This document shows positions 1-64,000 of a stretch of DNA of 64,000 bases, in pieces; the first letter of the stretch is position 1, and every line of letters starts with the position of its first letter. This DNA comes from a virus. Its lineage: Duplodnaviria; Caudoviricetes. Under the pieces are notes generated by a model. The model did not search any database, was not told the origin of the DNA, and was given only the letters and a program-made list of their open reading frames with translations. The stretch is taken from positions 15,274 through 79,273 of the IMG/VR virus record IMGVR_UViG_3300011338_000371. The stretch is one strand, 5' to 3'. The position numbers were made by a program, and so were the translations under genes.

Positions 1-2
1 GT

Positions 3-224
3 TGGATTAAAATGCTAGACGATAGATACCAAAGAGGTCTATCTAAAAAACTTTACATACCTGCAGTAGTGCAGTACATGGATAACCAAATATTAGTACA
101 AAAACAAAACCACAAAAATTTATATGAATCCTTACAAAGAGTACATGGCCCTGAGCCTGAAGGGGCTAAAGAACTTGGACAAAGTCTTGCAGGGAGTAGC
201 AACGAAAACAGCGAATCAATTTAA
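3..224 (+). CDS. 3' end of a hypothetical protein that starts upstream of the window
   Basis: Frame open from the window edge (WIKMLDDRYQRG...) to TAA at 222-224; overlaps the next ORF by 101 nt. Confidence 0.45.
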   Translation, partial: WIKMLDDRYQRGLSKKLYIPAVVQYMDNQILVQKQNHKNLYESLQRVHGPEPEGAKELGQSLAGSSNENSESI

Positions 225-501
225 GCTACTAAGTGATGAGAAACAGAACATTATCGCAGAAAGAATGGATATTTGTATCAAGTGTCCCTACAATTCAGCA
301 AACGCAGTCACTTCCCCTGAGTACTTACAACTTACGGGCAAACACTACGTCACCTCAAGGTCAGAGCTACACTGTTCGTTTTGTGGTTGCGTCTGTACCT
401 ACAAAACAGCGTCTCTTTCTTCGGATTGCGGAATAGAGACTTGGAATGCGGAACACCCCTTACATAAAATAGATTTAAAATGGAAAAGCACAGACAAGTA
501 A
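124..501 (+). CDS. Hypothetical Cys-rich, probably zinc-binding protein
   Basis: 125 aa ORF with CIKCP, HCSFCGCVC and SDCG cysteine clusters; upstream of the terminase. Confidence 0.7.
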   Translation: MNPYKEYMALSLKGLKNLDKVLQGVATKTANQFKLLSDEKQNIIAERMDICIKCPYNSANAVTSPEYLQLTGKHYVTSRSELHCSFCGCVCTYKTASLSSDCGIETWNAEHPLHKIDLKWKSTDK

Positions 502-623
502 CAAAAGTAACAAAGTCAACTATTAAGAATAGTTGCGACAAACGCCCTGGCAGCAAGTGTGGAGTTCAAATCTACTTCTTGCCTGCTGACAAACCTTTAA
601 CACAGGTTTCTTCTAAAAAATAA
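480..623 (+). CDS. Small hypothetical protein, 47 aa (not in the ORF track)
   Basis: ATG 480 to TAA 621-623, MEKHRQVTKVTKSTIKNSCDKRPGSKCGVQIYFLPADKPLTQVSSKK; fills the gap and ends 1 nt before the next ATG. Confidence 0.5.
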   Translation: MEKHRQVTKVTKSTIKNSCDKRPGSKCGVQIYFLPADKPLTQVSSKK

Positions 624-624
624 G

Positions 625-831
625 ATGATGGACAACCAACCAAATACCAGTCAGCCTTATGTATCTGCTACAATCCAAGATAACTTATTTGAATCATTTA
701 AGATTTTCTGGAAAGCAGGTTACTCTTATAGTAAGACAGGTAGAGACGAAGACTTCTATGCACGTGTGCTAGAGGACGCTATGAATCTACCACAACATGA
801 ATTTCTAAAAAAGTACTCAGATGGCCGTTAA
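625..831 (+). CDS. Hypothetical protein
   Basis: 68 aa ORF tightly packed between neighbours. Confidence 0.6.
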   Translation: MMDNQPNTSQPYVSATIQDNLFESFKIFWKAGYSYSKTGRDEDFYARVLEDAMNLPQHEFLKKYSDGR

Positions 832-1138
832 GAAGAATAGTTATGTAGACTTCGAGTTAGAATGGCTGCAGGAAAAAGCAGACCAACTAAAGACGTATGT
901 AGACAATAATCCTTTTCACGAGTTAGTCGACAGACTTGCTTGGAAATCTACAGCTAATGGCGGACAGATGCCTTTGGTAGTAGCAACTATTGAGGCACAG
1001 ATAAAGTCCCTTACTCAAGCGTTAAAAGATTACGCTCAAATTATTGAGGTAATAGATAAGCTGAGAGAGAAAGAAGAACAGAAAGCAGAAGCTAGAGGTT
1101 CTCAAGAGATCAATGGTAAGATGAAACAATTTAGTTAA
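821..1138 (+). CDS. Hypothetical helical protein, possible terminase small subunit
   Basis: 105 aa, coiled-coil-like, directly upstream of the large terminase; function by position only. Confidence 0.45.
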   Translation: MAVKKNSYVDFELEWLQEKADQLKTYVDNNPFHELVDRLAWKSTANGGQMPLVVATIEAQIKSLTQALKDYAQIIEVIDKLREKEEQKAEARGSQEINGKMKQFS

Positions 1139-1143
1139 TAGTT

Positions 1144-3153
1144 ATGTATCCAAATCTAGAAAGTCCTGAATTCCTAATCAACGTACACAGTCTCCCTGAA
1201 CCTGATTCAGAGGAGTATACTGCGTTTTGGGAAAACGAGGACAAGAAGATTACAGAGGGTGTGACTATTAATGGATTCTACTTTTCTCCTTTTATTTATT
1301 GGCACTTAAACTACTGGTCTATTTATATAGACACTATGATAGGTAAGCGTCAAGTTCGTAAACTAGATAAGCCTCAGTTATGGGACACCTACTTAGCAGT
1401 AGACGAAACTATCCACAAAGCTGAAAACCACGAAGACGGAAAGAAGGGTGTTGTAATGGTAGGATCTCGACGTATCTCTAAGTCAGTTCTTACTTCTTCT
1501 TACATGGCTCACAAAGCTGTTACACAGAAAGGATCTGACAATCTTATTTCTGCCCTTAACCAACCTGACTTAAAAGTAATCACAGACTACGTAGACTTAG
1601 GTCTTAGAAACCTTCCTGACTACTTTAGATTCCCCCGTATTGAGGATGACTGGAAGAAGCAGGTAACTTTAGGTTTTAAAGACAAAAAGACTAACGCTCG
1701 TAACGAATGGTCTAAGTTCCACGTTCGTAACTTTGACGAAGGCAATAATACGGAAGCTGCAGCAGGTCTTACTTTGTCTTCGTTTCTTTTGGAAGAAGGA
1801 GGAAAGGGAAAGATCCTTAGTTGTTTAGCGGCAACTACTCCGTGTTTTGACAGTCCTTATGGATGGCGTTGTTCTCCTTTTGTTATTGGAACTTCGGGAG
1901 ACATGAGTAAAGCTGCTGACCTAGAAGAATTATTTAATAACCCAGAAGCTTATAACTTCCTTCCTGTTGAAGCTAACGAGTCAGGAAAGTCTTATGGATT
2001 GTTCATTCCAGGCACACGTTCTTTGAAAGTACCAAAAGAAGAAAAGTCTTTAGGTCTTTATCTAGGCAAAGAAGATCCTTCTGAGTTAGATCTAATTAAG
2101 ATCTGGGTAGCAGACGAAGAAAAAGGAAAAGAACAGATCCTTAAGTCTAGGGAACAGATTAAAAAATCTAGTGGATTAGAAACTTACTTGAAAGAAGTAA
2201 TGTACTACCCACTTACTCACGAAGAGTGTTTCTTAGAACTTTCTCAGAATATTTTCCCCGTAGACCTACTTCAAGAACAGTTACAAAAACTAACAGCTCA
2301 AGAGATCGTAGCAGATAACGTAGAACTCTACACAAACTCTGAAGGAAAGATCAGACATAAGTTTACAGATAAGAAAGCCGTTACAGCCTTTCCAGTGAAG
2401 CCAACTGATAACATTGAGGGTTGTGTACAGATTTGGGAATATCCTGTCTCAGACGCTCCCTATGGGCTTTATACAGCAGGAACTGACCCATATAAACAGT
2501 CACAAGCTCACTACTCAACTTCTTTGGGTTCTACTTACATCTATAAAAGAGTTCATAATCTCTCAGGTGAGGGTTGGCAGAACATGGTAGTTGCTTGTTA
2601 CACAGGTCGTCCTAAAAAGATTGAGACTTGGTACGAGACCACTAAGATGCTTCTTAAGTATTATAATGCTAAGACTCTTTGTGAAAACATGGACTATGGT
2701 TTTATCCAACACTGTGTAGATAAAAACGAATCACCTAGAGTCCTAGAGAAGACACCTAAGTTCCTAAACGATATTCACCCTAACTCTACAGTTAATCGTG
2801 ACTACGGTATTCACATGACTAAGGATATTAAAAACTATCTAATGTCACTTATTATCGAATACATTACCGAAGTAGTAAGCGTAGAACGAGGAGAGGACGG
2901 AGAGATTATAAACGAAAGACTTGGAGTAACTAGAATCTTAGATCCTGTGTTGATTAAGGAATTAATCAAGTTCACACCTAAGTTGAACGTTGACCGAGTA
3001 ATCTCTTTTGGATTGACATTAGCTATGGCTAAGTCTTTAAACACTCAGGTTATTATTTCTAACACAAATGACGACAACAGAATCAACGCTTACTTCAGAG
3101 AGAAGAAAGGACAATCACTATTCCGTACAACCTCTTCTCCTTTCAGATACTAA
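1144..3153 (+). CDS. terL: Terminase large subunit (crAss-like)
   Basis: Walker A-like GSRRISKS, Walker B-like FLLEEG, C-terminal nuclease motifs AGTDPY, CENMD and DRVISFGL; followed by the portal gene. Confidence 0.93.
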   Translation: MYPNLESPEFLINVHSLPEPDSEEYTAFWENEDKKITEGVTINGFYFSPFIYWHLNYWSIYIDTMIGKRQVRKLDKPQLWDTYLAVDETIHKAENHEDGKKGVVMVGSRRISKSVLTSSYMAHKAVTQKGSDNLISALNQPDLKVITDYVDLGLRNLPDYFRFPRIEDDWKKQVTLGFKDKKTNARNEWSKFHVRNFDEGNNTEAAAGLTLSSFLLEEGGKGKILSCLAATTPCFDSPYGWRCSPFVIGTSGDMSKAADLEELFNNPEAYNFLPVEANESGKSYGLFIPGTRSLKVPKEEKSLGLYLGKEDPSELDLIKIWVADEEKGKEQILKSREQIKKSSGLETYLKEVMYYPLTHEECFLELSQNIFPVDLLQEQLQKLTAQEIVADNVELYTNSEGKIRHKFTDKKAVTAFPVKPTDNIEGCVQIWEYPVSDAPYGLYTAGTDPYKQSQAHYSTSLGSTYIYKRVHNLSGEGWQNMVVACYTGRPKKIETWYETTKMLLKYYNAKTLCENMDYGFIQHCVDKNESPRVLEKTPKFLNDIHPNSTVNRDYGIHMTKDIKNYLMSLIIEYITEVVSVERGEDGEIINERLGVTRILDPVLIKELIKFTPKLNVDRVISFGLTLAMAKSLNTQVIISNTNDDNRINAYFREKKGQSLFRTTSSPFRY

Positions 3154-3178
3154 AACTAAATAAAACAAATATACTAAG

Positions 3179-5632
3179 ATGATCATTGAAGCACTTAAAG
3201 AGTACACAGATCCAGTAAATCACGCTTACTTCTACCCAGAGCAGTTTATATCTCTGTCTGAGAAGGAAAAGGAACAATGGATTAAAGGTACTATGGACTA
3301 CTTTGCAAACATTGCTTTTGCACAGTACAAACAGAATATACAGTTTAGAAAAAACTACAGACTGTTGAACGGAGAGTTTAACTTCTCTGACTACACTAAC
3401 AATGCAGAGATCCAGGAATTGGTAAGTTATCTTAACGATACCCCTGATCAAGATCCAGATGTACCCCAGCATTTGAAGCATTATCCAATAGTTAACCCTC
3501 CTGTAAATCAGTTGAAGGGTGAGTTGATTAACCGTCCTCATAAGTATAAAGTAAAAGCTATTGACGATGAGGCAGTAAACGAGACTATTGATTTCCGTAC
3601 AGAGCTTATTAAAGAACATTTCTTAAAGAACCTTCAAGCACAATTAGAGGGTCAAGAAGTATCTCCTGAACAACAGGCTCAGATGGAGAAAGAAATCCAA
3701 GATAAAATTCTTGATTATACTTCAGTTGCGGAGGAATGGGGAAACAAAACTCTTAATGCGCTCAAGTATCATTTTAATTTTAGAGAGAAGTCACAACAAT
3801 CTTTCTTAGATTTCTTGGTAACAGGTAAAGAATTCCACCACTTCTATCCTGATAACTCTCGCTTAGGCTTTAGTTATAAAGTAGAAAACCCTTCTAACGT
3901 ATGGTACTTAGCAAATAGAAATGCTCAGTACTCTTCTGACTGTTGGGCAATAGGACTTATTGAAGTTCTTTCTATGACCGAGATTGTAGATCGTTACAGT
4001 CTAACAGGAGAAGAAGTAGAACATTTGAAGAATCGTTCTTTGCAGAACCTTCGTAATAACGAATACACTCCTATGGCTCCTGCTCTCCCAGATCCAAATG
4101 ATCCTCTATGGCAGTTGACTTTTGAGAACGTAGGTGACTTTGCTAACGGAGGTATTGATACTAACGTATTTTCTTTTAACTCTCAGCATGCCTACACAGT
4201 AATTACGGCTTATTGGCAGTCTAAAAAGAAAATCTACAAAAGAACCTATCTAGATGAGGATGGATTCCAACAAGAGATGTTTGTCTCTGAAGACTACAAG
4301 ATGGACAAAACCTTAGGTGATGTTAGCCTTGAAGAGCTTTGGATTAACGAATGGTGGAGAGGTATTAAGATTGGTGCAGACATTTATGTAAACATCGAAC
4401 CCCTAGAGTTCACTCAGAGTGCCCCTATCGTAGGTATTATTAACACTTCTAGAAACACACAAGGTAAATCTCTCTTAGATCTTCTTAAGCCTTACCAGGT
4501 TCTTTACAACATCTGTATGAACCAGTTGTGGGAATTGCTAGAGAAAGAGATTGGTGTTGTGTTCTTGGGTGACTTGAAAGTTGTGCCTAAGAAAGACTCT
4601 CAAGATCCTATCGAGACAATGCTTTGGAATGCTAAGAACAGAGGTACTCTTTTGATTGACACATCAATCGAAAACACAGGAGGAGCAGTACAGTTCAACC
4701 AGTTCTCTCGTTTGGACCTTACTCGTTCTCAAGAGATTCAAGCACGTATCCAATTAGCTCAGCAACTTCGTTTGGAGTCTTATGAGTTGGTAGGTCTTAC
4801 TCGTCAACGTCTAGGTAACTCTCAGGCATCTGATACAGCTACTGCTGCTAACAATGCTTTGATTCAGTCTTTTGCTCAGACAGAGACTTGGTTTGCTTGG
4901 CATGATAACATCTTGCAGAAAGTTTACCAAACAATCTTGGATATGGCTCAGTACATTGAGTTGCAGAAACCTACTTCTACGCTTAACTACTTGAACTCCG
5001 AATTAGAGTCAGTATTCCTAAGAGTAAGTAAGAACGAACTTCTTCACGAGTTGTTTGTGTTTGTTTCTTCTTACGCTGAGGATAAAGTAACCCTAGAACA
5101 GTTGAAGCAGTTGGCTCAACCTGCAATGCAGAATGGAGCAGAGCTTTCAGAGATGGTAGACTTGTTTACAGCTAACTCAGAAAGAAGTCTTCGTAAGACT
5201 TTAGGTGATGTTCAGAAACGTAAAGAAGCTATTCGTCAACAAGAACAAGCCCTTAAGCAACAACAGTTGGAGCAACAACAAGCACAGTTTGAACAGAAGA
5301 TGCAGATGGATGCAGCTCAGAAAGCAGAAGACGCACGCAGAGAAGATATGAACAAACAGCTTGATCGTGAGAACAGACTTCAGGTAGTACAACTTCAAGG
5401 TATTGCTAACGAAGGTTCTTATAATCCTGAGGTAGATACTACAGGTCTCTTGATTCAGCAGACTAAAATAGCTCAAGATATTTCTAAGCAAACTTTTGAG
5501 AAAGTAACTAAGAATAAAGAGTTAAGTCTGAAAGAAAAAGAGCTTGCACTGAAAGAGAAAGACATCGACACTAAATTAAAAATTGCTCAAACAAATAAAA
5601 ATAAATACGATTCAGGCTCAAAAAAGAAATAA
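3179..5632 (+). CDS. Portal protein (crAss-like)
   Basis: 817 aa immediately after TerL; LKHYPIVNPPVNQLKGE and EELWINEWWRGIKIG segments; long Q/K-rich C-terminal coiled coil. Confidence 0.9.
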   Translation: MIIEALKEYTDPVNHAYFYPEQFISLSEKEKEQWIKGTMDYFANIAFAQYKQNIQFRKNYRLLNGEFNFSDYTNNAEIQELVSYLNDTPDQDPDVPQHLKHYPIVNPPVNQLKGELINRPHKYKVKAIDDEAVNETIDFRTELIKEHFLKNLQAQLEGQEVSPEQQAQMEKEIQDKILDYTSVAEEWGNKTLNALKYHFNFREKSQQSFLDFLVTGKEFHHFYPDNSRLGFSYKVENPSNVWYLANRNAQYSSDCWAIGLIEVLSMTEIVDRYSLTGEEVEHLKNRSLQNLRNNEYTPMAPALPDPNDPLWQLTFENVGDFANGGIDTNVFSFNSQHAYTVITAYWQSKKKIYKRTYLDEDGFQQEMFVSEDYKMDKTLGDVSLEELWINEWWRGIKIGADIYVNIEPLEFTQSAPIVGIINTSRNTQGKSLLDLLKPYQVLYNICMNQLWELLEKEIGVVFLGDLKVVPKKDSQDPIETMLWNAKNRGTLLIDTSIENTGGAVQFNQFSRLDLTRSQEIQARIQLAQQLRLESYELVGLTRQRLGNSQASDTATAANNALIQSFAQTETWFAWHDNILQKVYQTILDMAQYIELQKPTSTLNYLNSELESVFLRVSKNELLHELFVFVSSYAEDKVTLEQLKQLAQPAMQNGAELSEMVDLFTANSERSLRKTLGDVQKRKEAIRQQEQALKQQQLEQQQAQFEQKMQMDAAQKAEDARREDMNKQLDRENRLQVVQLQGIANEGSYNPEVDTTGLLIQQTKIAQDISKQTFEKVTKNKELSLKEKELALKEKDIDTKLKIAQTNKNKYDSGSKKK

Positions 5633-5657
5633 AACTAGAGATTTATGATACAAAAAT

Positions 5658-5690
5658 TGGGGGTTTTCTAGCCTAAAAACCCCCATTTTT
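5658..5690 (+). terminator. Intrinsic terminator after portal
   Basis: Stem TGGGGGTTTT 5658-5667 / AAAACCCCCA 5676-5685, then T5. Confidence 0.8.
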
Positions 5691-5728
5691 AACTTTTTGT
5701 ATATATTGTATCATATCTACTTAATCTC

Positions 5729-5758
5729 TTGTGTTAATTTTTAAAAATATTACTTTTG
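5729..5758 (+). promoter_or_regulatory. Bacteroidota housekeeping-sigma promoter for the scaffold-capsid operon
   Basis: TTG 5729-5731, 19-nt spacer, TACTTTTG 5751-5758 (TAnnTTTG -7 box). Confidence 0.75.
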
Positions 5759-5779
5759 AATTAAACCAAACTAACCATT

Positions 5780-6919
5780 ATGCCTATTGACAGTTCATTA
5801 GAGAACTTAGAGTTCTTTGACAGTTTTTCCGTGGATGATCCTCTAGATTTAGATGATAATACTCCACAAGACCCTAACGCAAACGTCAAGCCTGACATTC
5901 TAGGTGGTGAGGATTTCGATCCCCTAGCCGAAGAAGAGGAAGACGACTTACCAAATCCCCCTGCTCCTAAAGCTCCTGAACCTGTAGAAGAGGAAGAGGA
6001 AGAAGAAGAGGAGGAGGAAGTAGATTTGGAAGGTGACGATGATGAAGAAGAAAACTACTTTGAAATCTTTGGTAAAGGATTAGCTAAAGCAGGAATGCTT
6101 GATGTAGCTGACGACGAAGATATCGAGTGGAACGAACAAACGTTCTTGGCTAAGATGAGTGAAACCATCGAAGACCGAGCTTGGAATCAGTTAGAGGAAA
6201 TGGCAGTAGAAACCTACGGAGAAGCAGGAGTACAGATGATCGAAGATATCTTCATCAATAAAGTCCCTGTTCAAGAATACCTCCAACGATTTGCTAATGA
6301 GCAGATTGTAGAGAATGTAGACTTGAGTGTAGAAGAAAACCAAGAAAGAGTTTTCCGCTTATACCTAGCTAAGACAGGAATGGATGAAGATGAAATCCAA
6401 GATCAACTTAACTACGCTAGAGACAATGATCGCTTAGAAGCATACTCTCAGAAGTATCACGTAAAACTGATTGAGAAGATGCAACAGGAAAGAGCAGCAC
6501 TTGCACAAGAGAGTGAAGCACGAGTACAAGCGATGAGACAGAAAGAAGAAGAAAGAGAACAGTTATATGCAGATGTACTTGATGGAGCTATTGCTTCAGG
6601 GTCTATCGAAGGATACCCAATCAACGAACAAGCTGCAAGTGAACTTTTTGATTTTGTTCTTTCTAAGCCTCACGTTCTTCCTAACGGACAACGTATTAGT
6701 GACTTTGAATACAAACTCGCTAAAATGCGTCAGGAAGATCCAAGTAAGTTCTTAGCTGTAGCTAAACTTGTTCAAAGCGATTTGGACTTGACTCCAGTAA
6801 AAAGGAAAGCTGTAACAGAGGAAACAAACACTCTGTTCAACGACCTTAAAACCAAAAGTAAAAAATCAACGAAGGCAGCGAAGTCTAACGATGACCTGTT
6901 TTCTAGATATTTTAAATAA
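5780..6919 (+). CDS. Acidic head scaffolding-like protein
   Basis: 379 aa, D/E-rich N-terminus with poly-E run and helical C-terminus, between portal and major capsid protein. Confidence 0.7.
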   Translation: MPIDSSLENLEFFDSFSVDDPLDLDDNTPQDPNANVKPDILGGEDFDPLAEEEEDDLPNPPAPKAPEPVEEEEEEEEEEEVDLEGDDDEEENYFEIFGKGLAKAGMLDVADDEDIEWNEQTFLAKMSETIEDRAWNQLEEMAVETYGEAGVQMIEDIFINKVPVQEYLQRFANEQIVENVDLSVEENQERVFRLYLAKTGMDEDEIQDQLNYARDNDRLEAYSQKYHVKLIEKMQQERAALAQESEARVQAMRQKEEEREQLYADVLDGAIASGSIEGYPINEQAASELFDFVLSKPHVLPNGQRISDFEYKLAKMRQEDPSKFLAVAKLVQSDLDLTPVKRKAVTEETNTLFNDLKTKSKKSTKAAKSNDDLFSRYFK

Positions 6920-6947
6920 AAAAACACAAAACAAAAAATAAATTACT

Positions 6948-8477
6948 ATGCCTAATCAAAGTATTCCAAGAGTCAACGGGAGAGTTATAGCTAACGCTCA
7001 CATGACAAGCTCATTCTATTCTAAGAATGGTTTGGGTAAATTGACAGACAAGAATTTTGTTGAAACTATGTTGCGCACTAAGCCTGACCAGTATGACAAA
7101 ATGATGATCCGTCTTTTCACTGACACCAAATTGTACAAAAACGACTTGGTAGACCTCGTTATGAAAACTGGTAAGCCTTTCATGGTTAACGATCCTAACG
7201 GTGTTTTCACTTACAAAATCAAGAAGCGGGCTGAATTGCCTAAGGTTATTGTTAACTTGGCTTCTTCTATTGCTAAGCCTGGTATTGACGGTCAAGAGTT
7301 CGAATTGGTATTTGACAAGAACGTATTCGTAACTAACGATATCGTTACTGCTCACCGCTACGAACAAGAAACCCAAATGCAGGTTGTTTCTGAAGGCGAA
7401 AAGTATCAGAACGGTTTCAAATACAAATTCCGTGCTGTAGGTGCTTCTTCTGCTGACTTCGTTAACCAACGTTTCTTGCAAGTAGGTACTGAGTACTTCA
7501 AGATTGGTAACATCTTGGGTGAGTACACCACTTCATTCTCTAGCTTGGGATTGTTCGATGGTAACTTGGAAGTTATGGCTGATGTATTGCAACAGTATGG
7601 TGTTGAACACACTATCACTGACTGGGCTGATGCAACCAAATTGGGTATGCAGTCTGACGCTTCAGGCAATCCTTTGGACATCACTTACTACTCTGTAACT
7701 GATCCTATGGCTCAAGGCGAAAAGACCAAGATTGTTGGTTGGGAGCCTACCGTATCTCGTTTGTTGCGTATGGAAATGATGCGTATGAAGGCTAACACAT
7801 TGATGTGGGGTCGTCAAGGTAACGCTAAAGATGAAAAAGGTCGTCCAACTCGTGCTAAGCAAGGTTTGTGGCAGCAACTTCACTTGGGTAACGTTATCTA
7901 CTACGATAAAGGTCAGTTCTCTTTGAACTTGATTCGTTCTGCAGTTGGTGACTTGTTCTACAACCGTGTATTGATTGCTGATCGTAGCGTTAAAATCTAC
8001 ACCAACCGTTCAGGTATGGAGTTGGCTTCTACTGCTATCCGCAAAGACTTCAACGGTCAGAACTTCACTGTATCTGCTGATAAGTTCTTGGATGGTAAAG
8101 AGCGCACTAAGCAAGGTTACGCTTTCCAATTCGATCACTTCATGACCACCGAAACTGGTCCTGTAGAATTCGTAGAATTGGAACAGTTGAACGAGCATGC
8201 TACTTTCTTGGAGTTGGGTCCTAACAAGAAGACTCCTCCAATCTTCATTATCTTGGACGTATCTGGTCAAGATGATGCTGGTATCCGTGAAGTAAAGTTG
8301 GCTACTCGTCCTAACATGTACTACCAGTACATTGCAGGTTCAGTAGGATTTGGTTCTCAGCAAACTGCTATCGCAAGCAAAGATCCTTATTCAACTTACA
8401 TCATGAAAGACTTCGCAGGTATCTTCTTGGAAGATCCTACTAAGACTGTGATCATCAAAGAATTCCCACGTATCTAA
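6948..8477 (+). CDS. Major capsid protein (crAss-like)
   Basis: 509 aa after the scaffold; strongly biased high-expression codons (TTG, CGT, GGT, AAC, TTC); A-rich leader; downstream hairpin. Confidence 0.9.
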   Translation: MPNQSIPRVNGRVIANAHMTSSFYSKNGLGKLTDKNFVETMLRTKPDQYDKMMIRLFTDTKLYKNDLVDLVMKTGKPFMVNDPNGVFTYKIKKRAELPKVIVNLASSIAKPGIDGQEFELVFDKNVFVTNDIVTAHRYEQETQMQVVSEGEKYQNGFKYKFRAVGASSADFVNQRFLQVGTEYFKIGNILGEYTTSFSSLGLFDGNLEVMADVLQQYGVEHTITDWADATKLGMQSDASGNPLDITYYSVTDPMAQGEKTKIVGWEPTVSRLLRMEMMRMKANTLMWGRQGNAKDEKGRPTRAKQGLWQQLHLGNVIYYDKGQFSLNLIRSAVGDLFYNRVLIADRSVKIYTNRSGMELASTAIRKDFNGQNFTVSADKFLDGKERTKQGYAFQFDHFMTTETGPVEFVELEQLNEHATFLELGPNKKTPPIFIILDVSGQDDAGIREVKLATRPNMYYQYIAGSVGFGSQQTAIASKDPYSTYIMKDFAGIFLEDPTKTVIIKEFPRI

Positions 8478-8492
8478 TTACGTTTCTAAGAA

Positions 8493-8516
8493 GGAGGGGG
8501 TGAAATATCCCCCTCC
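8493..8516 (+). terminator. GC-rich hairpin after the capsid gene (attenuator or mRNA-stabilising stem)
   Basis: GGAGGGGG 8493-8500 / CCCCCTCC 8509-8516; no U-tract follows. Confidence 0.55.
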
Positions 8517-8558
8517 CAATTAGATAAAAGTTAGAACTAAAACCAAAACCAAACCAAA

Positions 8559-9497
8559 ATGAGTAATAAATCAGCACAGGGAGTACGTATTATCCGTCCC
8601 TACAAAAAGCAACCTGCTAATTTGCGTACATTAGAAGGATCATTGTTTCAGAATGGATATAACTTTATCCCAGGAACAGTAAGAAAGTTTTTTCCACGAG
8701 TTGATTCACGTGGAGTAATTAGGACAGGATTAGATGAGAACTCTCCAAAGTTCCGTGGAATCCTAAACCTAGAAGCAAGAGAGCAAGAAATTCAACGAGT
8801 TACACAACTCCGAGAATACTACGAGTCTTTGTTAGACGAGTCACTAGCTCCAACAAGTACGTTCTATGACGAAATAAAAGAAAATGGCTATACCCTAGAA
8901 GATGGTGACAACCTCTTCAATATGGAGAATCCACGTGAAGCTATCAACTTCTACTGGCTCTTAGAGACAGAAATGGTTGCACCTTCATTGGATGATATAG
9001 ACAGTGGGAAAGTTGATACTTCTATTGTAAAGTTTTATGTTTACAATGGAGAAGTAGAAACTAAAACAACCTTTGAGCGTAAGAAGAGGATTAACAGCGC
9101 AATTGCAGAACTCGATAGAATGTCTGCTCTTAAGCGTAAGAAAATCCAGAAACTTATCGGCTTAGGTTTGCCTGCTGACAGTACTGAAGAAGAAGTTTAC
9201 AATGCAGTAGACGAATTCCTACGTACACCTGCTACAGCGATGGACCGTGATCCTATCGAAGAATTCACTAAGATTGTATCTTACAGTGATGATTTGTTGG
9301 ATGTAAAAGCACTGGTTAAAGATCTAGTAGACAAAAACATTGTTAGAATTAAAGGTTCTATTATTTATGAAGGTGAGCATGTGTGGTCTAAGTCAATTGA
9401 AGAGTTTGAACTTTTCTTGACTGATCCTAAGAACACTGAAGAATACCAAGCCTTTAAGGATAAACTAAAGAATAAAGCAAAGATTGACGCTCTATAA
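8559..9497 (+). CDS. Conserved crAss-like post-capsid protein of unknown function
   Basis: 312 aa directly after the major capsid gene; synteny of the crAss-like capsid module. Confidence 0.7.
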   Translation: MSNKSAQGVRIIRPYKKQPANLRTLEGSLFQNGYNFIPGTVRKFFPRVDSRGVIRTGLDENSPKFRGILNLEAREQEIQRVTQLREYYESLLDESLAPTSTFYDEIKENGYTLEDGDNLFNMENPREAINFYWLLETEMVAPSLDDIDSGKVDTSIVKFYVYNGEVETKTTFERKKRINSAIAELDRMSALKRKKIQKLIGLGLPADSTEEEVYNAVDEFLRTPATAMDRDPIEEFTKIVSYSDDLLDVKALVKDLVDKNIVRIKGSIIYEGEHVWSKSIEEFELFLTDPKNTEEYQAFKDKLKNKAKIDAL

Positions 9498-9518
9498 AAT
9501 AAAATAAACTAAGATAAC

Positions 9519-10235
9519 ATGATCCCTGTTGAGGAATTAATTTACGAATTCAAATTAACTTTAAACAAAGTTAATCGTCAGGATAACGTTGATATCCCGA
9601 TTGAAGACATCGTAGTTTACCTCAACAAGGCTCAAGTTAGTTGGATTAAAACTAAAATTAATCCTAACAACGTTTATAAGGTAGGGTACGATTCCATCAG
9701 AAAACGTATAGACGATCTTCAAATACTGAAGGAATCTAACGTTCCTCTGAGTGCAAACAAAACAAACGATCTCTTTCACATCGGATTTGATTGCCCTTTG
9801 AAAGATGCCGCAAATTATATGTTCTACATCTCGTCCTATGCAATAGCTAAGAAAGGAAAATGTTCTGAGCCAATTACAGTAGACTTGATTAGACATGGAG
9901 AACTTACTACTAAATATTTAGACGGAAATTACAACCCTTCGTTTGAGTGGAGAACAACGATAGCCACACTGGGGAATGATAATCTGACTGTCTACACAGA
10001 TGGTAAGTTTACGATTGACAAAGTATATGTTACATACTTACGTTACCCTAAGTCAATAGATGTCCAGGGCTACGTCAAGTTTGATGGAACTTCTTCTGTT
10101 AATCAAGACTCAGAACTCCCTGAGTATGCTAAATCTGACATTGTCGATTTAGCAGTAAAATTTGCAGCACAATCAAATGACAACCAAGCACAGGCTGTGT
10201 TTGCTGAAGATCGCTTAAACAAAAACTCTGAATAA
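9519..10235 (+). CDS. Tail ring / head-tail adaptor protein
   Basis: 238 aa; YLNKAQ near the N-terminus, YVTYLRYP and SELPEY...IVDLAV near the C-terminus; crAss-like synteny. Confidence 0.7.
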   Translation: MIPVEELIYEFKLTLNKVNRQDNVDIPIEDIVVYLNKAQVSWIKTKINPNNVYKVGYDSIRKRIDDLQILKESNVPLSANKTNDLFHIGFDCPLKDAANYMFYISSYAIAKKGKCSEPITVDLIRHGELTTKYLDGNYNPSFEWRTTIATLGNDNLTVYTDGKFTIDKVYVTYLRYPKSIDVQGYVKFDGTSSVNQDSELPEYAKSDIVDLAVKFAAQSNDNQAQAVFAEDRLNKNSE

Positions 10236-10243
10236 ATAAAACT

Positions 10244-11587
10244 ATGAATCACAAAATCACACAAATTTTCGTCCCTACTGCCGTATCTGGTATTACTGGA
10301 GGATTTCCACTCGTAACTACTGATGGTTTGGGTAAGCAAGTGATGGGTATCTATAACCCTAACACTTTTGCAAACATTACTACTACTGCTAGTGATGCTG
10401 ACTTCTTGGTTGCTATCGGATCTGCTGCTGTTGGTAGCAAGTACGGTTCTTTCAAGACTGCTCCTATCAAGTTGTCTAACATCTTGTCTGTAGTTAAGAC
10501 TGTAGCTGACACAACTGTTAAGCAACAAATCACTTACATCGGTTATGATGAAGTTAACGACTCTAAAGCTCCTAACTTTGCTTGCGATGAAGAGTATGTT
10601 GTTACTTTGAAAATTGACGAGTATTGGAGCAAGGGTGTTTATCAGCCTATGATCCAAGAGTCAGTTCGTGTTAAAACTGCTTGTTGCGCTGACTGTGGCG
10701 GTGGATGCGACTCTTTGGGTTGTTCTACCTACATGAGCGAGATGGCTGACAAAATCAATGCTTCTCCTTTGTTGAGCAAGTATGTAACTGCTACCTACGT
10801 TTACAAAGGTTCTTTGCCTACTTACAAGTGGACTTTGACTATCCAAGATCCAGGTGACTCTACTGCAGAAACTGCTGTATTGACTAACTTGCGTTCTGTT
10901 TACGCTTCTTACGTAACTACCCCTTCTTCTGATATTGTTATCACTTCTGACACAGACGGTGATTCTGATGCAGATTCTTTGGGTAACATTATGTATGAGT
11001 TGACTCCTTTGGCTTCTGTAACTAGCTTGCCTAACTACAACGGAGTTGCTTGGGAGAAAGTATTGGTATCTGCTGGTTCAGTAACTGCTTGTGGTGTTAA
11101 GATTGAAGGTAAAGTATTGGATGAATTCGGAAACGCTTGTGTTCCTGATGCAGTTCCTTACGTATTCAACTTGGTACGTTTCAAGGTTGCCGTTCACGAA
11201 GGTCCTTACAACACTCAAGATTTCGATATCGAAAACTTCTGTGCAGCTGTCCCTGTTACTACTACTCAAGAGATTAAGTATCCTTTGGGTGTTGGTGCTG
11301 CTATGGCTGAAATGGAGCGTCACTACTTCACTAACAACTTGCCTGCTACCGCTGATGCTCGTCGTTATTGGAACCCTATTTACAACGAAGACACCAATGC
11401 CTTCTTGTATGTAAATAGTGCTACCACTTACGATATGTACGAGATCACCTACATTGAGCCTTCTCCAGTTGGTTTCGAAAAGAAAACTGAGAACACTCAC
11501 TCTGTAGTTATCTTGGCTGCTTCTGCTGTGTCTAGTGCTGTTGCAACTGCGTTGAACAACGTATTGCCAACTAGTCTTCACGTCTAA
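10244..11587 (+). CDS. Abundant structural protein, likely auxiliary capsid protein
   Basis: 447 aa; same high-expression codon bias as the major capsid gene; Cys cluster TACCADCGGGC; followed by a strong terminator. Confidence 0.7.
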   Translation: MNHKITQIFVPTAVSGITGGFPLVTTDGLGKQVMGIYNPNTFANITTTASDADFLVAIGSAAVGSKYGSFKTAPIKLSNILSVVKTVADTTVKQQITYIGYDEVNDSKAPNFACDEEYVVTLKIDEYWSKGVYQPMIQESVRVKTACCADCGGGCDSLGCSTYMSEMADKINASPLLSKYVTATYVYKGSLPTYKWTLTIQDPGDSTAETAVLTNLRSVYASYVTTPSSDIVITSDTDGDSDADSLGNIMYELTPLASVTSLPNYNGVAWEKVLVSAGSVTACGVKIEGKVLDEFGNACVPDAVPYVFNLVRFKVAVHEGPYNTQDFDIENFCAAVPVTTTQEIKYPLGVGAAMAEMERHYFTNNLPATADARRYWNPIYNEDTNAFLYVNSATTYDMYEITYIEPSPVGFEKKTENTHSVVILAASAVSSAVATALNNVLPTSLHV

Positions 11588-11594
11588 CCTAATT

Positions 11595-11622
11595 AGGGGG
11601 AGAAACTATTCTCCCCCTTTTT
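11595..11622 (+). terminator. Intrinsic terminator
   Basis: AGGGGGAGAA 11595-11604 / TTCTCCCCCT 11609-11618, then T-run. Confidence 0.8.
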
Positions 11623-11644
11623 AACTTTAATTCAAAACAAAAAA

Positions 11645-12106
11645 ATGAAAGATATTATCTTAAAACCCGGTTCATACCTTAAGGACACTAAGACACAAAA
11701 CACCAAAAACATTCCTGGTCAATCCATGGAAGATTTTGTTGTAGGTGTTTTGGCTAATCCTACATGCTGCGTGAAGACCCTGAAATTGAACAAAACTGCA
11801 GTTACCCAAACTGGTACTATTACTAGTGGTGTTACTGTAAATGCTTCTGCAGGTAGAATCACTACAGTTGCTTTGACTACTGCTGCAAATGTTGCTGAGG
11901 CTCCTTTTACCGTAACTAACAGTTACGTATTGGCTGACTCTGTTATTATTGCAACTGTTACTGGATATTCTGGAGCTACTATTACTAACGATTTGCCACA
12001 AGTTTACATTGATGATGTAGTTGCTGGTTCATTTAAAGTAATCGTAGGTAACGGAGGTTCTGGTACTCTTGATGGTACAGTAACTATCTCCTTCGTAATT
12101 CACTAA
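11645..12106 (+). CDS. Beta-rich virion protein (head fibre/decoration-like)
   Basis: 153 aa, Thr/Val/Gly-rich beta-sandwich-like C-terminus, bracketed by two terminators. Confidence 0.55.
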   Translation: MKDIILKPGSYLKDTKTQNTKNIPGQSMEDFVVGVLANPTCCVKTLKLNKTAVTQTGTITSGVTVNASAGRITTVALTTAANVAEAPFTVTNSYVLADSVIIATVTGYSGATITNDLPQVYIDDVVAGSFKVIVGNGGSGTLDGTVTISFVIH

Positions 12107-12120
12107 TCTCTAAATTAAAT

Positions 12121-12144
12121 GGGGAGGTAACACTCCCCTTTTTT
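12121..12144 (+). terminator. Intrinsic terminator
   Basis: GGGGAG 12121-12126 / CTCCCC 12133-12138, then T6. Confidence 0.75.
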
Positions 12145-12149
12145 AAACT

Positions 12150-12656
12150 ATGAACGTACAACTTAATCTCGAAGTCCTCAAAGCCAAAGACTGTTCTTAC
12201 TTAACAGTCATTGATACCTCTGTGTATCCGATTACCCCAGAAACCGCTAATATCTTTATTGGTGTACCTGGTTATGATTCAGCTTATGAGTTTAGTTATT
12301 TGATTGGAGAAACTAATATTTATAACTCTTATAATTTTGGTTTTACTACATCTGCTACTTCTGACTTTGCAGCACTTCCTGATGGAGTATATTCATTAAC
12401 TATTACTACTTGTCCTGATACTGGAGTTAACTCTCGTTATCATTTGAGGACTTGTAAGATTGATTGTCGACTTGCCGTACAGTGGGCTAAGTATGTAGAC
12501 TGCTGTGATGACGAGAAGATTCTTTATATGTTAGACAAAATCGAGTTTTTGTTAAAGGGTGCAGAAGCACATGCTGACCTATGCAATCCTACAAAAGCTA
12601 CCGAACTTTATAAAAAGGCTGATGACTTACTTAGAAGACTTGAGCTTGACTGTTAA
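12150..12656 (+). CDS. Tail hub-like structural protein
   Basis: 168 aa with LPDGVYSLTI motif and Cys-rich C-terminus; position in the tail module. Confidence 0.55.
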   Translation: MNVQLNLEVLKAKDCSYLTVIDTSVYPITPETANIFIGVPGYDSAYEFSYLIGETNIYNSYNFGFTTSATSDFAALPDGVYSLTITTCPDTGVNSRYHLRTCKIDCRLAVQWAKYVDCCDDEKILYMLDKIEFLLKGAEAHADLCNPTKATELYKKADDLLRRLELDC

Positions 12657-12810
12657 GAAAAAACTTGCTGCAGCATCTTACAAAGAACTACAGCATATTA
12701 AATACTTGACAAAACCTTATTACAAAAAATCTAGAGGATTAGCTCGCTTACTTAAGTATGCTCATTGTCTAGACTGCAGTACTGCACAAACACTAAAAAT
12801 TAAACTCTAA
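12622..12810 (+). CDS. Small basic protein, 62 aa, probable start at ATG 12622
   Basis: MTYLEDLSLTVKKKLAAAS...HCLDCS...; fills the gap before the ATG at 12815. Confidence 0.55.
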   Translation: MTYLEDLSLTVKKKLAAASYKELQHIKYLTKPYYKKSRGLARLLKYAHCLDCSTAQTLKIKL

Positions 12811-12814
12811 AACA

Positions 12815-13342
12815 ATGACTAACTGCTGCCCTAATAATAACTGTGTAGAAATCGTTCCTTCTGGGTGCGTAAAGTATACAGGCACTCCTACTACAGGGGG
12901 CCTAATTGATTCTTTTGATTCCTGCGATCCTTATCTGAATGACTTGCTTAAGTTGTTGGACGATAATGTGACTACATTGGATGCAAGAGTAGGATTGAAT
13001 AAGACTACTTTTGATGCAGCAAATACTGCTTGTGGTACTACTCCTGTTATCTCTACTACTGGTCTTACAGTAAAAGATGACAAGTATTATTCTTCAGAGG
13101 TTGTCATTAAGCTAGTAGGTGTTATTTGTGACCTTCGCTCTCGTATGAATTATCTTTCTGCAGAGAACATTAATACCAATAATGGAAATATGCACTGGGA
13201 AGATCTCCCATTAAGCCCAGATTTGATTGCTTATTTAAGAACTAAGTGTCTTGGAGATGACCCTTGTAGTAATGATCTACCATCTAACTTGGGTGGATTA
13301 TTGAGAACTATTGTTAACAAACTTTGTACTTGCTGCCCATAA
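12815..13342 (+). CDS. Cys-rich tail/fibre-associated protein
   Basis: 175 aa; begins MTNCCPNNNCVEIVPSGCVKYTG and ends CTCCP. Confidence 0.6.
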   Translation: MTNCCPNNNCVEIVPSGCVKYTGTPTTGGLIDSFDSCDPYLNDLLKLLDDNVTTLDARVGLNKTTFDAANTACGTTPVISTTGLTVKDDKYYSSEVVIKLVGVICDLRSRMNYLSAENINTNNGNMHWEDLPLSPDLIAYLRTKCLGDDPCSNDLPSNLGGLLRTIVNKLCTCCP

Positions 13343-13344
13343 CT

Positions 13345-15225
13345 ATGTCTACCTGTATTGATTGCACTGGAACTATATATACACCTTGCTCTGATGTAAG
13401 TTGTTTGTCTACTAACTACGGTAAGTGTATTACTTACTCAGGCTCTCCTCTATACTGTGCTACAGGTGGAGTAGGAACTCTTACTTTTACAGGAACTGCA
13501 GTTGCTCCTTTGACAACTACAGAAGTTACCTTGACTCCTACAGGAGGAACAGGAACTGGACTTCAGGTTAAAGTTACACGTACTCCTGGATCTGTTGCTT
13601 ATAATGTTACAATTGTTTCAGTAGGATCTTCTTACACAGTAGGAGACACTATTACAATTGCAGGAACTTCTTTAGGAGGTGCTACCCCTGCAAATGACCT
13701 AGTACTTACAGTAGCTAGTCTTGCTGCTTTGATCTCTAATACAACAAGTGTAGATGATGCTATCGTAAACTTGCACCAGAGACTTTGTACCATTACTTCT
13801 GTAGGTCTTAACTACTCAGGATTCAACTACTCTTGTCTTCGCTTAGGTGGAGGACTTACAGGCGTAGGTACAGCAATCACAACTGCTCAAGGATTTACTG
13901 AAAGTGCTGCAAGTGCTTTATGTTCTTTGAATACAAGAGTTGTAGCTGTTGAGACTCCTACCTTTACTGTTCCTAGTTGTATCTCAGGATTGACTTCTGC
14001 AAGTTCTACTCTAGGTGCAATCTTGACTGCGTATGGTTCTAAGATCTGTACTATCAACACTAACGTTGATATGACTGGAGTTCTTAGCAACCCTTGTATT
14101 GCTTATCCTTTCTCTACTAAGCCTACTTCTACTGTAGTTTCTGATTACTTGAACTGGATTACCAGCAACATGTGTGGAATCTACCAAAGTCTTTCTACTG
14201 ATATTAGTACTGTAGGGACTACCGTAACTAGTCTTAAGACTTATGTAGCGGGTGTAGGATCTATTCCTGCATCTATTAATACTTCTTGTATCTCAGGAGG
14301 ATCTGCAACAAGTACTTTGGCAGCAGCAGCTATTCTTTGGACTAGTCAAATTTGTGCCATCAACACTACTCTAAGCTCTCTTGCTACTTCAAATTACGCT
14401 TTGACTTGGGCAACTAACTTTGGTGCTACTGCTTATTATGGTTATACTTTTAACTACACTAACACAAGTACTACTCTTCAGACTCAATTGGATCGTATTG
14501 TAGCTACTTTGGGTAGAATGAAGATGAAGTTAAATGCTTCTGACTTCACTGCAACAAGTGACTCAGATGGACTTAACGTCTCTTTAGCTTCAGGTGTTCG
14601 CTTTACTTGCTCTCAGTTAAATAGTTGTTCTATCTCTTCTTTATCAGACGTAACTACAACAGCTCCTGCTACCTTTGATGGTTTGTTCTGGAGTGGTTCT
14701 GAATGGGTAAACAAAGAAATTATCTACACATCTACAGGAGGCAGCGTAGTTGTTACACGTGCAGACAACCCTACTAATATTACTGTAAATATTGAAACTG
14801 CAAGTTCTACCGCAACTACTGTATCTACTACGGCTCTTACTAATCCTAATCTAACAGTAGGACCTTCTGTTAGGTTCTCTACAGGAGTAGGTTTGCCTAG
14901 ATTACATAAACAAGGACAGATAGTAACTGTAGAAGGAACCATTTCTGTTACCGCTACTGGATCAGTAACTTGGGCAAATAATGCAAACATAGGATTTCTT
15001 CAAATCCCTCTTGCTTATCAATCGACAGTTCCTGTATACTTTGCTGCAGACATCTACTTGTATACAGCAGCATCTCCTTCTGTACCTACAGGTGTAGCTA
15101 GGGGAATTGTTACTATGAGTGGAAGTTCTTTGATTGTGACCCTTGTTAATCCTGCAGGAACTTTAAGTTTCTCTACAGGAGACTCATTTGAAATTGTTAT
15201 CGGAGGAAACTCTTATAAACTGTAA
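13345..15225 (+). CDS. Tail fibre-like protein, probable start at ATG 13345
   Basis: Thr/Ser/Gly-rich with Cys-rich N-terminus (CITYSG motif shared with CVKYTG of the preceding gene) and beta-rich C-terminal domain. Confidence 0.65.
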   Translation: MSTCIDCTGTIYTPCSDVSCLSTNYGKCITYSGSPLYCATGGVGTLTFTGTAVAPLTTTEVTLTPTGGTGTGLQVKVTRTPGSVAYNVTIVSVGSSYTVGDTITIAGTSLGGATPANDLVLTVASLAALISNTTSVDDAIVNLHQRLCTITSVGLNYSGFNYSCLRLGGGLTGVGTAITTAQGFTESAASALCSLNTRVVAVETPTFTVPSCISGLTSASSTLGAILTAYGSKICTINTNVDMTGVLSNPCIAYPFSTKPTSTVVSDYLNWITSNMCGIYQSLSTDISTVGTTVTSLKTYVAGVGSIPASINTSCISGGSATSTLAAAAILWTSQICAINTTLSSLATSNYALTWATNFGATAYYGYTFNYTNTSTTLQTQLDRIVATLGRMKMKLNASDFTATSDSDGLNVSLASGVRFTCSQLNSCSISSLSDVTTTAPATFDGLFWSGSEWVNKEIIYTSTGGSVVVTRADNPTNITVNIETASSTATTVSTTALTNPNLTVGPSVRFSTGVGLPRLHKQGQIVTVEGTISVTATGSVTWANNANIGFLQIPLAYQSTVPVYFAADIYLYTAASPSVPTGVARGIVTMSGSSLIVTLVNPAGTLSFSTGDSFEIVIGGNSYKL

Positions 15226-15269
15226 TACGACATTGGCAGGATTTTTTGGTTGGTTTTCCTGTCATCTTG

Positions 15270-15306
15270 CTAGTAGGAGCCTGCGAAAGTGGGCTCTTCT
15301 AGTTTT
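15270..15306 (+). terminator. GAAA-tetraloop terminator
   Basis: GAGCCTGC-GAAA-GTGGGCTC stem with G-U pairs, extended by CTAG/CTAG, then T4. Confidence 0.7.
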
Positions 15307-15317
15307 AAAATAAACTC

Positions 15318-15348
15318 TTGACTTAAAGTTAAAATTAAATTATATTTG
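15318..15348 (+). promoter_or_regulatory. Bacteroidota-type promoter for the tail operon
   Basis: TTG 15318-15320, 20-nt spacer, TATATTTG 15341-15348. Confidence 0.75.
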
Positions 15349-15384
15349 TAATAGGTCTTAAATTAACCCAAACTATATTCTAAC

Positions 15385-16026
15385 ATGTACACGAATTCGG
15401 AATTAATTGCTAGAGTCAAAAGTGCTAACAAGTTTGTTAGTGACGATGACATGATTAGTGACCGTTACTTATACGGGTTGCTTAAGACCAAAGCTGCTAC
15501 TCTTTTACGCAGAGAAATTAATCTAAGAAGACTTTTAACTTCTGACAATGTATACCAAGCTTACGAGTGTGTACACTTGATTGAGGCTAAAGGTGCAGAA
15601 TGTGATTTGAATTGCCCTATCCGTAGAACTAAGCATAAATTGCCAAACATTGATGAGGGCTTGTATTCTTATTTTATTCAAGGGGTGTTTAACACTTCTA
15701 ACTCTGAGGAACTTTTTCCTACTACTATTAGAGATTTCATTAATCACACTCGTTTACGTTTTAAAACCCCTAAAAAGTATTATACCATTCGTAATGGATA
15801 TCTTTATGTTTTAGATCCAGATGTAGAGTGTGTGAATATGTACGCTTACTTTACAGAGTCTATCGAGGACCTAGATGGAACTCAGTGTATGAGTATGTAT
15901 GATAAACAGTTTAAGTTTCCTGCCTACCTGACAGATACTTTGATTGAAATGTGTAATCAGTCGCTTATTAACTTTCACAAGTTACCTTATGAGACTGAGG
16001 ACAACAACAGAGACGAACCCAACTAA
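15385..16026 (+). CDS. Tail ring protein
   Basis: 213 aa; DDMISDRYLY and YYTIRNGYLYV segments; crAss-like tail synteny. Confidence 0.65.
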   Translation: MYTNSELIARVKSANKFVSDDDMISDRYLYGLLKTKAATLLRREINLRRLLTSDNVYQAYECVHLIEAKGAECDLNCPIRRTKHKLPNIDEGLYSYFIQGVFNTSNSEELFPTTIRDFINHTRLRFKTPKKYYTIRNGYLYVLDPDVECVNMYAYFTESIEDLDGTQCMSMYDKQFKFPAYLTDTLIEMCNQSLINFHKLPYETEDNNRDEPN

Positions 16027-16028
16027 TT

Positions 16029-16523
16029 ATGTCGAAAGACTTTGTAAAAGCAAATAAAACCCCTTACGTCAGGCAGAAAGAGAGAGATACAACTTCGGAT
16101 ACGAACTTTCTCTCTTACAAAGCCTACACCATGTTCTTAAAAGAAACCAAAAGAAAAGACATCACCTACAAACAATTTTGTGCTATCCCTAAACAAGTAC
16201 ATATCAAGTTAGTAGAACGTCTTTTAAGAGGTAGATATAGTATTAGATTCCCGAACTTAGGTTCTATTAAAATTGTAAAAACAGAAAATGCAATTCCAGA
16301 AGCTAAACGTACAATTATTAACTGGAAACTCTACAAAGAAACTGGAGTTAAAGTGCCTTATAGAAATTCACACACCAATGGTGCTGTCTATAAATTTCAC
16401 TTGTATCCATACTATAAGAGGATAGTTCAGTTTGGGTTCTATGACTTAAGAATGTCTAACGTACATAAGGCAAACCTAGCTAAGGCTATTAGAGAAGATA
16501 AAATAAACATAAGTTCCTTTTAA
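16029..16523 (+). CDS. IHF/HU-like DNA-binding protein of the tail module
   Basis: 164 aa, basic; helix-helix then SIRFPNLGSIKIVK beta segment; lies between ring genes as in crAss-like phages. Confidence 0.6.
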   Translation: MSKDFVKANKTPYVRQKERDTTSDTNFLSYKAYTMFLKETKRKDITYKQFCAIPKQVHIKLVERLLRGRYSIRFPNLGSIKIVKTENAIPEAKRTIINWKLYKETGVKVPYRNSHTNGAVYKFHLYPYYKRIVQFGFYDLRMSNVHKANLAKAIREDKINISSF

Positions 16524-16524
16524 A

Positions 16525-17361
16525 ATGAAATACGCTAATACACCCTTTATTTCTTCTGAACCACTTATTGCTGAAGTAAAGCAAGAGTTAAAGACTTACT
16601 TTGAAGCAGGTGCTATTAGTGAAGTACTTATTCCAACCTTCATAGACCAGGCTTTAAGAAAACTTAAAGTAATGGTACTAGAACCAGAAGAACTAGTTCT
16701 TAATTTTACAAACTACAAATCCGAGTTACCTTGTGACTTTGCTTTACTTGACTACGCTATTCATTATGATTCCGAAACTTTCTGGGGTCAAGGAGTAAAC
16801 TCAGTAAAGGGCACTTGGTATAAATCTATACAATGTACTAATGGCTGCACAGATTGCGGTCTAAAGGAAGAAATCTACGAGACAGTATCTGTACCTACTC
16901 CAGGATTTAAAATCACTATGAAGCATCCTACTTGGATTCGAGTTTACCATGGCTCTAAAGCTATGTGTACTGAAGGATGCGAGAACTTGAATGTATCTTC
17001 TGAAAATATTATCCAAATTCATCCTAACAAAACCGTTACTTCTACGTTTGAAAGCGGTTGTGTGTATATTAGATATTACTCACGTCCAATGGACGATGAT
17101 AACCTACCTATGGTGCCTGAAATTCTTGAGGTTGAAGAGTATATTAAATCTTATCTTAAGTTTAAGTTTTTTGAACAACTTTGGCATTCAGTAGTTGATG
17201 AGAGTCAGCGTCAGGTAGAAGCTAAGTTTCAATACTACAGACAAGATCAATTAGCCAAACTTCAGGCTGCATTTAGTTACTTGTTAACCTACACCAAACA
17301 GCAGATGGCTGACAACGTAGCTAAGACAAGAACTCGTTTTAACAGGTTCCATATCTCCTAA
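16525..17361 (+). CDS. Tail ring / tubular protein
   Basis: 278 aa directly before the muzzle gene; VYIRYYS...DDDNLPMVPE motif. Confidence 0.7.
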   Translation: MKYANTPFISSEPLIAEVKQELKTYFEAGAISEVLIPTFIDQALRKLKVMVLEPEELVLNFTNYKSELPCDFALLDYAIHYDSETFWGQGVNSVKGTWYKSIQCTNGCTDCGLKEEIYETVSVPTPGFKITMKHPTWIRVYHGSKAMCTEGCENLNVSSENIIQIHPNKTVTSTFESGCVYIRYYSRPMDDDNLPMVPEILEVEEYIKSYLKFKFFEQLWHSVVDESQRQVEAKFQYYRQDQLAKLQAAFSYLLTYTKQQMADNVAKTRTRFNRFHIS

Positions 17362-17366
17362 GTTTA

Positions 17367-20300
17367 ATGCAAAACAAAATCAATCAGAACACGGCAGGTT
17401 TAAACCTTGATTCGGTTAATTACCAGATCAAGGAGAACATGATTACGTATGCCTTGAATGCAAACGTGCAGTCTCATGATGGTAACTCTACCACATATAC
17501 TAACGAGCCTTCAAACCAAATCTGTTATGATTTTAGTTTGACTTATCCTGGATTTAGAGTACTTAATGTTTTAAGTATTATAGAACAGTCTAAGTTAATT
17601 GTCTTCTTAGCACATCCAGATGGACGTTCTTTGATTGGACAAGTTACTGACTTAGGAAAAGACTGTACTAGTCTAGTAGAAAGTGAAACAGATTGTGGTT
17701 GCATATCAGGTACTGTATTAGATAGTACAGTATTAAGTAGTTTAAGTCCAATAGCTGGAACTGGAGAATGTCCTACAGGATATACCTTTAATAGTAAATC
17801 AGGTTTTTGTGAAAAAGTAATTAGTACTCCTATACAGGAAACTATCGCAAAACAATCTGTTATTTCTTCGTGCAGAGCTGCCGACCATGGAACTACACTT
17901 ACTAGAGTATACAAAGATACTTGGACTACTCAAACTCCTCCTACATATCATACTGTAGTAGAGTCTAACTTAACTCAATCTTTTTGGTATCCAGGGGGTG
18001 GTTTTTCTTATATTAAACAAATTGGTATTCAAGCAGATATTGATGATACTAATGATCCATGTGGAACCCAGGAAACTCCTGATTTTTTAGGGTTTACTGA
18101 AACGATTTGTATTAGTGATACTAAACAATACTACTTAGGATTAGCTGCAGATGATTCTCTGAGGGTGTCGATTGATGGGAGTATAATTTTTGATTTTGAC
18201 GCTTCAGATCCTTCTAAAAGCTTTGCAACACTTACAGACTTATGGGCAAGGTACAATCTATTTCCTGTTACTATAACCAAAGGCAGTCATCTTTTAAAAT
18301 TTGAATATAAAAATCAACCTACGGGTAATCCAGGAAATAGGGGGATGTTTGCCTATGAGCTATATGACATCTCTTTAACACAGTTGACAGATCCAAACTT
18401 AACTAGAGTTATTTTACAAAATAGTCGAGTTTTAAGTAATGGTAAACCTATTACTTCTGAAACAAAAGCTTCAGGTCGTATACTACAGATTAGTTATAGT
18501 GGAACTGCTACTGGAACTTATACGATTTCAAGTGCAGTACAAAGTAGTACTTCTGGAACAGGAACTGATGCAGAATTTAAAGTAGTTGTTGATTCGGGAG
18601 TTATTACCTCTGTAATACTTAACTACTCAGGTAAAGGTTACAAAACTGGAGATACTCTCACTATTTCTTCTGGAAGTGCTCTTAATTTAACAATTACTGT
18701 AGTAGCTGCTTCAGTACAAGAAGATTTTATTGAACTCTCTCAAGCATGTCCTGCAGGTTATAGTTTATATGTAAACGAAGATTGTGTAGCTTCTTGTCAG
18801 AAGATAGATCAAAAAAGTGCAATTATTCCAGCAAGTTCTGTAAATTGTTGTACTTTTACTCCTCTAGTTGTAGACGACTGTTGTGATTGTACTGACTGCT
18901 ATAGATACTCTGCACAGTCAATCAATAATACTGCCTACTCTATTACTTACATAAACTGTAACGGAGTAGAAGTAACAGAAACCTTTCCTTCAGGTATAGG
19001 AACATTTACTGCTAAAAGAAATAAGTACACACTTCCTTCTGGAGTAGAAGTACTAGACAGTACCTTAGAGTCTCAAGGAACATGTAGTCCTAAGACAGGA
19101 ACTTGTTGCTTAAACCTATCCCCAGATTATCCTGTCTATTCTGAATATAGAATAGATGACTGTGAGACTAAGGTTTACTTTATTGCAAAGAATATACAAC
19201 CTCGTTATTTCTCATTAGAAGAACCATTAGGTCGTGATCAATGTGGTGATGCCATTGACTGTCTTACAGACTCTTGTGAGCGCTTAAAACTGTTCCCTGA
19301 CTTCTGCCAAGCAGATATCTATCCTACTGGAATTGATTCAGGTGGAAGACTTAAGGGAGGGGTATATTCTTTCTCTATTGCTTATGCAGATGAGAATGGA
19401 AAAGAACTTACCGACTACGTAGACTTTAGTAATCCTATTCCAATTTTTGAGAGGACTATTACTGAGCAGACAGAGTACGAAACCTCTAAGTCTATTAGAG
19501 TTTCTATAGACCACAGTACTGCTGTATTTGATTACTTTAACTTAGTAGTAGCTGAGAATATAAATGAAGTAACTACATACCAACTAGTAGGTACTTATAG
19601 AGTAAATCAATCTACTTACAGGGATTCCTTGGTTTATACAGGAGACTATTCTTCTACTTTCTCTTCTATTGTTCCTTTAATTCGTAGTCCTCATTATGAG
19701 ACTGCAGGTATTATAGAAAAACAGAATGACATTTTAATGTTGGCTGACTTAGTAGAGACTCCCAAGTATAACTTCCAATTACTTGCTAACCAAATTAAGC
19801 TTCGTTGGGAAACTGTTAAAATGCCAGTTGATAACAAGTTTGATTACTCTAATCCAGAAATTGCTTACTTCTTTAGAACCTATCAAAGGGATGAAGTTTA
19901 TCCTTTTGGTATTAAGTTTAAACTAAAGAATGGTAAGTATACAGATGTATTCCATATTCCAGGAAGAGAAGTATTCCAGAACTCAGATGAGAGATCTCTT
20001 ATCTATCACGATAGCAATCCAGATGCATTTGGTACATCTAATGATTGTATAATCACAGACAAAGAAGAAAAGTGGAAAGTATACAATACAGCTACAACAG
20101 GTATTACTCCTCCTAATAACACTCCTTCTCTACAAGAAGCTCAATACTCCTGTAAGATTACAGTAGAAACTTCTGGAGAATTTGCTTACTGGGAATCTAC
20201 AGAGACTTATCCTTGTTACGATGAAGTCTGGGGAGCATTAGCAGGTCAACCTATTCGTCACCATAAGTTCCCAGAGAATGCTAAGTCACATATCCATGCA

Positions 20301-22316
20301 GATGGAGATGACTTTATCTACCCTATTGGAGTACGTATTTGGGATGAGACTTTCTTTGAAGGTATCTTAGATAGAGAAACAGTTTACGATCCCCTAAACA
20401 CATACGGTAATCATCGTATTCCTGTAAAGGAATTAATCTGTGGATATGAGTTGGTAAGAGGTAATCGTGTTAATAATAAATCAGTAGTTGCTAAGGGCCT
20501 TATTTATGATGTAGGTTCTTTTGAGGACGTTAAGTCTGGTAAGAAGTACTACTACCCTAACTACCCATACAATGATTTACGCCCTGATAGATACATTAAA
20601 TCTACTCCTGATTGGTATGACCTAGCAGATAGGGGATCTGAATCAGATTCTTTTGGAATGGGATTGCATGAAGGTTTTAATACTATTGGATCTCGTTATA
20701 CATTTCATTCACCTGATGTACACTTCCAGTATCCTAAGATTGGTACAGAACTAAAACTAGAAACAGTAGAGTATGGTAAAGTACAGGGTAAGTTTGTTCC
20801 TGTATTAGATCATCCTCAGTATAAGTTCTTGACTAAGGCCGATTATGCCTTAAGCGCTTTATTATCTACTGCATTGTCTTTGGCTTTTGAGTCTGAGGCT
20901 GGATCAAATGGATCAGGACCATATACTAATAGTAAGTTAAAAGCAGATGCTATTTCCATTCTTACTAATAACCAGGTCCTTCTTGATTTACTTGAAAAAC
21001 TTATACCGAATACAAATTTTGCTTATCAGTTTAACTCTATAGGGGAATATAAAAGATTCTCTCCTATTACAACCATAGGTAACAGAAGAAGATTCTTAGA
21101 TATTGGTCTTTATGCTAACGATAAGATTGTAGAATTAAACGATGATCGCCCTCTCCATAATAGACTTAGAGAAACTTCTGTCTACTTAAAAACTAATGGA
21201 TCTTTTAGCACTGAGTTTCCAGGAATAGTTGATAACACTCGCTATACTATTGAAGAGAATAATTTGCAAGATGATCCAGAAAAAATAACTGAATCAGATA
21301 CAAGAGCCTATTACTCTTCTATCAAAAGAAATTTCCCTAATCAGTATGGACAGATAGAGAGTATTACATATGTGTCTACAGGATATTCTTGTTCTGTTTA
21401 TACAGACATCTCTAATACTGCAAAGATTAGGCGTAGGTATTATCCTGCTTTTGGTGGAGATACTTACATTAACAAGTTTGCTCTTAAACGTAAGCATTCA
21501 TTCTTTACTCGTAATTTAGCTAATCTTCCTGCTAAAGTAGATAACGTTCCTTTTGATTATTGGCTTTATCCTAATTTAGGATTTCCTACTTACTACATAG
21601 GAGAGTCGCCAGAAGAAATAACCTCAGGTGCAGCTACAAGTTTAGTAGCAGGAATAGCAACAGCATTAACTACTGCATTAGGTCTTTCATTAGCTGGAGC
21701 AAGTACTGGTGTAGCTCTTAATACGGCTATATCTGGTGCACTAGCTGCTATTTATAGTTTATTTGTTAAGAAGAATAACTTAGATGGTGCTGCTACTGTA
21801 ACTATTCCTAACCCTATTCCTGGACAACCTGACCTTGATATTCCGACTTCTTTCTTTTATCAGAAAGGATTCTTCTATACAGCGTCTTATGGTATTCCCA
21901 TTTTTTATGTGGAGTCTGATATTAACGTAGACCTACGTCATGGAAGAAACGACTTAGAAGAAAACTTTTACCCTAATGTAGGAGATGGTATTCCTGATGA
22001 GTGGTTGCATGAAGTTAATGTGCCTATTAAGTTTGATAACTTCTACCACTACAACGCTACTTACTCTGCACAGAACTTAAGTCCTAATCTTCCTTATAGA
22101 TTAAAGTATCCTTCACTAGAGTGTCTGACTATCCATTCAAATAGAGTTATCTACTCTGATCCTGCAAACTCTTCTAATTATCTTTCTGATGCTTGGAGAG
22201 TATTCCGTCCAGGAAACTTTTATGATTTTCCTAAGCAAGGTGGTCGCTTAATTGATTTAAATGCAGGAGAGAACGAAAGAGTATATGCTAGATTCGAGAA
22301 TACAACTAAAGTATAA
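17367..22316 (+). CDS. Muzzle / tail stabilisation protein, N-terminal 1649 aa
   Basis: N-terminal GLNLDS...TYALNANV, RTYQRDEVYPFGI, IRHHKFPEN, YELVRGNR, FGGDTYINKFALKRK motifs; ends at an in-frame TAA. Confidence 0.8.
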   Translation: MQNKINQNTAGLNLDSVNYQIKENMITYALNANVQSHDGNSTTYTNEPSNQICYDFSLTYPGFRVLNVLSIIEQSKLIVFLAHPDGRSLIGQVTDLGKDCTSLVESETDCGCISGTVLDSTVLSSLSPIAGTGECPTGYTFNSKSGFCEKVISTPIQETIAKQSVISSCRAADHGTTLTRVYKDTWTTQTPPTYHTVVESNLTQSFWYPGGGFSYIKQIGIQADIDDTNDPCGTQETPDFLGFTETICISDTKQYYLGLAADDSLRVSIDGSIIFDFDASDPSKSFATLTDLWARYNLFPVTITKGSHLLKFEYKNQPTGNPGNRGMFAYELYDISLTQLTDPNLTRVILQNSRVLSNGKPITSETKASGRILQISYSGTATGTYTISSAVQSSTSGTGTDAEFKVVVDSGVITSVILNYSGKGYKTGDTLTISSGSALNLTITVVAASVQEDFIELSQACPAGYSLYVNEDCVASCQKIDQKSAIIPASSVNCCTFTPLVVDDCCDCTDCYRYSAQSINNTAYSITYINCNGVEVTETFPSGIGTFTAKRNKYTLPSGVEVLDSTLESQGTCSPKTGTCCLNLSPDYPVYSEYRIDDCETKVYFIAKNIQPRYFSLEEPLGRDQCGDAIDCLTDSCERLKLFPDFCQADIYPTGIDSGGRLKGGVYSFSIAYADENGKELTDYVDFSNPIPIFERTITEQTEYETSKSIRVSIDHSTAVFDYFNLVVAENINEVTTYQLVGTYRVNQSTYRDSLVYTGDYSSTFSSIVPLIRSPHYETAGIIEKQNDILMLADLVETPKYNFQLLANQIKLRWETVKMPVDNKFDYSNPEIAYFFRTYQRDEVYPFGIKFKLKNGKYTDVFHIPGREVFQNSDERSLIYHDSNPDAFGTSNDCIITDKEEKWKVYNTATTGITPPNNTPSLQEAQYSCKITVETSGEFAYWESTETYPCYDEVWGALAGQPIRHHKFPENAKSHIHADGDDFIYPIGVRIWDETFFEGILDRETVYDPLNTYGNHRIPVKELICGYELVRGNRVNNKSVVAKGLIYDVGSFEDVKSGKKYYYPNYPYNDLRPDRYIKSTPDWYDLADRGSESDSFGMGLHEGFNTIGSRYTFHSPDVHFQYPKIGTELKLETVEYGKVQGKFVPVLDHPQYKFLTKADYALSALLSTALSLAFESEAGSNGSGPYTNSKLKADAISILTNNQVLLDLLEKLIPNTNFAYQFNSIGEYKRFSPITTIGNRRRFLDIGLYANDKIVELNDDRPLHNRLRETSVYLKTNGSFSTEFPGIVDNTRYTIEENNLQDDPEKITESDTRAYYSSIKRNFPNQYGQIESITYVSTGYSCSVYTDISNTAKIRRRYYPAFGGDTYINKFALKRKHSFFTRNLANLPAKVDNVPFDYWLYPNLGFPTYYIGESPEEITSGAATSLVAGIATALTTALGLSLAGASTGVALNTAISGALAAIYSLFVKKNNLDGAATVTIPNPIPGQPDLDIPTSFFYQKGFFYTASYGIPIFYVESDINVDLRHGRNDLEENFYPNVGDGIPDEWLHEVNVPIKFDNFYHYNATYSAQNLSPNLPYRLKYPSLECLTIHSNRVIYSDPANSSNYLSDAWRVFRPGNFYDFPKQGGRLIDLNAGENERVYARFENTTKV

Positions 22317-23570
22317 AACTCTCGTATTACCCTTAGTACTACTTCTCCTTACCAGTTAGAGATTGGTAATGCAGAGATGTTCAAACAAAAGCCTGTAGAT
22401 CTCTCTAAAACAGATCTAGGTTACATAGGAACTCAACACAAGGCTTATGTTAAGTGTGAGTACGGAACATTCTGGGTAGACGCTAAACGTGGTCATATCT
22501 ATCAGATTACAGGAGACGGCTTTAACGAGATCAAAACAGAAAATAACTTTAACTGGTTTAAGCAAAATCTACCTTTCCAGATTCTTAAAGACATTCCAAA
22601 TGCAGATATAGACAATCCACCAATTGGCTTAGGCATTATTATGGGATGGGATGAGAGATACGAGAGAGTGTTTATTACTAAACTAGATTACAGAGTTAAG
22701 CCTGAATACAGAGAAGGTAATCCTTCTGTAATTAAATACATTACTGATTCTTCCGATAGTAACTTTAGAAAGTATGTACTAGAGAGTGGAAGTACTCAAG
22801 TAGAAATTACTTTTGGAGATCCTGCATTTTTTGAGAATAAGTCTTGGACAGTTGCCTATTCTCCTAAGCTTAAGAACTTTATTTCTTTCTACTCTTACTT
22901 GCCGAACTTTTTTGTTCCCCAGTTAGGACACTTTCAGACTATTAGGAATACCTCGACTGGAGCAAGTATCTGGAGTCATAATCTTTCTATCTTTACCTAC
23001 CAGACTTATTACGGAACTCTTTATCCTTACATCTTAGAGTATAACGTAAACTCATTCCCTCAGGTATCTACTATTAATTCTGTTACTTTAATGCAGGATA
23101 TCCAAGAATACTATTCTGACTATGAGTATTATTCTTTGTCTACTTCAAATAATAAGAACTTAGCAAACTTTACTAAGGCAATTATTTACAACAAAGAACA
23201 GTCTTCTGGTGTTATTAAGTTGATTCCTGAAGAGTTTGGTAACACAAGACAGAAGATAACCTATCCTAGAATGACTACAACGGGCATAGAAGCGCTTATC
23301 TCTCGCAGAGAACAGTTGTATACCTTTAACGGATTTTGGAACGTTGCAGCGCAAGGAAATGGCCAACCTTTATGGTCGACTCAGTGGAGTGACTTACTTA
23401 CTCAATACCCTATAGACAAAGTACCTAATACTAAGAGTGTAAGACCTGTATCTGTGTCTTATCAGAAGTCTAAGATTAAGTCTGACTTTGCTAAAGTAAG
23501 ATTAATCCAAGATCAATACTCTAGATTTAAGTTTATTAACACCATTCAAATAACCCAAACCAACCCATAA
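22317..23570 (+). CDS. Muzzle / tail stabilisation protein, C-terminal part (in-frame continuation; first ATG at 22377)
   Basis: Same frame as 17367 with 20 open codons between the TAA and the ATG; YIGTQHK, FWVDAKRG and SWTVAYSP...FISFYSY motifs. Confidence 0.75.
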   Translation, partial: NSRITLSTTSPYQLEIGNAEMFKQKPVDLSKTDLGYIGTQHKAYVKCEYGTFWVDAKRGHIYQITGDGFNEIKTENNFNWFKQNLPFQILKDIPNADIDNPPIGLGIIMGWDERYERVFITKLDYRVKPEYREGNPSVIKYITDSSDSNFRKYVLESGSTQVEITFGDPAFFENKSWTVAYSPKLKNFISFYSYLPNFFVPQLGHFQTIRNTSTGASIWSHNLSIFTYQTYYGTLYPYILEYNVNSFPQVSTINSVTLMQDIQEYYSDYEYYSLSTSNNKNLANFTKAIIYNKEQSSGVIKLIPEEFGNTRQKITYPRMTTTGIEALISRREQLYTFNGFWNVAAQGNGQPLWSTQWSDLLTQYPIDKVPNTKSVRPVSVSYQKSKIKSDFAKVRLIQDQYSRFKFINTIQITQTNP

Positions 23571-23574
23571 CATC

Positions 23575-23955
23575 ATGAAAGAAAAAGAACTCTTTACAAC
23601 AGTTAAGCCCGAAATAGTACTGGGACAGTTATTCCAGTCTAGGGACATCATTCACTTAGCTCACTTACAGACAACTTCGTTTAGTGAGCACAAAGCTTTA
23701 GACGGTTACTACTCAGAAGTAATTGGTCTATTAGATGATTTAGTAGAAGCATACTTCGGAACTATTGGAAAACGCCTAAACTTTAAGATTCCTGGATCAG
23801 AGTATATGAATGCTAAAGCCCATCTTACTTACATGAAAGACTATGTAATGAAACATCGTAATGTATTCGGAAACGAAAACACTCACTTACAGAATATCGT
23901 AGATGAGATCATTGCTTTGATTACTTCTACTTTATACCAATTGACACTAAACTAA
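23575..23955 (+). CDS. Ferritin/Dps-like four-helix protein (phage DUF5856-like)
   Basis: IHLAHLQTTSFSEHKALDGYY...DDLVEAY motif and C-terminal LQNIVDEI...TLYQL. Confidence 0.7.
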   Translation: MKEKELFTTVKPEIVLGQLFQSRDIIHLAHLQTTSFSEHKALDGYYSEVIGLLDDLVEAYFGTIGKRLNFKIPGSEYMNAKAHLTYMKDYVMKHRNVFGNENTHLQNIVDEIIALITSTLYQLTLN

Positions 23956-23956
23956 T

Positions 23957-24550
23957 ATGTCAGCATCTAATATACTTTGTATTTGCCAATTATGTAGTAA
24001 AGAGTTTACTACTAAAGCTGCGTGGTATAGAAAAGGTGCAGGAAAATTTTGTTCCAAAGAGTGTGCTTATAAAGGAAAGGCTAAACCTAAAAACAAACAT
24101 GTAGAACTCTTGTGTAAAAATTGCAATAAAGTTTTTAGTGTAAAAAAATATAGAGAGCATACTGCAATTGCGTGTAGCAATGAGTGTAGAAGAGTATTGT
24201 GGGCAAAAACTTACGTAGGAGAACTTTCTCCTAACTGGAAAGGAGGACTTTCTGATGCTAGGACAATAGATAAGAGAACCAAAGAGTATAAAGAGTGGAG
24301 GCTGAAAGTTTATACTAGAGATAATTATAGTTGTCAAAAGTGTAAAAATGCTAAAGGAAACAACTTACATGCTCACCACATAACTAACTACTCTAGCAAT
24401 AAAGACTTGAGGTATTCAGTTGACAATGGTATAACTCTTTGTAACGATTGTCACAATCCTTCAGTAAAAGGAAGTTTTCATAATATCTATGGAACAAAAA
24501 ATAATACTAAGGAACAACTGATTGAATTTTTAAATAATATAACTAAATGA
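23957..24550 (+). CDS. HNH homing endonuclease with N-terminal zinc-binding repeats
   Basis: Two CxxC...F/ACSxxC repeats; CQKC...LHAHH...NGITLCNDCH nuclease motif. Confidence 0.85.
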   Translation: MSASNILCICQLCSKEFTTKAAWYRKGAGKFCSKECAYKGKAKPKNKHVELLCKNCNKVFSVKKYREHTAIACSNECRRVLWAKTYVGELSPNWKGGLSDARTIDKRTKEYKEWRLKVYTRDNYSCQKCKNAKGNNLHAHHITNYSSNKDLRYSVDNGITLCNDCHNPSVKGSFHNIYGTKNNTKEQLIEFLNNITK

Positions 24551-25620
24551 AAAACAAATTAAAATCTGCCTACAAGTCTTGTATGTCTTGCGGAGGCAAA
24601 GTTCGTATGACTAGTGGAGGAAACTGGATTAAAAAAGCAGTTTCTAAAAACCCAGGATCTTTTACAGCTCAAGCTAAGAAAGCTGGAATGTCTGTACCTG
24701 CTTTCCGTGATAAAGTACTAAGCAACAAAGAGGCTTACTCTTCTACTACAGTAAAGAGAGCTAACTTGGCTAAGACACTTGCAGGAATGCGTAAGGGAGA
24801 ATACGGAATGTTGAATAGCACAGGAACTAAGACTACAAAAAACCTTGCTGTTAAAAGTAATAAAGGACAAGGTAAAGAAATGCCTAAGATGTCTACTGTA
24901 AGATCTAAAGATAGTTACGGTATGCGTAAAGGAGCTGAGGGAATGGAGGTATCAAAGAGAGACCTTAAAGCAGGAAGAAAAGAAGTAATGGGTATTGAGT
25001 CTAAAGGACTTCCTACTAACTCTGTAAACCTTACTACTCCTACTCCTATCGAAAGTCCTGCAAACTGGTATAATGAGTCTGTTTGGGATAAAGCACAAGC
25101 AGAGAATGCTGTTCGTCCTGCAGCTAATACTCCTGTATCTTCTAGTAATCCAAGTGTTAAAGGAGGTTCTGAAAAAGTAAGAGCATACCAAGAGATGCTT
25201 CGCAGCAAAGGTTATGATATTGCAGCTGATGGTGCTTGGGGTCCTAAAACACAAAAAGCATACGAGGATTACATAAATAGATCTAAGACTAAAGTTGCTA
25301 ATACTACTACTGGTCCTATGGTAGGTCCTACTAAAGCAAATAAGATGGATTACACCAAACAAACTTCTTATAACTTTAATGCTCCGGGATCTAAAGTTCC
25401 TATGACTACTGCTAGTAACCTTATGAAGACTCCTATAAACCCTTATCAGGTTTCAAAAGTAGCTGAACCTGCAGGTGTTACAAATGCTTTCAACAACCTA
25501 AGCAAATACAAAAAAGGAGTTCCTGCAGCTAAGGCTACCAACAAAATGGGCCCTAACGAAACATTAGTACGTAGAAAGTTGGCTAATTTCCAAAAAGGTA
25601 AGTCTATTTACGGAGGTTAA
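24547..25620 (+). CDS. Basic virion/cargo protein with a peptidoglycan-binding-like motif
   Basis: VRAYQEMLRSKGYDIAADGAWGPKTQKAYEDY at 25177-25272; MSCGG and MTSGG motifs; ATGA overlap with the HNH gene. Confidence 0.55.
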   Translation: MKNKLKSAYKSCMSCGGKVRMTSGGNWIKKAVSKNPGSFTAQAKKAGMSVPAFRDKVLSNKEAYSSTTVKRANLAKTLAGMRKGEYGMLNSTGTKTTKNLAVKSNKGQGKEMPKMSTVRSKDSYGMRKGAEGMEVSKRDLKAGRKEVMGIESKGLPTNSVNLTTPTPIESPANWYNESVWDKAQAENAVRPAANTPVSSSNPSVKGGSEKVRAYQEMLRSKGYDIAADGAWGPKTQKAYEDYINRSKTKVANTTTGPMVGPTKANKMDYTKQTSYNFNAPGSKVPMTTASNLMKTPINPYQVSKVAEPAGVTNAFNNLSKYKKGVPAAKATNKMGPNETLVRRKLANFQKGKSIYGG

Positions 25621-25622
25621 TC

Positions 25623-26471
25623 ATGTTTGTTCCAGGAGTAAATGGTTCAGTAATTCCTAGTGCACCCTCAGGTTCAAAACTTAAGGGTGCATATAAGAAT
25701 TCTAAGAAACGTAAGATGCCTAATGGAGGAAGTATTGATATTGTGTCTACTATTAAAGAATTAGATCCAAACTTTAACAAACCCAAAAATCAAGTCAGTC
25801 CTTTACTTAAAGAAGCGCTTTCTAGTGCTGATCAAGCAACAGATATGCTGCAACTTGGACACTTTAGTACTTTACCATGGGCACAAGGTGCTGCACTCAT
25901 AGGTGACATTGCAGGCATTGGAGTAGATCTTGCTCAATCGGGAATAGCAAACTATGAAGGCAATAATGTAAATGCTGTTGGGAATCTAGCTATGGCTAGT
26001 GCTCCTGCCATTGTAGGAAGCCAAGGTTATACTAGATCACGTTCTATGGTCAATAATGCTGCACCTGGAAGATACAGACCTACTTCAGCATTGACTCCTG
26101 CACATGCTGCAAATCCTGTAATTGCAAAAGGACTTGCGTGGAACAAAGCTGCTCTTGCAGCTAATGTAGCAGAAATTGCGTCAAATACAAATTCTAGAAC
26201 TTATGCTACCCAAAGAGTTCCTCAAAGAGATAATGCCCAAGTACAGTTTAGACCTAATCCTAACCTGCGTAGAATGGAAGAAGGCGGGGAAGTAGAAGAC
26301 GAGAGAGATGACGATAAAGAAATGGTAGAGGGTGTAGCAAGTATTCTTAGAGGAGTAAAAGACAAAAAGAATAGATTGCAGTTAGCTAACAAATTAGCTA
26401 AGCAGTTTAACAGAGAAAAAGTAGAGTATAACCTAGCTGACTTCTTAAAAAAATCTAAAGTAAAGAAATGA
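25623..26471 (+). CDS. Putative cargo protein with a Gly/Ala-rich hydrophobic segment
   Basis: 282 aa; MPNGG and MEEGG motifs flank WAQGAALIGDIAGIGVDLA. Confidence 0.55.
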   Translation: MFVPGVNGSVIPSAPSGSKLKGAYKNSKKRKMPNGGSIDIVSTIKELDPNFNKPKNQVSPLLKEALSSADQATDMLQLGHFSTLPWAQGAALIGDIAGIGVDLAQSGIANYEGNNVNAVGNLAMASAPAIVGSQGYTRSRSMVNNAAPGRYRPTSALTPAHAANPVIAKGLAWNKAALAANVAEIASNTNSRTYATQRVPQRDNAQVQFRPNPNLRRMEEGGEVEDERDDDKEMVEGVASILRGVKDKKNRLQLANKLAKQFNREKVEYNLADFLKKSKVKK

Positions 26472-27040
26472 AAAAAATGATAAAACGTAAAGATGGATCT
26501 TACTCTCAACAGGGACTTTGGGACAATATCCGTAAGAATAGGGGTTCTGGAAAGAAGCCCACTGCTCAGATGCTTAAGCAAGAACGTAAGATTAAAGCTA
26601 AGATGGCTGACGGGGGTAAGATGCCTACCTCAGTTGCTAAGGCAAGATTTGTAGCTGCTAACAAAGGTAATATACAAGAAGCTAGACAAGATGCTTCTAA
26701 GTACGGTTACAAGTTTATGGCAGGTGGCAGACTTAAAGCTGCTTACATGGCTAAAGGAGGAACTATTGCTAAGACTACTAAAGGTCCAGGAGCAAACTAT
26801 CGTCCTACTAAATCAGGAGCAGGTATGACTCAGAAAGGAGTAATGGCCTATCGTAGAGCAAACCCTGGTTCTAAGTTAAGCACAGCTGTTACAGGCAAAG
26901 TTAAAGCAGGCAGCAAAGCAGCTAATCGTAGAAAGTCTTATTGTGCTCGTTCATTAGGTCAATTACGTAGATCCTCACAGGCTACACAGAATGATCCTAA
27001 CAGCAGAATCAGACAAGCACGTAGGCGTTGGAAGTGCTAA
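26468..27040 (+). CDS. Highly basic composite virion protein (C-terminal DUF6321-like domain)
   Basis: 190 aa, K/R-rich; GAGMTQKGVMAYRRANPGSKL...RRKSYCARS; MADGG, FMAGG and MAKGG motifs. Confidence 0.55.
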   Translation: MKKMIKRKDGSYSQQGLWDNIRKNRGSGKKPTAQMLKQERKIKAKMADGGKMPTSVAKARFVAANKGNIQEARQDASKYGYKFMAGGRLKAAYMAKGGTIAKTTKGPGANYRPTKSGAGMTQKGVMAYRRANPGSKLSTAVTGKVKAGSKAANRRKSYCARSLGQLRRSSQATQNDPNSRIRQARRRWKC

Positions 27041-27074
27041 ACACTAAATAAACTAAAAAACTAAAACTAAATAC

Positions 27075-27236
27075 ATGGCAGCTAAAGCATCTAAATCAAA
27101 ATCAACCGCATCTTCATCTTCAAAGTTTAAAGTTAAACCTAAAGTAAGAAGAAAGGGAGTAGTAGCAAAGACTAAAGCTTCAAAGTTAAAGTCTAGCAAA
27201 CATTACAAAAAACGAGATAGAGGACAAGGGAGTTAA
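27075..27236 (+). CDS. Very basic 53 aa protein (not in the ORF track)
   Basis: MAAKASKSKSTASSSSKFKVKPKVRRKGVVAKTKASKLKSSKHYKKRDRGQGS; A-rich leader; stop lies in the terminator hairpin. Confidence 0.65.
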   Translation: MAAKASKSKSTASSSSKFKVKPKVRRKGVVAKTKASKLKSSKHYKKRDRGQGS

Positions 27237-27255
27237 TTCTCCCTTGCTTTTTTTT
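27225..27255 (+). terminator. Intrinsic terminator
   Basis: CAAGGGAG 27225-27232 / CTCCCTTG 27239-27246, then T8. Confidence 0.8.
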
Positions 27256-27273
27256 ATTAATCTCGTATATTTG
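27244..27273 (+). promoter_or_regulatory. Bacteroidota-type promoter for the cargo genes
   Basis: TTG 27244-27246, 19-nt spacer, TATATTTG 27266-27273. Confidence 0.7.
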
Positions 27274-27336
27274 TATAACTAGCTTATTCTCAAGCAGTTA
27301 TTAACTTTTTATGTTAATAACATAAATAATTAAAAC

Positions 27337-29706
27337 ATGTTAAGAAACAGACTTTTTAAAAGATTCGCTAAGGATGGTATGTCAGAACCTGTAGACAAGT
27401 TGTCTAATGCAGGTTTAGATCCTATCCAGCAGTATCCAACTATTGAGGAGATAGCTAGTAAACTAAAGCCTATTACTCCTGATATGATGGGAGTAGGTAC
27501 TCCTAAAACAAAAAAGGGATACGAAAAAAAGTTCGGAAAATTAAATATTTCTCCTGAAAGTTTTGAATCAGACTCTATATCTCCTATTCAAGAAAAGGGT
27601 TCTATTGGAGAGAGTATGTCAAATGACATGCTTACCCAAGAGGATATGCTTACTATAGGTGAGTACCAAACAACTACTCCTACTAGTATCCAAAAAGCAC
27701 AGCAAATAAGCGAAGAAGTTGCTTCTCAGTACAATCCACAGAAACAATTTAAGTTTCCTAAACTAGGTAAAGGTATTGGAGATGCTGCTACTCTAGGACT
27801 TTATGGAGTAGATGCAGCTCTTACGTATAATCAAGATTTAGAAAACCAACGTAAGTTTAACGAATCAATTCAACAAAGAAACTCTAAGCCTGAGTACTCC
27901 TACAATTTTATGTATGGTCCTACTACAAGTGGTGGTACAGAGTTTCAACCTACAATTAAAGCCGAAATGGGTGCAAAAATAAACAAGCGTTATGCTAGTG
28001 AAGGCATGAACGATGTAGAAATTGAAGGTGGAGAATATATCCAACTTCCTAACTTAGATACTGAATTAGCAGAAGGACCTTCTCATGCTAATGGAGGTAT
28101 TCCTACAAATCTTCCTGACCAAACTCGTGTCTATTCTAATAATTTAAAGCCAGAAGGTTCTAAGAAAACTTTTGCTCAGATTGCTAAGAACTACGACATT
28201 ACTCCATATAAGAAGACCTTAGAGAATCCTTTTGCTAAACAAGTAGATAAGGATACTGCAGGCTTAATGATGCAGCGTAATCAAAAGATACTTGACGAAT
28301 TGTTTAGAGACCAACAGTTAATGAATGGTAACTCTAATGGAGAGATGGAAGCAAAGAATGGAGCTAGTATTAATAACCCAGGATTTGAAGCTCTTCCTGG
28401 TTACGTACAGGCTAAGATTACTGCTAATATGAAAGATGGGGGTAAAAAGAATCCTCAACCAGATATTACAAGCCTTCCCCCAGAAATTCGTAGTTATGCT
28501 AAGTGGGACCCTACCTTTAAGAAAGAGGATGGTACACTTGGTGTTTACAGACTAGAGGTTCCATCTAACTTAGACTTTGATGCTAAGACTAACATTGCAA
28601 AGGCAGCAGAAAGTTACGGTATTAAAAATTTAGTACAGACATCTAACCAAAGAATTACAGGTTCTCCTAATGTTAAAGGATTTTATGCTGGATTGTCTCC
28701 ACAAGACTTTGAACAGAAGATTGTAAGAGAGAGACTAGGTAAAGAAGAAGCAGGTAAATTAAACGAATTAGATACTCGTAAGAAAGCATTTGAAATCTTA
28801 GGAGTAGATTCCGGTAGTTATGATATAAATGATCCTACCAAGCTTTACAATGATGACTACTTCAGGGAAAGTGTATTCTACCCTAAGTTCCAAAAGTATT
28901 TACCTGAAGGTCAATTTAGGCCTGTAAAAGGAAATGATAAAAGTTTTGGATTTGAGCACTTAGATGCAAAACCTATTACTCCAGAAAAACCACAAACTCC
29001 AGAAGGAGGTACGGATAATCCTGTGGAAGGAACAAAGATCAATGATGCAAGAGAGACTGTTAAGGGTAAATACACCCCAGGACAATTTCCTTTGTATCAA
29101 GCTATTCCTGAAGCTATGGGACTTGCTCAAGCACAAGAAATCTATCCTTATGCTATTCCTGAGATAGATGCTCCTTATGTCCGTCCTCAGACTTTGAATA
29201 TTCAGAGTGAACTTCAAGACATAGATAATATGGGTATAGCTGCTATTAGAAGTGGCGCTGATCCTAATATGGCTTATATTGCGGGCTTGGATGCTAAGCA
29301 AAAAGCTTTCCAGTCTAAACAAAACTACGATGCTCAAGCACGTTCTCAGGCAGATATGACCAATGCACAAGCAACAATGAATGCGGATCAATTTAATGCT
29401 CAGGCTTTTGATCGTGTTTATAATAACTTAGTAGGTCAAGCAAGAGATGCTCAGTCTGCAGAAAAACAAGCAGCTGTTGCAAGTTTAGTAGATAAAAAAG
29501 CTAAATTTGTACAAGACGAGAATCTTAAAGCTATGGGTATCCCTATTGTTGCACCTGGATTCAATATTACTTCAGAGGGTCAAATGACTCTTCCTGAAAA
29601 TATGAAAGCCGCTTTTGATTATTATAATTACATGAAGGCACAAGAGGATCAGTCAAATCCAAAGGCTACGGCTAAAAAAGGAATGTACAAAAAATCTAAA
29701 TATTAA
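27337..29706 (+). CDS. Virion cargo/ejection protein
   Basis: 789 aa; VEIEGGE...GPSHANGGI segment; several xxxG[GAM] motifs; Q/A-rich C-terminus; sits between muzzle and RNAP. Confidence 0.65.
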   Translation: MLRNRLFKRFAKDGMSEPVDKLSNAGLDPIQQYPTIEEIASKLKPITPDMMGVGTPKTKKGYEKKFGKLNISPESFESDSISPIQEKGSIGESMSNDMLTQEDMLTIGEYQTTTPTSIQKAQQISEEVASQYNPQKQFKFPKLGKGIGDAATLGLYGVDAALTYNQDLENQRKFNESIQQRNSKPEYSYNFMYGPTTSGGTEFQPTIKAEMGAKINKRYASEGMNDVEIEGGEYIQLPNLDTELAEGPSHANGGIPTNLPDQTRVYSNNLKPEGSKKTFAQIAKNYDITPYKKTLENPFAKQVDKDTAGLMMQRNQKILDELFRDQQLMNGNSNGEMEAKNGASINNPGFEALPGYVQAKITANMKDGGKKNPQPDITSLPPEIRSYAKWDPTFKKEDGTLGVYRLEVPSNLDFDAKTNIAKAAESYGIKNLVQTSNQRITGSPNVKGFYAGLSPQDFEQKIVRERLGKEEAGKLNELDTRKKAFEILGVDSGSYDINDPTKLYNDDYFRESVFYPKFQKYLPEGQFRPVKGNDKSFGFEHLDAKPITPEKPQTPEGGTDNPVEGTKINDARETVKGKYTPGQFPLYQAIPEAMGLAQAQEIYPYAIPEIDAPYVRPQTLNIQSELQDIDNMGIAAIRSGADPNMAYIAGLDAKQKAFQSKQNYDAQARSQADMTNAQATMNADQFNAQAFDRVYNNLVGQARDAQSAEKQAAVASLVDKKAKFVQDENLKAMGIPIVAPGFNITSEGQMTLPENMKAAFDYYNYMKAQEDQSNPKATAKKGMYKKSKY

Positions 29707-29709
29707 ACC

Positions 29710-31422
29710 ATGCCAATTTCAGCACAACATACTAAGTTTGAATACCCTGATTACATTTCTCCCTTACCAGCAGACGAGTTAATTAAGTTTGCTTCTAAGA
29801 AGCAAGAAATGTATGATGAGGGAGTAGCTAAAGTACAACAGAATATAGACTCTTATCATAGTCTCAGAAGTTCTATTCTTACTGATGTAGAGAAAGAATA
29901 CTTTGATAAGTCTATGGGTAATCTAGTTAAGGCTATTAGTAATAGTGCTGGACTTGACTTCTCAAACAAAGCAAACGTACAAGCAGTACTTAACATTGGT
30001 AAACCTCTAGAAAGAGACACTAATATAACAACTGCTATCTCTAATGGTAAAGAAGTAGCACGTAGACAAGAACAGTTGTCTAAGATGAAGCCAGGAGAAC
30101 GTAGTGTAGTTAACGACTTCTACTATATGAAAGACGTTAATGACTACATGCAAAGTGGTAAGTTGGGACAGAAGATTGGTTATGGTAAAGAGTATACTCC
30201 TTATGTAGATCTTTCTAAAGATTGGATGGAGTTTATGAAGACTCAAAAACCTAATCAAGATGAGTCGTTTAATATGCGTTCTGCTATGGGACCTGCTTAC
30301 ATTGAAAAGGTAACAGTAGAAGGATATAATACAACTGACCTAGCTAATAAGTTTAAGGCATTTATTGCTACTGATCCAAATAAATTGCGTCAGTTTCAGA
30401 TGGATGCAGGTTACAGTTTAGAGCAAGTAGGAAAAGATAATGCTTATCAAGGTTATGTAGAAGATATGCAAACTAAGGCAGCTACAGCAGGAGAAAATGC
30501 TAGAATGTTTAGGGAGGAAGCAGCTAGATTAGAAAGAGCATATAACACTACTGGATCAGCTACAGTTAAATCTCAGTTAGAGCAGGCTAAACAAAAAGCA
30601 ACTTACTACGAACAATCTAGATTACTTGCTGAACAGAAAGCATCTACTACACTAGAGGATTTTGACTTAGGGGAGTACATGGAAATCTACCAAGATAAGT
30701 TTGCTACCAACATGGGTAACATGTACGCTAGTCAAAAGGTAAGTAGAGATCTTATCAGCAACGAGTACTGGAAGGAAGCTAGAGCAGATGCTAGACAGAT
30801 GCAAAAGATTAACGCTGACAGAAAGACTGCAATTGATATTAATAACTTAAACCAAAAAATAGATTTTCAAGTTGATACTTCCGTAATTAAACCTTTGTTA
30901 CAGAATGCTAAAGGAATTCAAGATGCTATTTCTTATATGGGCAAGATGGCGGAAGCATCAGGAGATGGAGGAACAGCAAATAACATGAAGAATGTAACTC
31001 AAGACATGGCTTTAGCTTTTACTAATACTGGACCTAAACAGTTGTTTTACTTAGAACAAGCTATATCGAGACTTCAAGATACAAAAATTCCTTTTAAATA
31101 CAAACAAGCTTTAGTAGATTTATTTACAGAAGGAAGAAACGATATAGACTTTACAACTCTTAGGGCTAGAATGATGAAAGATTTAAATAGTATTCGTACT
31201 AAAATATCTACAGTAAAAGGAGATGACATTTATTTACCTGCGGGAACAGGAGGTAATCTTAGTCAAACTTTAGGAGGAATGAGTTCATTTAACTTCGTTA
31301 CTAATGCAAAAGACTTAGAAGGTTTTTATGTAGGGGCTCCTGATATAAGTATATCTGCTAAAGATGATGCCACTGGAATTACAAAGACTACTAAGTATAG
31401 TTCTGACATAGATAAAAAGTAA
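29710..31422 (+). CDS. Virion cargo/ejection protein
   Basis: 570 aa helical protein; YISPLPADEL...KQEMYDEGVAKVQ N-terminus; precedes the virion RNAP. Confidence 0.65.
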   Translation: MPISAQHTKFEYPDYISPLPADELIKFASKKQEMYDEGVAKVQQNIDSYHSLRSSILTDVEKEYFDKSMGNLVKAISNSAGLDFSNKANVQAVLNIGKPLERDTNITTAISNGKEVARRQEQLSKMKPGERSVVNDFYYMKDVNDYMQSGKLGQKIGYGKEYTPYVDLSKDWMEFMKTQKPNQDESFNMRSAMGPAYIEKVTVEGYNTTDLANKFKAFIATDPNKLRQFQMDAGYSLEQVGKDNAYQGYVEDMQTKAATAGENARMFREEAARLERAYNTTGSATVKSQLEQAKQKATYYEQSRLLAEQKASTTLEDFDLGEYMEIYQDKFATNMGNMYASQKVSRDLISNEYWKEARADARQMQKINADRKTAIDINNLNQKIDFQVDTSVIKPLLQNAKGIQDAISYMGKMAEASGDGGTANNMKNVTQDMALAFTNTGPKQLFYLEQAISRLQDTKIPFKYKQALVDLFTEGRNDIDFTTLRARMMKDLNSIRTKISTVKGDDIYLPAGTGGNLSQTLGGMSSFNFVTNAKDLEGFYVGAPDISISAKDDATGITKTTKYSSDIDKK

Positions 31423-31442
31423 CTGTACATTTTATAATTACC

Positions 31443-31450
31443 TATATTTG
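31443..31450 (+). promoter_or_regulatory. TAnnTTTG -7 box upstream of the virion RNAP gene
   Basis: TATATTTG in the intergenic gap; no TTG at the expected -33 spacing. Confidence 0.5.
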
Positions 31451-31477
31451 TTTATACAATATTTAAATAACTATTAA

Positions 31478-34400
31478 ATGCCACAAAATCCTATAATTGA
31501 ATCCCTTAAAAAAGAAGGGTTATATCCTACTAGTCAACCAACTTCCTCGCCTATTAGAGAATTATTAGGTTCTTCTGCTCAAGCAGTAGCAAGAGCTAGG
31601 CAAGCTGCAGCTCCTTTTCAAGCACAGTTGACTATTGGTAAGGGGGTAGAAAGTATTTTGGAGGGAGATATAAAAGCTAACGCAGCAGACATAAACTCTT
31701 CCTATAGAAACATTACAGGAGACTCAGGTGCTTATGCTATACCTAACCTAGAACTTGACTTAGATACTAAAAATGAGTTGAAGGAATCTGCTAATGTATT
31801 TAATAGAATACTTAGAGAAGGTACAGTAGAGGAAAGTCAAAAAGCTTTAAAGGAACTAAGAGATAAGTTTAATCGCATATCAGACTCTAGTTTAAGTACT
31901 AAAGAAAAAGACGCACTTAGAAAATCCTATACCGAATTAGTAGATAGAGTTGGTCAAATTAATACTTACAAAGCTGCTAAGAAAGAAGCAGATTCGTTTT
32001 TCTCTGAAAACTCATTGGAGGAAAGAGAGAGGATGTTAGCTAACCCTAATCCTAACCAAAGACTTTCTCTAAGTATTAAATCTAAACAAACTAGAAACGC
32101 TGACATTCTTAATAACCTAGCTGATTTTGAATCTAATAAAGTAGGTTCAAGATTATATAATGAAGAAGATCTAGCAACTTTTAAATCTACTTATGTAAAG
32201 ACTGATGATGATCTATACGCTGGTATGGAGATGCAATACAACTACGCAATGAAAAATGCGGTAGATGAAAAAGTAGCAAACTATCAGAAACAAATTTCAG
32301 ACCTTGATGCACAAATCAAACAGTCTGTAAATCAAGAAGAGAAGAACGCCTTAGCTTTACAAAAAGCAAACGTAAGTAAAGAACTTAACTACTCTAAAAA
32401 CTTAAGTAACAAACTAAAGCCATATACTATAGAGGATAACTACTTAAAACAGTTTTATCCAGAGCAGTATACTCGTAAGAAGGAAAGAGAGAAGCAGGAA
32501 GTATACAGAAATGAAATGTGGGCTCAAGGAGATCAAGGTTCTGTAGGAGAAACTCTCTATAGGTCAGGTCAGCAAATTAAATCTAATTTCCTTAAGCAGG
32601 TATCAGGACTAGCTTACCTTGCTGGTGCCAACGAGCTAGGTTATCGTATTAAGTCAGGTGCAGAGTATGCAGCTCCTCCAACATATTTTGTAGGTAAAGA
32701 CTTAAACAAAAACAACAAGATTGATGACTCTGAGATTACTCGTGACATTCACGGTAACAGGGTAACTATGAGTCAGGTAAGTTGGACAGATAAAAATGGA
32801 AAGAAGACCTGGAACTTATGGTCTCCAGTAGAACAAACACTTCCTATCCTAACAGATGTACTTTTGACTGTTGCAATCTCTAAAGGATTAGGAGCTGCTG
32901 GAAGAGGTGCAGGATGGACATATGGAAAAATAGGAACAGCTGCTGGATTAAGTGAGGCAGGTACAGCTAGCTTTGTAAAGAACTGGGCACCAAGAATCTC
33001 AACTATGGGAATAACTTCTGCAACTACTTTTCCTAGATTCTACGCAGAAGAACGTTCTAATTTTAAAAATGGAGATGCTGCATTTAAAGTAGCATTGATG
33101 AGGGCAGGAGTAGAAGGTCTTACAGAATCTCTTGTACCTGACGTTAAGTTATTTGACGGTAAGATTGCTTATGGTGCATTGGATGGAGCTTTTGCTAAAC
33201 TAGGTAAACTAGATCCTGCAAGTTTAAGTCGTTTAACTACTCAAAGAGACCTACTTTTAGGACTGTTACCTAAGGGAGCATTGAGTCCTACTAAGGCAGC
33301 TATGTTGATGGCCCCTGCTGCAATACGCAGAACTTTGTCAGGAGCATCTCAGGAGTCTATAGAAGAAATAGGTTCACTTGTAGGAAATTACTTTGTAGAT
33401 AAGTATGCTTCTTCTCAGAACTTTGAGGTAGAAGAAACTAATCAAATTACTTGGGACTCTTTCTGGGACACAGTCGTAGAAGGGTTTATTCCTTCTTTGT
33501 TCATATCAGCTGGAAGTACCTATAAAGCTAAGGATTTATTAAGAAAAGAGAGACTTGATCAAGCAAGGTGGAATGTTGCAAACAACCCTGAAAAGTACAA
33601 ACAGCTTATTGCTAACAAAGTACAATCAAATAAGTTAACTAAAGAAGAAGGATTAAAGCAAACAGCCGCAGTAGACAATTTATCTAGAAGACTGGATTCT
33701 ATTCCTGAAATGAAGAATATTAAGAATCTAACAAACCTATTAGATGACAAAGAACTTCAGTTTAGCCATTTTAATAATAAGTTGTTTCAAGAGGACTTGT
33801 TGAATGTAGATACCACTCAATTGTCTCCAGAACAATTAAAAGAATACGAAGACTCTTTAGCTAAGACTAGCAAAGAGATTCTTACTACAAAGAAACTTGC
33901 TGACAAATATGCTGGCTTAGAGGAAACAGATAAAAAAGCAATTATCTCTAAGTTGTTTGATAGTCAAGCAAAAGCAGCAATAAGTCCTGAAACCAGACTT
34001 ACATCTTTGTTGGGTATAGCAGAACAAACAAGACAATCTTTATTGAGTGTACCTGTAGGGGATGAGAGATACGAGTTTGTAAATGAGCAATATAAGAAGT
34101 TTCAATCTGCAGTTGATGCAAACATTGTAGAAAGAGTAAACACTTTTAGAAGTACCCTAGAGACTAATCCAGAACAACTTACCTCTTTAGAGTTAGCATT
34201 AGCAAGAGATACCTTTATGCCTGCTCTTGATAGAATTCAAGGTATTGATGCTAAGTTTGAATTGCAGAACGCTCCATTAGTTGCTGAACAAGTTCAAGGA
34301 CCTAAGACCTACGATGAATCTGTTCCTCAGCTTATTAGGTCTATCCAAGAGGAGTTGGAGACAAGAATGCAATTAACAGGGGATGAGTTCCAAAGTGAAG

Positions 34401-37400
34401 TACCTAAGAACTTAAGAAATCCTGAAACTAAAAACATACAGGAGAGACAACTTGCAATTGCTGAGTTATCTGAGGATGAGTTGGCAACAGGAGAAATAGA
34501 AGAAGGTGCTCACGATCATTTAAACGATTTTCAGAGATTTGTTCTTGCTGCTGAATTAGAAGAACATAGAGCCCAAAAAGAACAGGACCCAAATACTACT
34601 ACTGATCTGCAGAATGATGTAGATGCTATTCACAACAATCTTTACAATATCTCTACTAGGGGATTATCTCGTGAAAACTCTAGAGCAAAGATTATTGAGA
34701 TGAATAAGATTGCTATGGAAGTAGCGCCTAACGTTCCTGTAGTCAACAACTTCTCTGCTACTCCTTCTGCACCCGCAGTGACTCCTAGTCCAGTAGTTAA
34801 TATTCCAGGAAGAAGAGATGATGTAGATCAAGATGTCTACAATGCGTTTATCCAGGACTTAGAAGACTTAAACGAAGTACTAAGTAATAACGAGATGGAT
34901 GACGAAGATAGGAAGATCTTTATCTCCCAAAGAAATACTGCTATCTATAACAACGTTTCTAATCTAGGAAGTGTTAATGAGGTAAGAAGCGCATTATTGG
35001 CTTTGTTCTCTAATCACGAAGCAGAAGTAGAGACTGTGTTTGATTCTATTAAAGCAGGTGTAGTAAATGTAAGTTCTTTAGATTTTATAAGTCCTGGAAG
35101 AAGGGATCTCCTAGAACAATTATTAACTCGCTTATCTAGCATCGAAGACTTATCGGAGAACCCTACTAATGTAGCTAATGAATCTGAAGTAACTAATACT
35201 CCTGATACTATAAGTAATGAGGTACTAGAAGAGTCAGGGATAGTAGATGAAGAAGATTCTGAGGTTGTGTTTAGTGATAACTTCGAGGTTAACCAAGACA
35301 AAGTAAATTCAGAGATCAAAGAAGTAAAGTTAAGAGCGATAGATGGCTTGTATCTTTCCATGCCTACTGTGGATTCTGTGACTGACAACTCTTATGATGA
35401 CTCTACTATTAACTTAGGTTCAGATATTATTACCTCCTACTCAGAAGATACACGTTCTGGTAAGTCTAGAGATATGAAAATACGGATTCAGTCTATGATG
35501 GGAATCTATAAGTTTATATTGAGTGATCAAGACTATGCAACAGTCGAAGAGCTTAGGCAGAAAAAGTCACTAAACGAAGAAGAGAAGGCTAGATTAGTTG
35601 AAGTTTTTAACAGACAACAAATTCCTTTACATGATAAGAGTTTTGTAAAAGCTGTATTGGCTAACCCTAAGTTGTTGGGGTCAGGTGTAGGAAGTGTGTT
35701 TGTAGACTCTAAGGGAGACCTTATTAAATTCAACCCCCAAGGAAGACCTACTTCTAACACTAATGGAAATATATTCGTTGCTTTACTTCCTACTTCAACT
35801 GCGAGTCCTAAGCTAAAAGAAATTAGGGCTACTGTAGTAAAAGGAAAAATAGTTACCTCACGTATTGAAGGGATTGTACCTGGTTTTAGCAAGGTTAGAC
35901 CATTGAGTCAGGCGGTAGGAGAGTCTATAGAAGTAATCACTACTCCTAATGAGATTGTGATTGAACGTCCAGGTGCACAAAAAAATTATGTACTTAAACC
36001 AGGTAGTGTACATTTATTAAAAGAAAATGTACGTAACCCTTATACAGGTGTTAATATTCCTACTAATGGTAATACTTTGCAAGTACTCGTTAATGCTTTT
36101 AACGAAGGTACTTTGCCTACTACCATAGATGAGTCTATTAGAACTAATGCTGCTGCCTTTTTAGAGTATTTAAGCCAGCAGATAAACTCTGTTTATATTA
36201 AGGGCATTAAGGAGGGAAAGCAAACCACAGGAATCAGATTCTTTAAGAAATCAAATCTTTACTTGTGTGCAACTGCTTCACAAAAACTCATAGTGAAGTA
36301 TGTAGAAGTTGGAGAAGACGGTAAGAATTATTATAGAAACTCTCAAAATCAACAAGAGGATTTGCTTAAGATGGGTGAGACTTCTTATAAGTTAGTAAGA
36401 GACTCTTTGGTAAAACAAAATAAACCTTACCAAGCATTAGTTGTAAATAAAAATAATGAAATAACTACTAAAAACTTTGATACCTATACAGACTTTATTA
36501 AGAGTCCTGAGTTTGGTGCAACCTTCTTAAGAGAAGAGAGTAGAAGTCTTTCATTTAGTCCTGACTACGAAGTATCTGACAACCCTACAGTAGATGTAGT
36601 AAACGATAACATTAACGTTATTCCTGAACCTATTGCTGCCCATGCTCAATCTATAGATACTAAAGTTGGGGTAGAAAAAGAATTATTTTCAGAAACTGAT
36701 AATAAAGGAAGAACTTATACTTATTATTCTACTTCAACAGAAAAAGATGGCAGAATAAAAACCACATTTACTTTTAACAGATCAGATAAAGATGCTTCTC
36801 AAAGAAGCAATGCTGTATCAGGTGTTCCTGTAGAAAAAGCATTAGGAAATAAATATACTATTGATGAAGAATCTCTACCTGAAGAATCAAAAGTAGTTGG
36901 AGTAGTAGAGATTCGATTAACTGAAAATGGTGCTGGTGCCACTGTAACTGTTGAATCAGAAGGGCAAAGATGGCAAACTGAAGTTAAATTAAATACTAAT
37001 ACTACTTATAATGCAGAACTAGCTGCTTTAGGACAACCTACTCAACCTACTGGACAGCAACCTAGAAAAGTAAGAACTAGACCTACTTTGCTTCCTGACG
37101 ATATCAGTCCTATTGATCCAGAGTTTTTCAGAGAAAGATTGCTAGACAATCAAATTACTGAAAAACAAAATCAACAAGCAAAAGCCTGGGTAAGTAGTCA
37201 TCCTATATTTAAGAACACTCCATTCATCTTTGATAATACCATTGATCATCCTGAAGCTTACGCTGTATGGTCTAAGGCAGGTATCTTCTTATTTAAGGGA
37301 GCTAACTATGCAGAGGCTTACCATGAAGCATGGCACGAATTCTCTCAGCTTTATTTAACTCCTGAGCAGAAAGTTGCTTTGTATGCAGAAGCAAGAAAAG

Positions 37401-40400
37401 TTTACGGAGACTTGTCTTTCGTAGAACTAGAGGAAAGACTAGCAGAAGACTTTAGAAGTTTTGCTTTAAGTGGTGGAGTTACTATGCCTGAGGCTCTAAA
37501 GAAAGCAAAGGAATCTAAATCTATCTTTAAACAAATCTGGGACTTTATCTCTAATCTATTCTCTAATAAGAAGACAATAGATCATTACTTCTCTCGTTTG
37601 CATAAAGGTAACTTGACTCAGTTCAAACGTAACGAGTCTAATCAGTACTTTACTAAACTATACTCTGGTAAGTACAGTTATCAAGATTCTGAAGGAGTAA
37701 GTCACACTATGTCGTTCAAGGACTCAAAGGCTCTGTTAGATGACTTAGATAGTATTTACGTAAGTATTGCAAACAATCAATTTAAAGACAAAGGTATAAA
37801 CTTTGTAAACATTGTATCTAGTGGAAAGAATGCTAACATAGTTTATTCTTACATGGAGAAGTCTTTGTTCAATGACTATGAGGCACTTACAAAAGAATAT
37901 GAGAAAACAAACAATCAATCTTTAATTCCTAAGATAAACCAACTTGTAGACTTACTAGATAACTTTCAATCTGCAGCACAGTTTCATAAACTTAACTCTA
38001 GCATCTTTGAGGACAATATCAAAAGGCAGATATTGGATGAGCGTATTGAAGAGTTTGAAAAAGTAAACTCTGAATTTGCATCATACGAGGCTAGCGTGAA
38101 TGAAATGTCAAATAAGCAGTTAGCCTCACAAGTATTGGTTAATGCTCTTAGAACGCTTCCTAAGTATGAAAATGGACGTATGGTATTCCATCCTATATAT
38201 GGAACAACAATACTGAGCGATTTTAATACTAACTGGAACATTCTTCAACGTAGGTTATCTGGAACAAATTCTTATGCAGACCTATATAGTCGTGTAGAAG
38301 AGATTGCAGAAGAGTATCCTCAATTCAATCAATTCCTCCAATATCTTCCAGCACCAGACAGTTCTATTGCTAGAACAAGCAGTATGAACTTTAAGAATGA
38401 ATTCTTTAGTTTGTTTAGCATGCCTTACATTGAGGGTTATACTGCAAACATTAAAAGAGATGAGGAAGGTAACATATCTGAAGTACGAGTATTCCAAGCA
38501 AACTCTTTGGATTCTCTAAACATCCGTAAAAAGTACGACCTAGACTTCTCTCTTACTAGTACTCCCTATACAGCAAGGAACGAAGAGACAGGAACTTTCT
38601 ACTTAAATACACAAAAGTACTTTGGTAATTTCCCTGGTGTGCCTCCTGCTCCTAAGGATCAAGAAGACTACAGAGACTACAACCAAGCGTTGTATAATAT
38701 GTTGACTCCTCTAGGATTCAATCTTAGTCCTGCAGCAGTAGAGTTGTTCCTAAATGAAGATGCAACTATCCAGGAAAGCAGAGTTAGACTTATTTACGAA
38801 AAGCTATCTTCACTTTCTCAGGTAAAGAAGTACATAATGTCTCCTCTAGCAGATTTGTCTATTGAGCATGAGGTATCAACACCTAAGGGCAAAAAGAAAG
38901 TAGACGGAGAAAACAGAAACATTTCTGCAATCATTCAGTACGAGGTACAAGCAAATCCTGAGTATGTAGATGACATGCGTTATAATGCAGACCAAAAACA
39001 AATATGGTCTGTTAACCAACACACGTTTATGAGTAAGGTACTTGGTGTACTTAACGATTCACTCCTTTATCCTACTATAGATAGTGTGTATGAAGAGTTG
39101 CCTCACCTTAATCCTAAGAATAACCCAGGTGTACAAGGATCATTTGTATTAACTTACTTATTTAATAATGGCGGTAATCGTATCCTAGATAAAGTTGGAA
39201 ATCAACTTGTTCCACGTAAAGTAGAGTTAGGAAACTTGTTAGGTATTAAGACTAGCTACGAAGGTGAGAAGACTATTGATGCAAATGAATCTAAGAAACA
39301 CTATGTAGATATTATTGGATTGACTCGCTACGGTGTAGAAGAGATTAACCGTTTAAGTGGTAAGTCTACTACAAGAGCCTTAGTACTGGAAAGAAAGTTA
39401 CGTGAGCATATTGGACTACAGGTAGGAAATAATGAAGCTGATGCTTTTTCTGTACATAACGGAGTTCCTACTGAATTGTTTAATAGTATCATACTTCCAT
39501 TAATTAAGTCAGAGGTAGATGTTACCCTTAAAAACTCTTCTAAGTACAGGATTGCTGCTTATGATGAGGACTCTAGTCCTAAGTTGGCTTACTTCCATAA
39601 AATATTTAATGCTGGACAAAGAACAGCTTTACTTAATGCCTTTAAGTCTCCAGAACCTGGAAAGAGTTTAAAAGACATTTTTGAAGGAATGCCCGAATAC
39701 AAAGACATCTTAACCAGATTTAACTTCTACATAAGGGCACAGGCAAATAAGTCTAAGGCAATCTTAGGGAATGACTACGCACTTACAACTCCAGAATTGA
39801 TGAAGTATCACTTCTTTTCTGCTGTGTCTCGTATTGAACAACATAAGATATTCTTTAATCATCCTTACTATTACAAGAACCCTAAAGACATTGAAAAGCG
39901 TTTAAGTGCTTGGAATGCCTTTGGTAGTTATGCTACCTTAGATTTGCAGAATCTAGAATACTTGACTTCTAATAAGTCTGGTTTGACTATGTATTCTGGT
40001 AGGGATGCTTTCCAAGCCTATGCTAACAAAACAGGAATCAAAGTTAATCCTAATAGAGCTAATGCTGATCAGATCTCTTATTTAGTTTTAAAAGATCAAT
40101 CAGTTAAGTCTTTTACTGCAGCTAAGAGCAAAGCATACGGTAACAGTAAGCAAGCATATGCTAATAACCAAAAAGCAGCTAAACAAGATGCTGCGGCTTT
40201 TTGTACTCTAGACTTCTTCCGTAAATTTTATGCTTTGACTAAGTCAGGTCTTACTCCTGAAATGATAGAGGAGTTTAAGAGACAGGATGCTATCTACAAG
40301 AAACACTTAGAGATCAAAACTGCTCCTGAGTACGAACAAGAGGTACTTAAGAAAGAATTGTTAGATTTATTAAATCAAGGACCTTTCTATAAGTTTACTA

Positions 40401-43400
40401 TTAAAAAGTTACAGTACTCTGGACATAATAAAATAGAAAGTGGAGAGTCAGTACCTGTATTCCACAAGTACTCTATGAAGCCTATTCTACCTTCAGAGAT
40501 GGTAAATGATACTGAACTAGAAGGAATTCTTCAAAAGTTGCATGCCTCTTCTGCAGACTATGCTGTATTCGAATCAGGTACTAAGATAGCAGAGACAGTA
40601 GAGTCAGTAAGTTTGTTTGACGCTAAGAATAAAGTAAAGCCTCAGGCTAGTCCTACTGGAGTTATTGATATGAAGTATTTGAAGGAACAGGTACTAGTAG
40701 AAAACAAAGAAGACTTTAACAATATCTTCAGTACCCAGTTGCGTAAACTTATTTACAAAGACTTGGTTAGTGAGAAAGAGGAAGAACTTTACGGAGAGTA
40801 CAAAAATATTATTGAAAGTCTTACAAACTTTGATAAGATTAATTTCCTAGAGCAGTTAGAAGATAAGCAAAAACTTGTAGAGTTCTTGATTAGGGAGATT
40901 TCTAAGAAGAACGCTTCCGAGTCTACTAAAGATCTTCTTCAACTTAAAGCAGACGGAACTCTGATGCACACCCTAGATAGTATGATTGATCGTACTATTA
41001 TGGAGAGTGCTATTGTGTCTAGTGTAAGAAACCAAGTAATACGTCAGAAAGTTCCTGGAGCACAGAGAGTACAGTATCCTGTTTCTTTGATTCGTCCAAG
41101 CAGAAAACTTGCTTATTATGATGTACAAGGAGGAAAGGTAACTAAGGCAGAAGTAATAGTATCTTTCTCTAAAGGTTACTATCCTTTGCTTAATCTTATT
41201 TCTCCTGTAGACGGAGAGCCTATTGGCGAATTGGATGCTAATGGAAAACCATTTAATCCGCATACTGCTTTAACTAGATTAAACGAAGCAATACAGAATC
41301 CTAAGTTTAGGATGGATAATGCTTCTCAATTGGCTATGATGGCTATCCGTATTCCAGGTTCAGGTTACAACACTATTGAAAGCTTTGAAGTAGTTGAGTT
41401 CCTACCTGAGGAAAGTGGAGAGATCATCTTGGTTCCAGATGAGATGGTTGTTAAGTCTGGTTCGGATTACGATATTGATAAATTGTTCTGTTATGATCCT
41501 CACCTAGAACAAGATGGTACTATGATTTCTACTCGTGAGTTCCAATCTCCTGAAGAAGCACTTGCAACTAAGAATGCTATTCTTGATAAGATCCACGAGA
41601 ACAAAGAGACTATTAGAACTTTCGTTGCAGACAAGAATCTATTAGTCAATGAGTTACGTGATCTATTGACTGAGAAAGGATTTAATCCTGACACTAAGTT
41701 AAAAGAACTTTATCTAGAATTACAGTCTTTGAAAGGTGTAGAAGAGGAAGAGTTGGTTGAAGCAGGAGTTACAGCAGCAGACTTACTTAGACTACAAGAA
41801 AAATTCACTAGTGGAATTTCTGAGACTAAGTCTAAGGTTAGTGACGAAGTTAAATCTAGAATTAAAGCAATTCGTTCTGTTTTGTCTACAGCAAGTGACA
41901 GAGAACTTTCTCAAGAGATTGGGTATATCAATGACACTATTGCAGATATTATTGAGGAGAACACTAGTCTTACTAAACAGTTAAAGAGTATTAGAGGTCA
42001 GTACACAAATGCACTGTTGCTTAATATGGCTGAAAGAATGAGTCAGCCAGAAGTATTCCAAGCATTGATTACGCCTAACGAGATCGAAAGGATTGATGCA
42101 GCAGTAAAAGAATTTGGTAACGTATCTTCTGCTGCAACTGCAGATTTAACTAATATTATCAATCCTATCTATCAGCTGTATGTGTTCTCTTTGAATACTT
42201 ATAAAAACTCTCTAGGTACTGACGCTAAGAATAACGTATTCCATTCTTTACTTCAGAAGACTAAATTCTACAGACAAGATAAAGCTGCTATCTATGAATA
42301 CATACTAGACGCTAATCGTACAGAAGAAGGGTATATTGACTTCAGTAGAGTTTATAATGTAGATGGAGAACCTATTTCTTTGTTGACTGGTGAGATGATT
42401 AACGCACACGTGGACATTGAAAAGAATGATGGTATTGCACGTATTGGATTGAACAACGTTATTACTCCTGTAGTAAACTATGTTACTATGGCAGGAACTC
42501 GCTTCAATGATATTGTAAATATAATCAATAGGTCAGCAGGATTAGATGGAGAAGGTAAGAAAATAAGATCTTCTATCTTGAGGTATTCAAAGGGAGAATC
42601 TTTAGATTCTATTACAGAAGACATATTATCAAGAATTCCTGAAGGGCACATAGCTAGAGAATTGATTACAAAGTCTACAACTAAGTATGGTGTAATAAGT
42701 CGTTCAGCACTTAAGAGAAACGTTAACAATAAATTTAGAACTAATCTTACTCCTGAAACAGCTAAACAAAATTTGTTAGAGGTAGAAGATGCTTATCATG
42801 ATTTGGCTAGACTAGGTTTGTTTTTGGAGTTGGAGGATCAAACTAGAGATCTTGCTACTATATCTCTTTCGGTTGACTACGACACATTCTCTCCACAAAA
42901 CTTTGAGTCTTTTAGATCAAGTGTAATAGAGTTGGCTAAGTATGTAAAGCCAGGTACTAATGAGTATAAGATATTTAACCAGGAAGGACTTAATGACATT
43001 ATCTACAATAGTGTAGTATCTCCTTATCAGATTCAACAAGATGTGTTAGACAAGTTTGTAGAAGTATTCCCAATATCTGCTAACTCTAAGATTACTAACA
43101 AAATCCTAGTAGAGTATGCTAGACTTAAGACTGCTAACCGCAAACTAGACTACGACAAACTGTCTCGTACGTTTAAGAATGACTTGTTGTATAGCCTGTT
43201 CATTAACAATGTACCAGAAGTAAGAGAATTCGAGACTTATCTAGATAAGAAAAATCCTGGTAACATAGGATCAATGTATCTTAACTTAAAGTCTAGATTG
43301 GCTTCAAGAGGTATTACAGCTGAGAACGATGTCTTTACTATGGTATCAATCAACTCAGAAGTAGACTCTGATTATGTACGTACAGGTATTACTCAGACAG

Positions 43401-44665
43401 ATTTAAACTACTCAGTAGATATTCTTAAAGAAGAGTTTGAAAAAGGATTAAATTGGTCTCACCCTGCATTAGATCCTAACAATCCTTCAGATAGTGAGTT
43501 GATTGGTGATATGCAAGGATTCTTTAGAGCTTTTGCTTATGCAGGAATCATAGGTACTCAGTTGAATAAAAAGTTTGACTCTTACTTACCATTAATTCCT
43601 GAGTCTATCTATACTCTTCCTATGACAGATATAATTAATAATTTTGTTGAAGAGCTTGATGTGACTCCTGAGGAAGGTACTACTCCTTACATTACTCAGT
43701 TTATAGCTAGGTTTAATGAGAATCATCCTGAGTTTAGAAGACTTGATGTACCACCTGCACTAAACTACTATAAAGATTATGTTCTTTCTAGGCCTAATAC
43801 AGTAGACATGTCAGTAGTAAAACAGTCTGAGCTGAGATTAGAGGAAACAGAACCTTCTACTGGTGTACTTGCTAATGCACAAGATTTTCTTTCTCCTGAA
43901 GTATCTAGTGTTTATCTTAAGACTTCAGCTGGAATAGTTGCTAAACACAAGTCTCCAGAGACCAGATCAAAGTCTTTACGAAGTCAGATTAGTATTAATC
44001 CTACTATCTATAATACAGGAGTGTTTGTTGAACCTGTTACAGAAGAAGAGGCCGTAGACTTGGTAATCCAAAAAAGTGATAACCCTTATGAAATTGCTCA
44101 ACAAATAGTATTCTTTGACAAACACTTTAACTTTGAAAGTATTGTTGGGGGAACTAAAGTCGGAGTTATATATGACTTCTTCTTAGGGGGAAAGATTAAT
44201 TCTGATAGTGTTAGACAGGCTTACGACAATAGACTCTTTAATGTATCTAATACTCCTGGAATAAAAGACTATGTAGGTCGTACAAACAAGAGTGGAGAGC
44301 CTTATGAGAATATTGACCAAGTTGCTTTATCTTTATCTGCTCAAAGTGGCCAAGAGATTGAAGTCCAGGATATCGTAGACTTTATCTCAGAGAATTCTAA
44401 AGGTCTTAACCAATTCAAGGTGAAGTTCTTAGAACCACTGAGAGACCTTCAGAAGGCAGGAAAAAGTTTAGTAGGAACAGAGATGACTCCAGCTGATGCT
44501 AGATTCCTTATAGACTCTTACAACAAGGCTACCCGAATTCAGGCTGCTCCCGAACTTAGTACCTTTGATGTTACTCAGTTTTCTGACCTAGAATCTGGAA
44601 AACTTTTACAAGAATCTTTCAGTAAGCTTCGTGAACTAAATAATAACTTAAGTAAAAATTGCTAA
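31478..44665 (+). CDS. Giant virion-packaged RNA polymerase polyprotein (crAss-like) with zincin domain
   Basis: 4395 aa; AIRIP...VPDEMVVKSGSDYDIDKLF with DYDID at 41465-41479 (aa 3330-3334); HEAWH at 37322-37336 followed by EERLAEDF. Confidence 0.88.
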   Translation: MPQNPIIESLKKEGLYPTSQPTSSPIRELLGSSAQAVARARQAAAPFQAQLTIGKGVESILEGDIKANAADINSSYRNITGDSGAYAIPNLELDLDTKNELKESANVFNRILREGTVEESQKALKELRDKFNRISDSSLSTKEKDALRKSYTELVDRVGQINTYKAAKKEADSFFSENSLEERERMLANPNPNQRLSLSIKSKQTRNADILNNLADFESNKVGSRLYNEEDLATFKSTYVKTDDDLYAGMEMQYNYAMKNAVDEKVANYQKQISDLDAQIKQSVNQEEKNALALQKANVSKELNYSKNLSNKLKPYTIEDNYLKQFYPEQYTRKKEREKQEVYRNEMWAQGDQGSVGETLYRSGQQIKSNFLKQVSGLAYLAGANELGYRIKSGAEYAAPPTYFVGKDLNKNNKIDDSEITRDIHGNRVTMSQVSWTDKNGKKTWNLWSPVEQTLPILTDVLLTVAISKGLGAAGRGAGWTYGKIGTAAGLSEAGTASFVKNWAPRISTMGITSATTFPRFYAEERSNFKNGDAAFKVALMRAGVEGLTESLVPDVKLFDGKIAYGALDGAFAKLGKLDPASLSRLTTQRDLLLGLLPKGALSPTKAAMLMAPAAIRRTLSGASQESIEEIGSLVGNYFVDKYASSQNFEVEETNQITWDSFWDTVVEGFIPSLFISAGSTYKAKDLLRKERLDQARWNVANNPEKYKQLIANKVQSNKLTKEEGLKQTAAVDNLSRRLDSIPEMKNIKNLTNLLDDKELQFSHFNNKLFQEDLLNVDTTQLSPEQLKEYEDSLAKTSKEILTTKKLADKYAGLEETDKKAIISKLFDSQAKAAISPETRLTSLLGIAEQTRQSLLSVPVGDERYEFVNEQYKKFQSAVDANIVERVNTFRSTLETNPEQLTSLELALARDTFMPALDRIQGIDAKFELQNAPLVAEQVQGPKTYDESVPQLIRSIQEELETRMQLTGDEFQSEVPKNLRNPETKNIQERQLAIAELSEDELATGEIEEGAHDHLNDFQRFVLAAELEEHRAQKEQDPNTTTDLQNDVDAIHNNLYNISTRGLSRENSRAKIIEMNKIAMEVAPNVPVVNNFSATPSAPAVTPSPVVNIPGRRDDVDQDVYNAFIQDLEDLNEVLSNNEMDDEDRKIFISQRNTAIYNNVSNLGSVNEVRSALLALFSNHEAEVETVFDSIKAGVVNVSSLDFISPGRRDLLEQLLTRLSSIEDLSENPTNVANESEVTNTPDTISNEVLEESGIVDEEDSEVVFSDNFEVNQDKVNSEIKEVKLRAIDGLYLSMPTVDSVTDNSYDDSTINLGSDIITSYSEDTRSGKSRDMKIRIQSMMGIYKFILSDQDYATVEELRQKKSLNEEEKARLVEVFNRQQIPLHDKSFVKAVLANPKLLGSGVGSVFVDSKGDLIKFNPQGRPTSNTNGNIFVALLPTSTASPKLKEIRATVVKGKIVTSRIEGIVPGFSKVRPLSQAVGESIEVITTPNEIVIERPGAQKNYVLKPGSVHLLKENVRNPYTGVNIPTNGNTLQVLVNAFNEGTLPTTIDESIRTNAAAFLEYLSQQINSVYIKGIKEGKQTTGIRFFKKSNLYLCATASQKLIVKYVEVGEDGKNYYRNSQNQQEDLLKMGETSYKLVRDSLVKQNKPYQALVVNKNNEITTKNFDTYTDFIKSPEFGATFLREESRSLSFSPDYEVSDNPTVDVVNDNINVIPEPIAAHAQSIDTKVGVEKELFSETDNKGRTYTYYSTSTEKDGRIKTTFTFNRSDKDASQRSNAVSGVPVEKALGNKYTIDEESLPEESKVVGVVEIRLTENGAGATVTVESEGQRWQTEVKLNTNTTYNAELAALGQPTQPTGQQPRKVRTRPTLLPDDISPIDPEFFRERLLDNQITEKQNQQAKAWVSSHPIFKNTPFIFDNTIDHPEAYAVWSKAGIFLFKGANYAEAYHEAWHEFSQLYLTPEQKVALYAEARKVYGDLSFVELEERLAEDFRSFALSGGVTMPEALKKAKESKSIFKQIWDFISNLFSNKKTIDHYFSRLHKGNLTQFKRNESNQYFTKLYSGKYSYQDSEGVSHTMSFKDSKALLDDLDSIYVSIANNQFKDKGINFVNIVSSGKNANIVYSYMEKSLFNDYEALTKEYEKTNNQSLIPKINQLVDLLDNFQSAAQFHKLNSSIFEDNIKRQILDERIEEFEKVNSEFASYEASVNEMSNKQLASQVLVNALRTLPKYENGRMVFHPIYGTTILSDFNTNWNILQRRLSGTNSYADLYSRVEEIAEEYPQFNQFLQYLPAPDSSIARTSSMNFKNEFFSLFSMPYIEGYTANIKRDEEGNISEVRVFQANSLDSLNIRKKYDLDFSLTSTPYTARNEETGTFYLNTQKYFGNFPGVPPAPKDQEDYRDYNQALYNMLTPLGFNLSPAAVELFLNEDATIQESRVRLIYEKLSSLSQVKKYIMSPLADLSIEHEVSTPKGKKKVDGENRNISAIIQYEVQANPEYVDDMRYNADQKQIWSVNQHTFMSKVLGVLNDSLLYPTIDSVYEELPHLNPKNNPGVQGSFVLTYLFNNGGNRILDKVGNQLVPRKVELGNLLGIKTSYEGEKTIDANESKKHYVDIIGLTRYGVEEINRLSGKSTTRALVLERKLREHIGLQVGNNEADAFSVHNGVPTELFNSIILPLIKSEVDVTLKNSSKYRIAAYDEDSSPKLAYFHKIFNAGQRTALLNAFKSPEPGKSLKDIFEGMPEYKDILTRFNFYIRAQANKSKAILGNDYALTTPELMKYHFFSAVSRIEQHKIFFNHPYYYKNPKDIEKRLSAWNAFGSYATLDLQNLEYLTSNKSGLTMYSGRDAFQAYANKTGIKVNPNRANADQISYLVLKDQSVKSFTAAKSKAYGNSKQAYANNQKAAKQDAAAFCTLDFFRKFYALTKSGLTPEMIEEFKRQDAIYKKHLEIKTAPEYEQEVLKKELLDLLNQGPFYKFTIKKLQYSGHNKIESGESVPVFHKYSMKPILPSEMVNDTELEGILQKLHASSADYAVFESGTKIAETVESVSLFDAKNKVKPQASPTGVIDMKYLKEQVLVENKEDFNNIFSTQLRKLIYKDLVSEKEEELYGEYKNIIESLTNFDKINFLEQLEDKQKLVEFLIREISKKNASESTKDLLQLKADGTLMHTLDSMIDRTIMESAIVSSVRNQVIRQKVPGAQRVQYPVSLIRPSRKLAYYDVQGGKVTKAEVIVSFSKGYYPLLNLISPVDGEPIGELDANGKPFNPHTALTRLNEAIQNPKFRMDNASQLAMMAIRIPGSGYNTIESFEVVEFLPEESGEIILVPDEMVVKSGSDYDIDKLFCYDPHLEQDGTMISTREFQSPEEALATKNAILDKIHENKETIRTFVADKNLLVNELRDLLTEKGFNPDTKLKELYLELQSLKGVEEEELVEAGVTAADLLRLQEKFTSGISETKSKVSDEVKSRIKAIRSVLSTASDRELSQEIGYINDTIADIIEENTSLTKQLKSIRGQYTNALLLNMAERMSQPEVFQALITPNEIERIDAAVKEFGNVSSAATADLTNIINPIYQLYVFSLNTYKNSLGTDAKNNVFHSLLQKTKFYRQDKAAIYEYILDANRTEEGYIDFSRVYNVDGEPISLLTGEMINAHVDIEKNDGIARIGLNNVITPVVNYVTMAGTRFNDIVNIINRSAGLDGEGKKIRSSILRYSKGESLDSITEDILSRIPEGHIARELITKSTTKYGVISRSALKRNVNNKFRTNLTPETAKQNLLEVEDAYHDLARLGLFLELEDQTRDLATISLSVDYDTFSPQNFESFRSSVIELAKYVKPGTNEYKIFNQEGLNDIIYNSVVSPYQIQQDVLDKFVEVFPISANSKITNKILVEYARLKTANRKLDYDKLSRTFKNDLLYSLFINNVPEVREFETYLDKKNPGNIGSMYLNLKSRLASRGITAENDVFTMVSINSEVDSDYVRTGITQTDLNYSVDILKEEFEKGLNWSHPALDPNNPSDSELIGDMQGFFRAFAYAGIIGTQLNKKFDSYLPLIPESIYTLPMTDIINNFVEELDVTPEEGTTPYITQFIARFNENHPEFRRLDVPPALNYYKDYVLSRPNTVDMSVVKQSELRLEETEPSTGVLANAQDFLSPEVSSVYLKTSAGIVAKHKSPETRSKSLRSQISINPTIYNTGVFVEPVTEEEAVDLVIQKSDNPYEIAQQIVFFDKHFNFESIVGGTKVGVIYDFFLGGKINSDSVRQAYDNRLFNVSNTPGIKDYVGRTNKSGEPYENIDQVALSLSAQSGQEIEVQDIVDFISENSKGLNQFKVKFLEPLRDLQKAGKSLVGTEMTPADARFLIDSYNKATRIQAAPELSTFDVTQFSDLESGKLLQESFSKLRELNNNLSKNC

Positions 44666-44671
44666 TTAAAC

Positions 44672-44679
44672 TATATTTG
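44672..44679 (+). promoter_or_regulatory. TAnnTTTG -7 box upstream of the 2149 aa gene
   Basis: TATATTTG in a 22-nt gap; -33 element not evident. Confidence 0.4.
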
Positions 44680-44687
44680 TATTAATC

Positions 44688-47600
44688 ATGTTTTGTCCTA
44701 ACCTATCAGATCCTACTATAAAAGCTCAGTTCGAGTCTCTTCAATCTATAGTCCCAGACTATGCTTACTATCTCTGGGATAAGTATCAAGGAGATGTTCC
44801 TGCTAAATACTACAATTTATCTAATGCAGTTATTAAAGAAGGAGTATCTGAGCTCTTTGAATCTAATTCTGAGTTAGCTAGTATAGGTACACCACAACAA
44901 TACTCTCAATACTTAGATTCTATCTTTCCTGATAGTAAAGTAAAAGATATTGTTTATCATGGTACAAAAGGAGATAAATTTGATACAATAGATTTTACTA
45001 AAAATAATTTTGGAGGAAACGTATTTTATGTAAGTACTGATAAGTCTGAGGCTGAGAGTTATGCTAGGAAGACAGGTAATGTATTAGCCTTACTTATTAA
45101 TGCAAAAAATGTTCAGTTTCAAAGAGATGCTTTTTTTGGAAATACTCCGCAAAATATTAATGAAATAAATCAAGAAATTCAGGACCTAGAGAACTTAAAA
45201 TTTGGTTTACAATTTATAGACGAAGAAATAGAAGTTAAGTTTTTTAACTCTCAGAAAGAAGCAAAAGAGTTTGCTGAAAGAAACTCTGGTTGGGAGAATT
45301 TAGAAGAAAAAGTAAAACAAGATAAACTTAAACAGTTAAAAATTTTATTAAATAATTTAACTGTAGAAGGAGAGTTTGATACTGTATTAACTAATAACGA
45401 CGCTGGAGGAAAAACTATTTACATTGTAAATAAATCAGAACAAATTCACATACTAGGAAACAAACAAGACATTGAGGGCTTTAAAAAGTTTGTATCTACT
45501 TCTGCTATGCCTACTACCATGTTCAGTAGGAAGGATGCTAAGTTTGTATCTGATAGGTTTATTCGCTTAGAAAGACAATACGACTTTGTTAGAGGCATTC
45601 AAACTAGTCCAGAATACTGGAACATGTCAATGGAAGAGAAGAAGCGTTACGTAGCTTCTAAACACTTCCAAGAAATACTTCCAGCTATTCAAGGTCTTGA
45701 CTCTGTTCGAGTAGAAGGGAACAAGATCTATCTTTCTGAGACAAAGAGAGTTAAATCTCCTGGTGCACTTTATAACTACGCAGTTAGATTAAAAGAAAAC
45801 ATCAATGCAATGTTTCCTTTGGCATACTCTAATCCTCCTGCATACGTAAGAGAGTTGTCTGATGGACAGACTTTAATTGAATTTGACTTGAATGGTAGTT
45901 ATACTATTCCTTTCCTACAAGCAGTTGAGACTCTAGAAGAAGAGTCTATGAGAACTGAAATGGAGTTGTTTGACATCCAAGAGAATCTAGGAAAAGAAAA
46001 AGCAGCTATCATGGAAAAACTCCAATCAGCAAATGAACTTTTGATTGATGGAGAAGTACTTCCTTTAAACGGATTAATGTTCCAAAAGAACTTTAGTTTA
46101 AAACAAGCACTTAAAGATCCTAAGATAAAAGCTTATGGACAGGTGTTAGATAAACTTGCTTCTAGATTCCCTGGAGTAACTTGGAAGTGGAACAACCAAA
46201 TAGCAGAGGCTGCTAGAGTTAACCTATCTACAGGAGAGATTGAAGTTAATCCTGAACTTATTCAAGAAGATACCCCTTGGCATGAATTTGGACACTTTGT
46301 AGTTAGAGGTATTAGAGAATCTAACCCTGAGTTATTTGAACAACTTAAGGCTGAGGTAAAAAGATTACACGAAGAATCCCCCACATCTTCCGCTTACTCT
46401 TTTGTAGAAGACGCTTATCCTGATTATGTAGGAAGCGAATCTTTCTGGGAAGAGGTTATTGTAACTGAGTTAGGTAGACAAGCGGCTACTAAGGCTAATA
46501 GAAGTTTGTTTGATAAAGTCTTTGATTGGTTTAAGTCTTTGCTTAGATCATTTAAAGTAGGAGTTACTCCTATTAGTAATATGTCTAATCTAGTGGAGTC
46601 TCTTGTTGATCCCTCTAACTTGTTTGAGGTGATTCCTACAAACTCTGCAATCGAAGACTATATGTTCCAACGTATAGTCCCTCAAGATCAAGTAGATGCT
46701 TTGACTCAGTATGTAGTAACTACTCCTGGTGCACAGTTTGAATTCCAAACCTATGCAGAGAAGATTCAAACAATTGCTTCAGCTATTAGTGACTCTGAGT
46801 TTAAAAAGATCTTAGATACCAATAGATTTCTTGGCTTAGGAAACGAATCCCTACAAAGATCTCTAGACGCTATTAAACAGGTAAAGAACATAGTAACAAA
46901 GGAAGATGTAGCTGCATCTGTTCTAGAGTTGTCTGACTACCTTCAATACAATTCTATCTATCTACAGGGACTGATTCGTCACTTAGACAACATCTTGAAT
47001 GATCCTAATATACCTTCAGGTAAGAAGCTAGGTGATCTTCACAGAACTTATAAGCAAGCTTTAGCTATTGAAAAGCATGTTAAGAAGATTGAGTCTTTGT
47101 TTGATACTAGTGTTCTTAAGAAAATGTATAGGGCAGAGGTTCAGAAAGACGCTTTCTTAAAGAATCTTTCTTGGATTAAAACTGCTATTAATACTATTAA
47201 AGAAGATCATGCAACTAACATACAGGCTCCTGTATTTAATGAATTAACAGATAGTTTATCTCAACAAGCAGTAGATATTGCAGCTCAGTTTGATTCTGAT
47301 ATTGCTAAACTTAAGTCTCGTACACAAACTCCTGCTATTGCGAAAAGGATTGCTGAGCTAGAAAAAGAAAAGGCAGAGAGTATTCCTACTCCTGAGAATA
47401 TTAAAAAGTTCTTAGCTGATCCTAACTCTCCTTGGTATCTTGCTTGGGAGTCAGCAATGTCTACAAAGACTCCTAGCGTACAGATTATTGCTAACTATAT
47501 TAGAGGTATTAATAACGAGTTTCAAGAGAACTTAAAGCCTATTGCAAGAGATTGGCAAGATCTTATGGATGACATTGCGGCATTAGAAGGAAGTTTCTTT

Positions 47601-50600
47601 GGTTCTGCTATGGATACTAAAAACTTCTACAAGCCTTTTATTCGAGAGACTGTACTGTATGAAGTAATAGATGGCAAACTTGTAAAAGACAAGAAAGTTA
47701 TATCCCTTAATACAAAGATTAAGACAATCGAGCTTAGAAACAGGGCTACTGAACTTAATTATCTTGTAGAGTATGGTGAGACAGAGGAGATAAGAAATAA
47801 AGCAGAAGAGGATCTTAAAAAGTTTTACGAAGAGTATACAGAGCGTCCTTTTACAGATGAGTATTATGCTATTCAAAAGCTGTTACCAGATGACGTAAAA
47901 GAAAAAAGAAATAGAATCTATCAAGAAATTGGTGCTATCAGAGAAGAGTTTGGTACTGGAGAGATAGACGAACATACAATTGAGAGGCTTAAAGAGAAAG
48001 AAAAAGAAATCTACGAGCTAGAAAGAATCTACGATGAGGCTGGAGAACTGAAGACAGGTAAAGCATACGAAGACGCTATTGCTATCCAAAAGTGGAAAGA
48101 AACAAAGAGAAATGCTGAAGTCATGAACTTTGTTCTCACTGATGATAGTAGGGCTGTATTCGAGAAGATGCTTGCTAGCAAGAAAGCAGACTTAGCAAAA
48201 GGCTTAATCACACAAGATGCTTACAATAAGTGGGCTTCAGTACATACACGTACTACCTACACACAAGAGTTCTATGACACCAGACAAATTATCTTAGATG
48301 ATATCCAACGTCTACTAAGTAGTAGGGGTTCTATGCAAGATCTCTACTCTGGTCTATTTAATCTTTTGTTAGGAACTAAGGATAGAAACGGTGTGTATGA
48401 TCCTGTACAAGTTACTGATAAACAAGTAGTTAAGGCAAAAGAACTAGAGTTACAGATTGAGGAAATCAAGTCTTTGCTTAAGCAAGATAGCCCTCTAGAC
48501 ACGGACACTAAGAATAAACTAGGTGTTCTTATTGAAAAGTTACAAGATCTACAGAGTAACGTTAACTCTGAGTATTATGAGAGTGCTGTAAGAAACCAAA
48601 AAGATTCTATTCGTACTCAAGTAACTGCAGAGAATCCAGACTTAAATACACAGTCTATAGAAAAAATAGTAGAGGCTAGATATAAGAATTCTGTTTGGTA
48701 TCAAAACAACCATATAAATAAGTTTAGATTTAATCCTGAGACTAGAGTAGTTCAGGAGGTAGTTGAGCCTTTATTTATGTGGAGAGTAACTAGACCTAAC
48801 AATCCTAAGTACATAGAAAAGGATGCACCTTCAAGTCTTTGGTATAAATCCGTAATTAGACCTGAGTTTAAAAATCCTAACTACAAACCAAAAGAAATTA
48901 CTTTTAAAGAAGTTACAGGAGGTGAGTACTACAATAGTAACTATGACAATCTTACTTCTACACAGAAACAACTGTTAGAACGTATGAGGGTCCTCCACTA
49001 CCGTAGCCAAGAGAACCTTTACCAAAAAGACAAACTAGGAGATTTGATTCCTGGAATGCGTAAGACAAAGGGTGAGTTTGTAGACTTAATAAAACTTAAA
49101 GCTAATATAGTTAAGCAATTCTTCAAGAATATCTTAAGTTACTTTAAGGGAGACAGAGACTCTTTCTCAGACGAAGACGATATCTACGGAGACGCTTATC
49201 AAACAGACGCTTTCGGAGATCCTGTAACAAGAGAATCTCGTAGACTGTTTAATCGTTATGCACGTACACTTCCTATTGAGGAACAGTCTTACGATATTAT
49301 GACTGCTATGGCTTCTTACGCTACCTCTTCTGAGAGATTTAAAGTAATGCGTAAGTACCAGTCAACAGTTCTTACTATGGAAGAAGTAATGTCGGCAGGT
49401 AAAGAAGAGTCAGGTGCTTCTAAAGTAATTGCAGATTTGATTGACAGAGAACTTTATGGCAAAGTATTAGAAGATAAAAACAACTCTGTTGCTTTAAGAG
49501 TAGGTAATAGCTTATTCTCAGGAGTAAGTAATGTTGCAGGATTCAAGACATTAGGATTTAACTTAGTGAGTCTTCCACAAAACTGGATCAGTGGTCATCT
49601 TAAAATCCTTTCTCAATTAGGATTTTATCACATTACTGCTAAAGACTTAGTAAGGGCTCATGGGGATACCTCAGGTATTAGCAAAGAGTTTTACTTAACC
49701 TATAATCAGTTTGGAGCTAAAAGTTATCGTGTATCTCTAGTAGATTATTTTACTGGTACTCAGGCATTGGCTAACCAAGCAAGTGAAATTAATAATAAAG
49801 GTCTTGCTAAATACGGTAAAGCTTGGAAAGCTGTTTCTACCCTTAGGGACTTTACTGAATTTGATATTGCTGCAGTAACTACTTATGCTTTCTTAAATAA
49901 GTATAGAGTTCCTGTAAAAGGTAGTACAGAAACAATTAGATTGAAAGACGCTTTCGAACTCAGGGATGGAGTTATCCAGCCTAAGCCTAATGTAGATGTA
50001 AGCTTCGAGTTTGTACAGAGAGTAAGAAAAGAGATCCAGTTAGCTAATGAAAGAGCACAAGGTATCTATTCGCTAGAGGCACAGCCTACTATGGCTAAAC
50101 ATGCTTGGTTTAGATCTATTATGTTCTTGAAGAAATGGGTTATTCCAGATCTTAAGTCTACTTGGGGTTCTGAGACTATTCACTATGGAGCAGGTATTAA
50201 AACTATTGGTTCTCATAGGGCTGCTTTAAACTTCTTAATGGACACAGTTTACTTTGACAAAGGTAGAATGTATAATACCTGGAAGTATAGTTCTGACACA
50301 CAAAAAGCAGGCTTAAAACAGTTTGCCGTTCAGTTAGCTACCTACACAGTATTAGCAAACTTAATTGTACAGATGTCATTAGCTTTAAATTGTGAAGAGG
50401 ATGCTGAATCAGATTGGAAAGACTATGTGTGTTTAGGTGCAAAGAGAACAGCTAACGAAGCAGAAGGAGTATTTACTCTATGGGGCTTAAACGAAATGAT
50501 GTTTACTTATGTAGCTGAGCAAGCAAACGGTGTATCTATCTTTGAAAAAATAGGTTGGGCTGCTATGGGACCCTTTAGTGTTTGGAGAAAGTTTGTTACA

Positions 50601-51137
50601 GACGGTGATCTCTATTCTACAGATCCTTACTATAAGTATCGCCCTAACTCTAACAAGGTAGATTGGGATAGAACACATCCTATGCAAGCAGGTGAGATGG
50701 GGTTAGCTGTATTGGGTATGGAGTTCTTAGGACTAAAAGGAACTTTTATTGGACCCAAATCAGTAGAGTTCCAAAACAGAGCATTCAATGACTACGCTCC
50801 TAAGACTTATACTAAAGAACTAAGAACTAGATATAAGAAAGATCACGAAGGATTAGAGGTCATGCCTACTAGAACTCGCTTAGCTCAAGAAAGAAAGGTG
50901 TTTAAAAAACAACTTAAGGAGATCCAAGAAGAGACTGCTAAGTATATTTCTAGAGGGGAAAGAGTACCTGAAAGCTTAAACAACAAACTTAAAACTTTGA
51001 GAGAGAACTATAAGAAAAGAATAGAAGGAATCAAGGCAGGTAACATAGATGAATCAAGTCCTATTGCTTATCCGTTTATGAACTTACTCGGTGACAGAAG
51101 AGGATTAGATGTTACTCCTGAGCCTCAAGAAGAATAA
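44688..51137 (+). CDS. Large polyvalent cargo protein (ADP-ribosyltransferase-like module plus zincin metallopeptidase)
   Basis: 2149 aa; VYHGT...FYVSTDKSEAESYA at about 44952-45065; DTPWHEFGH (HEFGH at 46281-46295) followed by EEVIVTELG; long helical remainder. Confidence 0.7.
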   Translation: MFCPNLSDPTIKAQFESLQSIVPDYAYYLWDKYQGDVPAKYYNLSNAVIKEGVSELFESNSELASIGTPQQYSQYLDSIFPDSKVKDIVYHGTKGDKFDTIDFTKNNFGGNVFYVSTDKSEAESYARKTGNVLALLINAKNVQFQRDAFFGNTPQNINEINQEIQDLENLKFGLQFIDEEIEVKFFNSQKEAKEFAERNSGWENLEEKVKQDKLKQLKILLNNLTVEGEFDTVLTNNDAGGKTIYIVNKSEQIHILGNKQDIEGFKKFVSTSAMPTTMFSRKDAKFVSDRFIRLERQYDFVRGIQTSPEYWNMSMEEKKRYVASKHFQEILPAIQGLDSVRVEGNKIYLSETKRVKSPGALYNYAVRLKENINAMFPLAYSNPPAYVRELSDGQTLIEFDLNGSYTIPFLQAVETLEEESMRTEMELFDIQENLGKEKAAIMEKLQSANELLIDGEVLPLNGLMFQKNFSLKQALKDPKIKAYGQVLDKLASRFPGVTWKWNNQIAEAARVNLSTGEIEVNPELIQEDTPWHEFGHFVVRGIRESNPELFEQLKAEVKRLHEESPTSSAYSFVEDAYPDYVGSESFWEEVIVTELGRQAATKANRSLFDKVFDWFKSLLRSFKVGVTPISNMSNLVESLVDPSNLFEVIPTNSAIEDYMFQRIVPQDQVDALTQYVVTTPGAQFEFQTYAEKIQTIASAISDSEFKKILDTNRFLGLGNESLQRSLDAIKQVKNIVTKEDVAASVLELSDYLQYNSIYLQGLIRHLDNILNDPNIPSGKKLGDLHRTYKQALAIEKHVKKIESLFDTSVLKKMYRAEVQKDAFLKNLSWIKTAINTIKEDHATNIQAPVFNELTDSLSQQAVDIAAQFDSDIAKLKSRTQTPAIAKRIAELEKEKAESIPTPENIKKFLADPNSPWYLAWESAMSTKTPSVQIIANYIRGINNEFQENLKPIARDWQDLMDDIAALEGSFFGSAMDTKNFYKPFIRETVLYEVIDGKLVKDKKVISLNTKIKTIELRNRATELNYLVEYGETEEIRNKAEEDLKKFYEEYTERPFTDEYYAIQKLLPDDVKEKRNRIYQEIGAIREEFGTGEIDEHTIERLKEKEKEIYELERIYDEAGELKTGKAYEDAIAIQKWKETKRNAEVMNFVLTDDSRAVFEKMLASKKADLAKGLITQDAYNKWASVHTRTTYTQEFYDTRQIILDDIQRLLSSRGSMQDLYSGLFNLLLGTKDRNGVYDPVQVTDKQVVKAKELELQIEEIKSLLKQDSPLDTDTKNKLGVLIEKLQDLQSNVNSEYYESAVRNQKDSIRTQVTAENPDLNTQSIEKIVEARYKNSVWYQNNHINKFRFNPETRVVQEVVEPLFMWRVTRPNNPKYIEKDAPSSLWYKSVIRPEFKNPNYKPKEITFKEVTGGEYYNSNYDNLTSTQKQLLERMRVLHYRSQENLYQKDKLGDLIPGMRKTKGEFVDLIKLKANIVKQFFKNILSYFKGDRDSFSDEDDIYGDAYQTDAFGDPVTRESRRLFNRYARTLPIEEQSYDIMTAMASYATSSERFKVMRKYQSTVLTMEEVMSAGKEESGASKVIADLIDRELYGKVLEDKNNSVALRVGNSLFSGVSNVAGFKTLGFNLVSLPQNWISGHLKILSQLGFYHITAKDLVRAHGDTSGISKEFYLTYNQFGAKSYRVSLVDYFTGTQALANQASEINNKGLAKYGKAWKAVSTLRDFTEFDIAAVTTYAFLNKYRVPVKGSTETIRLKDAFELRDGVIQPKPNVDVSFEFVQRVRKEIQLANERAQGIYSLEAQPTMAKHAWFRSIMFLKKWVIPDLKSTWGSETIHYGAGIKTIGSHRAALNFLMDTVYFDKGRMYNTWKYSSDTQKAGLKQFAVQLATYTVLANLIVQMSLALNCEEDAESDWKDYVCLGAKRTANEAEGVFTLWGLNEMMFTYVAEQANGVSIFEKIGWAAMGPFSVWRKFVTDGDLYSTDPYYKYRPNSNKVDWDRTHPMQAGEMGLAVLGMEFLGLKGTFIGPKSVEFQNRAFNDYAPKTYTKELRTRYKKDHEGLEVMPTRTRLAQERKVFKKQLKEIQEETAKYISRGERVPESLNNKLKTLRENYKKRIEGIKAGNIDESSPIAYPFMNLLGDRRGLDVTPEPQEE

Positions 51138-51138
51138 C

Positions 51139-51168
51139 TTGACTTATTTTTTTAATAGTTTACTTTTG
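51139..51168 (+). promoter_or_regulatory. Bacteroidota-type promoter for the fibre operon
   Basis: TTG 51139-51141, 19-nt spacer, TACTTTTG 51161-51168. Confidence 0.75.
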
Positions 51169-51240
51169 TACTACGGGCCTAAAAAGCCGAGTACTTAAGT
51201 ACTGTAACGATAATTAAACTAAATTAAACTAAATATAATT

Positions 51241-51561
51241 ATGGAAAATAATGATTTGCTTAAAGAGCAGGCCAAACGTCTAAGACAGATTGCTTCTAAC
51301 ACAGAAGAACCCCAAGACGTATCTAGAAGTATCGCCCTTACAGGGTCTCTTACTGCTCTTCCTTCCGAGTGTTGCAAGTTTGTAACTTTAATGAACACTA
51401 CGGGAACTACTGTAAGCTTTACAGTAAACAATTCCATGTCTGGAACTTCAGGAGCTACAGTTGTTTTACCAAACAACTCAGGAGTAAGTATAGATACCCC
51501 TAATACAGTAAACGTAAAAGTACTAGGTACTGGAACTCTGTATTACATTGTATCTCAATAA
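51241..51561 (+). CDS. Small beta-rich protein, probably fibre-associated
   Basis: 106 aa, first gene after the promoter at 51139. Confidence 0.6.
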   Translation: MENNDLLKEQAKRLRQIASNTEEPQDVSRSIALTGSLTALPSECCKFVTLMNTTGTTVSFTVNNSMSGTSGATVVLPNNSGVSIDTPNTVNVKVLGTGTLYYIVSQ

Positions 51562-51607
51562 GTTAGCCTTTATTAGGCTTAACTTTATTTAAACTTAACT
51601 TACTATT

Positions 51608-53503
51608 ATGGCTCGTATAGGAAAATTTTTCTTTTTTGATGGCTCAGAAAACTTAGCCACTGTCTTCTATTATCATGTAAGATCTAATGGAGGAGTAGTA
51701 GAATCTATAGGCTGCGTAGATAATACGTCTAGCTTTTTAGAACAATCTTCTTTTCTCTTATCTCCAAGTGGATACAAAGAAGACACAGTATACACACAGA
51801 AACCTATAGGAGCAACAGGTAACTTAACTTTTACCAGAGGATCAGATTCTTGGAGAACTAACGTACAAGGTCTTGTAGAAAGGACTCCATACAATTTGTT
51901 GCAGAGAAGTGAAGAGTTTGACAATGGGATTTGGACAAAAACGGGCTGCACAATATCTACTAATGTAACATCTGCACCTAATGGAACAACGACTGCGGAC
52001 AAATTAGTTTCTACAAATTTGGCAACGGGTTCTTCTGTATATCAACAAGGTACAATCATAGCAAACGCATCATACACTTTTTCTATTTATGTAAAAGCAA
52101 GTGGGGCGAATTGGATTCAATTGATTGCAACGGGTACAACTATATCTTCACCCGCTCGGTTGTGGGTTGACCTTTCTAATGGTGCATTAGGCACTAATAA
52201 TGGAGGGTTTTCCATAGCAAGTGTAACTAATGTGGGGGATGGTTGGTATAGAGTGATTGGGGCGTTTACGACGGCATCAACTGCAACATTCTCAAATTTG
52301 TTTTGTGCATTAGCAACGGGAGATAATATCAATGCATTTAGTGGCGATGGAACTTCGGGAGTATTCATTTGGGGTGCCCAATTAGTAGAGGGCGCTTATC
52401 CTTTAGAGTACTTCCCTACTACAGATAGACTTGATGTACCTAGAATAGATTACTCTTATGGTACTTGTCCTGCTTTACTGTTAGAACCGCAGAGGACGAA
52501 TTTGTGTTTGTATTCAAGTGCGGTAGGCGGTACGGGATGGACGATAATTTCTGCGGGCACTGGGGTATCCCCGACAGTAACTACAAATTATGCGGTTTCA
52601 CCCGATGGAACAATGAGCGCTTCAAGGCTTCAATTATCATTGAATGGTGGGACAACGACATTAGACCAATCATTAGTAACTCAAACTCTTACGGGGACAT
52701 CTTGCCGTGGTTCTTTTTACATTAAAACAAATGATGGCTCTACAAAAACAATTTATGTTCGTGGAAGTTCTGCGTATAGTATTGTAATTGACGGAACTTG
52801 GAAACGATATGATTTTGATGCGGCAACTCTATCTACAACGCAATTTGGTATCGGTCTTCGTGGAGGTCAAACGCCAACGAATAGTAACACCGCAGATATT
52901 TTAGTTTGGGGCGCACAACTTGAAGCAGGCGCTTATCCTAGTTCTTATATCAGAACAGAAGCAACCACAGTAACTCGCTTAGCTGATTCTTTCTCTCGTA
53001 ATAACATATATACTAATAACCTTATAACTTCTGCAGGAGGAACTTGGTACGTAGAGTTGAGGGGAAATTTGAGTTTAACGCAAGCTACAAGTGAGCAAGG
53101 AATTTCGTTGGGGGATAATTCTGTTCAATTTTTAGGCAATCAACTTCAAATACGCTCATTAGGTGGTAATGCAAGGCTTACTGTAGGTATAAGAATATCT
53201 GGTTCATATTTTTCATTATATGCTACAACAAGCGACACGGTGAAACTTGCATTCAAATGGAACGGAAGCACCGCAGATGTGTTTGTTAATGGTACAAAGG
53301 TTGTTACGGCAACTTCATTTACGGCAACTGCTTTAGAGTTTTTGACAGCAACTGCCACAGGCGTTCCAAAATACATCCAAGGAATGGCTTTATATCCTGT
53401 CCCATTAGATGATGTAGACTGTGAGTTGCTTACTAATCCTACCTCTAGTGGATACAGTTCTTTTGCTTCAATGGCTTCTAGCTTAGGATACATATTAATC
53501 TAA
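51608..53503 (+). CDS. Fibre/spike protein, paralogue A (two CBM-like modules plus ConA/LamG-like C-terminus)
   Basis: 631 aa; NLLQRSEEF, DGWYRV, IWGAQLVEG, LLLEPQRTNL, WGAQLEAGAYPSSYI, KWNG...VFVNG motifs shared with paralogues B and C. Confidence 0.75.
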   Translation: MARIGKFFFFDGSENLATVFYYHVRSNGGVVESIGCVDNTSSFLEQSSFLLSPSGYKEDTVYTQKPIGATGNLTFTRGSDSWRTNVQGLVERTPYNLLQRSEEFDNGIWTKTGCTISTNVTSAPNGTTTADKLVSTNLATGSSVYQQGTIIANASYTFSIYVKASGANWIQLIATGTTISSPARLWVDLSNGALGTNNGGFSIASVTNVGDGWYRVIGAFTTASTATFSNLFCALATGDNINAFSGDGTSGVFIWGAQLVEGAYPLEYFPTTDRLDVPRIDYSYGTCPALLLEPQRTNLCLYSSAVGGTGWTIISAGTGVSPTVTTNYAVSPDGTMSASRLQLSLNGGTTTLDQSLVTQTLTGTSCRGSFYIKTNDGSTKTIYVRGSSAYSIVIDGTWKRYDFDAATLSTTQFGIGLRGGQTPTNSNTADILVWGAQLEAGAYPSSYIRTEATTVTRLADSFSRNNIYTNNLITSAGGTWYVELRGNLSLTQATSEQGISLGDNSVQFLGNQLQIRSLGGNARLTVGIRISGSYFSLYATTSDTVKLAFKWNGSTADVFVNGTKVVTATSFTATALEFLTATATGVPKYIQGMALYPVPLDDVDCELLTNPTSSGYSSFASMASSLGYILI

Positions 53504-53532
53504 ACAAACTATTAAACTTAAATTTAAATTAG

Positions 53533-55347
53533 ATGGCTACCCCAACACTTATATTAGGAGCAAATAACTGGGCAATAGAAGAAGATAACATTCTAGGATA
53601 TGCCTTAGGACCTTCTTCTAAACAATACTTACCTAGAGAGATCTCATTTACTAGGGGATCAGATGCTACATATACTGACTCTACAGGAGTAATTAGGCAA
53701 GCATGCTGGAACTTGTTGCAGTATAGTGAAGATCTTACAAATGGAGTTTGGGGTAAGCAAAATACAACAATAACTGCCAACAGTACAAATGCACCAGACA
53801 GTGCACTAACTGCTGACCAGATGTTCGATGATACATCATTAAACTGGCATCGCATTATATATACTACTTCAGTAATTAGCGGAAATGCATATACATACTC
53901 TATATATCTAAAAGCAAATACGGAGACGGCTGTTCAATTAAACAGCTACAATATATATGCTTCAAATTCATTTAACTACGCTAATTTTGACTTACAAAAC
54001 GGAGTTGTTGGGACATATGCAAATTGTACACCATCAATAACAAATATAGGTAATGGATGGTATAGATGTTCTATAACACAAACAAGCGTTGTTAGTGGAA
54101 CCTCTTATCTATATATAACAACTACAAATAATAATCCTTTATCATCAGATAGGCCGACTTACGCAGGTGCTGGCAATTCTTTTTATATTTGGGGCGCTCA
54201 GTTAGTTCAAGGATCAGATGCTCTTGGGTATCTCAGAACAACCGACAGATTGAACATGCCTAGAGTTGACAGTTCCACTGGAACAAAAGCGTTCTTGCTT
54301 GAGCCTCAGAGAACGAATTTGTGCCTACAATCGGAAAGTTTTGACAATGCGAGTTGGACAAAGGATAGTAGTGCAACGGTGACGGCAAACACAACAACTG
54401 CCCCCGATGGCAATACAACTGCCGACACCATCAATCTTGCGGCCGTAGCAAATTCACGAATAAATCAAGTAATAAATATTAACAATTCAACTACTTACAC
54501 AGTAAGTGGATATTTTAAAAATATAGCATTAGCATCGGGGGAAAATATATCATTAATCTATGGTAATACAAATTCCTGGGGTCCTCCGAATAATTTTACT
54601 GCAACTGCCTCTATTGATTTATTCAATGGAACTGCAACTTATTCACTTACGGGGACATCGGGAACGGGGTTTTCGGGTAGTGCAAGTGGTTCAATTCAAA
54701 ATGTTGGCAATGGTTGGTATAGAGTTTCATTGACATTTACAACGGGAACTGCCGCTGCCACAGGTGGAGTATTTAGATTAATTAGTTCAACTGTCGCAAG
54801 TGCGAGGTTGTTTTATGCTTGGGGAATGCAGATGGAATTAGGAGCCTACCCTACCACCTATGTTCCAACTACATCAACAACTGTTACAAGGATTGGTGAC
54901 ACATTTAGTAAATCAAACATCTATACTAATCGGTACATTGGGCAAAATGGTGGTACTTGGTTAGTTGAGTTGAGAAATAATATCAGTTATGTGAGAGATA
55001 ATACGATTGGTATTTTTATAGGTGACACAACAGGCTCAAATTCAGGAAACCAATTTATTATACGAGCGACATCGAGCGGAAGATTGGCAATTTTCAAATG
55101 TATCTCATCTGTACCAACACAAATTTTTGGAACATCAACTGACACGATTAAATTTGCCATTAAATGGAACGGAACAAGTGCTGATTTATTTGTAAACGGA
55201 ACAAAAGAAGTAAGTGCAACATCATTCACAACTACCGCAATGGAAAACTTAATTGGGGGTTGTGGATCACCAATGTTAATCCAACAAATAAAACTATATT
55301 CAGAGCCATTAAGTGACGCTGAATGCATTGAAATAACTACTTTATAA
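53533..55347 (+). CDS. Fibre/spike protein, paralogue B
   Basis: 604 aa; same motif series (NLLQYSE, NGWYRC, IWGAQLVQG, LLEPQRTNL, WGMQMELGAYPTTY, KWNG). Confidence 0.75.
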   Translation: MATPTLILGANNWAIEEDNILGYALGPSSKQYLPREISFTRGSDATYTDSTGVIRQACWNLLQYSEDLTNGVWGKQNTTITANSTNAPDSALTADQMFDDTSLNWHRIIYTTSVISGNAYTYSIYLKANTETAVQLNSYNIYASNSFNYANFDLQNGVVGTYANCTPSITNIGNGWYRCSITQTSVVSGTSYLYITTTNNNPLSSDRPTYAGAGNSFYIWGAQLVQGSDALGYLRTTDRLNMPRVDSSTGTKAFLLEPQRTNLCLQSESFDNASWTKDSSATVTANTTTAPDGNTTADTINLAAVANSRINQVININNSTTYTVSGYFKNIALASGENISLIYGNTNSWGPPNNFTATASIDLFNGTATYSLTGTSGTGFSGSASGSIQNVGNGWYRVSLTFTTGTAAATGGVFRLISSTVASARLFYAWGMQMELGAYPTTYVPTTSTTVTRIGDTFSKSNIYTNRYIGQNGGTWLVELRNNISYVRDNTIGIFIGDTTGSNSGNQFIIRATSSGRLAIFKCISSVPTQIFGTSTDTIKFAIKWNGTSADLFVNGTKEVSATSFTTTAMENLIGGCGSPMLIQQIKLYSEPLSDAECIEITTL

Positions 55348-55417
55348 ACTTAAATCTAAATTTAATTAAATTTAATTACAAAATATAAACTTTAAACTTT
55401 AAATAATAAAACAAGCT

Positions 55418-57166
55418 ATGTCATACGCTAAAATATTTCCCTTAGGTTCTCTTGGTTCAGTAGTAAATACAGGAGTACTTCAAATTCAAGGAGGGGTCTA
55501 CCTAGATAGTACCCTTAGAATTCTTACTGATCAATTAAACACCCCATCAGTATTAAGACTCTCTACTACATCAGTAACAAACTATGGAGGAGGAGCTATT
55601 CCTACCAACACAGCTTTTGGTGATCAAGCGTTATTGAGCAACACCTCTGGATCTAATAACCTATCTTTAGGTTATAGGGCTTTGAGGGCGAATACTTCAG
55701 GGACACAGAACGTAGCTGTGGGGGTGGATGCGTTGTTGAGTAATACGACTGCGAGTAATAACGTAGCGGTAGGTTATCAAGCTGCAAATAGCAACACCTC
55801 AGGCTTAGGTATAACGGCTGTTGGTAGTTCAGCGTTGACGTCAAATACTACAGGTAATAACAATGTAGCAGTTGGTCTATCTGCATTGGCAGCGAACACA
55901 ACAGGAGGGAATAATACAGCAGTAGGGGAACGTGCAATGGGTAATTTAATTACAGGTGGTAATAATACTGGTATTGGTTCTAATGCTTTAAGAAACAATA
56001 TAGGAGGTTTTTTTAATGTCGCATTAGGTGATTCTGCTTTACGAAATAACACCGCAAGTAACAATACCGCTGTAGGTTTTGAAGCCGCTTTAACCAACAC
56101 AAGCGGAGTAGGTATTACTGCTATAGGTTATCAGGCGTTGAGGGCAAGTACTGGTAATAATAATACTGCGTTAGGTTTTCAAAGTTTATTAACAAATACT
56201 ACAGGTGCTAGTAACGTTGCTATTGGTGCATTGGCTTTACAATTAACAAGTACTGCTAGTAGCAACGTTGCTATTGGTGTATCTGCTTTATTTAATAATA
56301 CCGCTTCCAACAATACCGCCGTTGGAACAAGTGCAGCCCAAGCCAACACCTCTGGCACAGGCATAACAGCAATAGGGTATCAGGCGTTGACTGCGAGTAC
56401 GGGTAGTAATAATACGGCGTTAGGGTTTCAGGCGGGTGTAGCTGTAACTACTGGAGCAAGTAATACTTTTATTGGTAACTTATCGGGTAATACAACTACA
56501 GGAGGTTTATCAAACGTATTAGTTGGTTCTTCTTCAAGAATGGCAGGGATAGTTAACAGTTCAGGAGTTGGTATTGGTAGTGATATTGTTGCAGGAGATT
56601 CAAGTGCAACAATTGGTTCTGCTTCTCAATCTACAACAAGTTGTGTAGTTATAGGTAGACAAGCTGTATCGGCTTTTTCAGCGTCTGTTGTTATTGGTCG
56701 TGAGGCAACAGCAACAGCCGCTAACCAATTTGTAGTAGGATCAGCAGCGTATAACGCAGGAGCAGTAACAGCAGAAACAAACACTACTATTTCTTCTTGG
56801 GCTGTTAAGATTAACGGAACAGATAGAAAACTTCTCTTATTGGATACTGCTCAGAACGTAATTGATGTTAAGCAAAGTGTTGCTGCCTCTACTTCTACTA
56901 CTACAGTAAACTGGGCTAATGGAAACCTAGCGGATATTACGCTTACTTCTAGTACTACTTTAACTTTAAGCGCTCCAGTAATAGGAACCTACATAGTAAA
57001 GTTAACCCAAGGAGGAGCAGGAAGCTTCACAGTAACTTGGCCTGCTACAGTAAAATGGTCAGGAGGTATTGCCCCTGTATTGACTACTACTGCAGGTAAG
57101 ATAGATATGATTACTTTGTTATGGGATGGAACCTCTTACTATGGTTCTTATGCTCTTAACTTTTAA
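55418..57166 (+). CDS. Tail fibre with NTAVG-type beta-roll repeats
   Basis: 582 aa; many NxA[VL]Gxx[AS]LxxNTxG repeats; C-terminal TVNWANGN...VKWSGG domain. Confidence 0.75.
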   Translation: MSYAKIFPLGSLGSVVNTGVLQIQGGVYLDSTLRILTDQLNTPSVLRLSTTSVTNYGGGAIPTNTAFGDQALLSNTSGSNNLSLGYRALRANTSGTQNVAVGVDALLSNTTASNNVAVGYQAANSNTSGLGITAVGSSALTSNTTGNNNVAVGLSALAANTTGGNNTAVGERAMGNLITGGNNTGIGSNALRNNIGGFFNVALGDSALRNNTASNNTAVGFEAALTNTSGVGITAIGYQALRASTGNNNTALGFQSLLTNTTGASNVAIGALALQLTSTASSNVAIGVSALFNNTASNNTAVGTSAAQANTSGTGITAIGYQALTASTGSNNTALGFQAGVAVTTGASNTFIGNLSGNTTTGGLSNVLVGSSSRMAGIVNSSGVGIGSDIVAGDSSATIGSASQSTTSCVVIGRQAVSAFSASVVIGREATATAANQFVVGSAAYNAGAVTAETNTTISSWAVKINGTDRKLLLLDTAQNVIDVKQSVAASTSTTTVNWANGNLADITLTSSTTLTLSAPVIGTYIVKLTQGGAGSFTVTWPATVKWSGGIAPVLTTTAGKIDMITLLWDGTSYYGSYALNF

Positions 57167-57196
57167 TTTTTAACTTTTAACTTAAAATAAAACACA

Positions 57197-59080
57197 ATGT
57201 TCAACGGTCCAGTATTTCTTAACGAAACTATACAAGCTAATGCGAGAGCAGTAAATGCAGGAGGCATATCAGAAAGTTTAGATGAGGCAAACGCTTTATA
57301 TTCTCGCTTATCAGGAGCTTCATTTAAGTTAGTACCTTCTTCTTTTGGAAGAGGAGTTCTTTACTCAGGAGCTCCGGGAGTAAACGGGGATTTGACTTGG
57401 ACTCGTGGAGGTGATGCGTTTAGAACAAATGCAAGTGGGTTGATTCAGCGAGTGCCGTGGAATTTGTTGCAACAAAGTGAAACTTTTGAGAATGCGGTAT
57501 GGACAAAATCAGCCACAACATTAACTGCAAATACAACCGTAGCACCAAACGGCACTACAACTGCGGACACATTAATTGAAAATACTGCCAATTCAACGCA
57601 TCAAATTTTTCAAAGCATTACAAATGTCAATGGGGCAACTCCTTATACTGTGATGATTTATGTGAAGCAAAACGCCAGTCGTAATGTAGCAATTCGCATT
57701 CAAGATGGGGCGTTCACTTACGGGCAAGTAATAGTCACTTACAACTTAAATACTGGTGCATTAATTAGTCAAAATGCAACGGGTAACGGAGTTGTTGTTA
57801 GCACATCCGCAACATTGACAAACGGATACTATTTGATTGCGGTATCATTTAGCATAAATTTAAGCACATCATTTAGATATGATGTTTTGATGGTCAACGG
57901 AACTTCCAATAGTTATACGGGAGATGGAACAAGTAGCATTGTCATTTGGGGCGCACAACTTGTAGAAGGCACAACCGCCCAAACATACCTACCAACAACC
58001 GACCGATTAAACTTTCCCCGTCTATCCTATATGTACGGCAGTTGTCCGAGTGCGTTGCTTGAACCGCAGAGGACGAATTTGGTTTTACGAAGTGAGGAAT
58101 TTGATAATTCATATTGGGCAAAAGCAGCAATAAGCGTAACGGGTAACAATACTACCGCCCCAGATGGCGCAAATACGGCTGATTTAATTATCGAGAATTC
58201 TTCAAGTGCAGCACATGCAATTACAAGAGGTTCACTTGCGCTTGGTAGTGCAACATATACTTGCACTATCTATGCGAAAGCCAAAGAAAGAAGTAGAATT
58301 TTGTTATATGCGGGTGGTGCAACAGCAGGAGGTTATGGATTTGATTTAATTAATGGAATGGCAAATGCAGTTACTGGCATTACTGCCCCATCATCGTTTA
58401 GTATACAAAGTGTAGGCAATGGGTGGTATAGATGTTCGATTACAATCACGAGTACAACATTCACTTTTTTTGAAGCATATTTGTTGTCTTCATTTTCGGG
58501 ATTTAGTTATCAAGGAGACGGAGTAAGTGGTCTTTATCTTTGGGGCGCACAACTTGAAGCGGGCGCATACCCCACCACCTACATACCAACTACATCAGCC
58601 ACCGCCACCCGTGTTGCAGATTCTTTCAGCCGAAATAACATCTACACCAATGGTTTGATTAGTGCGAGTGGGGGAACTTGGTTTGTTGAGTTGCGGGGGA
58701 ATGTTAGTTTGCCACGCTCTACCTCAAATGGAGGTATAGCAATAAATACTTCAAGCGATTATATTTTGGGCAATGGTTTTGTTATTCGCAGTGTATCAAC
58801 GGGCGGAAGTCAACTAACAATTCAAAAGGTAATCGCAGACACACCATCAACACTTTATACCATAACTGCAACTACTGCAAAAATCGCCATCAAATGGAAT
58901 GGAACAAGTTGCGATGTATTTGTAAATGGCACAAAGGAAGTATCTGCGTCATCTTTTGCAATAACCGCAATGGAAAATATTAATGGTAATGGGGCAAATG
59001 TTACTATGTTCATCCAACAAATGGCACTTTTCCCAACAGCCCTTTCCGATACTGATTGTGCGGCTATTACGAGTTTATAA
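57197..59080 (+). CDS. Fibre/spike protein, paralogue C
   Basis: 627 aa; same motif series as paralogues A and B. Confidence 0.75.
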   Translation: MFNGPVFLNETIQANARAVNAGGISESLDEANALYSRLSGASFKLVPSSFGRGVLYSGAPGVNGDLTWTRGGDAFRTNASGLIQRVPWNLLQQSETFENAVWTKSATTLTANTTVAPNGTTTADTLIENTANSTHQIFQSITNVNGATPYTVMIYVKQNASRNVAIRIQDGAFTYGQVIVTYNLNTGALISQNATGNGVVVSTSATLTNGYYLIAVSFSINLSTSFRYDVLMVNGTSNSYTGDGTSSIVIWGAQLVEGTTAQTYLPTTDRLNFPRLSYMYGSCPSALLEPQRTNLVLRSEEFDNSYWAKAAISVTGNNTTAPDGANTADLIIENSSSAAHAITRGSLALGSATYTCTIYAKAKERSRILLYAGGATAGGYGFDLINGMANAVTGITAPSSFSIQSVGNGWYRCSITITSTTFTFFEAYLLSSFSGFSYQGDGVSGLYLWGAQLEAGAYPTTYIPTTSATATRVADSFSRNNIYTNGLISASGGTWFVELRGNVSLPRSTSNGGIAINTSSDYILGNGFVIRSVSTGGSQLTIQKVIADTPSTLYTITATTAKIAIKWNGTSCDVFVNGTKEVSASSFAITAMENINGNGANVTMFIQQMALFPTALSDTDCAAITSL

Positions 59081-59818
59081 ATGGCAGTAGTATACGCACA
59101 TATGAAAAAAGATAGTAGAGAAATCTACTACATTGGCATCGGAAACAATGTTAAAAGAGCGTATCATACTGGTTCTAGAAGTGAATTATGGAAAAGACAC
59201 TATAGAAAATATGGTTTAATTGTGGACATACTTTGTAGCGATATAGATATTTCGACAGCCAAGGAAGTAGAAAAATTTCTTATTGCACAATACGGAAAAA
59301 AACAATTATGTAATAGAACTGATGGTGGTGAAGGATTCTTTGGGGGTAAACATACGGAAGAAACAAAACAAAAGATTAGTGAAATGAAAAGAGGTAGGAA
59401 ACCAAATAAGGAAACACTAATTAAAATGTCAATAGCATCTAAAGGACACAAAAGAAGGCCAGCGGGTTCGTGGACACAAAGCGAAGATGCAAAGCGTAAA
59501 ATAGGAGATGCTTTTAAAGGAAAGAAGAGAAGTGAATACTTTTGTCAAAGAGCAAAGGAAGGAAAAATTGGATACAAGCCAGCAAAATCCACATTGGATG
59601 CATCAGCTAAAGTAAGAAAAGAGAAAGCCTGCCTAATACAGGAAATAACTACAGGGTTTATAGGTAAGCCTTGGGAAGTTTGTGATAAATTCAACATAAA
59701 CAGAAGCGAGCTATACAAAAAATGTAAAACTAATAAGCCGTATATATCTGGAAGAAACAAGGGGTTATGCTTTAAGAAAATAAACCAAACTAGATTAACT
59801 TTAACAAAATTAAACTAA
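59081..59818 (+). CDS. GIY-YIG homing endonuclease with NUMOD3-like repeats
   Basis: VVYAH...IYYIGIG...R, later E and CNRTDGGEG; KHTEETKQKISEMKRG-type repeats. Confidence 0.85.
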   Translation: MAVVYAHMKKDSREIYYIGIGNNVKRAYHTGSRSELWKRHYRKYGLIVDILCSDIDISTAKEVEKFLIAQYGKKQLCNRTDGGEGFFGGKHTEETKQKISEMKRGRKPNKETLIKMSIASKGHKRRPAGSWTQSEDAKRKIGDAFKGKKRSEYFCQRAKEGKIGYKPAKSTLDASAKVRKEKACLIQEITTGFIGKPWEVCDKFNINRSELYKKCKTNKPYISGRNKGLCFKKINQTRLTLTKLN

Positions 59819-59846
59819 CTTAAAATAAATTTAAATATATTTGAAT

Positions 59847-60239
59847 ATGGAGTACTTAAAATATGAATTCGCAGACCAAGCAGCTTGGTCAGAAAAGAAA
59901 ACAACTATCTGGGCAGAAGAGTCTGGATACAACAACTGTCACGTAGTAGAGTTAGGAGATATTGTTTTAACTCCTGCTACTTACGATGAGGAAGGTAACG
60001 TATTGACTCCTGCTGTTACTGCAGGTAAGTTTGGTGTAGACATCGTATGGAACGAGAGTGAAGATTCTGCTTTTACTAGTTTCCAAGTATGGCCTGCTCC
60101 GTGTGGTGTACATACCTTTGCAGGTTTAGAGTCTTTGTATGAAGCAGCTTACTATGCAAAATTTCCTGATCGTAAGCCAGTAATTGAAACTATTGAAACT
60201 GTTGATGCTCCAGTTGAACCTAATCCAACTGCAGAATAA
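59847..60239 (+). CDS. Hypothetical protein, possibly fibre-associated, probable start at ATG 59847
   Basis: Acidic 130 aa protein after the fibre genes; ORF track starts at TTG 59841. Confidence 0.6.
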   Translation: MEYLKYEFADQAAWSEKKTTIWAEESGYNNCHVVELGDIVLTPATYDEEGNVLTPAVTAGKFGVDIVWNESEDSAFTSFQVWPAPCGVHTFAGLESLYEAAYYAKFPDRKPVIETIETVDAPVEPNPTAE

Positions 60240-60294
60240 CATTAAAGATTAATTTAAGTCAGGCAATTGGGTCACAATTAATGTCTTAGAACCA

Positions 60295-60324
60295 TTGACT
60301 AATTTTTTTATAAAACTATCTTTG
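60295..60324 (+). promoter_or_regulatory. Bacteroidota-type promoter for the lysis genes
   Basis: TTG 60295-60297, 19-nt spacer, TATCTTTG 60317-60324. Confidence 0.75.
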
Positions 60325-60372
60325 TACAAATAAGACTGGGCTTGGTTGCCTGACTATATTAACTAATCTAAA

Positions 60373-60789
60373 ATGAAAACTTCCTTCTTCCTATATTCTA
60401 CTACTACTGTGTTGGCATTTTTGGGGACTTACTTTTTTAACTTAGGGGCTGACAACGTAGAACAGTATTTAGCCTTGGTTGCTGTCGTTTTTATTGATGG
60501 ATTCTTTGGAGTATGGGCAGGTACTAAAAAGGAAGGTTTCCAAACTAGGAAAGCTCTTAAGGTTCTTAAGACACTTTTCTCTTGGGTATTAATACTTACG
60601 GGTGTTTTAATGATTGAGAAGGGTTTTGATGGCACATTCTGGCTAAGCGAAACTTTCTGTGCTCCTTTTATTGTGTTTCAAATAATAAGTGCCCTTAAGA
60701 ACGCTCACACAGTGGGGGTAATAAACAATAGTGTATTGTCAGAGATTCTAGAAAGAATAGATCAGCATAAGTTTGACCACAATAAATGA
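60373..60789 (+). CDS. Holin (Phage_holin_4_1 / TcdE-like)
   Basis: 138 aa with 3-4 hydrophobic segments; VFIDGFFGVWAG and FQIISALKN motifs. Confidence 0.8.
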   Translation: MKTSFFLYSTTTVLAFLGTYFFNLGADNVEQYLALVAVVFIDGFFGVWAGTKKEGFQTRKALKVLKTLFSWVLILTGVLMIEKGFDGTFWLSETFCAPFIVFQIISALKNAHTVGVINNSVLSEILERIDQHKFDHNK

Positions 60790-61103
60790 AAGATTTCTCT
60801 GTTAAACTTAACTTCATCCTTGTACTTGTAATCGCTTACTTACTGTATAAGTATGAGTACGTACAAGAACAAGATACCAATCAAGTAATTGCTTTTATAG
60901 ATTCTATAGATAAAGCAAACGACACTTACTTTGAGAAGATAGACTCTTTAGAACATATTAAACACGAAGAGTTTTACAACTACGAAAAAATCACCCTTAA
61001 ATATGACACAATTCAGATTGCTATTGATACTATGCCTGACATTGATGGCACAAAATACCTACTCACAGTTTCTAGACAGCTTACCGCTAAAGGAATTGAA
61101 TGA
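60786..61103 (+). CDS. Spanin-like inner membrane protein
   Basis: N-terminal TM (LNFILVLVIAYLLY) plus coiled coil; ATGA-coupled to the holin. Confidence 0.45.
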   Translation: MKDFSVKLNFILVLVIAYLLYKYEYVQEQDTNQVIAFIDSIDKANDTYFEKIDSLEHIKHEEFYNYEKITLKYDTIQIAIDTMPDIDGTKYLLTVSRQLTAKGIE

Positions 61104-61362
61104 TGAGTTCCTTAAAGGAATTCAAGCACGTGAGAGAGTAGTAAGTCTTAAAAAAATAATTAAGACAGACAGCATCCAATTAATTTACTATAAGGATTCA
61201 TTGATTCCTAACTACCAAAAAGCATTAGATACAGCTAAAATAGAGATAGTTCGCCTAGATACTAAGGTAAGATCTCAAGCAGAAACTATAAAAACATTGA
61301 AGAATGTTTTGAAAGGTGGATTAATTGCTATAGCTTTGTTAACCATAGGGTTAATATTCTAA
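61003..61362 (+). CDS. Spanin-like protein with signal peptide and C-terminal TM
   Basis: Signal-like N-terminus, coiled coil, C-terminal GGLIAIALLTIGLIF; overlaps the previous gene by 101 nt. Confidence 0.45.
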   Translation: MTQFRLLLILCLTLMAQNTYSQFLDSLPLKELNDEFLKGIQARERVVSLKKIIKTDSIQLIYYKDSLIPNYQKALDTAKIEIVRLDTKVRSQAETIKTLKNVLKGGLIAIALLTIGLIF

Positions 61363-61383
61363 TATATTTTAACCACCAAACCT

Positions 61384-62706
61384 ATGATGCCAATCTCTAA
61401 ACAGATTATCCGTCACTACATGGATAATCCAAACACAACCGAGACAGCTGTTGAAGTTGCTATCCGATTTAACTTTCATCCTGAACTTAGTAACGAGTTA
61501 AGAGGTAAGAGAGTTCGTGATTTAAAAAGAACAGCAGTAGCCAAACTAGTACGAGAAGACGCTTACCCAGATATTTCTCAATCTTCTTCCGATACTATAG
61601 GAACTTATAACGAGAATCTAGAAAAAGGTACCCTAGAAGTATCTAAGATAGTTTCTGAACAACCTAGATCTCCTGAAGAAATAATAAAAATCCACAAAGT
61701 AGACACTACTAAGTGGAAACTAGTTCAATACTGGAGTAAGGAAAAGAGTTCAGGCTGGTTAGTATCAGCTTTGTTTGCTCACGTCAAACCTGAAGATACT
61801 TTTAATGACGACATAGAAAGCATTCTAAGAGAAGTTTTCCTAGAATCTGGTATCGACATATACCCAACACCTAAAAAGTCTCCTGTAAGCGTTAAAAGAG
61901 GCTTATTTGTGTATATGAGTGACAAACACGTAGGTGCGCTTACACATCCTACTGCTCTTTACGGAAACGAGTATAACGAAAATGTCTTCGAAGAGAGAAT
62001 GAACAAGACATTAGAGGAGATAGAAAGACAAGTTAAAACCTACGGAAGACTAGAAGACTTATTTATTTGTGACTTAGGTGATTCTTTAGATGGTTGGAAC
62101 GGCTATACTACTAGAGGAGGCCATCAGTTACCTCAAAACATGGACAATAAGGAAGCTTTTATGACTTACCTTTATGCTCATAAGAGGTTTTTTGATACTT
62201 TAGTAGAAAGGAATTTAGCTAATAACATTCATGCAGTAATGCAGACAAATGATAACCACGCTGGCGATTATGGATACGTAACCAATCAAGCGCTTAATCT
62301 TTATCTTAACACAGCTTATCCATTCATTAAAGTAACAATAATGGAGAAGTTCTTAGAACATTTTGACTATGGTAAACATACATTTATTTTTACTCACGGA
62401 AAAGACGCTGAGGATCTTAAACATGGTCTTCCCCTTTTCTTAAACGAGAAAGCAGAAAATTTCCTTAACAAGTACATAGACCACCACAAGTTAGGAGAGA
62501 ATAAAAATATCTCAGTGGTAAAAGGAGACCTACATACTGAGAGTATGCAACAAGCCTATAAGTTTAGATACAGAAATGTTTTGTCAATGTATGGCTCTTC
62601 TAAGTGGATTATGAACAACTTTGGTCCAGGATATCCAGGAGTTTCTTTTGATTTAGTAGAAAAAGATACGGATTTAATTTATTCGTTTTATATTCGCTTT
62701 AAGTAA
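61384..62706 (+). CDS. Calcineurin-like metallophosphoesterase
   Basis: SDKHVG, DLGDSLDG, NDNHAG, FTHG and GDLH motifs. Confidence 0.8.
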   Translation: MMPISKQIIRHYMDNPNTTETAVEVAIRFNFHPELSNELRGKRVRDLKRTAVAKLVREDAYPDISQSSSDTIGTYNENLEKGTLEVSKIVSEQPRSPEEIIKIHKVDTTKWKLVQYWSKEKSSGWLVSALFAHVKPEDTFNDDIESILREVFLESGIDIYPTPKKSPVSVKRGLFVYMSDKHVGALTHPTALYGNEYNENVFEERMNKTLEEIERQVKTYGRLEDLFICDLGDSLDGWNGYTTRGGHQLPQNMDNKEAFMTYLYAHKRFFDTLVERNLANNIHAVMQTNDNHAGDYGYVTNQALNLYLNTAYPFIKVTIMEKFLEHFDYGKHTFIFTHGKDAEDLKHGLPLFLNEKAENFLNKYIDHHKLGENKNISVVKGDLHTESMQQAYKFRYRNVLSMYGSSKWIMNNFGPGYPGVSFDLVEKDTDLIYSFYIRFK

Positions 62707-62724
62707 GATTAAATAAGAAAAGCA

Positions 62725-62955
62725 ATGATTACGTTAGCAGATATAGATAAATTAAAGAATAAGTTTTACTTAGACTCAGAGAAAGAGGGATATGCAACAA
62801 GAGCAAATACAATAGTCCTCACAGAAGCCCAGTACGATGCTTTGCTTAGAGAGATGGGAATAGACGAGTTAGACGACATATCTATAGAAAGCATAGAAGG
62901 ACTACAAGTAGTCTTTGCAGAAGGATTAGAAGAACCTCGCTTACTTAGACTTTAA
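62725..62955 (+). CDS. Small acidic hypothetical protein
   Basis: 76 aa; last + strand gene. Confidence 0.6.
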   Translation: MITLADIDKLKNKFYLDSEKEGYATRANTIVLTEAQYDALLREMGIDELDDISIESIEGLQVVFAEGLEEPRLLRL

Positions 62956-64000
62956 TTAAAGTACGTTTACAATAATACCATTCTGTATATCAAAAGTCAC
63001 AGGAGGTAGAGGGGTAGGTTGTTGAATAGTAACCATACCTGTATATCCTGCTACACTATTTAAAACTCCTGAATTAGAAACTACTGGTCCATCTGTAGTC
63101 AATGAGGCTACAGTCAAATTGCTTTGGATACGAGCAGTTCCTGTTACATCAAGTTTATATCCTGCATTAGTAGTACCCCCTATAGTCATATTACCTGCTG
63201 GAATAGAGGTAAATGTAGTAGAGGAGTTTCCTATTACTGTTGTGTTTGATCCGAGACCCAAAGCGGTGTCCCCAATAATAATTGAGTTTGAATCATTAAT
63301 TGTGGACAGTCTAGTGTTTCTACCTATTGCTATGTTTTGAAATGCCGTAGTGACTTGAGTTGACCCGTTTGTTAGATAACTACCAGCACCTTGACCAATG
63401 AATATGTTTTGATAACCGCTATTTAAAAATCTACCTGCCTGTGCTCCTACAATTGTATTTCCATAACCTATAGTAAGATTATATCCTGCTAAGTCTCCAA
63501 ATAAAGAATTATCACTTCCAGTTGTTACATTTCCACCTGCAACTCCTACAATAACATTAGATGTACCTGTTGTTATATTTTGTCCAGCATTTGCTCCTAT
63601 TAATACAGTTCTTACTGCTGTTGCGTTAGATGTAATAATTGCATTACCAGCACTTCTTCCTAAAGCAGTAAGGTTTTGGTCAATAATCATCCCTTGAGTT
63701 CCACTTACGGTAAAGTAACGTGCAGTAGTATTGACTTTATAATACTGTAAACCAACTCCTGTCAATGACGCATCAGCAATTGAGTCTGTGTAAGTAGTTG
63801 TTACGTTATTGCTTATAGTAGCAAGAAACCAGTGATTGTCTGCAGTTCCTCCCAATTTAGTTCTATACAGTTTTCTAGCAGTTACACGAGGATCACTAGA
63901 GACAGGAATGCCTGTTAAGTTTACAGTTGTGTTTCCTGTAGTTGTTACTACTGTTAAATTAGGTCCTGCACTTGTTTTTCCCAAAGCAGTTACATAAACT
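62956..64000 (-). CDS. Fibre-like protein with Gly-rich beta-roll repeats, 5'-truncated by the window edge
   Basis: Frame open to the edge (VYVTALGKTSAGP...); ARKLYRT...TTTYTDSIAD domain, then GxNAG/GxxAG...N repeats similar to 55418-57166. Confidence 0.7.
   Translation of the reverse strand, partial: VYVTALGKTSAGPNLTVVTTTGNTTVNLTGIPVSSDPRVTARKLYRTKLGGTADNHWFLATISNNVTTTYTDSIADASLTGVGLQYYKVNTTARYFTVSGTQGMIIDQNLTALGRSAGNAIITSNATAVRTVLIGANAGQNITTGTSNVIVGVAGGNVTTGSDNSLFGDLAGYNLTIGYGNTIVGAQAGRFLNSGYQNIFIGQGAGSYLTNGSTQVTTAFQNIAIGRNTRLSTINDSNSIIIGDTALGLGSNTTVIGNSSTTFTSIPAGNMTIGGTTNAGYKLDVTGTARIQSNLTVASLTTDGPVVSNSGVLNSVAGYTGMVTIQQPTPLPPVTFDIQNGIIVNVL

Follow-up and report, generated by a model that had tools for sequence, protein, structure and literature searches.

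The muzzle, the tail-tip protein of crassviruses, has been described for phicrAss001, where it is a hexamer formed by gp44 (Bayfield et al. 2023, PMC10172136). The chain begins with the ring-joining domain and propeller blades, continues with the IG1, IG2, and crass-domain insertions (IG2 region 318-1021), and then returns to the beta-propeller, in which blade 4 bears the gate loop. The fold of the whole family has been described as a seven-bladed beta-propeller with IG and crass-domain insertions, again hexameric (PMC10172136). Standard stop codons that lie in frame within late genes have been reported from crAss-like phages as well. In these phages, TAG has been reassigned to Gln and TGA to Trp, the known cases involving many codons in late genes, often together with suppressor tRNAs, and a TAA-suppressor tRNA is encoded in one crAss-like genome that shows no reassignment (Yutin et al. 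2021, PMC7886860). The locus described here resembles the reassignment cases in that a standard stop codon is found in frame in a late structural gene, and it differs from them in that a single codon is affected and that this codon is TAA, the reassignment of which is unreported in crAss-like phages.

RESULTS

A single in-frame TAA interrupts the muzzle gene

The window analyzed in this study is a stretch of 64,000 nucleotides, positions 15,274 to 79,273 of the IMG/VR virus record IMGVR_UViG_3300011338_000371. The genome is represented by one contig of 79,273 nt without a terminal repeat, has a coding density of 91%, and contains unbroken ORFs of 13.2 kb (4395 aa) and 6.4 kb (2149 aa). The source is apparently an environmental crAss-like phage, and the relatives that were used for comparison derive from JGI and ENA environmental metagenomes. 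A search with Rfam also detected a 'freshwater-1' RNA motif on the contig.

A lone in-frame TAA parts two ORFs that share a reading frame, 17367-22316 (1649 aa) and 22377-23570 (397 aa). A preliminary description of this DNA had pointed out both this pair and the 20 open codons that separate the stop from the next ATG, and both can be seen directly in the sequence (local context ...ACT AAA GTA TAA AAC TCT CGT...). As for gp44 of phicrAss001, the Pfam family that was matched is the Crassvirus muzzle protein family (PF25731, crAss_MUZ), with 95 bits for the first ORF and 30.8 bits for the second, both of which exceed the gathering cut-off of 27 bits. Both ORFs also match phrog_37948, a virion structural protein profile of 2289 positions. 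When a 301-aa segment with an X at the position of the stop was used as query, a single PF25731 match was obtained that covers positions 962-1188 of the 1224 profile positions with 65 bits. Since this match is continuous over the stop, the break must lie inside the domain match, at approximately profile position 1080, and as one Pfam stretch runs across the stop, the ORF pair is no chance juxtaposition.

The gene also has the neighbors of a crassvirus muzzle gene, which follows the genes of the ring proteins R2 and R1. Window positions 15001-17717 are 97% identical to positions 891-3607 of the closest relative, L002, in which the genes just upstream of the muzzle gene encode PF25702 (CrAss_Ring_2) and PF24228 (CrAss_Ring_1), and the upstream genes of the window match those of the relatives exactly in length (213, 164, and 278 aa). 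The gene order in the close relatives is Ring 2, the 164-aa ORF, Ring 1, muzzle, and DUF5856. The features of the locus are listed in Table 1.

Table 1. Features of the muzzle locus, in positions of the window
Feature	Position	Strand	Basis or remark
Ring protein 2, 164-aa ORF, ring protein 1 (upstream)	15385..17361	+	Crassvirus tail-module synteny
One muzzle (tail-tip) gene, 2067 codons, one interrupting stop	17367..23570	+	PF25731 and phrog_37948
In-frame TAA at codon 1650 (Tyr in homologues)	22314..22316	+	Reading frame and alignment
Changed base, third codon position	22316	+	A in the window, T in the closest relative (L002)
20 codons from the stop to the next ATG, NSRITLSTTSPYQLEIGNAE	22317..22376	+	Conserved coding sequence, no spacer
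ATG, Met1671	22377..22379	+	Invariant column in the muzzle alignment; internal residue, no evolved start
126-aa gene downstream (DUF5856 in relatives)	23575..23955	+	Follows the muzzle gene in each relative examined

The stop replaces a conserved tyrosine and is found in one contig

It had been proposed that the TAA stands where a single muzzle protein of roughly 2067 aa would have a Tyr codon, and that an alignment with homologous muzzle proteins should show whether KVYNSR is contiguous. A search with the junction region gave 401 significant proteins, the best 120 of which were inspected (48-98% identity, 1232-2097 aa). All of these best 120 homologues span the junction contiguously, and all have Tyr in the column of the stop (120/120), within the conserved motif ARFENTTKV-Y-N(S/A)RI. 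Homologues that cover the whole junction region without interruption are 1614-2097 aa long. The differences in length among relatives, with forms of 1701 and of ~2070 aa, are due to insertions, as in the published description of the family (PMC10172136). At the DNA level, the nearest relatives carry either TAT (L002 and L003) or TAC (L012 and L013) at this codon, with no indel nearby. The proposed replacement of a Tyr codon is therefore well founded, and it is the premature TAA at an invariant Tyr that distinguishes the gene from that of phicrAss001.

A scan of IMG/VR with a degenerate pattern of the motif found TAY in 45 contigs and TAA in 0. When a metagenome collection of 241 million records was scanned for the motif with TAA, TAG, TGA, or TGG at this codon, 1 match was returned (L059), which was rejected as a stop-variant relative, being a chance match to an unrelated sequence. 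In a tblastn comparison with 56 related loci, these were free of stops throughout the C-terminal 838 aa. Megablast did not find a close relative among the GenBank phages, and tblastn against the same phages gave distant relatives alone. Each of these, including Leptolyngbya phage Lbo-JY46, the Cellulophaga phages phi4:1 and phi17:2, and the gut phage csAssE-Sib, is contiguous over the site, in the sense that the alignment runs over it unbroken or stays inside a single annotated gene.

The difference from the closest relative comes down to a single base. Over 363 nt around the site (22275-22637), just 2 differences separate the window from L002, one at 22316, which is nonsense, and one at 22376, which is synonymous. 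The stretch NSRITLSTTSPYQLEIGNAE that follows the stop is the same in the two closest homologues (P0001 and P0003) and is conserved across the muzzle family, and its 20 codons show zero non-synonymous differences from L002, L012, and L003. No relative is closer than L002 on either side of the site (94-100% identity in 150-nt windows), and a chimeric assembly junction at this point was accordingly rejected.

The sequence downstream of the stop shows the same constraint as that upstream, with dN/dS values against three relatives of 0.05-0.08 downstream and 0.03-0.12 upstream. Among the changes downstream of the stop that are private to the window, 17 are synonymous and 7 are non-synonymous, the latter being conservative. 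The C-terminal 418 codons thus show no trace of decay, indicating that the TAA either arose very recently, is an error, or is still being read through. Unrelaxed selection would also fit a C-terminal part that is still translated, and is just as much to be expected from an error or from a change that is days old.

Position of the break in the muzzle

To place the break on gp44 of phicrAss001, both the single sequence and a profile of 22 sequences were run against the PDB. Neither query returned a match, gp44 being too distant for sequence or profile comparison. An AlphaFold model of the C-terminal 838 aa, based on a 37-sequence alignment, was poor (mean pLDDT 41.9, and below 50 around the break). 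Foldseek with this low-confidence model returned nothing at E<=0.001, and its weak and insignificant matches were mostly beta-propellers, with 7qol_P at rank 41 (E 0.84). In view of the blank PDB searches and the poor model, the domain placement of the break rests on the Pfam coordinates and the published domain order.

Possible suppression or readthrough of the stop

If the TAA is real, a host ochre-suppressor tRNA or near-cognate decoding might still yield enough full-length muzzle. The absence of relaxed selection in the 418 downstream codons is consistent with this, and demand would be modest, since the muzzle is a hexamer and six copies per virion suffice (PMC10172136). The reassignment of TAG and TGA in crAss-like phages, and the one genome with a TAA-suppressor tRNA, offer some precedent (PMC7886860). 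The tRNA complement of the contig was searched as well, a suppressor tRNA being one of the checks suggested in the preliminary description. Over the whole 79-kb contig, ARAGORN found tRNA-Glu(TTC) as the sole tRNA, and neither ARAGORN, also at a lax threshold, nor Rfam reported a tRNA whose anticodon is UUA. What Rfam did report was a tRNA-like gene on the minus strand at genome positions 5948-6064, in which the acceptor, D, and T arms are normal and 59 nt replace the core of the anticodon stem-loop. No UUA anticodon could be drawn in this gene, and the gene, its anticodon region being unreadable, can be counted in favor of suppression.

The stop usage of the genome argues in the other direction. 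The 57 non-overlapping ORFs terminate with TAA in 53 cases (93%), with TGA in 3, and with TAG in 1; almost all proteins would therefore be extended if TAA were suppressed efficiently. UAA is moreover generally the least leaky stop codon in bacteria. An in-frame TAA is confined to the muzzle gene, and the ORFs of 4395 and 2149 aa are intact. Other neighboring ORFs that share a frame are separate genes in relatives or encode clearly unrelated proteins. The pair 61003-61362 and 61384-62706, considered as a second split gene, was rejected, as it consists of a gene for a small membrane protein followed by one for an unrelated protein. A stop that is programmed for readthrough is expected to be conserved in relatives, yet it is missing from every relative examined, with Tyr in all of the best 120 of 401 homologues. 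The unrelaxed dN/dS, for its part, is also expected of a days-old change or an error. The prevalence of TAA as terminator, the lack of a suppressor tRNA among the genes found on the contig, and the absence of the stop from relatives likewise set this locus apart from the published crAss-like cases (PMC7886860). With a stop that is private to one contig, a genome that ends 53 of 57 ORFs with TAA, and no suppressor tRNA found on the contig, the readthrough option that had been raised earlier is unlikely. Less likely again is a genuine TAA that has become fixed in a viable lineage, with the muzzle completed by ochre suppression as an incipient form of TAA recoding.

A possible natural split or second start

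The two ORFs could also encode a working muzzle in two pieces, in which the 1649-aa product and a 397-aa protein that starts at ATG 22377 assemble non-covalently. The presence of an in-frame ATG 20 codons past the TAA favors such an arrangement, and split tail-tip proteins, such as a 'split nozzle', reportedly exist in other podophages. Homologues that are naturally split at this site, which according to the preliminary description would make this an ordinary two-gene arrangement, were therefore looked for. A search limited to short proteins gave 20 matches, several of 382-397 aa, and six were traced to DNA. Among the shorter homologues (382-662 aa), those traced were rejected as natural splits, each being an artefact: in the scaffolds L004, L005, and L062 the muzzle gene is interrupted by ~100 N, L006 is a frameshifted copy with several frame changes, and L007-L011 and L061 end at contig edges. 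No true split at the site was found among the relatives examined, including the six traced of the 20 short matches.

The ATG itself does not look like a start. The 20 nt in front of ATG 22377 contain 35% A and 60% A+T, which resembles the leaders of 100 internal in-frame ATGs (on average 32% A and 62% A+T) rather than those of the 35 true starts of the genome (50% A and 79% A+T), and the earlier remark that this leader is unlike those of most other starts was thus correct. Gene callers choose this Met as a start in gapped or truncated contigs too, since the muzzle family invariably has an internal Met at position 1671. A start at this Met would also forfeit 20 strongly conserved residues, and the break falls on the invariant ARFENTTKVYN motif in a continuous Pfam match rather than on a linker. 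With no split relative, a conserved Met1671, and a leader that is not start-like, a two-piece muzzle is very improbable.

Genome-wide reassignment of TAA, that is, an alternative genetic code, has a negligible probability, as its precedents in Crassvirales concern TAG and TGA only (PMC7886860), and it is contradicted by the stop usage of this genome, in which TAA is not avoided but terminates 53 of 57 ORFs, a single in-frame TAA is present with the other genes being free of it, and a cognate suppressor tRNA was not found in the contig. Suppression, a two-piece muzzle, and TAA reassignment all have no positive support.

DISCUSSION

The TAA in the muzzle gene is very probably a private point defect that is not programmed, namely either an error in the consensus sequence or a very recent nonsense allele. 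Of the four options that had been put forward for this stop, error and nonsense variant are the ones favored by a stop that is private to the contig and by relatives that are contiguous with Tyr at this position. We consider these two explanations about equally likely, each with a little under half of the total probability and the consensus error marginally ahead, the small remainder falling to the alternatives discussed above. The contig is otherwise clean, judged by its coding density of 91%, the intact long ORFs, and the lengths of the flanking genes, so a random consensus error is not especially expected. This cleanness argues mildly against a random error, and a nonsense allele that forms the majority is likewise somewhat unexpected in an essential virion gene.

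In either explanation, there is a single muzzle gene of 2067 codons in which, in this contig alone, a change of T or C to A at 22316 has turned Tyr1650 (TAT or TAC) into the ochre codon TAA. The change may have arisen as a consensus error during sequencing or assembly, or it may be a recent nonsense allele that was captured by the assembler. A real allele could belong to a defective genome or be a minor variant that was chosen in assembly, and co-infection may help to carry it. In that case, translation would stop after residue 1649 and the last 418 residues would be missing, and with them the final part of the Pfam domain, at approximately profile positions 1080-1224. Judging from the structure of phicrAss001, the missing part probably comprises C-terminal blades of the beta-propeller, and the product that ends at the stop is probably non-functional. 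A genome with such a truncated muzzle would not form a working tail tip alone, and would either persist briefly or depend on help from a co-infecting wild-type phage.

The change is like ordinary ochre mutations and metagenome consensus errors in that one base converts Tyr into TAA, that it is private, and that the flanking coding signal is intact. Nothing sets the muzzle TAA apart from ordinary nonsense mutations or consensus errors. A TAA that is fixed in a replicating phage would be a case of ochre suppression in an essential gene; none of the present findings points to such a case. In annotations, the two ORFs ought to be entered as a single disrupted muzzle gene, flagged as pseudo or low-quality, and not as two proteins. 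At present, the 1649-aa and 397-aa products are listed as separate entries in a public protein collection.

Possible mosaicism and apparent recurrent assembly breaks in the muzzle gene

The muzzle protein occurs in two size forms (1701 aa versus 2067-2071 aa), and when the gene was compared with that of L002, the closest DNA relative, an N-terminal insertion at window 17717-18845 did not align, while the gene outside this insertion was 95-97% identical. Judged from sequence comparison, the insertion is a swappable module within the muzzle gene. Over the 3'-terminal part of the gene (window 23300-23570) the nearest relative also changed, and because identity to L002 fell here to 87-91% while that to the related loci L017, L024, and L007 rose to 94-96%, the alignments suggest a recombination mosaic.

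Shortly after the in-frame TAA, one conserved block holds the ends of five related contigs (L007-L011), each from a different sample (a JGI metagenome in four cases, a Logan-assembled SRA run in the fifth). Base 1 of L007, L008, and L010 corresponds to window 22354, 38 nt past the TAA site, and base 1 of L009 and L011 to window 22375 and 22376, respectively. These shared ends look like a recurrent break in the assembly graph, with strains that would diverge upstream. The muzzle gene of another related phage, L006, a further defective or error-laden copy, has a TAA where two frames meet and is broken at other places than the window copy.

Features located in the phage contig (L060, genome coordinates) and in the related contig L006
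Feature	Location	Strand	Remarks
tRNA-like gene	L060:5948-6064	-	Rfam tRNA, 39.7 bits
Freshwater-1 RNA (RF02979)	L060:4950-5011	-	Full-length match, 82.7 bits, E 1e-17
tRNA-Glu(TTC)	L060:5113-5184	-	Adjoins freshwater-1 RNA match
Muzzle gene, related phage	L006:4955-9989		73-kb contig, JGI 3300066022; four pieces, three frames

Genome completeness and upstream RNA genes

The whole phage contig (79,273 nt) lacks a terminal repeat and its relatives have contigs of up to 100-118 kb, thus the genome is probably incomplete, and a suppressor tRNA may be located on the missing part. Approximately 9.2 kb ahead of the window start lies a tRNA-like gene that encodes its CCA and whose acceptor, D and T arms are canonical; 59 nt occupy the place of the 15-nt anticodon stem-loop core. 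ARAGORN detected this gene in intron mode only, as Gly-CCC with a 28-nt intron, an assignment that is doubtful. The freshwater-1 RNA match sits in a 1.4-kb stretch of the contig without ORFs.

Follow-up and report, generated by a model that had tools for sequence, protein, structure and literature searches.

Lectin-like cassettes in paralogous fibre genes of a crAss-like phage are probably exchanged between conserved edge motifs

Three paralogous fibre genes

The window, the whole 64,000-nucleotide stretch of viral DNA that we analysed, contains matches to the crAss-type major capsid protein (Crass_capsid, E 7.9e-27, at 6948–8477) and muzzle protein (crAss_MUZ, E 4.6e-27, at 17367–22316), which place its source among the crAss-like phages (Crassvirales). 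In the tail or cargo region of this phage, genes A, B and C encode paralogous virion-surface adhesins (fibre proteins) with 38–43% pairwise identity. The initial annotation had described a common scaffold of NLLQxSE...WGAQLV around a first module, LLEPQRTNL...WGAQLE-GAYP around a second and a conserved C-terminal domain, and we found all of these elements, with the second module of B ending in WGMQMELGAYP in place of WGAQLE-GAYP. Gene D, which separates B from C, matches PHROG tail spike 4636 and tail fibre 9017 and is 64% identical to gene b of G001, a related contig that was recovered by a scan for the exact DNA boxes described below. The features of the locus are as follows.

51608–53503, + strand: gene A, open reading frame of 631 aa, whose N-terminal part is followed by two GTA_spike_fiber domains and then by a ConA-like C-terminal domain; PHROG tail protein 5939
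51893–51913, + strand: slot-1 start motif of A, NLLQRSE
52370–52384, + strand: slot-1 end motif of A, WGAQL, spelled differently from the box
52484–52504, + strand: box 1 in A, the EPQRTNL codons that open slot 2, with the left-hand breakpoint relative to G001 immediately 3'
52505–52906, + strand: slot-2 cassette interior of A, replaced relative to G001 (24% aa identity, synonymous-codon identity 0.45)
52905–52926, + strand: box 2 in A, the (V)WGAQLEA codons at the end of slot 2, where high identity to G001 restarts
53021–53500, + strand: predicted ConA-like C-terminal domain of A, from alignment and the model of its homologue C
53533–55347, + strand: gene B, open reading frame of 604 aa with the architecture of A
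54301–54321, + strand: EPQRTNL copy in B, three synonymous changes from box 1
54820–54834, + strand: WGMQM in B
55418–57166, + strand: gene D, 582 aa, a repeat-rich fibre or spike protein between B and C, unrelated to A, B and C
57197–59080, + strand: gene C, open reading frame of 627 aa with the architecture of A and B
57461–57481, + strand: slot-1 start motif of C, NLLQQSE, where identity to G001 gene c falls off
57482–57946, + strand: slot-1 cassette interior of C, 32% aa identity to G001 gene c
57945–58081, + strand: linker scaffold of C, from the 18-nt WGAQL box (57945–57962) to box 1 (58061–58081); 93% nt identity to G001, synonymous-codon identity 0.95
58082–58540, + strand: slot-2 cassette interior of C, 29% aa identity to G001 gene c
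58539–58705, + strand: box 2 (58539–58560) and conserved post-domain scaffold of C, 91% nt identity to G001
58706–59077, + strand: predicted ConA-like C-terminal domain of C; a third block of divergence occupies its middle (58706–59008), and the last 22 codons regain 88% nt identity to G001
59081–59818, + strand: GIY-YIG/NUMOD3 homing endonuclease gene, beginning one base past the stop of C

Domain identity and fold

The NCBIfam model NF048003 (GTA_spike_fiber) matched two stretches in each of A, B and C (E about 6e-62 to 1e-70), with scores of 209, 237 and 237 bits, respectively, against a curated cut-off of 36 bits. By phmmer, residues 270–477 of C aligned with the RcGTA head spike fibre Rcc01080 (6tb9_F3, chain residues 64–275; E 1.1e-33), which carries the TNL and WGAQLEAGA motifs as the window proteins do. 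A Pfam search of A, B and C gave nothing above cut-off, the best match being CBM_4_9 (E 0.04). Across 93 sequences, E289, P290, Q291, R292, T293 and N294 are invariant, as are Q254 and Q452 of the two WGAQL motifs, and at least 90% of the sequences keep W251, G252 and L255.

The AF2 model of C contains three β-domains (residues 90–260, 290–458 and 490–627). The best structural matches of its slot-1 domain were the baseplate proteins gp46 of Pseudomonas phage Pa193 (9B45; Z 23.6) and gp45 of E217 (8ENV; Z 21.4, rmsd 2.3 over 182 residues, about 20% identity), which are also sequence matches (E 1e-11). The module fold further matched CBM4/16/22/61 (Z about 13) and a tandem CBM22 (Foldseek E 1.5e-8); per-domain VIA figures are used here, the whole-model multi-domain Foldseek alignments giving meaningless rmsd values of 17–20 Å. 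Structure comparison thus found a CBM-like β-sandwich in the modules. The initial proposal of glycan binding by the cassettes, with a host range that would shift when they are swapped, is suggested by the modelled fold together with the capsule dependence of the RcGTA homologue.

For the C-terminal domain, modelled from C with a pLDDT of 88.9, the best approximately 40 structural matches (CBM40, pentraxins, BoNT Hc-N, galectins and LG domains) are all ConA-like folds, with moderate Z of about 8–10.2 and rmsd of 2.8–3.0 over about 130 of 141 residues. The model therefore supports the ConA-like end assigned to A, B and C, as a predicted jelly-roll at the level of fold.

Exact boxes at the domain edges

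Both DNA boxes reported in the initial annotation were recovered. The 21-mer GAACCGCAGAGGACGAATTTG is exact at 52484–52504 and 58061–58081, with an 18/21 copy at 54301, and the 22-mer TTTGGGGCGCACAACTTGAAGC is exact at 52905–52926 and 58539–58560, its first 18 nt occurring again at 57945–57962. Each box is in frame and encodes an invariant peptide motif, all copies being + strand direct repeats, and the dinucleotide-shuffled window contained no box matches. When codons were resampled under unchanged protein sequences, 11–13% of trials gave one exact run of 21 nt or longer and only 0.3–0.8% gave two, so the exact identity between the A and C boxes is a modest rather than a strong excess. This simple codon null is moreover too strict, because TGGGGCGCACAA is the commonest WGAQ spelling in the family.

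Three of the six WGAQL sites in the window (A1, B1 and B2) are spelled differently from the box. In relatives, EPQRTNL has nine spellings among 11 unselected copies, none of them the exact box, and the exact WGAQLE box was seen in 1 of 10 copies and in 0 of 5. Because the exact spellings vary in this way, the boxes are edges of protein-constrained conserved segments and not dedicated DNA sites; they are the DNA of the domain-edge motifs EPQRTNL and WGAQLE, and the protein imposes these edges of homology. The earlier view of the boxes as recombination anchors is supported in that breakpoints in relatives fall there at codon level, but the exact 18–22-nt spellings are not kept.

Mosaicism among relatives

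Against G001, the scaffold blocks (N-terminus, linker and post-domain) are 91–98% identical in nucleotides with synonymous-codon identity of 0.81–0.97, whereas the cassette interiors differ by long indels, share 24–32% aa identity and have a synonymous-codon identity of 0.33–0.45 versus a random expectation of 0.40, and are thus saturated. Identity switches at 52504 and 52907 in A and at about 57482, 57947, 58081 and 58541 in C, each such drop at a motif marking the end of homology and not the crossover site. Although the N-terminus and first domain of A match G001 at 97–98% in DNA, the 2149-aa product of a gene upstream of the fibre genes shares just 24% identity with its G001 counterpart, so that the two phages are otherwise quite different. 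The conserved segments around the boxes span 135–165 nt, with 91–93% identity between partners.

The same scaffold and cassette pattern is seen at the DNA level in two independent pairs of loci (L004/L007 and L009/L018). In 20 more IMG/VR cassette pairs, some sharing a contig or its near-duplicate, blocks with identity in the nineties of per cent switch to identity in the thirties to fifties at the motifs. Among breakpoints mapped at the protein level, in pairs that are not independent, 16 right-hand ends coincide with the L of EPQRTNL and 9 lie 3–8 residues past the W of WGAQL. On the left side, these protein-level breakpoints are blurred because the linker and pre-domain junction are conserved family-wide and identity runs into both. 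Breakpoints at the boxes, looked for in relatives, are therefore seen at codon level against G001 and again in further pairs.

Among 120 homologues, the identities of N-terminus, first domain (D1), linker, second domain (D2) and C-terminus are uncoupled, and the same cassette recurs at 90–97% identity in unrelated scaffolds. The slot-2 cassette of A is 90% identical to that of P0095, whose scaffold is unrelated; the slot-1 cassette of C is 90–93% identical in P0005, P0006, P0010 and P0013, whose N-termini are only 42–52% identical; and the slot-2 cassette of C has 67% identity to the sole cassette of the one-domain protein P0048. Cassettes also occur in opposite slots: at 94–97% identity, one protein has in slot 1 what another has in slot 2, and the shared stretch begins no later than about 5 residues past NL and stops at GAQ or GAQL. 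These cross-slot pairs (P0097/P0118, P0040/P0117 and P0086/P0104) and the P0005/P0010 mosaics are known from protein alignments. Homologues carry one to four domain copies.

Consistent with these mosaics, module and scaffold trees were strongly incongruent by AU tests, the outcome set beforehand as the test of cassette swapping. In the D1 tree, proteins with the D1 cassette of C come together as a 98% clade, a grouping that the D2 tree rejects (p-AU 1.9e-26); the D1 tree in turn rejects the group of proteins that have the N-terminus of C (AU p 7.7e-46). Breakpoints, tree incongruence and recurrence in unrelated scaffolds thus all support the proposal that the segments between the boxes are exchangeable cassettes.

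No close relative emerged among cultured phages: in 50,697 phage records, blastn matched the locus at three short stretches only (76–85 nt), and tblastn reached at most 36% identity (RcapMu, Nonlabens, Rhizobium, cyanophages). A related-locus search with protein C found distant relatives only (29–43% identity), and one with P0040 added 80 loci, P0040 itself not being recovered.

Recombination enzymes

Neither a reverse transcriptase (RVT_1) nor a serine invertase/resolvase or tyrosine recombinase/integrase was found in the 79-kb record, which is about 67% complete, in agreement with the earlier suggestion that the system needs no reverse transcriptase or invertase. No further copies of the domain occur in any frame of the window, which rules out a pilS/vls-like silent cassette archive there. 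A diversity-generating retroelement was rejected because the record yielded no reverse transcriptase and because long indels and saturated synonymous sites, rather than adenine-specific changes, set the interiors apart. An invertible segment or shufflon (Gin/Cin/Rci) was likewise rejected: no resolvase or tyrosine recombinase was found in the record, and the boxes are + strand direct repeats whose spelling varies among relatives. The GIY-YIG/NUMOD3 gene is absent from all relatives whose loci were compared.

Alternative explanations and a model for cassette exchange

Exchange between paralogues of one phage, with the A and C boxes and the 18-nt copy in C as footprints or anchors of gene conversion or unequal crossing-over, would account for two exact runs that codon resampling seldom produces, and the existence of one-domain and four-domain relatives is as expected from unequal crossing-over of direct repeats. 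Against it, identity between A and C ends within one codon of the boxes on both sides, with nothing common beyond; their overall synonymous-codon identity is 0.45 versus 0.40–0.42 expected; the common TGGGGCGCACAA spelling makes the resampling null too strict; and among 161 fibre ORFs from IMG/VR loci, cassettes of the same genome are never more than 44% identical. We consider this explanation unlikely, and of the initial claim that swapping proceeds within and between phages, the between-phage part is the one that the data bear out. It is more doubtful still that a dedicated machine is at work, either a site-specific recombinase reading the boxes or the GIY-YIG endonuclease cutting related genomes near the fibre genes, with repair copying adjacent cassettes. 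Homing in T-even phages co-converts flanking markers, and both the position of the endonuclease gene directly behind C and its absence from relatives, as expected of a mobile gene, fit such a role; but no serine or tyrosine recombinase was found in the record, the boxes are direct repeats of variable spelling, and the same mosaics occur in many relatives without this endonuclease. The enzyme could nonetheless be a local source of double-strand breaks.

Vertical divergence, with diversifying selection or DGR-like hypermutation acting on the interiors and purifying selection on the scaffold, predicts conserved edges and variable interiors, as selection on surface loops would, and agrees with interiors that Pfam barely recognises. 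This account is very improbable given synonymous sites that are near-identical in the scaffold and saturated in the interiors of the same gene pair, long indels between interiors, 90–97% identical cassettes in unrelated scaffolds and in the opposite slot, AU tests that reject congruence and a record in which no reverse transcriptase was found. All relatives are metagenome contigs and exchange is read from comparing assembled sequences, so short-read assemblers might have jumped between co-occurring strains within the conserved segments, whose 135–165 nt are typical of graph tangles. That such chimeras explain the mosaics is scarcely credible, however: shared blocks are 88–98% and not 100% identical, which points to divergence after exchange; the partners derive from separate samples and from several archives (JGI, ENA, Logan and NCBI); and the scaffold segments of the studied pair differ by 7–9%, too much for graph collapse.

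We therefore favour, as the probable explanation, swapping of cassette interiors among related phages between conserved edge motifs, in fibre adhesins with two lectin-like slots each. In our model, each adhesin consists of a variable N-terminal attachment part, two slots holding one lectin-like β-sandwich apiece and a ConA-like C-terminal domain, with the (EPQRT)NLxxSE and WGAQL(E/V) motifs, the linker and the post-domain junction forming a scaffold held by structural constraint. Interiors of roughly 150 residues would be replaced repeatedly in the related phage population by ordinary homologous recombination, in co-infection or with prophages, through crossovers in the conserved scaffold segments. 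Recombination would thus be general and homology-driven. Moves between slot 1 and slot 2 would need crossovers within the few codons of the edge motifs, and each phage would end up with as many as six different sugar-binding cassettes of its own.

A bolder extension, to which we give little weight, is that the edge-motif codons stay alike across genes, slots and phages and so serve as universal sockets, any cassette entering any slot by short-homology recombination with breaks perhaps supplied by the homing endonuclease beside C. If true, this would amount to a built-in, enzyme-light system of host-range diversification in crAss-like phages.

Relation to known systems

The closest parallel is gp38 of T-even phages, in which variable specificity segments lie between short, strictly conserved structural-core motifs and new combinations of host-recognition determinants arise with no dedicated enzyme (Tetart et al. 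1998; Trojet et al. 2011, PMC3157838); its exchanges fall in or near conserved motifs in natural and laboratory chimeras (PMC3157838). In the fibres described here we likewise found motif-flanked variable segments and natural chimeras with exchange points at motifs, known from sequence comparison. The protein and fold are unrelated, the window domain being a CBM-like sandwich, and the gp38 family is not among the Pfam or PHROG matches of A, B and C. The gp38 unit is a loop of 10–30 residues, whereas here it is a whole β-sandwich interior of about 150, and, unlike gp38, each window fibre has two equivalent slots, the phage has three such paralogous genes, and cassettes move between slots.

RcGTA Rcc01080 (PDB 6TB9; NF048003) is a direct sequence homologue with the same TNL...WGAQLEAGA edges, and its binding to cells rises with capsular polysaccharide (PMC10218006). 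It has one domain and sits on a gene transfer agent capsid, whereas the window proteins have two domains and a ConA-like end, and we found no description of cassette exchange for it in the literature examined. Pa193 gp46 (9B45) and E217 gp45 (8ENV), the best structural matches to slot 1 of C, differ in being myovirus baseplate components with a single domain copy, not known as a multi-slot family. Domain mosaicism is general in phage receptor-binding proteins, and recent exchange of fragments is concentrated in tail fibres and spikes, across taxonomic borders (Smug et al., bioRxiv 10.1101/2022.12.27.521992). The genomes surveyed there are those of cultured phages, grouped by domain class, and the present family is not described, nor are its two slots and the breakpoints at its motifs. 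Because the cassette mechanism matches the shuffling of hypervariable segments between conserved motifs in T-even gp38, we regard it as a new example of a known way to vary adhesins. Motif recombination that swaps adhesin specificity is established, and what is new is a well-documented and very large example, not a principle.

For nearly all environmental crAss-like phages, hosts and receptors are, to our knowledge, unknown. The locus points to a likely seat of their adhesin specificity, with six CBM-like cassettes per phage, and shows that these move as units between quite different phages. The motif-bounded units offer natural boundaries for cassette-wise classification, for matching to glycans and for expressing single cassettes in binding tests, in a family of over 7,400 environmental proteins.

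Genes A, B and C encode tandem copies of a known lectin-like domain

The window belongs to a 79-kb IMG/VR virus record, itself ~67% complete, and a profile search identified a crAss-like phage (Crass_capsid and crAss_MUZ matches, E about 1e-27). The initial annotation had described three paralogous fibre genes with a common scaffold and variable cassettes, and two DNA boxes that it took for recombination anchors. We confirmed the open reading frames, whose proteins are 38-43% identical pairwise and have the scaffold motifs in common, and found both boxes as exact matches at the positions reported there.

Features of the fibre cluster
51608-53503, +, gene A, open reading frame
53533-55347, +, gene B, open reading frame
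55418-57166, +, gene D, repeat-rich fibre or spike gene unrelated to A, B and C, between B and C
57197-59080, +, gene C, open reading frame
52484-52504 and 58061-58081, +, 21-mer box, exact; 18/21 copy at 54301
52905-52926 and 58539-58560, +, 22-mer box, exact; first 18 nt again at 57945-57962

Pfam recognised none of the three proteins; the NCBIfam model NF048003 ("phage head spike fibre domain") matched twice in each (E 1e-62 to 1e-70). The C protein also aligned directly (E 1e-33) with Rcc01080, the RcGTA head spike fibre of known structure, the alignment taking in TNL at its start and WGAQLEAGA at its end. AlphaFold modelled C (pLDDT 79.6) as three beta domains (residues 90-260, 290-458 and 490-627) with floppy linkers between them. 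The slot-1 domain resembled baseplate proteins of Pa193 (Z 23.6) and E217 (Z 21.4, rmsd 2.3 over 182 residues) and, at Z about 13, CBM4/16/22/61 modules, while the C-terminal domain modelled alone (pLDDT 88.9) matched only ConA-like lectin folds (Z about 8-10). Taken together, the paired NF048003 matches, the Rcc01080 alignment and the fold matches show that a single known lectin-like domain occurs in tandem as modules 1 and 2. The two boxes encode the first conserved motif of this domain (EPQRTNL, the slot-2 equivalent of NLLQxSE in slot 1) and its last beta-strand (WGAQLE).

The RcGTA homologue binds cells increasingly with capsule polysaccharide (PMC10218006). This homology and the predicted CBM- and ConA-like folds suggest that the cassettes are glycan-binding host-recognition modules; of the glycan-binding role proposed initially, the fold is borne out by the models, and binding itself is inferred from the folds and the homologue.

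Near-identical and saturated blocks alternate within single genes

Scanning for the exact boxes recovered G001, a 29.6-kb metagenomic relative whose genes run big protein, a, b, c, d; of these, a is A-like, b D-like and c C-like. At the codon level, A/a and C/c switched repeatedly between near identity and saturation, with A/a identity dropping sharply right past EPQRTNL (52504).

Identity of window genes to their G001 counterparts (window coordinates; last value, synonymous-codon identity)
A/a, N-terminus and domain 1, 51608-52366: 97-98% nt; 0.94-0.97
A/a, slot-2 interior with long indels, 52505-52906: 24% aa; 0.45
A/a, post-domain segment from the GAQLE codons, 52907-53062: 92% nt; 0.85
C/c, N-terminus to NLLQxSE, 57197-57481: 92% nt; 0.84
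C/c, slot-1 interior, 57482-57946: 32% aa; 0.33
C/c, linker, 57947-58081: 93% nt; 0.95
C/c, slot-2 interior, 58082-58540: 29% aa; 0.33
C/c, post-domain segment, 58541-58705: 91% nt; 0.81
C/c, middle of C-terminal domain, 58706-59008: 37% aa; 0.51
C/c, last 22 codons, 59009-59074: 88% nt; 0.88

Near-identical synonymous sites beside saturated ones in one gene pair show recombinational replacement, and they rule out point mutation under selection as the source of the blocks. The same block pattern appeared in two independent pairs of relative loci (L004/L007 and L009/L018) and in 20 further IMG/VR cassette pairs, some of them on one contig or its near-duplicate. With switches at box edges both against G001 and in these pairs, the initial interpretation was largely right about exchange between phages.

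A third diverged block occupies the central part of the ConA-like C-terminal domain (58706-59008 in C, 53063-53371 in A), with GGTW(F/Y)VELR as its left border and KFIQQMAL(F/Y)P as its right. Given these motifs and the identity regained in the last ~22 codons of C, the proteins may carry three exchangeable units rather than two.

Cassettes and scaffold have separate histories across the family

Of the 8,000 candidates scored in a family search, more than 7,400 had an E value below 1e-10. Across 120 homologues, the identities of the N-terminus, domain 1 (D1), linker, domain 2 (D2) and C-terminus to those of C were uncoupled, as three homologues illustrate.

Identity to C by segment (%)
P0005: N-terminus 52, D1 93, linker 93, D2 39, C-terminus 58
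P0007: N-terminus 88, D1 41, linker 100, D2 49, C-terminus 63
P0037: N-terminus 93, D1 31, linker 75, D2 41, C-terminus 58

The odd slot-2 cassette of A recurred at 90% identity in another homologue (P0095), the other parts of which are 39-40% identical to A. Trees of modules and scaffold were incongruent, as the recombination reading had called for: proteins with the slot-1 cassette of C formed a 98% clade in the slot-1 tree, whereas the slot-2 tree rejected their monophyly (p-AU 1.9e-26), and the set with the N-terminus of C was rejected in the slot-1 tree (p 7.7e-46).

Cassettes have also moved between slots. In protein alignments, slot-1 cassettes of some proteins were 94-97% identical to slot-2 cassettes of others, with identity beginning at or no more than about 5 residues past NL and ending at GAQ or GAQL. 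As the flanks have only these edge motifs in common, very short homology must have served the crossovers. Domain copies number 1 to 4 per protein; P0048, which lacks slot 1, has a sole cassette 67-68% identical to the slot-2 cassette of C.

The boxes are conserved as protein

At identical residues, synonymous-codon identity between the paralogues was 0.41-0.47, close to the 0.40-0.42 predicted by codon usage, so that the paralogues are saturated. In codon resampling that left the protein sequences unchanged, 11-13% of trials gave one exact run of 21 nt or more and 0.3-0.8% gave two; the exact identity of the boxes is a modest excess over chance. The WGAQL/WGMQM codons in domain 1 of A and both domains of B differ from the box spelling. 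Among relatives not selected on the box concerned, EPQRTNL had 9 spellings in 11 copies (0/11 exact), and WGAQLE was exact in 1/10 and 0/5 copies. Another 25 and 22 IMG/VR contigs carry the exact boxes, every one a homologue. Such variable spelling in paralogues and relatives shows that conservation is imposed at the protein level and that the boxes are not fixed DNA sites, which corrects their description as DNA recombination anchors.

Ordinary homologous recombination as the likely route of exchange

On the best reading, which we consider likely, related phages, co-infecting or resident, exchange cassettes through ordinary homologous recombination. The crossovers would fall in structurally constrained scaffold segments of 135-165 nt with about 91-93% identity, of which the boxes would be the edges; rarer crossovers inside the edge motifs alone would let cassettes change slot and domain number change. 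The sharp switch at a box is the end of homology, not necessarily the crossover point.

The initial proposal covered swaps within as well as between phages. Cassettes of any single genome are at most 44% identical to each other, and A and C have nothing in common past the boxes, so there is no sign of recent exchange within one phage and that half of the proposal is unproven. Elsewhere the window was free of silent cassette copies. The ~67% complete record yielded no reverse transcriptase, resolvase/invertase or tyrosine recombinase, in keeping with the suggestion that neither reverse transcriptase nor invertase is needed. The sole nuclease close to the fibre genes is a free-standing GIY-YIG/NUMOD3 homing endonuclease (59081-59818, +; PHROG 314, E 4e-14; NUMOD3 exceeding the Pfam cut-off), which starts one base past the C stop codon and was absent from every relative locus retrieved. 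The enzyme might promote gene conversion nearby.

The fibres work in the same way as the T-even gp38 adhesin, which recombines in or near its conserved motifs (Trojet et al. 2011, PMC3157838, citing Tetart et al. 1998), but differ in fold and sequence and thus stand outside the gp38 family. They fit the general recent domain mosaicism of receptor-binding proteins (bioRxiv 10.1101/2022.12.27.521992). The novel elements are the family of proteins, a cassette as large as a whole domain, the crAss-like setting, the two equivalent slots with three paralogues per phage, and the movement of cassettes between slots.

Variation around the fibre genes

G001 has no B gene separating a from the D-like gene, and it has a fourth paralogue, d (L081:2763-4502 on its contig, -), 3' of c, in which only a single domain is recognisable and the C-terminus is B-like (50% identity); fibre-cluster gene number and order therefore vary between relatives. 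The 3' end of D and the 5' end of C form one block (56696-57510) 89% identical to G001, against only 67-80% DNA identity in the remainder of D, so block borders ignore gene borders. Upstream, a 2149-aa protein (44688-51137) carries an ART-PolyVal domain (residues 88-254) and shares only 24% identity with its G001 counterpart (L081:10720-15999), although the first 760 nt of the adjoining gene A match G001 at 97-98% DNA identity. The window phage and G001 are patchworks of widely different ages.

Protein A ends in a private 22-residue tail, NPTSSGYSSFASMASSLGYILI (53435-53500), and G001 c in a different one of about 36 residues (L081:4512-4620, -), whereas the remaining family members terminate at ...LT(T/S)L. 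Between the 2149-aa gene and A lies a 106-aa open reading frame without a family match (51241-51561, +), whose 5' region (51138-51304) has 79-80% nucleotide identity to two other viral contigs (L027 and L043). On the 3' side, a holin (Phage_holin_4_1; 60373-60789, +) and a 440-aa protein with a match to a PHROG exonuclease family (61384-62706, +; E 3e-13) place the fibre cluster beside the lysis genes and a gene of possible recombination or nuclease function.
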